35,666 nt of DNA from Thermoprotei archaeon (GTDB taxonomy: Archaea > Thermoproteota > Thermoprotei > Thermofilales > Thermofilaceae), in assembly GCA_003649495.1 (NCBI GenBank), contig QMRZ01000001.1, forward strand, positions 1 through 35,666. The letters run 5' to 3'. This document shows, piece by piece, positions 1 through 35,666 of the stretch. The first letter of the stretch is position 1, and every line of letters begins with the position of its first letter. Position numbers and translations under genes: made by a program. Below the pieces are notes generated by a model. It saw only the letters and a list, made by a program, of their open reading frames with translations, did not search any database and was not told the origin of the DNA.

Positions 1-625
1 AGTGGATTTGGGCGGGAGGGTGCCTGTTAGCTAAGGGCACTGGAATCAGTAAATGGGACGGGGAGGGAATTACGGTACTGTCATGTAGCTGTCTCTAGAG
101 CCCTGTGGGGCAGTGACATTGGACTGTAGCTTTCTGTATCGTGGTGTGTCTCTCCGCTTCCCAGTGCTGCCCGGGTGGGTCTATGGGGTTGGAGCTGTGA
201 GGCTGCTAGTGCCCCCCGGGTGGGCGTGGGGAGCACGACCCCCACAGCCTGCCCAGGGCAGCGACGAGCCCATCCACGCCTAACACAGGAGGACACAGCT
301 CGACACACGATGCCACGGATGGGAAGATCGGCGAGCAGTAACCACTCATCACGCTATCCTTGTCGACTTAAACTATCTACAAGCACCTTATCAAGGATCT
401 GGGCTCTGGCTGCCCCCTTACTCATGGGTAGGGTTTCTCCTCACCTCCTAGCGGGGCTTTTAAGCCGGATAGCTCACCTGGTCTCACTAACTAGGCTTTA
501 AGATGTCGTACACTCAATATTCCCGTCTCCACCAGCTGTCATTAAGCCTAGAGTTACTGCCTAGCCTTTTGACATACTCAGCTTTGCTGCTTAGTGAAGG
601 TTTTACGAGCTCAAGCAGAGAAGGG

Positions 626-740
626 TGGAGCCCCGGCCGGGATTTGAACCCGGGTTCTCCGCCTTTCTAGGGGCCCTCGCTGCTAGCCAGCGCCGCCCAC
701 CTTACCAGGGCGGCGCTCTGCCAGGCTAAGCTACCGGGGC
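626..740 (-). tRNA. tRNA-Thr (anticodon GGU), intron-containing, 3' CCA encoded
   Basis: The reverse complement folds as a cloverleaf. Acceptor GCCCCGG/CCGGGGC, D stem GCUU/GAGC, anticodon stem CCGCC/GGCGG with loop CUGGUAA, T arm CCGGG-UUCAAAU-CCCGG, discriminator U, then CCA. The 115-nt gene is 77 nt of mature tRNA plus a 38-nt insert after position 37. Confidence 0.85.
665..702 (-). other. tRNA intron, 38 nt, canonical 37/38 position (boundary ambiguous by 1-2 nt because of flanking A residues)
   Basis: The insert AGGUGGGCGGCGCUGGCUAGCAGCGAGGGCCCCUAGAA interrupts the anticodon loop. It contains an internal CGCUG/CAGCG hairpin. I did not fully verify a bulge-helix-bulge fold. Confidence 0.7.
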
Positions 741-764
741 TCTTCCTTCAGTGGTTACGCCTCC

Positions 765-778
765 TTTAAGTTTTTATG
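765..778 (-). promoter_or_regulatory. TATA-like element upstream of the tRNA gene (may also serve the divergent clp1-like gene)
   Basis: The minus strand reads CATAAAAACTTAAA, 25-38 nt upstream of the tRNA 5' end at 740. Confidence 0.4.
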
Positions 779-885
779 GGTTTCGTGGCGAGACCAGTAG
801 CTAGGGTAAGTTTAATGGTGGCGGCGGGCCTGTAGGGTGGGGGGTGGCCAGGCTCTCTCGATAGTGTGTCTGAGGGGGGAGGCGA

Positions 886-2166
886 ATGTTGCCTAGCCGT
901 AAGCACTTAGTCAAGGGGTTATACAGGGCTGAGGGGCCAGCGCGGCTGAAGGTCGTGGAGGGGGGCTTCTATGCGCTGGGCAGGGTCTTTGAGAAGGGAG
1001 ATGCGCTAGTGGTGCCTAGGGGGATAGTGACGTGTATCGAAGTGGATGCTGAGTGTATCGTGGAGGGAGTTATCGGGGGGTCTCTAAGTGAGGCTAGACC
1101 GGAGGAGGAAGTGATCGGAGTTTGGCGGGAGTTGTCTGAGGAGGTGGTGTCGAGGGGAGGCAGGGTAGTCGTAGTTGGGGAGGTTGACAGCGGGAAAACA
1201 ACGTTTTCCACGTTTCTAGTGAATACCGCCTTAAGCAGGGGGCTAAAGGTCGCATTCATAGACGCCGATGTGGGACAGAACGATGTGGGGTACCCCGGCA
1301 CTATAGCGCTGGCAGTCCCCACAGCCCCCCTCTCATGGCTAGGCGAGCTAGAGCCCTTAGCTCTCTACTTCGTGGGGTCTAATACGCCAAGTGGATGTGA
1401 GGATGCCGTAATATTAGGCCTATGCAAGCTGCTCAGAAGGGCTGAGAGCTATGATGTAGTGGTAGTTAACACAGATGGCTGGGTGGCCGATAGGAGGGCT
1501 AGGATGTACAAGGCTAGGCTGATCGAGGCTGTGATGCCCGACACGCTAGTAGTTATGGAGGGCACAGGTGCTTCAGAGCCCCTAGCTCGGATGTTCGAGA
1601 CTTCTCGCATCCAGGTCGTGAGAGCGCCAACGCCCCCTGGCGCCAAGGGCAAGGAGAGGGAATTGAGGAAGATGAGGAGAGAGCTAGCCTACCTGGACCT
1701 CCTGAGGAAGTCAGCTGTCAGGCGATTAGACGTGAAGGCCATCAGATTCTGGGGCGTGTGTAGCCTTAATGGTGGGGTTAGGGATGAGAAGCTCGAGTCA
1801 GTACTATCCTCTCTGCTGGGCGTGGAGGCGCGCGTGGAGGTGTGTGGGGGGGTCATGGCAGTGATAGTAGGGGATGAGAGGTCTTACAGGACGGTGCTAG
1901 ACGCTAAGAGGGAGTTAGTGAAGCTCGTCAGGAGAGAGGTAGTGGTCACCAATCTGGGGAGGCTTAAAGGCCTCCTAGTCGGCCTGCTAGATGAGGAGTT
2001 GGAGTGCGTGGGTGTGGGAGTAGTGGAGGAGGTCGAACCTCATAAGGGCTACGTGAAGCTGAGGACTCCGGTCAGCGTGGATCGCGTGCGCTTGATAGTC
2101 CCAGGTCAGCTCAGGATATCTGAGGAGGGCGTGGAGAGGGAGCGAGGGCTACCGCCATTAGCCTAA
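886..2166 (+). CDS. clp1: Clp1/Grc3/Nol9-family polynucleotide 5'-hydroxyl kinase
   Basis: 426-aa ORF. The P-loop VVVVGEVDSGKTT is followed by IDADVGQ, the GxxDxGKT ... DxDxGQ pairing typical of Clp1-type kinases. A purine-rich GGGGGGAGG lies just upstream of the ATG. Confidence 0.75.
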   Translation: MLPSRKHLVKGLYRAEGPARLKVVEGGFYALGRVFEKGDALVVPRGIVTCIEVDAECIVEGVIGGSLSEARPEEEVIGVWRELSEEVVSRGGRVVVVGEVDSGKTTFSTFLVNTALSRGLKVAFIDADVGQNDVGYPGTIALAVPTAPLSWLGELEPLALYFVGSNTPSGCEDAVILGLCKLLRRAESYDVVVVNTDGWVADRRARMYKARLIEAVMPDTLVVMEGTGASEPLARMFETSRIQVVRAPTPPGAKGKERELRKMRRELAYLDLLRKSAVRRLDVKAIRFWGVCSLNGGVRDEKLESVLSSLLGVEARVEVCGGVMAVIVGDERSYRTVLDAKRELVKLVRREVVVTNLGRLKGLLVGLLDEELECVGVGVVEEVEPHKGYVKLRTPVSVDRVRLIVPGQLRISEEGVERERGLPPLA

Positions 2167-2217
2167 TCCTGAGGGAAAAGATTTTCCCTAAGTCATCTCT
2201 GGAGAAGGGGGGTTGAG

Positions 2218-2835
2218 TTGGAACCCGTAGAGGCACTCCTCAACACCATGTTGGAGATTGCTGAACAGATACTCAAGGTTGCTAGAAACATGGACAAGAG
2301 ACAGGTTAGGCGCATGCTTGAGATGTTACTGGAGGCGCGCGAGAAGGGGAGGAAGGTAATGGTTGTAGGAGCTGGCCGCTCGGGGCTTGTCGGCAAAGCA
2401 TTTGCAATGAGGCTTATGCACCTAGGCTTCAGCGTCTACGTGCTGGGCGAGACGATAACGCCCGCCGTAGCCAAGGAGGACCTGATAGTCGCGATCTCGG
2501 GGTCGGGGACTACGCAGGTAGTAGTTAACGCAGCAGAGGCTGCTAAAAGGGTCGGCGCTAAGGTAATAGCAGTGACCTCATTCCCCGATTCCCCGCTAGC
2601 TAAGGTGAGTGATCACGTGGTCCACATACCGGGCAGGACAAAGGTCTCTAAGGAGATAGACTACTTCACGAGACAGATACTGGGTATTTACGAGCCCCTG
2701 GCTCCTCTAGGCACGCTATTTGAGGACGCTGCCATGGTTTTCTTCGATGGGGTGATAGTGGCTCTGATGAAGGAGCTAGGCTTGAGTGAGAGCTACATGA
2801 GGGAGAGGCATGCTAATATAGAGGTGCCTGGCTGA
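2218..2835 (+). CDS. hxlB: 6-phospho-3-hexuloisomerase (SIS domain, RuMP pathway)
   Basis: VMVVGAGRSGLVGKAFAMRLMHLGF..VLGETITPA..IAISGSGTT is the PHI-type SIS pattern. The track start is TTG at 2218. An ATG at 2248 is an alternative. Confidence 0.85.
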   Translation: MEPVEALLNTMLEIAEQILKVARNMDKRQVRRMLEMLLEAREKGRKVMVVGAGRSGLVGKAFAMRLMHLGFSVYVLGETITPAVAKEDLIVAISGSGTTQVVVNAAEAAKRVGAKVIAVTSFPDSPLAKVSDHVVHIPGRTKVSKEIDYFTRQILGIYEPLAPLGTLFEDAAMVFFDGVIVALMKELGLSESYMRERHANIEVPG

Positions 2836-2836
2836 A

Positions 2837-3112
2837 CTACCTACTCGAGCTAAGTGCGCGCCTTATATCATCCTCAGTGGCCTGCTTGACGATGTACCAT
2901 TCCGCCCGCCCCTTAACCCTCTCATGCTTGATGAAGCCGGCGTTCTCGAGCACCATCAGCGTGTGATGTAAGAGCGAGTAGCTAGTAGCTACATTCCTCT
3001 CTAAGACTATCTTCAGGAGATCGGGTGTGCTCATTCTCCCTCCCTGCTCCTCGAGTATCTTATAGACTTTCACCGCTCTCTCAATAACCTGGGGACTCCT
3101 AGGCCTAGGCAT
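2837..3112 (-). CDS. small winged-helix DNA-binding protein, family not recognised
   Basis: 91-aa basic ORF with an HTH-like core (MSTPDLLKIVLERNVATSYSLLHHTLMVLENAGFIKHE). An AT-rich promoter-like tract lies directly upstream. Confidence 0.5.
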   Translation of the reverse strand: MPRPRSPQVIERAVKVYKILEEQGGRMSTPDLLKIVLERNVATSYSLLHHTLMVLENAGFIKHERVKGRAEWYIVKQATEDDIRRALSSSR

Positions 3113-3128
3113 ACTCAGCCCCTATGCA

Positions 3129-3139
3129 TAATTTTAAAT
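3129..3139 (-). promoter_or_regulatory. TATA-like box for the 91-aa wHTH gene (leaderless-type spacing)
   Basis: The minus strand reads ATTTAAAATTA, 17-27 nt upstream of the ATG at 3112. It sits in the only strongly AT-rich stretch here (3126-3160). A second element, AAAAATTTAATTTT, lies at 3146-3159. Confidence 0.4.
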
Positions 3140-3220
3140 CATGGAAAATTAAATTTTTCTATTCTCAGCCACCCGGTTTAGACGTAGCTACGCGGCAGAG
3201 CGGGACTATGTCGCAGACGT

Positions 3221-5122
3221 TTATCCGCCCTCCTCCATCGCCCTCGCGAACTCTATGTACTTGGATAATAGCTCCTTGACACCATTAGCTGCTTCCACGG
3301 AGTAGCCGAAGGTCGCTAGGTACTTGCTTAGGTAGGGGTCTAGCACCCGCTCATCGAGTATCGCGACAGCAGCGTAGTCACGCTCAGACCTGACACTCCT
3401 GCCGATGGCCTGTGCGACTCTCACTGCTGCTGGGATCATGTACACCAGCCGCCATGCCGCATCGCTATCTCCTACTTTATACTTGAGGACCTCAACTAGC
3501 TGTCTGTTGAGCAGGTTCGGCTCAGGTACTGGCAAGCCCGCCAGCACTACCAGTCTAATCAGGCTAAGTCCATCAGACCTGAGCTCTATTCCCTCCACTA
3601 ACTTGCCCCATGCAACGCAGAGAACGAGGAGCTTCTCGTACCTCTGCGCAGCGGAGATTACGTCTTCAAGCTTGGTGTTCTCGCGCTCCATGAATAGTGG
3701 TCGTGCCCTCAGATAGGCCCTAATCGCCTTAGCCATGTCGTAGGAGGGGGCTACTACCAGGGCCACTCCCCGCCTTAAGTGCATATACAACTCGTCTATT
3801 ACATGCGCCATGAGGCCGTAGGTAGCGGCGCCACGCTCCACGTACCTGGATGACACTCCTTTCATCACCATCACCTTAACGCGCCTAGCCCAGGGCAGCG
3901 GTATTCTCAGCTCCCTTACGCGCCCTTCCTCTAGCCCGAGCATTGAGACCATGTAGTCGCGGGGAGGTAGCGTCCCGCTCATTAGAATGGCGCTCCTCAC
4001 TCCTTGGAAGACCGCGCCCGCCTCCCCTGCAGGTGACACACAGAGGTTCCTAAGCGCAACGTCTCCATCCATTGGTTCAGCCACTAAGGTGTAGCCAGGC
4101 TTGTGGCGGGCTACTGCCTTAAGGAAGGAGGCTACGCTGCGGATAGCAGTAGCTCGCCCTACCCTGCTCTCCACCACGGCGGCTATCCTCATTAGATCAT
4201 CGGGATTGGGGGCGACTTCTATCAGATCACCTCGCTCAACCTCTATCTCCCCCCTCCTCTCCACTGCTCTCCTCAGCTTAGACATGAAAGAGTATAGCGA
4301 GTACAGGTCTCTCTCCACCTTCTCGCATTCACCGCCTCTACAGTAGCGTGACACCTCCCGGCGTGCTGCCCTTACCCGGCGACTGGTAATCTCCTTACTT
4401 AACACACTTATTACGGCGCTGGGCAGGTTGTGTGCTTCATCAACTATGAGTAGAACTTCGCTTAAGCCTGTGCCCAAATCGCTGAGGAATGCGCGCCTGA
4501 TCTCTGGGTCGAAGATGTAGTTGTAGGCAGCTACTATCACGTCGGCTGTGCTGAGAGCGCGCCGTGCTAGCTCGTAGGGGCATGCCCCAGCTTCAGAGGC
4601 CCTCGCTAGCAGCTCTCGAGGGCTGAGCAGCCCTTCAAGGCTGACACTAACTTCCGAGGCGCGCCGGTGATAGGGGCAGAGCCCGCTTCTAACCAGCTCA
4701 CTGCAGAACCTGAGAAACTCGTCATATGGCAGCAGCTGTACTCCCCTAACTAGGCACAGATCCCTCTTGTTCTGGAGGAATACGGCGTCAAGCTGTATGC
4801 GCTTAGTGATGGTCTTAAGCTCCCTCAGAGGAGCCTGGAACTGGGTCCGCGCTCTAACCAGGTACACCACTTTGAAGCCCCCGCGAAGGCTAGCTGCGAG
4901 GGCCCCCGTAAGCGCTGCGGCAGTCTTGCCAGCGCCCGTCGGGTAGCCTACCATTAAGTGATTTCCCTCGAGTGCACTATCACGGACTGCCTCTGCTATC
5001 TCCCTCTGGCCAGCCCTCCAGCTATTGTAGGGCCATATATCCCCTATATCCACGTTAATCGATAACGAGTCTAGTCTCCTCTTTAATTGTTCGCAGCACG
5101 AACATGGTGCGGGTTGACTCAA
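3221..5122 (-). CDS. xpd: XPD/Rad3-family 5'-3' DNA helicase with a 4-Cys Fe-S domain
   Basis: Walker A GYPTGAGKT and DEAH box VDEAHNL. Four Cys lie between them (DLCLV, FCSELVRSGLCPY, GACPYE). The longest ORF overlaps the lrp-like gene by 68 nt. A GTG at 5053 sits 1 nt after the lrp stop and is the more likely start. Confidence 0.9.
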   Translation of the reverse strand: MSQPAPCSCCEQLKRRLDSLSINVDIGDIWPYNSWRAGQREIAEAVRDSALEGNHLMVGYPTGAGKTAAALTGALAASLRGGFKVVYLVRARTQFQAPLRELKTITKRIQLDAVFLQNKRDLCLVRGVQLLPYDEFLRFCSELVRSGLCPYHRRASEVSVSLEGLLSPRELLARASEAGACPYELARRALSTADVIVAAYNYIFDPEIRRAFLSDLGTGLSEVLLIVDEAHNLPSAVISVLSKEITSRRVRAARREVSRYCRGGECEKVERDLYSLYSFMSKLRRAVERRGEIEVERGDLIEVAPNPDDLMRIAAVVESRVGRATAIRSVASFLKAVARHKPGYTLVAEPMDGDVALRNLCVSPAGEAGAVFQGVRSAILMSGTLPPRDYMVSMLGLEEGRVRELRIPLPWARRVKVMVMKGVSSRYVERGAATYGLMAHVIDELYMHLRRGVALVVAPSYDMAKAIRAYLRARPLFMERENTKLEDVISAAQRYEKLLVLCVAWGKLVEGIELRSDGLSLIRLVVLAGLPVPEPNLLNRQLVEVLKYKVGDSDAAWRLVYMIPAAVRVAQAIGRSVRSERDYAAVAILDERVLDPYLSKYLATFGYSVEAANGVKELLSKYIEFARAMEEGG

Positions 5123-5522
5123 CCCCCTCTATCCTACCTATCTCATCAAGTACCTTAGTTAGCTCCTCTCGGCTCCCCACCCTGACCTTGAGGATTGTGT
5201 AGTACTCCCCCGTCACGTCATATATCTCGTACACGTCTGGGATCTCCTTAAGCTTCTCTAACACCTCTTCGTACTTCCTCGGATCAGCTGTTAATGCTAT
5301 TATGGCAACTGTCCCCTTCCCCACCTTCTCCGGATCTACTATCGCCTGAAACCTCTTGATCACGCCCTTCTTAAGCAGCTTCCTTATCCTCAGATGGACT
5401 GTAGCCTCGCTCACCCCCAGCCGCTTGGAGATCTTGGAATATGGAGTCTTTGCGTTATCCTGAAGTATCCTGAGCAGCTCTTTATCAATTTCATCCAATG
5501 CCACGCGCGACTGGCTCGACAT
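5055..5522 (-). CDS. Lrp/AsnC-family transcriptional regulator (HTH plus RAM domain)
   Basis: 155 aa. LDEIDKELLRILQDNAKTPYSKISKRLGVSEATVHLRIRKLLKKGVIKRF is the classic AsnC HTH. The C-terminal half looks like a RAM domain. Confidence 0.9.
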   Translation of the reverse strand: MSSQSRVALDEIDKELLRILQDNAKTPYSKISKRLGVSEATVHLRIRKLLKKGVIKRFQAIVDPEKVGKGTVAIIALTADPRKYEEVLEKLKEIPDVYEIYDVTGEYYTILKVRVGSREELTKVLDEIGRIEGVESTRTMFVLRTIKEETRLVID

Positions 5523-5569
5523 GACTCTTCAATATATCCTAAGCGAGAGGAGATTAAAAACCCTTTACC

Positions 5570-6238
5570 CTATAACTCGAACTCCTCGCAGGGCTTCAGC
5601 ACCACTACTTTTGTCCCCCTAGATCTTGAGGTGACTTCCTTTGCGAATACTTGGGGATCAGCTCTAATGGCTGGGAACGTATTGTAGTGCATGGGGATTA
5701 CAACTCTGGGCTTCAGGAGGGAGGTGAAGACCGCAGCCTGGAGGGGATCCATCGTGTAGTGCCCGCCTATCGGCACCATAGCGATGTCAACTGGGTACAA
5801 CTCTGCGTAGAGCTTAATGTCGTAGAAGAGGCCTGTGTCCCCAGCGTGGTACACAGAGCCCTCGCGGCTCCTCACTATAAAGCCGACGGGTATGCCCCGC
5901 CCAGAGCTGTGCAAGGCTGGCGTAACCACTACTTCGAGCCCTTCCACACGTGCTGGGCCTCCTACATTAACACCTACAGCTCTCAGCCCCCTCTTAGCCG
6001 CCTCAACCGCTATCTCGTGAACCGCGACTAGCGTCGCGCCAGTCCGCCTACATATGTCGAATGCTTGGCCAATATGGTCGTCGTGGTCATGGGATACCAG
6101 CACTAAGTCCACGTGACCTAACTGCTCCACACTTATGCACGATTGCGGATTACCCTCTATCCAGGGATCAAATAGTAGCCGCTTGCCATCCATCTCCACG
6201 CAAAAAGCCGCGTGCCCCAGGAACTTTACCTTCATCAC
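5570..6238 (-). CDS. UPF0173-type metallo-beta-lactamase-fold hydrolase
   Basis: 222 aa. The start MKVKFLGHAAF...LLFDPW and the motif VSHDHDDHIG (HxHxDH) match this family. Confidence 0.8.
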   Translation of the reverse strand: MMKVKFLGHAAFCVEMDGKRLLFDPWIEGNPQSCISVEQLGHVDLVLVSHDHDDHIGQAFDICRRTGATLVAVHEIAVEAAKRGLRAVGVNVGGPARVEGLEVVVTPALHSSGRGIPVGFIVRSREGSVYHAGDTGLFYDIKLYAELYPVDIAMVPIGGHYTMDPLQAAVFTSLLKPRVVIPMHYNTFPAIRADPQVFAKEVTSRSRGTKVVVLKPCEEFEL

Positions 6239-6257
6239 TCTCAGCAGCCAGACGGTG

Positions 6258-6266
6258 CTTATTTAG
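6258..6266 (-). promoter_or_regulatory. TATA-like box for the MBL-fold hydrolase gene
   Basis: The minus strand reads CTAAATAAG, about 24 nt upstream of the ATG at 6238, inside an A-rich tract. Confidence 0.3.
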
Positions 6267-6284
6267 TTTGTTTTTGTTAGTAAG

Positions 6285-7076
6285 TTAGATGAAAGCTGCG
6301 AAGAGCCTGTACAGGAAGAGCTGTAGCGCGCTTGAGATTAAGTAGCAGATCACTGCACCCACGAGCGCCCTGCGCGCTGAGACGAAGCCACCTTCCTGAA
6401 TAGCGGCCATTAGCACTACAGCGCTCCATATGGTGAAGAAGGCCATGTGAGCCTCCAGCGCTGTTGACAACCCTGGTACTGCGCTGAGCGCAGCTGAGGA
6501 AAGGCTTAGAATCACGCTCACGTTGCGTATTGGCTGCGCCAGTACCAGCTCTATCGCCTTATAGGGAGACAGGAAGTACGCGGTAATTATCGCCTTTGAG
6601 GCTACTTCATAGAGCTTCACGCCGAGGGCGTACCCGCCCAGCACTACAGTGAGGTGCGTAGAGCCTCCCACAGCCCTGAGTGCGATCCATATGCCCACGG
6701 ACGTGGCGGTCCACGTTATGAGACTGTAGCCGAGTGATAGAATGTGTAGCCGCAGGTAATACTCGTCCTCAAGCTCCCCAAGCCTCCTGATATGGCCAGT
6801 AGCGTTGACTGCCACAACCCTCAATACACCTCCTGATGACGTAACACGGGGAGGAGACAGGTGACCGCCCTTAGCCGTGGCCAGCATAACCTTAGATGCA
6901 ATTACGGAGTTTCCGAAGAGATGCATAAACGCTAACAGGATCATACAGGCGAAAGGACCAGCTATATCGGGCTTCAGCGCTATCTCTGCGAATGCGGAGA
7001 AGGGGCTTATGCCCACGAGCAGGATGCGCTTGAACATCTCTTCAACGCCTACCTCCTCCCTCCCCCACTCACTCAA
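6285..7076 (-). CDS. polytopic integral membrane protein, Yip1-like topology, function unknown
   Basis: 263 aa with at least 5 hydrophobic segments. The N-terminal pattern FKRILLVGISPFSAFAEIALKPDIAGPF resembles Yip1-domain proteins. The start overlaps the upstream 80-aa ORF by 8 nt. Confidence 0.5.
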   Translation of the reverse strand: MSEWGREEVGVEEMFKRILLVGISPFSAFAEIALKPDIAGPFACMILLAFMHLFGNSVIASKVMLATAKGGHLSPPRVTSSGGVLRVVAVNATGHIRRLGELEDEYYLRLHILSLGYSLITWTATSVGIWIALRAVGGSTHLTVVLGGYALGVKLYEVASKAIITAYFLSPYKAIELVLAQPIRNVSVILSLSSAALSAVPGLSTALEAHMAFFTIWSAVVLMAAIQEGGFVSARRALVGAVICYLISSALQLFLYRLFAAFI

Positions 7077-7311
7077 CGATTCTCACCTCAGCTTTGGGGG
7101 CTGCAGTTCTCACGAGCTCAGCCACTAGTTGTGCCTCAGGAGATAACTTGATGACCTCAGCCCTGCCGCTGGGGTCCACTAGTATTATGGCTACGAAGCG
7201 CTTGCCATCGCCCACCAAGTACTCAAATGAGTGCATCCTAACGCTAAATCCGTGCTCCCTGAGGTGCCACGCTATCTTAAGCCTCGTCCTCAGGTCTAAT
7301 ACTGGGTACAC
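7069..7311 (-). CDS. small hypothetical protein (80 aa), probably co-transcribed with the membrane protein
   Basis: GTG start with a TATA-like element about 36 nt upstream. No recognisable motif. Confidence 0.4.
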   Translation of the reverse strand: MYPVLDLRTRLKIAWHLREHGFSVRMHSFEYLVGDGKRFVAIILVDPSGRAEVIKLSPEAQLVAELVRTAAPKAEVRIVE

Positions 7312-7340
7312 ACGCCCTCATAGGTCGGCGAGCTCAGCGC

Positions 7341-7352
7341 CTTAAAAATTTG
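7341..7352 (-). promoter_or_regulatory. TATA-like box for the 80-aa ORF / membrane protein unit
   Basis: The minus strand reads CAAATTTTTAAG, centred about 36 nt upstream of the GTG at 7311. Confidence 0.4.
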
Positions 7353-7819
7353 ACAGTTCTCCCCCCGATGAGGCAGAAATCTGGCACCTAGCTCTCCTCC
7401 GCCTCCGGAGCCCTTGGCCTACTTCCCAACATCTCTGCTAGCTCCATTCCACCTTAGTAGCTGAGCCGTACGAAGATGCCTCTCTACCCTGAGAGGATGC
7501 AGCAGCCCCAGGCAAGAAGTTATCAGCTAGAGGTACCACCCGCACTAGCTCATCCAACCTTGCCTCTTAGCCTAGGGTTTGGGTACTCGAGCATGCTCCT
7601 TCAGTCCTACTCCGAATCAGCGCCTCCTCCAATGGATCCCTTTTAATGAATCCCTTGGCCTCTTCACAATAGGGGGTCAGCGAGATCGGTGCTCATCACC
7701 TTATATCAGGGCGGAGCTCAACTCCTTCATCCCCCTTTAGAAGATAGTCGGCGCTGCCTTAAAGGATGCCGGGCTTATGAGAGCGGGGTGCCTAGTCTGG
7801 ATTGCCGAGAGACGGTAAG

Positions 7820-7827
7820 ATTATAAT
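7820..7827 (+). promoter_or_regulatory. TATA-like box for the small ORF at 7858
   Basis: ATTATAAT is centred about 34 nt upstream of the GTG at 7858. Confidence 0.35.
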
Positions 7828-7857
7828 CTAGGGTGGATTCTTGCAAGGGGGGTTTAA

Positions 7858-8061
7858 GTGCCTTCGATGAGGGTGTTAGTGGGGGGCCTGGTAGTCGCGC
7901 TCGCAGCCGTTGCCTCAGCAGCCTTAGCATGGATTGCATGTTACGAGGTGAGGGCGTGTGAGGGCAGTTCTCAGGCTTATACTGGCTATGCCCTTATAGC
8001 TATCCTATCGCTCCTCATACTATCCTTGATCCACGTCGTATCTGTCAAGCTTCGGAGGTGA
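7858..8061 (+). CDS. small two-TM membrane protein, hypothetical
   Basis: 67 aa with two hydrophobic helices (LVGGLVVALAAVASAALAWIA and YALIAILSLLILSLIHVV). A promoter-like element lies upstream. The 3' end overlaps the convergent ORF by 17 nt. Confidence 0.3.
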   Translation: MPSMRVLVGGLVVALAAVASAALAWIACYEVRACEGSSQAYTGYALIAILSLLILSLIHVVSVKLRR

Positions 8062-8371
8062 TTTCAAACTCTATCTTCCCTACGGGCTTTAGCTCGAAGA
8101 CCTCTATCTCGGCTCTCACGGGTACGAAGACCCCGTCCTTAACATAGTAATACAGCGAGATCCTCCCCGCCTTATCGGACACCCCCTCCTCACTAGTCTT
8201 CTCGACTAGCATCCTGGCTAGTCTAGTCCAGTTCTCCTTTGAGGCCTCCCTAACGTCACCTCTCTCCTTGGAGTAGAATGTTGCGTAGAACCACCTCCTC
8301 ACCTTGCTTATCGCCCCCCTTACTGTGGGGGTTAGCGTGGTTCTAAACACCTTCAGCTCCTCCTGCCCCAT
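8045..8371 (-). CDS. hypothetical protein, 108 aa
   Basis: The composition looks like a real soluble protein. No motif recognised. Confidence 0.5.
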   Translation of the reverse strand: MGQEELKVFRTTLTPTVRGAISKVRRWFYATFYSKERGDVREASKENWTRLARMLVEKTSEEGVSDKAGRISLYYYVKDGVFVPVRAEIEVFELKPVGKIEFEITSEA

Positions 8372-8417
8372 CTCCTCATGAAATTAGCCTCCGAATTATA
8401 TCTCTATCTTCTGAGCC

Positions 8418-8930
8418 TCACCAGGGCCTATCCTTAAGGCCTAACCTGAAGGCGAGGTAGTTCGTGGCTAGGTGTATGGGGGGAGTGAGGAGGAGGAGCA
8501 AGGTTACCGTTAGGGGGCTTAAATCCCCGTACGTCAGCTGGTAGCTTGCCAGCGCTACCACGAGGAATGAGAGCTGGTCCAGCAGGGGCGCTGGGTCACC
8601 ACGCCTTAGCCCTAGCCTCCTCTTGAGAAACGAGCCTAGCGCATCGCCCACCATTGAGCCCATAGAGAGCGTGAAGGCTCTGCTCACATCGCTTAGGCCT
8701 AGAGGGCTCAGCAGCCATCCCATCAGCGTGCCCGCGAGCACTCCTGACACGAAGCCTTCCACGCTCTTGCCATCGCCCAATAGTCTGTGCCCATCCGGGA
8801 GCTTCAGGCCGAAGTCGAGGGGATGGGTACGCCCCAGTAGCTTGGCCACGAGTACTGGAGTCGCATTGGCTATGTAGCAGGGCAGCGCTATAGCCGCCAG
8901 GGACTCGGCCAGCTCCATGGTGAGGCCCAT
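8418..8930 (-). CDS. carS: CDP-archaeol synthase (CDP-2,3-bis-O-geranylgeranyl-sn-glycerol synthase)
   Basis: 170-aa membrane protein. LPCYIANATPVL, LGDGKSVEGF, GDALGSFLKRRLGLRRG..LLDQLSFLVVAL and the C-terminal NYLAFRLGLKDRPW match the CarS (DUF46) pattern as I recall it from the Archaeoglobus enzyme. Confidence 0.85.
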   Translation of the reverse strand: MGLTMELAESLAAIALPCYIANATPVLVAKLLGRTHPLDFGLKLPDGHRLLGDGKSVEGFVSGVLAGTLMGWLLSPLGLSDVSRAFTLSMGSMVGDALGSFLKRRLGLRRGDPAPLLDQLSFLVVALASYQLTYGDLSPLTVTLLLLLTPPIHLATNYLAFRLGLKDRPW

Positions 8931-8964
8931 CGCTTAGGGGAGGATCGCTAGATTAAGCGTTTTC

Positions 8965-9324
8965 GTGCTAAAGCGATTAATAGGCGGCGTGCGACTGTAT
9001 CGCGGGATGGCAGACGCCTTTGTGGAGTTCCTCAGAAGGGAGGCTTCGAGGACTAAGGTGAGGAGGATAGGGTCAGCGCTTTATATAATCGAGGGAGAGA
9101 GGACTGAGAGGAGGTACAGGCTGCCCACGGACTTCATTGACGCGATACTGCTTAGGCGAGAGCCTGGCGAGCACGTAGTTGTTGAGAAGGGCCTCATAAG
9201 GGAGCTGAGGTATCGCATAGATGAGCTAGAGTCAGAGGTGAAGAGGCTTCGGCTTAGGAGTAGGGTGCTGGAGGCCCTCCTGGCAACATGTATCGTAGCC
9301 CTTATTCTCAGCCTGTTTAGGTAG
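8965..9324 (+). CDS. hypothetical coiled-coil protein with a C-terminal TM anchor
   Basis: 119 aa. The charged helical segment IDELESEVKRLRLRSRVLEAL is followed by LATCIVALILSLF. The track start is GTG. An ATG at 9007 is an alternative. The ORF lies 45 nt upstream of the MoxR-like gene. Confidence 0.45.
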   Translation: MLKRLIGGVRLYRGMADAFVEFLRREASRTKVRRIGSALYIIEGERTERRYRLPTDFIDAILLRREPGEHVVVEKGLIRELRYRIDELESEVKRLRLRSRVLEALLATCIVALILSLFR

Positions 9325-9369
9325 CTGGCGCGGCGGCTTTTAATAGCACTGCTCGCTTATCGTGATGGA

Positions 9370-10581
9370 GTGAAGGGGTTAAAGGCGTACGTCAAGCGGC
9401 TGGAGGACGAGGTCAAGCGGAGGTTTGTGGGGAACGAGGAGGCTGTACACGTGTTGACGCTCAACCTACTCCACGAGAGGTCAACAGCTCTCATTAGGGC
9501 TCCGAGGGGGAGGGGTAAGTCCACGCTAATGCTGTTATTCCTGAGGGGGATCTTTGGTGACGACTTCGTCGTCATCTCAGGGGCCTCTGAGATAAAGAGA
9601 GGCGAGGTGATAGCTAGGCTTCACATCCCCTCCCTTGAGAGGGAGGGCGTGGAGAGGGTGATATGGTCTGCCTTTGTAAAAGCACCGGGGAAGGGCATAG
9701 ACGAGGTAAATAGGCTGAATCCCTATACCGCGTCTAACATCTATCACCTACTCCAGTTCGGTGAAGTGTGGGCATATGGGCAACGCTACGTAGTGGGTGA
9801 CTTCGTGTTATTTGCTAATGAGAATCCGGGTGATCCCACTACGTTCACCCACCCGCCTCCTTTCTATGACAGGTTTGATGTCTCCGTCCAACTCTCCGCG
9901 CTTAGCCTGAGTGAGAAGTTCAGGCTCCAGAAGCTGACTGAGAGCTATGGCTCTATCGTGGAATCAATGCCACAGGTAATTGACTTTGATACGCTGAGGG
10001 AGGCGAGGAGGGAGGTGGCAGAGGTGGAGGTCGATGTGGACCTTCGCGCGCTCATGAATGTGCTAGTGAGGGATTTACAGGCCTGTGTCAGAAACAGGGA
10101 CATAAGCCGCGTGAGACCTCCTGCCCTCTGCGAGGGTTGTCACTTCGTACATGGAGTTTGCAGCATGGTTAGGGAGGGGCCGAGTGAGCGCGCAACTCTC
10201 GTACTCCTCAACCTGGCAAAGGCTAAGGAGTGGCTGGACGGGAGCGTAACTGAGGACGACATCTATAGGCTGGCGGTCTACGCCCTGGCTCACAGGATGG
10301 AACTAGTCAGGCATGATAGGGGGGTGGAGGAGCTCGAGAGAGTGCTGAGAAGACAGAGAGAGTTGAACGAGGAGAGGAGGGCTAGGAGGCAGTGGGCTAT
10401 TCTCGAGAGGCTGTACCGAGGATTCAGCAGGGACCTCTACAAGCTGGCGAAGGAGATAGCTGTTGAGGACCTGGTGTTCGCAGAGGAGCTTATGAAGCTT
10501 GAGGAGGAGTGGCTGGCCAAGGGGCTCGTAAGGCCGGAGGAGACTATAAGGCAGAGGCTGATGCTGGATGGTGAGCTTTGA
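9370..10581 (+). CDS. MoxR-like AAA+ ATPase
   Basis: Walker A APRGRGKST and Walker B GIDEVNRL. The C-terminal lid pattern SERATLVLLNLAKAKEWLDGSVTEDDIYRLAVYALAHRM is typical of MoxR. A Cys/His cluster is inserted before the lid. Confidence 0.8.
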   Translation: MKGLKAYVKRLEDEVKRRFVGNEEAVHVLTLNLLHERSTALIRAPRGRGKSTLMLLFLRGIFGDDFVVISGASEIKRGEVIARLHIPSLEREGVERVIWSAFVKAPGKGIDEVNRLNPYTASNIYHLLQFGEVWAYGQRYVVGDFVLFANENPGDPTTFTHPPPFYDRFDVSVQLSALSLSEKFRLQKLTESYGSIVESMPQVIDFDTLREARREVAEVEVDVDLRALMNVLVRDLQACVRNRDISRVRPPALCEGCHFVHGVCSMVREGPSERATLVLLNLAKAKEWLDGSVTEDDIYRLAVYALAHRMELVRHDRGVEELERVLRRQRELNEERRARRQWAILERLYRGFSRDLYKLAKEIAVEDLVFAEELMKLEEEWLAKGLVRPEETIRQRLMLDGEL

Positions 10582-12268
10582 CGAGGTAACAGAGCTCTTC
10601 AATAGGGCTCGCGCCGAGATGTTCCTCCCACCAATGGACGTCAGAGTGGAGGCGTGGGAGGGACGGGTAGAGGTTAGCGTAAGGGGCAGAGTCGCCCAGG
10701 TCCGGGTGCCTAGGCGCTTACTGGGGGATCCGGAGGGCGGTCCGTTACTGCTCTGGTACTTCAGGCACCACTTGGCTCACATGCATTACTGTCCCTACAA
10801 CCTGAGAACTGTGCAGACCCTCGCCAGGGCAGCTTATGAGGAAGTCAGGAGCTGGAGGCATGCTCACAACGCTGTCAGGTTATTCTCCGATCTGCAGGTG
10901 GACCTCCTCTACCTGCCCCTGAGGTACAAGCGTCCGCCACTCCACATCTCGGATGAGTTCTACTCGAGGCCCAGGGGGCTGGATGCGCTGCGCTACGCTG
11001 CCTATCGACATGTGTACGGGGACATGCTCAGGGGGCATAGGCTGGACAAGGATACCTTGTTCTACGGGTCCCTACTTGCCGAGGTCATACTGAGCTCCAG
11101 GCCATGGGTGGCTAAGGTGAAGGCCGTCGCTACAGTGCTCAGGAGATTGCAGGACCTGGGTAGGGTGAAGGAGTTGAGGAAGCGCGCTGGCAGCGACGTG
11201 CCTCTCTCTGAGGACTTGGAGATAGACTTCCTCAGGGAGGCTAGGAGAGCGATGAGAGGGATAAGGAGCGAGGAGGAGGCTAGGGAGATGTTCGAGCACT
11301 GGCTCAGAGGGAGGGTGGACGTGGAGGAGCTGAAGGAAGAGTTAAAGAAGGCGATCAGGGGAGCGCGGAGGGGGCGGGAGGAGAAGGTTGAGGCACCCAC
11401 TCCTGGCCGCGGGAGGGAGGGTGAGGAGCCCGAGCTGCCATCCACGCTCTCTAAGCCGCTGACTAAGTTGGGCGATCTTGAGGAGGCTATCTGGAGGGCG
11501 CTATGGTATAGAGCTCGCGCCGAGGAGTTCATAATAAGGTACGGCGGGAGGCGCAGGAGGGGTACTTGGGCCATATACGCGTACCCCGACTTGTGGATGG
11601 TTGAGGATGATATAGAGGACTTAGATGTGGAGTCGAGTCTGGAGGAGGGCCCGCTAATCCCGGAGGAGACGACGCTGAAGCCTATTAACCTACCCTCCCC
11701 CTCAGGCGAGGTGATAGTACAGGAGAGAGCGCCCACAGTATTGGTGGTGCTGGACACTAGCAAGAGCATGTTGAGGGCTGTCGAGGACGCAGCGATCGCC
11801 GCCTTTACAGCTTATTTAAGCGCTAAGCGTGCTGGCGGCAGGACGGCCGTGATAAACTTCTCGACTAAGTACCTGGCAGTTGGGTGGGGCGAGCCGGACA
11901 TTAGGAAGGAGCTAGCCCTGGCCTTCGCTCAAGGTGAGCTCACGATACTCCCCCTAGGGGGCATTAAGCGGCTGATAAGCGAACTGGAGCCAGGCGAGGA
12001 GGTGATGATAATAATAGTTACTGACTGTGGATGGCAGAACTTGAGGGAGGCGCTGGGATTCCTCGAGGATCTAGCCTCTAGGGGGCATCGCGTAGTGGTC
12101 CTCCACATTGAGGGGTGGAAGTATCCTAAGAGCGTTGAGGCGGTAGCGAGGAGTAGGAGGCTCACCCTTTATAGAGTTAAGGAGCCTTCAATGCTCAAGT
12201 ACCTGACGCTAACTGAAACGCTGGGGGAGAGACAGCCTTTTAAGACTTGGCAAGCGCGTTCTCGATAG
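10568..12268 (+). CDS. VWA-domain protein with an N-terminal zincin-like (HHxxH) domain; MoxR partner
   Basis: 566 aa. The C-terminal VWA has the MIDAS motif VLDTSKSM (DxSxS) and IIIVTDCGW. The N-terminal part carries FRHHLAHMHYCPYN. A charged linker joins the two parts. The start overlaps the MoxR gene by 14 nt. Confidence 0.8.
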   Translation: MVSFDEVTELFNRARAEMFLPPMDVRVEAWEGRVEVSVRGRVAQVRVPRRLLGDPEGGPLLLWYFRHHLAHMHYCPYNLRTVQTLARAAYEEVRSWRHAHNAVRLFSDLQVDLLYLPLRYKRPPLHISDEFYSRPRGLDALRYAAYRHVYGDMLRGHRLDKDTLFYGSLLAEVILSSRPWVAKVKAVATVLRRLQDLGRVKELRKRAGSDVPLSEDLEIDFLREARRAMRGIRSEEEAREMFEHWLRGRVDVEELKEELKKAIRGARRGREEKVEAPTPGRGREGEEPELPSTLSKPLTKLGDLEEAIWRALWYRARAEEFIIRYGGRRRRGTWAIYAYPDLWMVEDDIEDLDVESSLEEGPLIPEETTLKPINLPSPSGEVIVQERAPTVLVVLDTSKSMLRAVEDAAIAAFTAYLSAKRAGGRTAVINFSTKYLAVGWGEPDIRKELALAFAQGELTILPLGGIKRLISELEPGEEVMIIIVTDCGWQNLREALGFLEDLASRGHRVVVLHIEGWKYPKSVEAVARSRRLTLYRVKEPSMLKYLTLTETLGERQPFKTWQARSR

Positions 12269-12282
12269 CCGATGAGGGACCT

Positions 12283-15018
12283 TCAGTGGGCTGAGCGGTG
12301 ACGAGTACCCGGCAAGGCCGAGGTGAGGGTAACTGGTGTAGCGCGCTCAACTACTGAGCCGGTAGCAGTCTTCCTGACTCGTAACACCACGTCAGCCGCC
12401 TCCTCAAGCTCGCTATCATGTGTAACCAGCACTAGTTGGGGGAACTCATTCCCCTTAGCTCCGAAGAGCCTCCTTATAGCGGTCACCAGCCTCCTCCTCC
12501 TAACATCGTCTAGATGCACTGTAGGCTCGTCGAGCAGCATTACGCCTACCCGCCCTCCTGAGAGGGCTTTGGCTATGGCGAGTCTCAGCGCTAGGGCTAG
12601 CGCCACCTTCTCGCCTCCACTGACGGTGTCCACAGACCTAGCGCCCTCACTGTCCACCACTAACACCTCATAATCGTCGTTCAGCTTCACATCAAGCAGG
12701 TCTAGCTCGAACAGCGATGCGAAGGCACGCAAGTGTCTCTCTACCAGAGGCCTAGCCCTCGCTCTAAGTTCCCTCTGAAGCCCATCCTTGCTTATCAACA
12801 CTCTAATCCTTCTCAGGAGTTCTATGAAGCGCTCCAGCTCCCGCACCCTAGCTCTCCTCGACTCAAGCTCCCTCAGCTCCTTCTTCAGCCTCTCCACCTC
12901 CCCTCTGATGTTCTTTAAACGTTCGTAGAGGAGCTCTAGCTCACGCTTAGCGGCCTGAGCCCTCCCTATAAGCTCGCTCTTTCTCTCCTCTAGCTCACTG
13001 ACCTCCTCCTCCAGTTTCCCAAGCCTCTCACGCTCCTTCTCGAGCGATGCTAGCTGGCTTTTAGCTTCACGCAGCTTCTCCTCGAGCTCCGCCAAGGCTC
13101 CTCTAAGCTCGTTTACGCTCGAGGCAATGCGCCTCAGCAACTCCACCTTGCCCTTAGCCTCCCTCACGAGCTTCACAGCCTCCTCTGGATCTCCAAACTT
13201 GCCTAGCACGCTGGCCAGCTCGCGCCTCCTCTCCTCAAGTGCCGTCACCCTGCTCCTGAAGGCTTTTAACCTCTCCTCAAGCTCCTTTACTCGCTTAGCG
13301 TGCTCAGCGAGCCTGGCCCACTCTATCCTGAGCTCCTCAAGCTCCCTAAGCCTACGCTCTATAGCGTGGCGCGAGGGCTCTGTGACCCCTAGGGCCTGGA
13401 GCTCTGGGGTGAGCCTCCTCAGCTCCTCCACGAGCCCAGCTCTCTCCCGCGAGATGCGCTCTATCTTCTCAGCGAGCACGCGCATCTTAGCTGGATCGAG
13501 CCTGGAGGCAGTCTTCATCTTGGCCTCAACCCCTTCTAGCTCTCGACTCAGCTCCTCCTCCTTCTCGTTAAGTGCCCTGGCGCGTAGGTGTAGCTCCTCT
13601 AGGCTCTCACTGTAGAGCCTCAGGAGCGCCTCCTTTCTCTCTACAGGGAGGGGAGATCCGCATAGCGGGCATCTATCACCAGCTTTCTCGAGCTCCGCTC
13701 TCCACCTCTCCAGCTGAGCTATTAAGGCGTCCACCCTCCTTGCCTCGCTCCTCAAAGCCTCTAGCTTGCGCCTAAGCTCCTCCCCTCTCCTCTCGAGCTC
13801 CTCCTGTAGAGCAGATACCTCGTCGGCAGCCTCCTTGAGGTTGACTCGCCTCCCTACTACAAGGCTGCACTCCTCAAGAAGGGCCTTAGCTTGCTCCTCA
13901 AGGCTTTTAAGCTCAGTCGCCTTAGCTGTGTACTGAAGGGTTAGCTCCTCGAACTTCCTCTTCACTTGTAAAAGCCTTCGGTAGGCCTCATCGACCCATG
14001 AGAGCTTTAAGGCTCTCTCAGAAGCTTCCCTAGCCCTCCTCAGCTCAAGCTCGAGCTCCTCAACCCGCTGTAGCTCTACCTCAAGGCTGCTCATTAAGCT
14101 CGCGTACTCCTCTGCCACGCGCTCCAGCTTGAGTAGGTCCTCAACTACCGCTAGCTCCCTCTTAGCGGCCTGCGCCTGAGAGAGTAGTTCGCTGAGCTCC
14201 CTCCGCTTAGCCTCTAGGCTCTGGACCCGCTCGGAGAGTATGGCTGCCCTCCTCTTAATCTCCTCAAGCTTCCTAACCGCCTCCATGCGGCTCTTAAGCT
14301 TCTCTCCAACCTCCTTGAGCTCTCTGAGCGTACGCTGATACGAGCGTTCAACCTCGGCTATCTTACGCTTAATCTCCCTTTCCTCATAGGCCAGGCGCTC
14401 CAGCTCCTCCCTAACTCTCTCAGCGCCAGCCAGCTCCGCCCTCTCCCTCTCCAACTTTAGCTCGAACTGCTTTATCAGGAGGGCCATGGCGCTATACGCC
14501 TTCTCGAGCTCCTCCACACCCAGGAGCTTGGATATCAGCTGTTTCCTCTGGTAAGGGTCGACGTCTAGGAGGCGCGATATCTCGCCCTGCCTCACGTATA
14601 CTGCTGTCAGGAACATCTGCCTGTCCATCCCCAGAATCCTCCTAACCTCTCTATCGACTTGTGTAGGGGAGTAGGCCAGTAGCTTCCTGCTATCCCCATC
14701 TAGGGCGTAGAGCCTGGCGTCGCTAACTGCCCTCCCCCTGGCTCTACGTCTTATCTCCCTCTCCACCAGGAATCTGCGACCGCTTACCTCAAACTCTAGC
14801 CTAACTAATGCCCGGGACGCGCCACGCCTGATGAGTGAGTGTAGGCCGCCTCTGCCAGCCTCCCTGTACAGGGCGAAGCATATTGCGTCCAGTAGCGAGC
14901 TTTTGCCAGCTCCATTCTCCCCGACAATGGCTATAGAGCCCTCGGGAAATTCTATGTGTGTCCTCCTGTATGATAGGAAATCCTCCAGCTCGAGGCGCCT
15001 GATGATCATAGCTTCCAC
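12283..15018 (-). CDS. rad50: Rad50 DNA double-strand-break repair ATPase
   Basis: 911 aa. N-terminal Walker A GENGAGKSS. Long heptad coiled coil with the zinc hook GDRCPLCGSP (about 13652-13680). Signature SGGEKVALALALRLA and Walker B VMLLDEPTVHLD. Confidence 0.95.
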   Translation of the reverse strand: MEAMIIRRLELEDFLSYRRTHIEFPEGSIAIVGENGAGKSSLLDAICFALYREAGRGGLHSLIRRGASRALVRLEFEVSGRRFLVEREIRRRARGRAVSDARLYALDGDSRKLLAYSPTQVDREVRRILGMDRQMFLTAVYVRQGEISRLLDVDPYQRKQLISKLLGVEELEKAYSAMALLIKQFELKLERERAELAGAERVREELERLAYEEREIKRKIAEVERSYQRTLRELKEVGEKLKSRMEAVRKLEEIKRRAAILSERVQSLEAKRRELSELLSQAQAAKRELAVVEDLLKLERVAEEYASLMSSLEVELQRVEELELELRRAREASERALKLSWVDEAYRRLLQVKRKFEELTLQYTAKATELKSLEEQAKALLEECSLVVGRRVNLKEAADEVSALQEELERRGEELRRKLEALRSEARRVDALIAQLERWRAELEKAGDRCPLCGSPLPVERKEALLRLYSESLEELHLRARALNEKEEELSRELEGVEAKMKTASRLDPAKMRVLAEKIERISRERAGLVEELRRLTPELQALGVTEPSRHAIERRLRELEELRIEWARLAEHAKRVKELEERLKAFRSRVTALEERRRELASVLGKFGDPEEAVKLVREAKGKVELLRRIASSVNELRGALAELEEKLREAKSQLASLEKERERLGKLEEEVSELEERKSELIGRAQAAKRELELLYERLKNIRGEVERLKKELRELESRRARVRELERFIELLRRIRVLISKDGLQRELRARARPLVERHLRAFASLFELDLLDVKLNDDYEVLVVDSEGARSVDTVSGGEKVALALALRLAIAKALSGGRVGVMLLDEPTVHLDDVRRRRLVTAIRRLFGAKGNEFPQLVLVTHDSELEEAADVVLRVRKTATGSVVERATPVTLTSALPGTRHRSAH

Positions 15019-16157
15019 CTCTTCCAGACACCCTCCTCGAATACCCTCTCGGCCTCCTTCACTGCCTCCTTAAAGCTCTCTTCATCACCTCTGCTTAGAA
15101 GCTCCACCAGTGTCCGAACGAAGGAGTACAGCGAGGGATCCTTGAGTCTTTCTCTCAAGAGGTCGTCGATGGATAAGCTCTCGATGGTCTCCACAGTCTC
15201 GCTCTCACCTTCTTCGATAAGGTGAATACGCACGTGTAGCGAGTAACTGGCCAGCGCTCTGGCGAGGAGCTTCTCGACACGCCCCCTCTCCACTCCGCTC
15301 CCCCTTACTTTGAGGTGTACTAATGGCTTTCTGCCGCTAAGCCTCCTCACCTCAGCTAGTATGTGAGCTCTCTGCCTCTCAAGATCCTCATACCTAACCT
15401 CGTACACCAGCTGAGGCCTCACCGACTCGAGCTTAATGAAGTGGAGTATGGGCTCATCCCCGGATAGATCGACTATGTAAAAGCCCCTCTCACTGCTCCT
15501 AATTACCTCTTGGACGTCAAGGTACTCTATTGAGCCAGGATAAGCCACGACCAGCCCCTCACGCTTAATGACGTAGGGATGGTGGAGGTGGCCCATGGCG
15601 TAGTAGTGGAAGCCGCGCGGCAGCTCACTTAAGCTGAGTTCGCTTATCATGGGGTGGGCCTCTCTGAGCGCCTGGTGCAGGAGTAAGATCCTCTTCCCAC
15701 TTCTCCTGGCGGCCTCAGCCTCGATCTTCGCTAACCGTCTCAGGAGGTCGCCCCTGAAGGTGGCTGGGATATATTCCAGCCCAGCTATGCAGAGCCCGTC
15801 TGCCTCTACGACGGGCTGGTTGCGGCTCAGCATCACGAGCCCTAGGTAGTCGAAGAGCACTAAGGGAGTTAACCCTCGCCTCCTAAGCATGTCGTGGCCG
15901 CCTGGGACGGCGTAGAACTTGACGCCAGCGCCATGCAGCTTCTTGAGTTCTTCCTGGAAGACCTTGAGTGCCCTTATTGGGGGCCGTGGGCTGTGAAACA
16001 CATCACCGCTGTGCAGCACAATTCTCACGTGTTCCTCAAGTATCCTGTCTACCGCCTCTCTGAAGCACTCGTATACGTCCAGCTCCCGTTCCTCAAGGCC
16101 GTACTGGGACGCCCCCAGGTGGGTATCGGCTAGGTGTGCGATTAGCATGGTTACCAC
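15006..16157 (-). CDS. mre11: Mre11 nuclease
   Basis: Phosphoesterase motifs IAHLADTHLG, HSGDVFH, GGHD and MGHLHH. Overlaps herA by 7 nt and rad50 by 13 nt. Confidence 0.95.
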   Translation of the reverse strand: MVTMLIAHLADTHLGASQYGLEERELDVYECFREAVDRILEEHVRIVLHSGDVFHSPRPPIRALKVFQEELKKLHGAGVKFYAVPGGHDMLRRRGLTPLVLFDYLGLVMLSRNQPVVEADGLCIAGLEYIPATFRGDLLRRLAKIEAEAARRSGKRILLLHQALREAHPMISELSLSELPRGFHYYAMGHLHHPYVIKREGLVVAYPGSIEYLDVQEVIRSSERGFYIVDLSGDEPILHFIKLESVRPQLVYEVRYEDLERQRAHILAEVRRLSGRKPLVHLKVRGSGVERGRVEKLLARALASYSLHVRIHLIEEGESETVETIESLSIDDLLRERLKDPSLYSFVRTLVELLSRGDEESFKEAVKEAERVFEEGVWKRWKL

Positions 16158-17650
16158 CCTTCTCTCAAGTAGTCCAATTCTGGCTCTGGGTTTAGCGCCT
16201 TAGCCCACTCCGCGAGCACATCCAGGTCTTCGCCGAGCCTCCTTCCCCTGAATCTGTCTATCTTAACGAGGGCGGGCACCTTGATCATGGGGCCTATGAC
16301 TACGGCCTCTCCCACGTTGAGTGATGAGAGCTGCTCGAGCAGGTCCTCGCTCAGGAGCTCACTGGCCTGCTGCACATACCTCTGATCGCTGGGCTCCACC
16401 AGGCGGAGGATTATCATGTTGTTGGCTTGGGATAGTGCGTCGGAGTCTAAGGCCTTAGGCCTCTGGCTGACTAGGCACAGCCCTATCCCGAACTTGCGCC
16501 CTTCCCTAGCTATCCTCCCTATCCAGTACTTGGAGAGGGTGTCCCTCCCCCGCGGGGCCAGTATGTGTGCTTCCTCAAGCACCGTGAGCAGGGGGTAGGG
16601 CAAGCCCCCGCCACCCTGGAAGTAGCGCTTCCTAGCCTCCAGCACGCTGCGCAGAGTGTGGCTGACTACCACGTCAGCCATCTCCTCGTCTAGGCGCCCC
16701 AGGTCAATGACGTTCACGGCCCCAACCCTGATCTGGCTGGTGATGGGCGGGGCCAGGGGATCGAGGAGCTCTGAGTACCTCTCCTCAAACGCTTCCATCT
16801 TGTTAAGTACTGCCATTACACTCTCCCTATCCCTCTTGGGTCTTCGCCCCTCTCCCATCTCCTCGAGCATTTCCTCCAGCTTCCTTCTGATGTAGTACAG
16901 GAACTTCTCAGGCGGTATGGCGGAGCTGTAGACCTTATTTCTGGCTTCCCTAAGTGCCTCCCTGAAATATCTCTCCTGGACGTAGGCCTTAGCATCTATG
17001 TTTAACAGCTTGAGTAGCTCAGAGGCATGCATGTACACTGGGTTAAGCTTAGCTGCTACCTGGTTCAGCTTGACTGAGAACTCAGCGGAGGAATACTCGG
17101 AGTGCATGTCGAATATGAGGACGCAGCCTCCCCTCTCAACTATCCTCTCAGCTATCACCGCTACCGTGTTAGACTTGCCAGCGCCCGTGACGGCTAGAAT
17201 CGCCAGGTGCCTGGATACCAGTCTATTGACATCGACGTAGACTGGGATATTGGGCTCTGAGAGGAGGACGCCTATCCTTATCCCCCTGCCGTCATCACCA
17301 AATATCCTGGATAACACCTCCTGGTCGGCTCGGAGGAGCTCAGTGCCCGGGGGCGGAGGGGTACGGGGTAGCTCGAGGGTTTCTACATCCCCCACTATCT
17401 TGACCTCTCCCTTGAGGTAGCTCGTGGAGCTCCTATCCAGCTCCCTAAGCCTCTCAACGATTAGGGGGTCGTGTACGTCCTCTGTTAGCGACACGCTACC
17501 CCTAACTAGCGCCTTGACGAGCCCGAGTACTCGCCGCCCGTCGTACTCTAGTACCACGTATTGCCCCACCCTAGGGGTAGCCTTAGAGATGAAGGTGGCG
17601 CGTGTTATCGTGGCCTCTCCTATTGTGTAGCCTATCACCTCCCGCCCCAT
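16151..17650 (-). CDS. herA: HerA hexameric DNA helicase/translocase (FtsK-HerA superfamily)
   Basis: 499 aa. N-terminal HAS-barrel-like region, Walker A LAVTGAGKSNT, and LTVLEEAH. Position is between nurA and mre11. Confidence 0.9.
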   Translation of the reverse strand: MGREVIGYTIGEATITRATFISKATPRVGQYVVLEYDGRRVLGLVKALVRGSVSLTEDVHDPLIVERLRELDRSSTSYLKGEVKIVGDVETLELPRTPPPPGTELLRADQEVLSRIFGDDGRGIRIGVLLSEPNIPVYVDVNRLVSRHLAILAVTGAGKSNTVAVIAERIVERGGCVLIFDMHSEYSSAEFSVKLNQVAAKLNPVYMHASELLKLLNIDAKAYVQERYFREALREARNKVYSSAIPPEKFLYYIRRKLEEMLEEMGEGRRPKRDRESVMAVLNKMEAFEERYSELLDPLAPPITSQIRVGAVNVIDLGRLDEEMADVVVSHTLRSVLEARKRYFQGGGGLPYPLLTVLEEAHILAPRGRDTLSKYWIGRIAREGRKFGIGLCLVSQRPKALDSDALSQANNMIILRLVEPSDQRYVQQASELLSEDLLEQLSSLNVGEAVVIGPMIKVPALVKIDRFRGRRLGEDLDVLAEWAKALNPEPELDYLREGW

Positions 17651-18690
17651 GCCTCCAGCACCTCTCTCCCAGTTCTCATGCCGTAGAGGCCCAGTATTCT
17701 GGCAAGGCTCTCCATGTCCCTATTGCTTATCACGACATCCCTATGGGCCTTGGCCATGAAGTAGGGGTAGCCTCCGACGCTGTACCTCGATAAGCATTTC
17801 AGGATTGACGGTAGGTCTTCTTTCCTCGTGGTCTCAAGCCTAAGCACGGGCCCTCCCCTCTCCAGCCTCACGTATGCCACAGTCAACTTCAGCCCCCGGA
17901 AGAACTCCCAGTAAGCGGGGAGGCTCCCCTTCAACCTAGCGAGGGCAACTTCCCCTCCGGGCGCATAGCCAGGACCTCGCGTATAATGCTCATAGAGCGC
18001 GACGTCAGGCAGGCCGCCCGCAAGCCCGTGTGCCTCGGACTGCTTAGCTATCGCCGCCACCTCTCCCTCCTGCTCCCTGAGCACCTCGTACATCAGGGTG
18101 AGGTACTCCAAGTACTCCACAGCCAATGCCTCCTCCCTCACTTCTCTTCTCTCCTCCACCATCTCCTCTACGATCTCCTTTGAAGCCACGCATAGCTCCC
18201 CTCTCTTAACGCTATCCAGAATGCGCTCATGTGCGCTTGTATCAAGGTACTTGATGTGGGCAGCGCCACCGTACTTCCACGGGCGTACTAGCATGCTGAT
18301 GAGAGAGCCGTCTAGTACAACTACACAACCCTTAAGGTCTCTCAGGGCCTTAAGCGCGAGCCGTAGCTCAAGAATGCTCATGTAGAGTCTAATTCGCTCC
18401 TCGGGCAACCAGTACGGAATTAATATGTCCACATCAGCGGCTCTTCTACACACCTCTACCCTGCCGTGCCTAGCTAGGACGCTCTCAGCGGCAACCGCAT
18501 ACAGCGCGTAGCCCCTATACAGTATCATGTTTCGGCTGCCATCTACGCCTACGAAAAGATAATCATTGTTGTCCACATCGTTGAATGAATGCCACGTTAT
18601 CCCCGGTGGTGACCTGTCTCTCAGCCTCCTCATCTTAGCTAGCAGCTCCTCCCTTCTCCTCAGCGCTGTGTCGACAACCTCAACCAACAT
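17635..18690 (-). CDS. nurA: NurA 5'-3' nuclease
   Basis: 351 aa. FVGVDGS is a motif-I-type catalytic Asp. Size and operon context with herA fit NurA. Confidence 0.85.
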   Translation of the reverse strand: MLVEVVDTALRRREELLAKMRRLRDRSPPGITWHSFNDVDNNDYLFVGVDGSRNMILYRGYALYAVAAESVLARHGRVEVCRRAADVDILIPYWLPEERIRLYMSILELRLALKALRDLKGCVVVLDGSLISMLVRPWKYGGAAHIKYLDTSAHERILDSVKRGELCVASKEIVEEMVEERREVREEALAVEYLEYLTLMYEVLREQEGEVAAIAKQSEAHGLAGGLPDVALYEHYTRGPGYAPGGEVALARLKGSLPAYWEFFRGLKLTVAYVRLERGGPVLRLETTRKEDLPSILKCLSRYSVGGYPYFMAKAHRDVVISNRDMESLARILGLYGMRTGREVLEAWGGR

Positions 18691-18757
18691 CCTAAGGGAT
18701 TGGGGGCTTCCATGATTTTACTGAAACGCTGAGAGCTCAGTGAAAGTTAAGGAGCAA

Positions 18758-19621
18758 TTAAGCGCTAGAGCGCGGGCCGTCGCCCTCTAGCCCTAGCTCC
18801 TCAGCGAGCCCCAATTTCCTCGCAGCTTCCTCTATCGCCCTCTGCCTCTCCTTCAATGCCATGGCTTTGCTAGCCTCGTAGTCCTCCTTCAGAGCCTCCA
18901 GCAGCTCCCTCCGCACTTGCTCTGGTGCACCCTCGAGTATCTCCTTCGCCCTCTCCACCTTACCCTCGTGTATCAGGTCTAGGAAGAAGTTCTTCAGAGG
19001 CGCTGTCCTTATCCTATCCCCCTCGAGTATCAGGACAAAGCCAGTCTCGTAGTCTACCTCCACTTTAACCACTCTCTCTCGCCGCTTTTTCAGCTCCTCG
19101 AGTGCATCTCTCGAGATCACTTTCTCCAGGCCATACACCGATGCAGCCTTCTCGACTTTCTCTAAGGCCTTCCTGCCCATGCTATATATTTCAACCAAGT
19201 CGCTTAACTTGAGGGGGAGCTCATATGTTCTGCCCCCAACTACTATAGTGGCCTTAAGGCCCTTCACGTTATCTGTCGGCATCCTCACATCTAGGAAGCC
19301 GTCGAAGGTGAAGATGGGCACGACCTCGCTCACCCCATCCGGAAAGACTATTTTTGCCCCCTCATCCCATAGCCGCGCGCTAGCTTCGCCGAGTATGAGG
19401 TGGCGCCCGCTCTCGAAGACTGGCGCGTTTACTTGGGGTGCTAGTAGCTCAGCTACTCCCTCGACACTCCCCTCCACCTCGTAAACCCTAAACTTCACCC
19501 ATCCCCTCCCAGTCTTTATCTCTATAGTGCCGATGACCTTTTTAGGAAAGAGGCCCGCACCCCTTATAGCTTCTCTGGCCTCCTCCTCACTGACCTCCTC
19601 AGCTACGCCTATCCACGGCAT
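18758..19621 (-). CDS. hypothetical protein, 287 aa, immediately upstream of nurA
   Basis: The ORF looks like a real protein, with a beta-rich N-terminal half and a charged helical C-terminal half. There is a 67-nt gap to nurA on the same strand. No motif recognised. Confidence 0.6.
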   Translation of the reverse strand: MPWIGVAEEVSEEEAREAIRGAGLFPKKVIGTIEIKTGRGWVKFRVYEVEGSVEGVAELLAPQVNAPVFESGRHLILGEASARLWDEGAKIVFPDGVSEVVPIFTFDGFLDVRMPTDNVKGLKATIVVGGRTYELPLKLSDLVEIYSMGRKALEKVEKAASVYGLEKVISRDALEELKKRRERVVKVEVDYETGFVLILEGDRIRTAPLKNFFLDLIHEGKVERAKEILEGAPEQVRRELLEALKEDYEASKAMALKERQRAIEEAARKLGLAEELGLEGDGPRSSA

Positions 19622-19859
19622 GCCTCGTCCACATGGGCGGCCTCGCTTACTTAAGCGTGACTGAGGAGCAACTTACGCGCAGAGCGGTTTCATAAACCAT
19701 AGCTTAGCTACTCTAAGGATCTCACTGGATGCGTAACACGTGAAACATGTCATGCCCTTTAAGCTCCATATACTTGCTAACCTCTTTCCCTAGCTCTAGC
19801 AAACACGTGCAAGCAGGCTAAGAAATCAATGCTTTTGAGTAAGTCGTAGGGTATCTCAA

Positions 19860-20945
19860 GTGGGCGGCTTAATGGAGTTGAAGGAGGTTACGAGGTGGAA
19901 GACGGTCAGAGAGTCTCCCCTCTACGATAAGGTGGGTAGGGGGAAGGTTAGGTGTAGGGTATGCGAGAGGAGGTGTGTACTGGGGGAGGGGGAGAGGGGC
20001 TTCTGTAAGACTAGGGTGAACCTAGGGGGCCGCCTGTACACCCTCGTCTACGGCGATCTCTCAGCGCTTGAGTCTAGGCCCATAGAGATAAAGCCCTTCT
20101 TCCACTTCTGGCCCGGCTCTACGGCGCTGACATTCAGCACGTGGAGCTGCAACTTCACATGCCCTTGGTGCCAGAACTGGCACTTGTCCAGGGCAGAGCC
20201 GGACCCCGCTAAGGCGAACTATGTGCCTCCTGACCGGGTGGTAGAGATTGCGGCGGAGAGGGATGAGGGGGTGTGCGTATCTTTTAACGAGCCCCTAATG
20301 CTGTTCGAGTACAGCTTAGACGTATTCAAGCTCGCCAGGTCGAAGGGGCTGTACTGTACATACGTGAGCAACGGGTACATGACGCTAGATGCTCTAAAGA
20401 TGCTTCATGAGGCTGGCCTAGATGGTCTGAAGGTGGATGTTAAGGGGGGCAGGGAGGAATACCTCAGGTACAATAGGGCGAACGTAGATGTTGTGTGGAG
20501 GAATGCGAGGGAGGCTATGAGGATGGGCATGCACGTAGAGGTGGTGTACCTAGTGGTGACGGGGGCTACTGATGGTGAGGACACTATAATCGACTGCATC
20601 GAGAGACACCTCAAGGAGCTGGGCCCTGATGTTCCCTTGCACTTCACTCGATACTTCCCCGCGTTCGAGTACCATGAGCCGCCAACTCCTGTGGAGAAGC
20701 TTGAGTGGGCCTATGAGCAGGCCAGGAGAATGGGGGTTAGGTTCCCCTATATAGGGAATGTGCCTGGGCACCGTTACGAGAATACTTATTGCCCTGAGTG
20801 TGGTGAGCTCCTAATACGGCGCTACGGCCCTTACGTGCTGAGGTATAAGATGAAGGGAAATAAGTGTCCTAAATGCGGCACGGAAATACCCATTAGGGGG
20901 AGGTATGTCAGAAAGGGCTTCTTTGGACTGCTTAGCCGCCTCTAA
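19860..20945 (+). CDS. radical SAM enzyme, AmmeMemoRadiSam / PflA-like activase type
   Basis: CNFTCPWCQNW is a CxxxCxxC cluster. There is an N-terminal CRVCERRC...FC and a C-terminal CPECG...CPKCG zinc-ribbon-like pair. An ATG at 19872 is an alternative start. Confidence 0.85.
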   Translation: MGGLMELKEVTRWKTVRESPLYDKVGRGKVRCRVCERRCVLGEGERGFCKTRVNLGGRLYTLVYGDLSALESRPIEIKPFFHFWPGSTALTFSTWSCNFTCPWCQNWHLSRAEPDPAKANYVPPDRVVEIAAERDEGVCVSFNEPLMLFEYSLDVFKLARSKGLYCTYVSNGYMTLDALKMLHEAGLDGLKVDVKGGREEYLRYNRANVDVVWRNAREAMRMGMHVEVVYLVVTGATDGEDTIIDCIERHLKELGPDVPLHFTRYFPAFEYHEPPTPVEKLEWAYEQARRMGVRFPYIGNVPGHRYENTYCPECGELLIRRYGPYVLRYKMKGNKCPKCGTEIPIRGRYVRKGFFGLLSRL

Positions 20946-20951
20946 GCCAGG

Positions 20952-21455
20952 CTACATCATCATACTCAGGTAGAGCCGACTCTTCGAGTCGAGCTTCTCT
21001 GGGTCCTCGACCATGTAAACGCGGCCGTCGGCGTCTCTTATTAGGAGCCTCCCATCCCTTAGCAGGCGTATGCACCTGCTCCAAGTGTAGAAGGTGACTG
21101 GCCCCTTATCCGTCACTACCCTCCACTCGTACTTGCCCTTGGCGCTGCGCACACCTAGTATCTTCTTAACCCTAGGCATGAAGTATATGATCCTTAGCAC
21201 TCTCTCGAGGAGTTCCCGAGACCTCGGGTCAAGCTTCCTGTAGTCTCTGAGCATTCCTAGCTCCTCCTCATCCCTGTAAAATATCACTATTTCAGGGTAT
21301 GAGTAGGGGAAGGGGCGCCTCGGCCGCACTCCACAGTACACTCGCCCCTCTATCTCTACGTCCACCTCATCTAGCCTGGCCTCTAACACGCGGACATGCC
21401 TGGGATCGAGCATCTTAAGCTCCCTTAGGATATTATCAGCGTGCATACCCCTCAC
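20952..21455 (-). CDS. DUF1854-like protein (ABC-exporter-associated)
   Basis: 167 aa. The pattern RRPFPYSYPEIVIFYRDEEELGMLRDYRKLDPRSRELLERVLRIIYFMPRVKKI...WRVVTDKGPVTF...LIRDADGRVYMVEDPEKLDSKSR matches my recollection of DUF1854. Overlaps the ABC gene by 20 nt. Confidence 0.6.
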   Translation of the reverse strand: MRGMHADNILRELKMLDPRHVRVLEARLDEVDVEIEGRVYCGVRPRRPFPYSYPEIVIFYRDEEELGMLRDYRKLDPRSRELLERVLRIIYFMPRVKKILGVRSAKGKYEWRVVTDKGPVTFYTWSRCIRLLRDGRLLIRDADGRVYMVEDPEKLDSKSRLYLSMMM

Positions 21456-23718
21456 TCACCGCGGCGGCACTCATCCTGGTGAGTCCCTTGAGCTGAGCTT
21501 CCCAGAGCTTCTTATACAGACCGCCGCGTCTGAGCAGCTCCTCGTGGGCCCCCTCCTCCACGATCTTCCCCTCATCCATCACGACGACTCTGTCGACAAA
21601 CCTTAACGTGGATAGCCTGTGGGCTATTATTATCGTGGTCCTCCCCTTCGTGAGGCGCTCAAGCTCTTCCGTTACCTCCTCCTCAGTCAGCGCGTCAAGG
21701 GCGGCGGTTGGCTCGTCTAGTATGAGTATCTTCGGGTTCTTTAGTAGGGCTGCTGCTAGGGCTACTCTAGCTCTCTCACCTCCAGACAGCCTGGAACCTC
21801 TCGAGCCCACCTCAGTATCATAAGCCTCAGGCAGCCTCATGATGAAGCTGTGAGCCCTCGCGGCTTTAGCGGCCGCTATTACCTCCTCAGGGCTAGCATC
21901 CTCCCTGCCGAGCATTATGTTCTCAGCTATGGTGGTGTCCAGCAATATCGGGTTCTGGAGCACAATAGCCACCTGCCTTTTCAGAGAAGAACTCTTAATC
22001 TCCCTAACGTCCACGCCATCATACCTGATTGTGCCGACCTGAGGCTCGTATAGGTGCAACAGCAACTTGACCAGCGTCGTCTTACCGGATCCGCTGGGGC
22101 CCACGAGGCCTATCCGCTCCCCAGCCCTTATCCTCAGGTTCACTCCCTTAAGCGCGTAGTGAACCCCGTCATACGTAAACCACAGGTTCTCGCACTCCAC
22201 CTCCCCTCCCAGCTCCAAGTCCCTGGCGTGTGGCCGCTCCTCAACCTCAGGCTCCAGATCTAACACCTCGAATATCCTGTTAGCAGCTACGGCGGCGCGC
22301 TGCAGGCTCTTGACATTCTCGAGCAGGCTGAACACTGGTGTGTAGAACATCCACATGTAGCTGGTGAAAGCCATGAGGGAGCCGAGGCTCATGGCACCGC
22401 TAAGCACCTGGAGCCCGCCCATCCACCAGACCAGGATGTTGCTGGCTGTGAAGGCGAGGCCGACGGCTGGCCATATCTCCTGCTCAAACTTGAAAACGTC
22501 CATCTGTGCTCTCTCGTACTCCTCAAGGCTCTCGGAGAACTTCTCTCTGAACGTGGGCTCCTTGCCGAAGCTCTTGACTAATATGGCGGCATTGATGGCG
22601 TCTGACACTATCGACACTATTCTCGACCATCTCCTCCAAAGCCTGTGGTAATACCTGGCAGCGAGCCTCCTGTAAATCGCGCTACCCAGGATCGCGATGG
22701 GGATGGGGAGCAGGGCTATGGCGGTCAGCCAGGGGTTCAAGGTTACAAGCGTAGCGCCTATGAAGGCTATCATGGCGGCGTTTATGAAGATCATGTTAAA
22801 CGACCCAGTCATGAACCACTGTATTCTATTGACATCGTCTATTACCCTCGAGAACAGGCTGCCGCTCGTGAACCTGTCGTAATGTGAGAGGGACAGCTCC
22901 TGGAGCTTAGAGAAGACCTTGTACCTGAGCCTATTGGCCACAGCCACGTTCAGCTTGGTGCTCAAGTAGCCATTGAGGGTTCCCAGGGCTGTGTTAACTA
23001 GGTTCACCGCGAGGAGGCTGAGCGCTATCTGGGCGAGCTTCTCGACGTGAGCACGAGTCGTCAACACCTCATCAACTAGTATTTTCATCAGGTAGGGTGG
23101 GATCAGGTTTACGAGCCGCATGGCCACCGCCACGACTATGGTCGCGGCGAGCAGCGGCGCTATGGGCTTCAGGAGCCCTAACAGCCTTAACAGCACAGCC
23201 TTCGAACTCTTCCTCTCAGCCTCTGCCTTAACCCTCTTCAAGAGTTGACGCTTGAGGAGGCTGTAGGGGATCTTCCCGACTACTAAGTTGTTTATGAGGC
23301 TAACCAGATTCTCGAATGCCTTCAGCCTAGCCTTAGTGAATACCACGACGCTCTTAGGCCCCTCATCAGTGTCCAGAGCCATTACGCAGGTGTTGATGTA
23401 GCTACGGAGCGAGGCCATCGTGATCTTAGAGAGGGGGACTTCATACTCCAGCCTTTCATTTAAGACTAGTAGCCTTTTATTCGTCAGAACAACGTGCTTC
23501 TCGCCGTACTCATCGCCTACTAGGTCGGACCGGGCTACCGCTACTACCTCCTCGCCCTCCTCCAGTAGCTCCCTGAGGGGGGGTGGAAGCTCGCCACTGG
23601 AGGGGTATAGCTTAATGCCGTCATCATCCTCGTCACCACCCATACCCACCCCCCGGGTGTCGGGGACTGTGAGGCTCCTCCTATTTAAAGCTTCCGTGCG
23701 AGTTAGAGCGGTAGCCAC
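21436..23718 (-). CDS. fused ABC exporter (6-TM permease plus ATPase, ABCB/MsbA type) with an extra N-terminal soluble domain
   Basis: Walker A GPSGSGKTT, signature LSGGERARV, Walker B ILILDEPT, H-loop IIIAHRL. About 170 N-terminal residues look like a PH/bPH-type domain. The true start is probably the ATG at 23643 (MGGDEDDDG), because a TATA-like box lies inside the longest ORF. Confidence 0.9.
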   Translation of the reverse strand: MATALTRTEALNRRSLTVPDTRGVGMGGDEDDDGIKLYPSSGELPPPLRELLEEGEEVVAVARSDLVGDEYGEKHVVLTNKRLLVLNERLEYEVPLSKITMASLRSYINTCVMALDTDEGPKSVVVFTKARLKAFENLVSLINNLVVGKIPYSLLKRQLLKRVKAEAERKSSKAVLLRLLGLLKPIAPLLAATIVVAVAMRLVNLIPPYLMKILVDEVLTTRAHVEKLAQIALSLLAVNLVNTALGTLNGYLSTKLNVAVANRLRYKVFSKLQELSLSHYDRFTSGSLFSRVIDDVNRIQWFMTGSFNMIFINAAMIAFIGATLVTLNPWLTAIALLPIPIAILGSAIYRRLAARYYHRLWRRWSRIVSIVSDAINAAILVKSFGKEPTFREKFSESLEEYERAQMDVFKFEQEIWPAVGLAFTASNILVWWMGGLQVLSGAMSLGSLMAFTSYMWMFYTPVFSLLENVKSLQRAAVAANRIFEVLDLEPEVEERPHARDLELGGEVECENLWFTYDGVHYALKGVNLRIRAGERIGLVGPSGSGKTTLVKLLLHLYEPQVGTIRYDGVDVREIKSSSLKRQVAIVLQNPILLDTTIAENIMLGREDASPEEVIAAAKAARAHSFIMRLPEAYDTEVGSRGSRLSGGERARVALAAALLKNPKILILDEPTAALDALTEEEVTEELERLTKGRTTIIIAHRLSTLRFVDRVVVMDEGKIVEEGAHEELLRRGGLYKKLWEAQLKGLTRMSAAAVSEGYAR
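23682..23689 (-). promoter_or_regulatory. TATA-like box for the ABC / DUF1854 operon
   Basis: The minus strand reads TTTAAATA, about 43 nt upstream of the ATG at 23643. Confidence 0.35.
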
Positions 23719-23802
23719 TTAAAGGCGCGTGCGTAAGTATGCTGGCCGATGAAGAGCCATTGCAGCGCGGAGTGAGTGAAGAAAAGGTTTCCGGCCTGAG
23801 GC

Positions 23803-24765
23803 TCACTTAGCGTCCTCGACCCCCCTGTCAGTTATCAGGAACTTGGCGGAGGCGCCTCTCGCTATCCTTGGGGAGTCGATGCACTCTATCACCCAGGAGT
23901 CGCCACTCCTCCTCAGCAGAAACCTGTGAGTTGAGGCGTGAGCTATTATGTTCCCACCTGCGGGTAGCTTCAGTGCAGCGCCCCACGGCACGGGTTGAGT
24001 TAGGACCTGGTTGGTTATCGCTACAGCCATGTTGTAGCGCCTTGCATATCTCTTCAGCCAGTCCAGCAGGTAGTTAATCCTCTGCTGCCTCGCCGCTAGC
24101 ATCTCACGGCCCTTGAACTCTGCCCTGTACAGCGCTATGATCGAGTCTACTATGAGCAGCCTAGCGCCCTCCCTGATAATGCGGGGGAACTCCTCTATCA
24201 CTATCTCCTCCAGCTCATCTACGTTTAACGGCCTCACGACATAGACGTTCTCCAGAGGGTTCTCTACTCCAAACCTCTTGGCCATCGCCTCTATCCTGCT
24301 TGGGCTGAAGGTCCCCTCAGTATCTATGAACACGGCTCCTCCCCCCAGCCCACCCTTGCCAGGGGGCAGCTGGACAGTCACGGCGAGCTGGTGGCAGAGC
24401 TGTGTCTTGCCGCTGCCAAACTCGCCCGCAAACTCGTAGACATCCCACACGTACATGCCGCCACCTAATAGCTCGTCGATCGCCCTAACCCCTGTCGTAA
24501 ACATGTCGCGTGTATCCAGCATCTTGGCGTACTCAGTGCCCCTAAACGCGCGCCTGGCGCCCTCACGGCTTCGCACAAGCCTGCGCGCGGCCCTGACGAT
24601 GAGCATGGCCTTCTCAACATCAATCCCGGCTCTGTCCGCTAACTCCTCCGGGTTGAAGAGCGCTATGTCCTCGACGTACTCAGCCACTCTAGCTACCTTC
24701 TCGAGGGTCAGCTTGCCTACCCCGCTCACCTTCCACTCTCTAACAGGCGTTAACTCTTCGCTCAT
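23803..24765 (-). CDS. radA: RadA recombinase (Rad51/RecA homologue)
   Basis: 320 aa. N-terminal HhH-like domain, Walker A EFAGEFGSGKTQLCHQL, Walker B LLIVDSIIALYR, and NQV...GGNIIAHAST. Confidence 0.95.
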   Translation of the reverse strand: MSEELTPVREWKVSGVGKLTLEKVARVAEYVEDIALFNPEELADRAGIDVEKAMLIVRAARRLVRSREGARRAFRGTEYAKMLDTRDMFTTGVRAIDELLGGGMYVWDVYEFAGEFGSGKTQLCHQLAVTVQLPPGKGGLGGGAVFIDTEGTFSPSRIEAMAKRFGVENPLENVYVVRPLNVDELEEIVIEEFPRIIREGARLLIVDSIIALYRAEFKGREMLAARQQRINYLLDWLKRYARRYNMAVAITNQVLTQPVPWGAALKLPAGGNIIAHASTHRFLLRRSGDSWVIECIDSPRIARGASAKFLITDRGVEDAK

Positions 24766-25328
24766 CTTACCACCACGGGCTGGCCATCAACTAGTAGTAG
24801 CGAGACCCCCTTCTTGTCGTAAACTCTTAATATCGTGTGTAGCCAGCTCCACATGCCTAGTAGCTTAGCCGCGCCCGTGACTACAAAGGGAACTCTATAG
24901 ACGCTGGCAACTCTCTCCATTATGTCGAGCGCATAAAGAATACCTTCATCCACGTGCCTGGTGAACCTCTCATCGAGCTCTTCTACAAGTACTGGAGCTC
25001 TCTCAGCCTCTAATCGCCTGGGCAACTCGACTAATAGGTCCCAGAGGAACTCCTCATCTAAGCGGGCTCTAGGCTTGATAGGCTCTGGCGATAACTCGAA
25101 CTCTACCCCCGACGCTAGCGTGAGGCCGGGTGATATGAGGAGCCTACCGCCAGGATAGCTGAGCTCAGCGTAGAGGGGGTGTAAGAGGATTATGTGGCTT
25201 TCAGCCATCGTTAAGAGCTGTGTCGCTCTCTCAGCTCCCACCCACTGCTCTAGCTCCTCACGCCTCAGGCACTTTAAGTGGGTCAGCGACATCAGCAGCC
25301 TGCCCACCTGTAGGTACTTCGGCCTCAT
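24762..25328 (-). CDS. hypothetical protein, candidate degenerate RecA/KaiC-fold paralogue lacking the P-loop lysine
   Basis: 188 aa. GGRLLISPGLTLASGV sits where RadA/RadB/KaiC proteins carry G..G.ihG.pGsGKT. It is followed by a Walker-B-like APVLVEELDERF and a strand VPFVVTG. ATGA overlaps occur at both ends. Confidence 0.5.
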   Translation of the reverse strand: MRPKYLQVGRLLMSLTHLKCLRREELEQWVGAERATQLLTMAESHIILLHPLYAELSYPGGRLLISPGLTLASGVEFELSPEPIKPRARLDEEFLWDLLVELPRRLEAERAPVLVEELDERFTRHVDEGILYALDIMERVASVYRVPFVVTGAAKLLGMWSWLHTILRVYDKKGVSLLLVDGQPVVVR

Positions 25329-25693
25329 GCCCTCCCCCTCTCTCCTATCACTTTAAGCCAAGGGTTGCCGACTAGCCACTCGGGCAAGCCTCCCGCTTCC
25401 AGCTTGATGCGTTGAGGCTGGCTGACCTTAGCCTCGACAGGCTCCTCTCTCTCCTTGCCTAGCCTCAGCTCCCATAGCGCCTCAAGGAGCTTCCCGTAGA
25501 CGCGCTGCCCTTTAGCCGTTAGCCTGACAACCTTCAGCCTCCCATACTCCTCCACCTTAACAAGCCCCAACGCCTCTAGCTGAGAGACTACACTCTTAGC
25601 TCTCCTAGAATTCCTGTTGATATCGGATATCTTGACTCCATCGCCTATCCTGTACACCCAGTACAGCACGTTAAATTCGTTGAACTTTCTCAC
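25325..25693 (-). CDS. winged-helix (MarR/TrmB-like) DNA-binding protein
   Basis: 122 aa. ISDINRNSRRAKSVVSQLEALGLVKVEEYGRLKVVRLTAKGQRVY is a wHTH with a wing. GTG start. Confidence 0.6.
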   Translation of the reverse strand: MRKFNEFNVLYWVYRIGDGVKISDINRNSRRAKSVVSQLEALGLVKVEEYGRLKVVRLTAKGQRVYGKLLEALWELRLGKEREEPVEAKVSQPQRIKLEAGGLPEWLVGNPWLKVIGERGRA

Positions 25694-25711
25694 ATGAACA
25701 CCTTGTTCCAG

Positions 25712-25721
25712 AAATATTTAA
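25712..25721 (-). promoter_or_regulatory. TATA-like box for the wHTH / paralogue / radA unit (leaderless spacing)
   Basis: The minus strand reads TTAAATATTT, centred about 23 nt upstream of the GTG at 25693. Confidence 0.45.
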
Positions 25722-25751
25722 GCATGTCACATACCTGCAATATATCGTATT

Positions 25752-27029
25752 CTACGCTGTCATGGACATGAGATCTTTGACTCTGGGTAGGAGTTCCCAG
25801 CCGTGCTCTATAATCCCTAGTCTGCCCTTCGCGCACTCTCTCTCCGTGAACTTCTGCACGTCATCCGGCTCAACGCCCGGCACGTGCACAGCCACAGGCA
25901 CTGGATCATCGGTGTGAGCTTTGGCGCTGGGCGGCGTCGCGTGGTCAGACGTGACTATTATGGCGTATTCGTTCAAGTTTATCCTGTTGAGGAGTAGTTT
26001 AACGAAGTGAGAATCAACATCCTCGATGGCCTTGGCCTTCTCCTCGAGAAGACCGTCGTGTCCAGGCTCGTCAGGCCCCTTAAGGTGTACGTACACGGCG
26101 TCCACTCTCTCAAGCAGGCTTAATGCCGCCTCTAGCCTATCCCTGTAATCCCTAGCCTTATCTCCAGTGGGGGGAGGCACTTCGGCTACCTCCATGCCTA
26201 GGAGCCGGGCTATGCCCTTCTCCACCGGCATTTCAACTACCGCCCCGAACTTCAGTCCGAGCTTCTCAGCTATGGGCTTCACCCTGGGAAGGCTACCTCC
26301 TGAGTCTCTTAGGAGTATGGCGTTTGCCTTCAAGAGACCCCTCTTAACCCTCTCCTTGTTAACGGGATGTCGGCTGAGTATTTCCACGGCTCTCCGAGTG
26401 AACTCATTGACTAGCTCCGCGGTTCTCCTAGCCTCGGGAGTGTCACTTAGAGGCTTGCAGGGCATGAGCTTCTTCTCGTAGCTGGGCCTTGCGACTGAGA
26501 TCTTGCCCACCTTAGCGTAGGCTGGATCGGTGTTGTCAACCTCGTCGGAGAGCTTGTACGTTTTGCTGCCAATTATGACGACTGCCCTATGGCCTATGGT
26601 CGCCTTGACGCGCACGTAGCCGTCATATGCGCTCAGCTTCATGCCATCTAAGGCGGCAGCCAACCTGTGCGCCTCCTCTGACTCGAGACGCCTGCCAGCT
26701 CGCCTATCTATTATCTCGAGCGTCGACTCATTGACTGTGGCAAAATTGGCTCTGAACGCCACCTCATATCCCTCCCTTATGCTGAGTCCCGCGCCTAGCG
26801 CCTCAAGAGGTCCCCTGCCAGTGTAGTAGCGGTGTGGGTCGTAGCTAAGCAGCGCGAGCACTGCTGCGTCGCTCTCAGGCGCGACGCCCCTCCCTATCGT
26901 GTACATTAATCCACATAGTGAGGCTGAAGCTATCGCGTCGAGGTGTGGCGTGTTAGCCAACTCAAGGCTGGTCGGCTTATCTGAGAGCGAGTCCGCAGCT
27001 CCATCTATTACAAGGTATATCAGCTTCAT
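25752..27029 (-). CDS. apgM: cofactor-independent phosphoglycerate mutase, archaeal type
   Basis: 425 aa. MKLIYLVIDGAADS is the N-terminal metal-binding Asp motif. VHLKGPDEPGHDG and TSDHATP are also present. Confidence 0.9.
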   Translation of the reverse strand: MKLIYLVIDGAADSLSDKPTSLELANTPHLDAIASASLCGLMYTIGRGVAPESDAAVLALLSYDPHRYYTGRGPLEALGAGLSIREGYEVAFRANFATVNESTLEIIDRRAGRRLESEEAHRLAAALDGMKLSAYDGYVRVKATIGHRAVVIIGSKTYKLSDEVDNTDPAYAKVGKISVARPSYEKKLMPCKPLSDTPEARRTAELVNEFTRRAVEILSRHPVNKERVKRGLLKANAILLRDSGGSLPRVKPIAEKLGLKFGAVVEMPVEKGIARLLGMEVAEVPPPTGDKARDYRDRLEAALSLLERVDAVYVHLKGPDEPGHDGLLEEKAKAIEDVDSHFVKLLLNRINLNEYAIIVTSDHATPPSAKAHTDDPVPVAVHVPGVEPDDVQKFTERECAKGRLGIIEHGWELLPRVKDLMSMTA

Positions 27030-27055
27030 CGGGGTAAGCGGCTCTTCCTCAAATA

Positions 27056-28573
27056 TTAACTCTTAGCTGAGGAGAGCTTGCGGGCCAGGCTTAGTGCCTC
27101 CTCCAGCATCCTCTCGATACGCGCGTCTTCACTGGGACTTGTTACGGCTGGACTGCGAACAAGCTTCAGGGAGAGGGAGCATAGCCTTTTAAGCCTCCTC
27201 CACCTAGCTCCCTGCTCGGGAAACAGTGTAGCTCTCCTCTTCACTTCGTACCTAAGCACGCCCAAGTTTAGCTCAACTAAGTTTGAGGGGAGCAGGCCCA
27301 TGCTTATTAGCAGGCTTGAGGAAAGCTCGAGTAGCCCCCTCACGATTAGCTCCTTCCTTTCTCCGCAGTCCACGGACCTCACGGCTGTTGAGAGCGTGCT
27401 AATGGCAGCTTGTTCATACTTAAGTGCCAGCCCGCCCGCGTCCGTAGAGGAGAGCTCAGCCCAGGCGCTAGAGACTCGGGGCGCCAGCTCCCTAGCTACT
27501 CTGTGCAGCTCATCCTCCTCGATTATCCACGCCTCAGCCCCCCAGGGCGTCCACGATAGCCTGCTCCTCAGGTCCTCGGCTATTAGCTCGGAGTGTAGCT
27601 TCACCAACTTGGATGGGGGCCTTAGTCCCCGCTCCTCCAGGGTATTGCGCGAGATGATCCTCAACGTGCTCCACGACAATTGTCTTAGGCCTTTTCCTGA
27701 CCTCACGTATGCCCTCTCGAGCGCGTAGACGTAGTTGACAAACTTTATAGCACTAGCTGTGGAGGGCTCGAGCTCCTCCAGGAGACTACACGTCATGGAG
27801 ACTAAAGCGCGCTTTGAAATGTACTCCCTTCCCTTGAGGGCTTCGAGTATGGAAGGGACGACTCTCGATACCACGCGATGAGGTATCCCAGCCCTGTACA
27901 GTGAGCGCGCGAGCTTATCAGCGCTGAACTCCTCTACTCCCCCATCCTCGTTGACCACCTTTAGGCGTGAGGGTTCTATACCCGGTGTGGACATTCTCAG
28001 GGATGGGATCAGCACGTCGAGGATCCTTATAGCCTCCCTGCTGAGGAGTCTATCTCCAGGGCTTATGAGCCCCTGAGCCTTTAGCCTCTCGAGAGCCGCC
28101 TTGACATCGCGGGGGTGTAGGCCTAGGAACGATAGAGTGATTAGTACACGCTCCTCATCGCCGTTGAGGATGTGATAGGATAGCAGGACTAGTGCCTCCA
28201 CAGCGCTTAGGCCAGCGTAGCCTTTACAGTGCTTGACAGCCCTGAGCAGGAAGCCTAGCGTAATCGTACTAGGCAGCACGCTCTTAACTTTTATGAAGTG
28301 TTGCCCTCTCCTCGAGAGCTGTGCCTTCTCGATGGGGCAGGCTAAGTGTCTCGCTAGGGCTTTCTCGAGCACTGCAACAGCCTCATCAAGGGGCAGCTCT
28401 CCAGTTCTAACGTGTATTAGTAGTAACCCACTCGTATCTTCATATTCCCAATTCTCTATGAGCGCGCCCCGCTCACTGAGCTCGTGAGCAGCCTCGTTTA
28501 GGGCCAGACTTAGAGTTGCGCCTGGGGCATGGCCAGCCTTAATCCTGTATCCGACTAGGTAATCCTCTGCCAT
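27056..28573 (-). CDS. ATP-cone domain protein with unrecognised flanking domains
   Basis: 505 aa. Residues about 203-285 (27719-27967), LKVVNEDGGVEEFSADKLARSLYRAGIPHRVVSRVVPSILEAL...ISKRALVSMTCSLLEEL...AIKFVNY, fit the ATP-cone pattern. A wHTH-like segment (ALERLKAQGLISPGDRLLSREA) lies upstream. No P-loop anywhere. Confidence 0.65.
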   Translation of the reverse strand: MAEDYLVGYRIKAGHAPGATLSLALNEAAHELSERGALIENWEYEDTSGLLLIHVRTGELPLDEAVAVLEKALARHLACPIEKAQLSRRGQHFIKVKSVLPSTITLGFLLRAVKHCKGYAGLSAVEALVLLSYHILNGDEERVLITLSFLGLHPRDVKAALERLKAQGLISPGDRLLSREAIRILDVLIPSLRMSTPGIEPSRLKVVNEDGGVEEFSADKLARSLYRAGIPHRVVSRVVPSILEALKGREYISKRALVSMTCSLLEELEPSTASAIKFVNYVYALERAYVRSGKGLRQLSWSTLRIISRNTLEERGLRPPSKLVKLHSELIAEDLRSRLSWTPWGAEAWIIEEDELHRVARELAPRVSSAWAELSSTDAGGLALKYEQAAISTLSTAVRSVDCGERKELIVRGLLELSSSLLISMGLLPSNLVELNLGVLRYEVKRRATLFPEQGARWRRLKRLCSLSLKLVRSPAVTSPSEDARIERMLEEALSLARKLSSAKS

Positions 28574-28607
28574 ACCTGTGTTTAACCCGCTGCAGCTGAA
28601 TAAAAGC

Positions 28608-29444
28608 TCACATGAAGTACAGGACTACCTCCTTATACTCTCTATCCAAGGATACCGGCGCCTTAAGCAGCACGGGTCTTCTCTGCCGTAACACTTCGCC
28701 TAGTAGCTCAGGGTCTACGTGCTCCCTCGCTAGGAGCTTAAGGGGTACATTAACGCCTAGGGGGCGAGCTGGCACCATATGCCTAGTGCTCTTCGGGGGC
28801 AGTAAGACGCCGCTCCGGGCTATCTCCAGGATCTCGCGCTTAAGTGGCGTGGGAGGCAGCACTAAAATCCCCTCTCCTCCTTGGAGTGCTGAGTCGCCAG
28901 GCACATAGGTTGGCCCCTTCCCCAAAAGGCTAGTTAGCCGCTCCTCCAGCTCTCGAAGCTTAGCGTAAGCGTCGGTGAGCTCTGCGTATTCTATCCTATA
29001 AGCCTCGCCAGCGTGTATCACGGCTAAATCCCTCTTTCCCACCTCCTCCGGCTTCACAGGCTCGGAGCTGAATCCTTTAAGCAATGAACTCAGCTCACAG
29101 CTTCCCTCCACCCTATACCTCCTGGCCCACCTGTCTAGGAGCACTAGAGGGTTGGAGTAGTCGACCTCGCAGACAGTTATCCACTTGTAACCCAAGGCCT
29201 TCATTGCAGCCCACCTGTGCGTGCCATCAAGTATCACGCCGCTTGTTGCATCCACTATTATCGGGTTTCGCTGGTAGATGCTCCTCCTGAAAGCTGCCTT
29301 AAGCTCCTCCAGGTAGCTAGGTACGACCTCCTCGTGAGGTCGCAGCTCCTCAATTCTACGCACAGTCACGGTGAGCTCGAGTTCGCGCGTGCCCACAGAT
29401 ACTCTGAGCCTCAGCTCGGACACGAGGGTAAGCCGCGTGGACAC
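28608..29444 (-). CDS. ParB/Srx-fold protein; possible free-serine-kinase (SerK)-like enzyme
   Basis: 278 aa. LRPHEEVV...PIIVDATSGVILDGTHRWAAMKALGY is the ParB N-terminal / sulfiredoxin-type motif. The C-terminal LLPPKSTRHMVP resembles what I recall of archaeal SerK. The GTG at 29444 leaves only 11 nt to the divergent gene, so a downstream GTG start is likely. Confidence 0.55.
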   Translation of the reverse strand: MSTRLTLVSELRLRVSVGTRELELTVTVRRIEELRPHEEVVPSYLEELKAAFRRSIYQRNPIIVDATSGVILDGTHRWAAMKALGYKWITVCEVDYSNPLVLLDRWARRYRVEGSCELSSLLKGFSSEPVKPEEVGKRDLAVIHAGEAYRIEYAELTDAYAKLRELEERLTSLLGKGPTYVPGDSALQGGEGILVLPPTPLKREILEIARSGVLLPPKSTRHMVPARPLGVNVPLKLLAREHVDPELLGEVLRQRRPVLLKAPVSLDREYKEVVLYFM

Positions 29445-29455
29445 GCTTTAAGCCT

Positions 29456-29956
29456 ATGTTCGTGCTAGTAACTGGTGTGGGAGGACGTGAGGAACCGCGC
29501 TTAGCGGCTGTTGCCATAGTTAGGCCGGGGAGTGAGGCGCGTGTGAAACTGGACCTACTAGACGCCCTTTATCCACACGATACGAGCGTGAGAGTAGAGG
29601 TCTATAGTGGAGCGCTAGCTATTTTCAGTAGGCTTAAGCCGGGGGAGGTGAGGGCCCTAGCGGAGAGGTACCCAATAAGGGGACTAACTGCTGTCAGAGA
29701 GGCCGCTGAGGTTGCGTGCGACGCTGATCCTCGCGCTGCTATCGAGGCATTACTTAGGAGGGTTGCGGAGAAGGGTTTAAAGTTCGCTAGAGTGGAGGTG
29801 AGAACTAGGGGCTCTCTCAGGGGGAGGGATGCCGAGCAATTAGTTAAGCGCATCGTGCGGGAGTTAAGGCTACTTGATAAGCTGGGAGCGAAAGCCCGAA
29901 TAGAAGTCCTGGGGCGCTATGCAGTGCTCTGCATCCTGTCGAAGAGTAAACGCTGA
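29456..29956 (+). CDS. small THUMP-like domain protein (tentative)
   Basis: 166 aa. The layout FVLVTG..., then FARVEVRTRGSLRGRDAEQLVKRIV and KARIEVLGRYAVLCIL, resembles stand-alone archaeal THUMP proteins. Assignment is by eye only. Confidence 0.4.
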   Translation: MFVLVTGVGGREEPRLAAVAIVRPGSEARVKLDLLDALYPHDTSVRVEVYSGALAIFSRLKPGEVRALAERYPIRGLTAVREAAEVACDADPRAAIEALLRRVAEKGLKFARVEVRTRGSLRGRDAEQLVKRIVRELRLLDKLGAKARIEVLGRYAVLCILSKSKR

Positions 29957-29970
29957 TGTTACACGCAGAG

Positions 29971-29978
29971 TTTATTAT
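29971..29978 (+). promoter_or_regulatory. TATA-like box upstream of orc1/cdc6
   Basis: TTTATTAT lies about 50 nt upstream of the ATG at 30026. Confidence 0.3.
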
Positions 29979-30025
29979 GGGGGAGCTGTTATGTACACTA
30001 CAGGCTCCTAGGCAGGGTCACGGTC

Positions 30026-31249
30026 ATGTCGTACGGCGGTTCATGGCTACCGAGTTCCAAGATCTTCCGCGATGAAAGCAAGCTTCAGATAGATTATGTA
30101 CCGCGCAACCTGCCTCATAGAGAGGAGCAGATACGCAGGCTGAGGGACTACTTCAGGCCTTTCCTGATGAACCCGGGCTCCATATTCGTTAGGGTAATAC
30201 TACTGGGGGGCGTGGGGACTGGGAAGACTGCCGTTGCCAGGAGGTTTGGCGAGGATATAGACGGGCTTAGGGCTAGGGGCGGGGCAGTTATCAGGTTCTC
30301 ATACGTTAACTGCCACGCTCACAGGACTCTGTTCTCCATTATGCAGAAGATGGGGAGGGATCTAGGCCTCAGCATTCCCCGGAGAGGATTCTCACGAGAG
30401 GAGCTCATGCACCTCCTCTGGAACCACCTCAGGAGCAGTAACGAGTACCTCGTGGCCGCGATTGATGAGGCGGACTACTTGGCCCGTACACGCGATGGAG
30501 AGGCCCTATACGACCTCACTAGGATCTCTGAAGTTGTTGGCGATAAGCTCCATAGGGCTGGCTTCATATTCATATTCAGGGATCTCTCTTTTCTAGTCAC
30601 GCTGGACAGGTCTATCCAGAGCACGCTCCAACACAATATCATAAAGTTCCACCCATATACTGCTTCCCAGCTGGTGGACATCTTGTGGATGAGAGTCGAG
30701 GAGGGTGCGGTATACGAGTCCGCGGTGGACGACACTGTGATGGAAATGATAGGGGAGCTGGTGGGCTACGACAAGGGCGGGCCTGGCGATGCTAGGCTGG
30801 CTCTGGAGCTTCTCTACAGGGCTGGCAAGTATGCAGAGGAGGAGGGCAGGGACGTAATCCTCCCCGAGGATGTAAGGAAGGCTTACAGTGACGTAGTGCC
30901 CATTCCTCGCGATGTGTTGGCGAACTTAAGGCTCGGCGAGAAGCTATTGTTACTGGCTCTCACGCGGCTCCTACAGAGGAAGAAGTTCGTGAGCAAAGTT
31001 CCAATGGGTCTCTTAGAGCTGGAGTACAACGAGGTGTGTGAGGAGTTCGGTGTCAAGCCTAGACGCCACACGACGGTGTGGGAGTACGTCAGGAACCTGC
31101 ATAGAATGGGTGTAATCTCGGCGGAGAAGTCGCGGAGGGGGCAGAGAGGTAGGACGACTCTAGTGGGCCTATCTGCCGTCCCCCTACAGACACTCGAGAG
31201 GGAGCTCATAAAGATGATTAAGGAGGATATCAGGCGCGGGCTCTCCTAG
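30026..31249 (+). CDS. cdc6: Orc1/Cdc6 replication initiator
   Basis: 407 aa. DYVPRNLPHREEQ, Walker A LLGGVGTGKTA, Walker B AIDEADYL, and a C-terminal winged helix (VWEYVRNLHRMGVI). Confidence 0.95.
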   Translation: MSYGGSWLPSSKIFRDESKLQIDYVPRNLPHREEQIRRLRDYFRPFLMNPGSIFVRVILLGGVGTGKTAVARRFGEDIDGLRARGGAVIRFSYVNCHAHRTLFSIMQKMGRDLGLSIPRRGFSREELMHLLWNHLRSSNEYLVAAIDEADYLARTRDGEALYDLTRISEVVGDKLHRAGFIFIFRDLSFLVTLDRSIQSTLQHNIIKFHPYTASQLVDILWMRVEEGAVYESAVDDTVMEMIGELVGYDKGGPGDARLALELLYRAGKYAEEEGRDVILPEDVRKAYSDVVPIPRDVLANLRLGEKLLLLALTRLLQRKKFVSKVPMGLLELEYNEVCEEFGVKPRRHTTVWEYVRNLHRMGVISAEKSRRGQRGRTTLVGLSAVPLQTLERELIKMIKEDIRRGLS

Positions 31250-32507
31250 CCCTCGCCGAGGGCCGCACTGTATGCACGTGGAGCCCGAGGGCCTTTGCGA
31301 ACTTCGACTCGGATATCCCTAAGCCCTTAAGTAGCTTCCTCCCAGCCTGGGGGTTCTCCTCGTATATCAACTTAAGGAACGGGAGGATTTCCGTCAGAGC
31401 CTTCCTAGCAGATGTGTGGCATGTCTTAGCAATGACTCTAGCTATCCTCATCCTCTCATCCCTCTGCTCCTTAGTAGCTGAGAGGGCCCTCAGCTTGTAG
31501 GGGAAACTGTACTTGACGAACTTAAAGGGGGGCTTCTCTCTCGCGCTAGCCACGCCAGCGGTCATAAGGTCGAGCGCGTAGGGAAGGAGAGTCCAGGCCT
31601 GTCTCCTCTTAATCCTGCCCAGCATCATGTCGGCTCTCGAGAGAGCGTCGTAGGCGTCCGCTATTGCTACGATGCTCGGCGAGTACTGGTACGGTATGTT
31701 CTCGTTGAGCCACTGCATCAGCATCTCATAGTCTAGGGATGGCATACTAAGCACAGCTTTAGCGGCCTCCGGGCGCTTAGCCGTGAGCACCTGCCTCACT
31801 ACCTCAAACATGTTCATCTGCCTGGCCCTATAGCCGAGCACCTCCAGGTCCTCAAGGGTCACCCTGCGCCTACCCATCGCGATTGATTGTAGATCATTGA
31901 TCGCGGCTCTCAGATCTCCCTCGCAGTTCCCAGCTATGGCTCTCAGCACAGAGTAGTCGCACTCTATCCCCTCCCGCCTGCAGATCTCCCTGAGCGCCCT
32001 CACCACGTCCCTGATCCCCAGCTTCCTGAACTCTATTAGCTTACACATAGATCTGAGCTGTCTCAGCCTGGGATCCCAGGGGTCATTAGCTGTGAGAACC
32101 ACTGGATACTGAGACGCCTTAATGATCTCCATTATCATGTCGAGCCCCCCTCTATCCTCTCTAGGGCTTACGCCGTCCACCTCGTCTAGCAGTATTATTT
32201 TGCCTCTAGCCCCGAAGAGCGAGCCCTCGGTAGCGGATCTAAGCACCCTCCTCCTGAGAGCCTCTGATGTCCTCACATCACTAGCGTTAGCCTCTATTAG
32301 CTCCAGCCCTAACTGGTGAGCGGCTGCGTGGACTAGGCTGGTTTTGCCGCAGCCAGGCGGACCGTAGAGGAGGGCGGCCTTCTTCTCAGGCCTACCGGCT
32401 AGCCACTTATTGAGCCATGCTACAAAGGCCTTTTTAGCCTCAGGATTACCTACTACCTCGTCTATCCTCTTGGGTCTATACTTCTCTGTCCAAGGCACTA
32501 TGCTCAT
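31230..32507 (-). CDS. rfcL: replication factor C large subunit
   Basis: WTEKYRPKRIDEVVGN, GPPGCGKTS, ILLDEVDG. The basic C-terminal tail ARARRARA is a position where a PIP-like tail would be expected. ATGA overlap with rfcS. Confidence 0.9.
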   Translation of the reverse strand: MSIVPWTEKYRPKRIDEVVGNPEAKKAFVAWLNKWLAGRPEKKAALLYGPPGCGKTSLVHAAAHQLGLELIEANASDVRTSEALRRRVLRSATEGSLFGARGKIILLDEVDGVSPREDRGGLDMIMEIIKASQYPVVLTANDPWDPRLRQLRSMCKLIEFRKLGIRDVVRALREICRREGIECDYSVLRAIAGNCEGDLRAAINDLQSIAMGRRRVTLEDLEVLGYRARQMNMFEVVRQVLTAKRPEAAKAVLSMPSLDYEMLMQWLNENIPYQYSPSIVAIADAYDALSRADMMLGRIKRRQAWTLLPYALDLMTAGVASAREKPPFKFVKYSFPYKLRALSATKEQRDERMRIARVIAKTCHTSARKALTEILPFLKLIYEENPQAGRKLLKGLGISESKFAKALGLHVHTVRPSARARRARA

Positions 32508-33505
32508 GCTCGGCCCCTCTTAGCTCCTATTAGTGCCATCTTGGCTAACAGCGCGTTTAGCTGGATCTCATCGTCAGCGCCCTCAACTATCCTGTAATTC
32601 AGCTCACCTAGCAACTCAACGAGTTCAAGCCTAGTTCTCTCGTCGAGGTCCAGGCCGCTCCTGGCCGAGGTCACTTCCCTGTACACAAGCTTTATTACGT
32701 CGACTCCTGAGAGGCCATAAGAGTAGAGTAGTGCCCTGAGCTTCTCCCGAGCCGCTAAGAAGTTGCCTCCCAGCGCGAGTTTTATCATATCCCTGATCTC
32801 GGTAGGAGTGACCTTGCCTAGAGCCTTGTAGACCGTGTCGGCGTCGACTACCTCGCCTATGGCGGCAGCTGCCTGAAGGGCATTTATCGCCTTCCTCATA
32901 TCGCCCATGCTCTCCTCCCATATCGCCTCGAGCCCGTCCTCAGTCACCTTGACGCCCTCACTCTCAGCTATGTACCTGAGCCTAGCAATGAAGTCCTCCT
33001 TCGGTATAGGCTGGAACCTAAATATCGCGCATCTCGACTGTATCGGCTCTATAATCTTCGACGCGTAATTCGCTATCAGTATGAAGCGTGCAGTCCTGGA
33101 GTATAGCTCCATGGTTCTCCGCAGCGCTTGCTGAGCATCACCGGTCATGTTATCGGCCTCGTCAAGTATTATCAGCTTGAAGGGAACCTCGCTGAGCGGA
33201 ACGGTCCTAGCGTACTCCTTTATCCTGGTCCTGATGACATCGATCCCTCGCTCATCCGAAGCGTTGAGCTCCAAGGTGTTATCACGCCACTTCTCGCCGT
33301 ACAGTTCATAGGCGAGGCATAATGCTGCCGTCGTCTTCCCCGTGCCGGGAGGGCCGACGAAGAGGAGATGTGGCACATTCTTCTCTCTGACGAACTCCTT
33401 CAGTCTCTCGACTATCTCCCTCTGGTCCACCATCTCATCTAGCCTCCTCGGCCTGTACTTCTCAACCCACAACTCCAGCGAGTACCGCTCACTCATCGCC
33501 TCCAC
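32504..33505 (-). CDS. rfcS: replication factor C small subunit
   Basis: WVEKYRPRRLDEMV, GPPGTGKTT, ILDEADNMT, and the SRC motif QSRCAIFRF. Confidence 0.95.
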   Translation of the reverse strand: MEAMSERYSLELWVEKYRPRRLDEMVDQREIVERLKEFVREKNVPHLLFVGPPGTGKTTAALCLAYELYGEKWRDNTLELNASDERGIDVIRTRIKEYARTVPLSEVPFKLIILDEADNMTGDAQQALRRTMELYSRTARFILIANYASKIIEPIQSRCAIFRFQPIPKEDFIARLRYIAESEGVKVTEDGLEAIWEESMGDMRKAINALQAAAAIGEVVDADTVYKALGKVTPTEIRDMIKLALGGNFLAAREKLRALLYSYGLSGVDVIKLVYREVTSARSGLDLDERTRLELVELLGELNYRIVEGADDEIQLNALLAKMALIGAKRGRA

Positions 33506-33582
33506 CGCCCCGTAGTTATGGGAGCTACGCGTTATATAGCTAGTGTATGTCTAAGGGAGTCTTCAAATGTTAACTCATCTCG

Positions 33583-33879
33583 GTGCTCATCAACTTTATT
33601 ACAACAGCCAAGGTTAAAAGGGCGGTAGAGTCGGAAAGGCGGGAGACCTTGAGGCGGGTAGTGGCCTTCGTGCTCGCGACTATAAGGACGGGGAAGGAGT
33701 ACGATGTAGTGGAGGAGGTGAGGAAGATAGAGGGGGTTAAGGAGGTTTTCATAACCTACGGAGTATGGGACGCGCTGATCAGGGTTGAGGTGAGCTCCCT
33801 CAGCGAGCTTGACAAGGTTGTGACTCAGATAAGGGGCGTCGAGGGGGTCGAGTACACTACGACACTTGTGGGTGTCTAA
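33583..33879 (+). CDS. stand-alone Lrp/AsnC ligand-binding (RAM) domain protein
   Basis: VVAFVLATIRTGKEYDVVEEVRKIEGVKEVFITYGVWDALIRVEV...LDKVVTQIRGVEGVEYTTTLV is a complete RAM fold with no HTH. The true start is probably downstream of 33583. Confidence 0.75.
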   Translation: MLINFITTAKVKRAVESERRETLRRVVAFVLATIRTGKEYDVVEEVRKIEGVKEVFITYGVWDALIRVEVSSLSELDKVVTQIRGVEGVEYTTTLVGV

Positions 33880-34648
33880 AGTGGAGAGGGCGTCAAAGAT
33901 AGCGAGCATACTGGTTAAGGTAGCCTCTAGAAGCGGAGTAGCTGTGAAGAGGGCTGGCCACAGGCTGTACCAGATCTACATAAGGCCTGTAAGGCTGATG
34001 GAGGAGGTGAGGGAGAATCCCGATGCGTCAGCGCCGGCCATACTGATAACCGTGGGCTTCACACTGCAGACCCTCATAGTATGTGCGCTACTGTCTGGCG
34101 TCAAGCTCAGCCTGCAGAACGCGCCCCCTGTAGACTTGCTGTCAGGCTTCTACTCAAACCTCCCGACATATGTTTTGTTAAGAGGCATCTCGCTCTTTGC
34201 GGTGTGGTTCATACTCTTCATCATATACTGGTTCGTGATGTACATACTGGGATCCCGCGTGGAAGGCTTTACGGTGTTCTCAGCGGTGGGCTACACGTTG
34301 TCCTGCCAGCTGCTCACGTTTGCCGCAGTGTTGGCACTCTACATTGCAGCGGCTTCCATGACTCCCTCCATCACGCTAGTGGGTGTGAGGGGGGTTTACC
34401 CCCAGCTATTTTCCCTAGCGGCGCACAGGTATAGGCTAGATGTGGAGAGCACTATGATAGGCGTCCCGGTCCAGGGGCTCATAGACGGCTTCGAGTACTT
34501 TGGCTCTATCTGGAGTACTCTACTGACGTTGCTCACATTTAGGATAGTGGGCGAGCTCCCCTGGAAGAAGGCAATAGGTGGAGGACTGGCAGCTGCAGCA
34601 GCGGCGTGGTTCATAGCTGGGGTCTTCAGGATCGCAGGCCTGATTTAG
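33866..34648 (+). CDS. polytopic membrane protein, Yip1-like topology
   Basis: 260 aa with 5 or more hydrophobic helices. The N-terminal part may be over-extended; an ATG giving MEEVRENPD is an alternative start. Confidence 0.5.
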   Translation: MWVSKVERASKIASILVKVASRSGVAVKRAGHRLYQIYIRPVRLMEEVRENPDASAPAILITVGFTLQTLIVCALLSGVKLSLQNAPPVDLLSGFYSNLPTYVLLRGISLFAVWFILFIIYWFVMYILGSRVEGFTVFSAVGYTLSCQLLTFAAVLALYIAAASMTPSITLVGVRGVYPQLFSLAAHRYRLDVESTMIGVPVQGLIDGFEYFGSIWSTLLTLLTFRIVGELPWKKAIGGGLAAAAAAWFIAGVFRIAGLI

Positions 34649-34660
34649 AAGGCCTACCAG

Positions 34661-35666
34661 CTAGCCCTTTATCATGCCGTATCCTATTAGGCGCCACCTG
34701 CCTCCTATCTGCCTGCTTATAGCTAGCTTCATCCCAGGATAGGCGGCGATGGGTATCCTTAGGAGCAGGTCGGCCTCATCCCCCCTTAGCCCTCTCACGA
34801 GGCCTATTGTTACTGCAGTGCCCACGTTGAGCATCAGTAGCTCGCCTCGCCTCAGTGGCTCCACCCTTATCTCCTTCTCGAGGCCCACTACCCGCTCGAG
34901 CAGGGAGTACTCCACCGTTATCTCGTGCAGAACGGGCGGCATAGAGCCGGGGCGCCCCACCACGTTCCCCATCATGTTGTCAGACTTAGTGACGCTGGGG
35001 TCGAGCTTGGTGCCGACACCTATAAGGCCTCCGGGGTAAGCAACTTCGAGATCCTGAGTACCGGACCTCAGGCTCACTATCTCGGTTATCACGGGCTCAT
35101 ACCTAACAGCTCCTCGCCTAGTCTCAACCTTTATGCCGGGCCTAATCTCTATCTCATCGCCCACCTCAAACTTACCCTGTATTATCATGCCCCCCAGCAC
35201 GCCGCCCTTAAGCTCGTCGACGGGGGTGCCGGGCTTATTTATATCAAAGCTCCTAGCCACGAGCATTAGCGGGGGCTTGTTCGGATCCCTCTTCGGGGTA
35301 GGGATGCACTCCTCAATAGCCCACACAACAGCGTCTATGTTTACCTTATGTAGGGCTGAGACAGGTATTATTGGCGCGTCTTCAGCCCACGTCCCTGCGA
35401 TGAATTCCTTTATCTCCTTGTAATTCTCCTTAGCTCTCTCCTTACTAACTATATCAATTTTATTCTGAACTATTACTATATTCCTAATTCCCGACAGCGT
35501 TAAAGCCATGAAGTGCTCTCTAGTCTGGGGGCGAGGGCAGGGCTGTGAGGAGTCTATGACGAAGAGCACTCCATCCATCAGCGCCGTGCCAGCCAGCATG
35601 ACCGCCATCAGCATTTCGTGGCCGGGGACGTCCACGAAGGATATCTTGCGCACAGGCTCAAGCTCG
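34661..35666 (-). CDS. eif2g: translation initiation factor aIF2 gamma subunit (N-terminus beyond the window edge)
   Basis: GTPase motifs DVPGHE, QNKID and VSALH, followed by beta-barrel domains II and III. The frame stays open to the window end. Confidence 0.95.
   Translation of the reverse strand, partial: ELEPVRKISFVDVPGHEMLMAVMLAGTALMDGVLFVIDSSQPCPRPQTREHFMALTLSGIRNIVIVQNKIDIVSKERAKENYKEIKEFIAGTWAEDAPIIPVSALHKVNIDAVVWAIEECIPTPKRDPNKPPLMLVARSFDINKPGTPVDELKGGVLGGMIIQGKFEVGDEIEIRPGIKVETRRGAVRYEPVITEIVSLRSGTQDLEVAYPGGLIGVGTKLDPSVTKSDNMMGNVVGRPGSMPPVLHEITVEYSLLERVVGLEKEIRVEPLRRGELLMLNVGTAVTIGLVRGLRGDEADLLLRIPIAAYPGMKLAISRQIGGRWRLIGYGMIKG

Follow-up and report, generated by a model that had tools for sequence, protein, structure and literature searches.

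A conserved three-gene radA module of Thermofilaceae and related Thermoprotei encoding a predicted winged-helix adaptor and a putative ATPase-dead RadA paralogue

ORF reading of the 35.7-kb window, i.e., of the whole stretch of DNA analysed, places radA at the end of a putative operon of three minus-strand ORFs coding, in that order, for proteins of 122, 188, and 320 amino acids. Gene 1 (25325..25693, minus strand, GTG start) encodes a putative adaptor in which a winged helix-turn-helix (wHTH) domain is followed by a linker and a tail, gene 2 (24762..25328, minus strand, ATG start) encodes a predicted catalytically dead, RadA-derived paralogue, and gene 3, which is radA itself (23803..24765, minus strand, ATG start), encodes a complete recombinase. 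Stop and start codons overlap as ATGA on the minus strand at both junctions, i.e., at 25325..25328 between genes 1 and 2 and at 24762..24765 between gene 2 and radA, and the coupled arrangement described in an earlier, sequence-only reading of this DNA was thereby recovered. The single TATA-like box reported in that reading is present as well. It is located on the minus strand at 25712..25721 (TTAAATATTT), within the 58-nt gap after apgM and 19-28 nt upstream of the GTG of gene 1, and a relaxed TATA pattern occurs only six times in the window and not once inside the trio. Local GC content at the box falls to 0.42. The spacing between box and GTG would be compatible with a leaderless transcript, and the box is considered a candidate promoter.

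The product of gene 3 matches the Pfam Rad51 model (3e-64) and scores 268.7 with the NCBIfam RadA model NF003301, above the cut-off of 259. With the older model TIGR02236 its score of 252 stays below the cut-off of 361, and it is therefore a somewhat divergent RadA. The match to Sulfolobus solfataricus RadA (2bke) is full-length, with 202 bits. An N-terminal helix-hairpin-helix (HhH) domain (24577-24729), the Walker A motif GEFGSGKT (24403-24426), the Walker B motif LLIVDS (24142-24159), and the loops L1 (24082-24126) and L2 (23935-24012), all on the minus strand, are present. By these features, gene 3 encodes a complete RadA recombinase.

The trio, which the earlier reading had described from this DNA, is conserved in related genomes, and neither of the two sequence-level outcomes named there as refuting was observed. 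About 18 separate loci from Thermofilaceae and their relatives among the Thermoprotei, with identities as low as 25%, show a gene order small-mid-RadA; the complete genome of Infirmifilum lucidum and members of only 25-31% identity are among them, and because of this recurrence the order is not due to chance. At the junction of genes 1 and 2, a 4-nt overlap exists in most orthologous loci. In relatives, gene 2 and radA overlap by up to 23 nt or are separated by up to 37 nt, and in two loci (L012 and L130) radA is transcribed divergently from the gene 1/gene 2 pair; linkage to radA is retained in all loci with enough sequence, inversion included. The promoter context is not conserved, since in two relatives (L002 and L003) the start of gene 1 overlaps the stop of the upstream apgM. 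In a close relative among the Thermofilaceae (L016), gene 1 is lost together with most of gene 2, and in another locus (L014) there are frameshifts in the module; therefore, either the module is dispensable or those assemblies are faulty. Together, the three genes make up a single module, conserved in Thermofilaceae and in related Thermoprotei.

Besides syntenic orthologues in the trio loci, gene 1 has eight close homologues. Residues 1-80 of its product (25454..25693, minus strand) are modelled as a winged helix-turn-helix domain with an H-H-H-hairpin-H layout and a pLDDT of 70-86. In a Foldseek search the AF2 model retrieved AF1382, MarR-family proteins, Sso10a-2, and AspA with a probability of 1.0 and E-values from 3e-4, which agrees with the wHTH proposed earlier for the 122-aa protein; matches to Pfam winged-helix models are weak and below cut-off. 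Although the MarR/PadR-like winged-helix proteins AF1382, Sso10a-2, and AspA of pNOB8 share the predicted fold of residues 1-80, they show only 17-25% identity to gene 1, and none of them carries its tail. Residues 81-102 (25388..25453, minus strand) form a linker that is predicted to be disordered (pLDDT < 50) and is kept neither in length nor in sequence among orthologues. It is followed by a conserved C-terminal tail (25328..25387, minus strand), the peptide LPEWLVGNPWLKVIGERGRA, which fits the pattern LP.[FWY]L..NPWL.V[IL]..RGR. As modelled, the winged-helix DNA-binding domain of the gene 1 product is joined through a disordered linker to a C-terminal peptide that is short and conserved.

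In this tail, the residues P, N, P, W, R, and G do not vary among radA-linked carriers. With an HMM for which only the tails of arcadin-2-like proteins adjacent to actin were used, the gene 1 tail scores 21.7 bits, compared with 7.4 bits for the best unrelated ORF, and 46 of the 53 tail carriers of arcadin-2 size are encoded immediately downstream of an actin gene, in the order of the arcade cluster. Judged by sequence, the gene 1 tail belongs to the type of C-terminal peptide that is carried by arcadin-2-like proteins whose genes lie beside archaeal actin genes. The earlier reading had overlooked this tail, and it alters what the "DNA-binding subunit" proposed there probably is. In arcadin-2, the conserved C-terminus, situated behind an unstructured linker, binds in a hydrophobic groove on crenactin via a tryptophan with a Kd of about 31 nM, and Izore et al. 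(2016) liken arcadin-2 to the ParR:ParM system (PMC5173319). The gene 1 tail was likened to the crystallised arcadin-2 peptide of Pyrobaculum calidifontis by synteny, size, and the description in that paper (PMC5173319); a search of the tail profile against PDB sequences, in which the 17-residue peptide chain falls below the length limit, gave no match. Arcadin-2 and the gene 1 product share the succession of a folded domain, an unstructured linker, and a short conserved C-terminal helix, and the tail motif with its invariant tryptophan is common to both. In contrast, the N-terminal domain of gene 1 is a predicted wHTH, to which the alignment of the arcadin-2 core is unrelated, and gene 1 resides beside radA and not downstream of crenactin in an arcade cluster. 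From the identity of the tail motif we infer that the gene 1 product would bind the crenactin groove. By analogy, its layout resembles that of ParR from the bacterial plasmid partition system ParMRC, in which a DNA-binding domain is combined with a C-terminal peptide for the groove of an actin-like protein. Unlike gene 1, ParR is a ribbon-helix-helix protein acting on centromere repeats, and no centromere-like repeats are obvious in the 58-nt gap upstream of gene 1.

Tail carriers are encoded beside radA in three architectures: the wHTH gene with the mid-sized gene, a C2H2 gene after a SWIM-like gene, and a C2H2 gene after Roadblock/c11. The C2H2 zinc-finger proteins with a tail of the gene 1 type adjoin radA in lineages from which gene 2 is absent. 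Behind the genes of other tail-bearing proteins there is in each case a different partner gene, likewise overlapping, which codes for arcadin-3, for a P-loop ATPase, or for a coiled-coil protein. Ribbon-helix-helix proteins with this type of tail exist too, for example at locus L083. The arcade cluster is present in the Thermofilum lineage, and an actin gene is found neither in the window nor next to any of the trios. One ORF considered as an arcadin-2 beside a trio (99-725 of locus L015) was discarded, its weak match to the tail HMM being the C-terminal part of a conserved 505-aa protein. A degenerate DNA pattern for the tail motif had no match in a viral collection of 2.9 million contigs, and text searches for the motif gave no result.

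Gene 2 has no match in Pfam, with Rad51, RecA, KaiC, and AAA_25 included, in NCBIfam with its RadA, RadB, and KaiC_arch models, or among PDB sequences. An origin from a defence system or a phage is unsupported, as PADLOC and PHROGs gave no match either. The AF2 model of the 188-aa protein has a pLDDT of 92.7, being the only confident one of five (92.7, 81.4, and about 45 for the rest), and in a Foldseek search of the PDB 44 of its 50 top matches are RadA, RAD51, or DMC1, with probabilities of about 1.0 and E-values from 7e-4, which points to the RecA-type fold that had been suspected. TM-scores on the query are higher for full-length RAD51 (0.5-0.59) than for isolated ATPase domains (0.3-0.39). 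At the sequence level, hhalign with shallow alignments gave an unconvincing probability of 6.9% for a relationship to RadA. With broader profiles, residues 7-183 aligned colinearly with residues 23-299 of RadA (P 1.9e-4, with a probability of only 47.5%), and the gene 2 family HMM matches RadA ORFs in two colinear segments. RadA is absent from the 18 matches (E < 0.001) of an exhaustive profile search of 1.84 billion representatives, which recovered only a narrow family and a cysteine-rich repeat protein (P0033), the latter a spurious match. The sequence support for a RadA ancestry of gene 2 is weak.

Within the gene 2 product, residues 14-43 (25200..25289, minus strand; SLTHLKCLRREELEQWVG..) seem to be what is left of the second HhH in the N-terminal domain of RadA; in the family HMM, residues 11-47 are aligned with RadA 26-65, and hhalign is concordant. 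Judging from the model's secondary structure and from where hhalign places gaps, a beta-meander of residues 54-79 (25092..25169, minus strand) occupies the place of beta-1, P-loop, and helix A of RadA, about 47 residues replacing about 117. The segment GGRLLISPGLTLASGV is located at 25104-25151, as had been claimed. The best-conserved core, residues 91-152 (24873..25058, minus strand), aligns to RadA 178-252 and comprises a helix, a Walker-B-like strand (PVLVEELD), a shortened L1 region (ERFTRH), a long helix, and beta-4 (VPFVVTG); P103, R110, F122, G129, Y132, and R139, all situated in this core, are invariant throughout the family. The alignment is concordant with the earlier assignment of APVLVEELD to the Walker B strand and of VPFVVTG to beta-4. 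A Walker A motif (G....GK[ST]), noted before as missing from the 188-aa protein, is found in none of 26 family members compared with all 20 neighbouring RadAs, and the DNA-binding loops L1 and L2 are deleted in the family. Gene 2 is thus predicted to encode a degenerate copy of RadA in which the HhH remnant and the beta-sheet core are kept. The proposed RecA/KaiC core is borne out as a RadA/RAD51-like fold lacking the P-loop, but not as a core only: because of the N-terminal HhH remnant, a copy of full length is the more fitting description. As the P-loop and both DNA-binding loops are lost, this protein is predicted to be unable to hydrolyse ATP or to exchange strands.

Eukaryotic ATPase-dead Rad51 paralogues, such as those of the Shu complex, are recombination mediators. 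The Shu complex (Csm2, Psy3, Shu1, and the SWIM protein Shu2/SWS1) resembles gene 2 in having RecA/Rad51-like cores without a working P-loop, and its paralogues act beside the recombinase and not as a recombinase, a role that might be shared by gene 2 by analogy. Unlike the Shu proteins, with which no sequence relationship is detectable, gene 2 has retained an HhH remnant and shares a fixed operon with radA and the gene of a wHTH adaptor. RadB, the aRadC/KaiC-like proteins, and the Rad55-like proteins of Sulfolobus are, like gene 2, archaeal members of the RecA superfamily and are thought to assist RadA. Walker A and B are retained in these families, which do not have the N-terminal domain of RadA, whereas gene 2 has no Walker A and possesses the N-terminal remnant. 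To our knowledge, all RadA paralogues described so far retain the ATPase. Proteins of about 140-160 aa carrying CxC..CxHxxA, the signature of the Shu2/SWS1 type (PMC6316741), are encoded near the radA module in seven loci, although Pfam SWIM does not match them, and in the 35.7-kb window there is no SWIM-like neighbour.

The best reading of the trio, to which as a whole we would assign a probability of roughly one half, is that of a RadA mediator or regulator complex with a coupling to DNA and, probably, also to crenactin. Through translational coupling, the adaptor and the dead paralogue would be made in a fixed proportion and form a complex. The dead paralogue would touch RadA, as eukaryotic ATPase-dead Rad51 paralogues do with their recombinase, and might help RadA filaments by nucleation, stabilisation, or capping, while the winged helix would recruit the complex to DNA. 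The tail of gene 1 would enter the hydrophobic groove of crenactin, and through this contact, repair that depends on RadA might become linked to the actin-like cytoskeleton, be it by tethering or because crenactin monomers are sequestered locally.

Among the alternatives, the wHTH protein might be a transcription factor of the radA operon and the dead paralogue a decoy that caps or poisons RadA filaments, with the tail modulating the regulator and no tethering to crenactin. MarR-type repressors are the nearest folds to the wHTH of gene 1, gene 1 comes first behind the sole promoter-like box, and a paralogue in which ATPase and DNA-binding loops are missing could stop filament growth. However, by eye no operator-like repeat is found in the 58-nt promoter gap, the promoter context varies as described above, and the occurrence of the tail on unrelated DNA-binding domains beside radA fits better with a shared partner; we regard this explanation as unlikely. 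Improbable, in our opinion, is a mere neighbourhood, in which genes 1 and 2 would constitute a crenactin-linked pair for DNA positioning, i.e., a ParR-like adaptor and its partner, with no role in recombination, and the likeness of gene 2 to RadA would reflect a generic alpha/beta fold. The differing partners of other tail-bearing proteins and a similarity between gene 2 and RadA that is under database-wide significance would agree with it. On the other hand, the Foldseek matches are nearly all to RadA, RAD51, or DMC1, N-terminal domain included, the two RadA-like segments of gene 2 are colinear, and the linkage to radA persists even after inversion. Even less probable seems to be that the tail has another partner here, for example RadA or another common factor, and that its match to arcadin-2 reflects the reuse of a general motif. 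Such a partner could account for the recurrence of tail carriers beside radA in three architectures with no crenactin gene near them, but crenactin is the only experimentally known partner of the arcadin-2 C-terminal region (PMC5173319), most carriers are linked to actin and not to radA, as the 46 of 53 show, and the Thermofilum lineage does carry an arcade cluster. That gene 2 is a functionless, decaying remnant of a tandem radA duplication is very improbable: although its catalytic motifs are all lost and L016 and L014 carry deletions or frameshifts in it, its ORF is intact and constant in length with invariant residues across a family reaching 22-31% identity, its model is a confident compact fold, and with a dN/dS of about 0.19 compared with 0.13 for radA, at a dS near saturation, it appears to be under purifying selection.

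Returning to the RadA mediator or regulator complex, our results suggest that the radA module is an undescribed accessory DNA-repair module with a possible link to the cytoskeleton. The mediators of archaeal recombination are poorly understood, and with a conserved, operon-fixed, ATPase-dead copy of RadA there would be, for the first time, an archaeal equivalent of the inactive eukaryotic Rad51 paralogues; as the trio is present in the cultivated Infirmifilum lucidum, this is directly testable. The arcadin-2-type tail provides a concrete hypothesis joining recombination to archaeal actin. More tentatively, and as a possibility that we hold to be well short of probable, adaptors with arcadin-2 tails might couple RadA recombination to the actin-like cytoskeleton in crenactin-bearing archaea, and the tail might be the mark of a family of DNA-binding crenactin adaptors with wHTH, ribbon-helix-helix, or C2H2 zinc-finger domains. 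If so, crenactin would move or position DNA, including broken DNA in the search for homology, and there would be an archaeal counterpart of ParMRC and of nuclear actin in eukaryotic double-strand-break repair. The wider set of tail-bearing DNA-binding proteins suggests a function of crenactin beyond cell shape.

The three minus-strand genes of the trio form a conserved and tightly coupled module: a wHTH protein that ends in an arcadin-2-type tail, a dead copy of RadA, and RadA itself. In the window, gene 1 (25693..25325, 122 aa, GTG start) shares an ATGA stop/start overlap at 25325-25328 with gene 2 (25328..24762, 188 aa), which is joined by a second ATGA at 24762-24765 to gene 3, radA (24765..23803, 320 aa). 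The sequence-only reading had described this anatomy, including a TATA box at 25712-25721, and it is confirmed: the ORFs yield the same coordinates, the peptide strings quoted at the time map to their positions, and a TATA-like box, TTAAATATTT, is found on the minus strand at 25721-25712, within the 58 nt that separate gene 1 from the upstream gene apgM, its distance to the gene 1 GTG being 19-28 nt. A relaxed TATA pattern matches six times in the whole window and never within the trio. In two related loci (L002, 4669-4672; L003, 1951-1954) the start of the gene 1 homologue and the stop of apgM share 4 nt, so the separate TATA box of the window is not general to the module.

Gene 3 is treated here, judging from its sequence, as the recombinase. 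It matches Pfam Rad51 at 3e-64, passes the NCBIfam RadA equivalog NF003301 (268.7, cut-off 259), falls under the cut-off of the older TIGR02236, and aligns over its full length with RadA of S. solfataricus (202 bits). A helix-hairpin-helix N-terminal domain, Walker A (GEFGSGKT), Walker B (LLIVDS), L1, and L2 are all present.

Gene 2 finds no match in Pfam, NCBIfam, PDB sequences, PADLOC, or PHROGs. An AlphaFold2 model built from a nine-sequence alignment reaches a mean pLDDT of 92.7 and a pTM of 0.89, only the best two of five models being confident, and among its 50 best Foldseek matches in the PDB (probabilities of about 1.0, E-values from 7e-4) 44 are RadA, RAD51, or DMC1, the other six being EttA, MutS2, and KaiC. 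This bears out the earlier proposal of a RecA-type fold for the middle protein. Query-normalised TM-scores reach 0.5-0.59 with full-length RAD51 in filaments and only 0.3-0.39 with isolated ATPase domains, which indicates that the N-terminal part of gene 2 aligns as well. When the gene 2 family HMM is run on 588 ORFs from the window and the first loci, it matches outside its own family only RadA proteins, in two colinear segments: residues 11-47 with RadA 26-65, the second helix-hairpin-helix, and residues 128-151 with RadA 227-250, the helix before beta-4. With hhalign (26 gene 2 against 20 RadA sequences), residues 7-183 are colinear with RadA 23-299 at a probability of 47.5% (P 1.9e-4), a shallower comparison giving 6.9%. 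In that alignment a 47-residue beta-meander replaces about 117 RadA residues comprising the polymerisation motif, beta-1, the P-loop, helix A, and beta-2, and L1 and L2 are shortened. Glu116 occupies the position of the Walker-B aspartate, and the absence of Walker A noticed in the 188-aa protein extends to every member of the family. Most probably, gene 2 arose as a RadA duplicate, lost catalysis and DNA-loop binding, and kept the scaffold; the modelled structure provides good evidence for its RadA-like nature, for which sequence evidence on its own is insufficient. One match to the gene 2 profile (E 9e-14), a 1160-aa cysteine-rich repeat protein (P0033), comes from 12 short repeats and looks like a compositional false positive.

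Relatives of gene 2 are few: an index of 5.8 billion proteins contains only nine, and exhaustive HMM searching of 1.84 billion yields 18 representative clusters. All named ones belong to Thermoprotei (Infirmifilum, Thermofilaceae, Thermofilum sp., and uncultured MAGs). Wherever flanking DNA suffices, a gene 1 homologue of 104-134 aa precedes gene 2 and a RadA gene lies alongside. The conservation across Thermoprotei that had been suggested as a check is thus found, the trio recurring in the complete genome of I. lucidum (L001) and in loci L002/L003/L017, L004, L005, L008, L009, L010/L085, L011, L013, L015, L021, L026, L052, and L114; in L012 and L130 radA is divergent from the gene 1/gene 2 pair. 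In most loci genes 1 and 2 overlap by 4 nt, and between gene 2 and radA there is anything from a 23-nt overlap to a 37-nt gap. The least saturated pair, L002-L015, gives dN/dS values of 0.19 (gene 2), 0.13 (radA), and 0.42 (gene 1), which are indicative only, with dS near 1. In a closely related Thermofilaceae MAG (L016, 2813-2995) gene 1 and most of gene 2 are deleted, leaving upstream of radA a 60-aa remnant of the gene 2 C-terminus that keeps its ATGA junction to radA; in another MAG (L014, 2045-3007) both genes carry frameshifts. Either natural loss or assembly error would account for these cases.

Gene 1 had been read as a wHTH protein, and in its model residues 1-80 indeed fold as a winged helix (pLDDT 70-86), with Foldseek matches to AF1382, MarR-family repressors, Sso10a-2, and AspA, the centromere-binding protein of pNOB8. 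Residues 81-103 are modelled as disordered, and the tail helices are of low confidence. Among all orthologues the linker is constant in neither length nor sequence, and strong conservation marks the final 20 residues, with the pattern [LVM]P.[FWY]L..NPW[LI].[VI][LI]..RG[RK]. Neither this tail nor the arcadin-2 core has a Pfam family.

A degenerate DNA pattern for the tail retrieved at least 120 loci from a metagenome collection and none from a viral collection of 2.9 million contigs, which marks the pattern as specific. Among the matches listed, the motif is encoded in 118 of 120 loci and ends within 10 residues of a C-terminus in about 90; the main carrier among them is a 200-260-aa family without Pfam match, 46 of whose 53 listed members have an actin homologue (about 423 aa, Pfam Actin 5e-17) directly upstream, and six of the other seven have upstream sequence too short to tell. 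A protein of about 100 aa follows, sometimes succeeded by an SMC/Rad50-like protein of about 800 aa. Contigs with a protein labelled Thermofilum pendens show the same order (actin, 426 aa; P0082, 210 aa, ending in GLPDFVKDNPWLVVLSKRGVKT; 70 aa; SMC-like, 798 aa). This arrangement is that of the published arcade cluster: crenactin, arcadin-2, the small arcadin-3, and the Rad50-like arcadin-4. The arcadin-2 peptide R187-R203 sits in a hydrophobic groove of crenactin, in a binding mode like that of ParR on ParM, and depolymerises crenactin filaments; full-length arcadin-2 binds with a Kd of about 31 nM, its C-terminal residues being the sole interacting region (Izore et al., 2016, PMC5173319). 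An HMM from the tails of actin-adjacent proteins only scores radA-linked proteins at 16.7-48 bits (21.7 for the window protein) and the best unrelated ORF among the 588 at 7.4 bits, a test that is partly circular, since the radA-linked tails had supplied the search pattern; independent evidence comes from the actin synteny of the tail proteins that this pattern recovered. By strong inference, from synteny, size, and the published description, the gene 1 tail corresponds to the crystallised arcadin-2 peptide of P. calidifontis.

Such tails also end ribbon-helix-helix (CopG-like) coiled-coil proteins and many short proteins without an adjoining actin gene (within L021-L140, for example L083 4988-5347, L079 5547-5906, L107 2814-3287, and L072 477-1664), which look like ParR-style DNA adaptors for crenactin. 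In lineages without gene 2, the tail ends C2H2 zinc-finger proteins with radA upstream (L019/L020, two Guaymas Thermoprotei MAGs, 4161-4508, two genes downstream of radA; L081 5647-6042; L035 1464-1913); in L081 the order is RadA, a Roadblock/LC7-like protein (130 aa), a 160-aa protein, the zinc-finger-tail protein, and a P-loop ATPase (214 aa). Other carriers each have a different overlapping gene downstream (arcadin-3, a P-loop ATPase, or a coiled-coil protein), which fits tail proteins connecting assorted partners to crenactin. In one lineage (L027, L080, and L117; e.g., L080 1229-1864 and 2154-3122) an actin/arcadin-2 pair faces, in convergent orientation, a RadA-like gene that is more distant (292 bits to the local RadA profile), an adjacency that may be coincidental.

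On the favoured reading, the proteins of genes 1 and 2 would form one complex, in which gene 2 would touch RadA as mediator or cap, the winged helix would bind DNA, and the tail would bind crenactin. Against this mechanism count the lack of an actin gene near any trio, the lack of a crenactin-RadA link in the literature searched, and the L016 remnant and L014 frameshifts.

The trio lies in a region rich in repair and replication genes, possibly near an origin: the window also encodes an XPD-like helicase, a NurA-HerA-Mre11-Rad50 operon (12283-18690, minus strand), Orc1/Cdc6, and RFC genes, within 12 kb of the trio (3221-5122, minus strand, and 30026-33505 for those other than the operon). Upstream of apgM, two conserved minus-strand proteins of unknown function (27056-28573, 505 aa, with weak ATP-cone and HTH matches only; 28608-29444, 278 aa) have syntenic counterparts in L002 and L004. 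In I. lucidum and others, radA shares its end with the gene of a 160-184-aa protein (L001 7486-7980; L021 9907-10458; L130 1988-2542; L026 4840-5349); weak Cas4-like matches (PADLOC E 3e-4) and a D..EVK motif suggest a PD-(D/E)xK nuclease. In the window this protein is absent downstream of radA, where an ABC transporter is next.

RadB and aRadC keep their P-loop, whereas gene 2 lacks it and is by sequence a member of no described family; the Shu complex of eukaryotes, with its ATPase-dead Rad51 paralogues, offers the closest analogues. The Shu2/SWS1-type signature is CxC..CxHxxA (PMC6316741). In seven related loci a 108-162-aa protein near the radA module, with CxC-x14-17-C[ST]Hx[AG]A, fits the refined SWIM signature by pattern (L007 361-807; L011 2106-2531; L012 2519-2941, minus; L021 7145-7582; L114 3641-4129, minus; L019/L020 3851-4177), without a match to Pfam SWIM; the window has no such protein. 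Gene 1 resembles ParR-type adaptors in layout but is not an arcadin-2, from which it differs in domain and neighbourhood, the tail alone being common to both. What is unexpected is the possible link that the trio offers between recombination and an archaeal actin.
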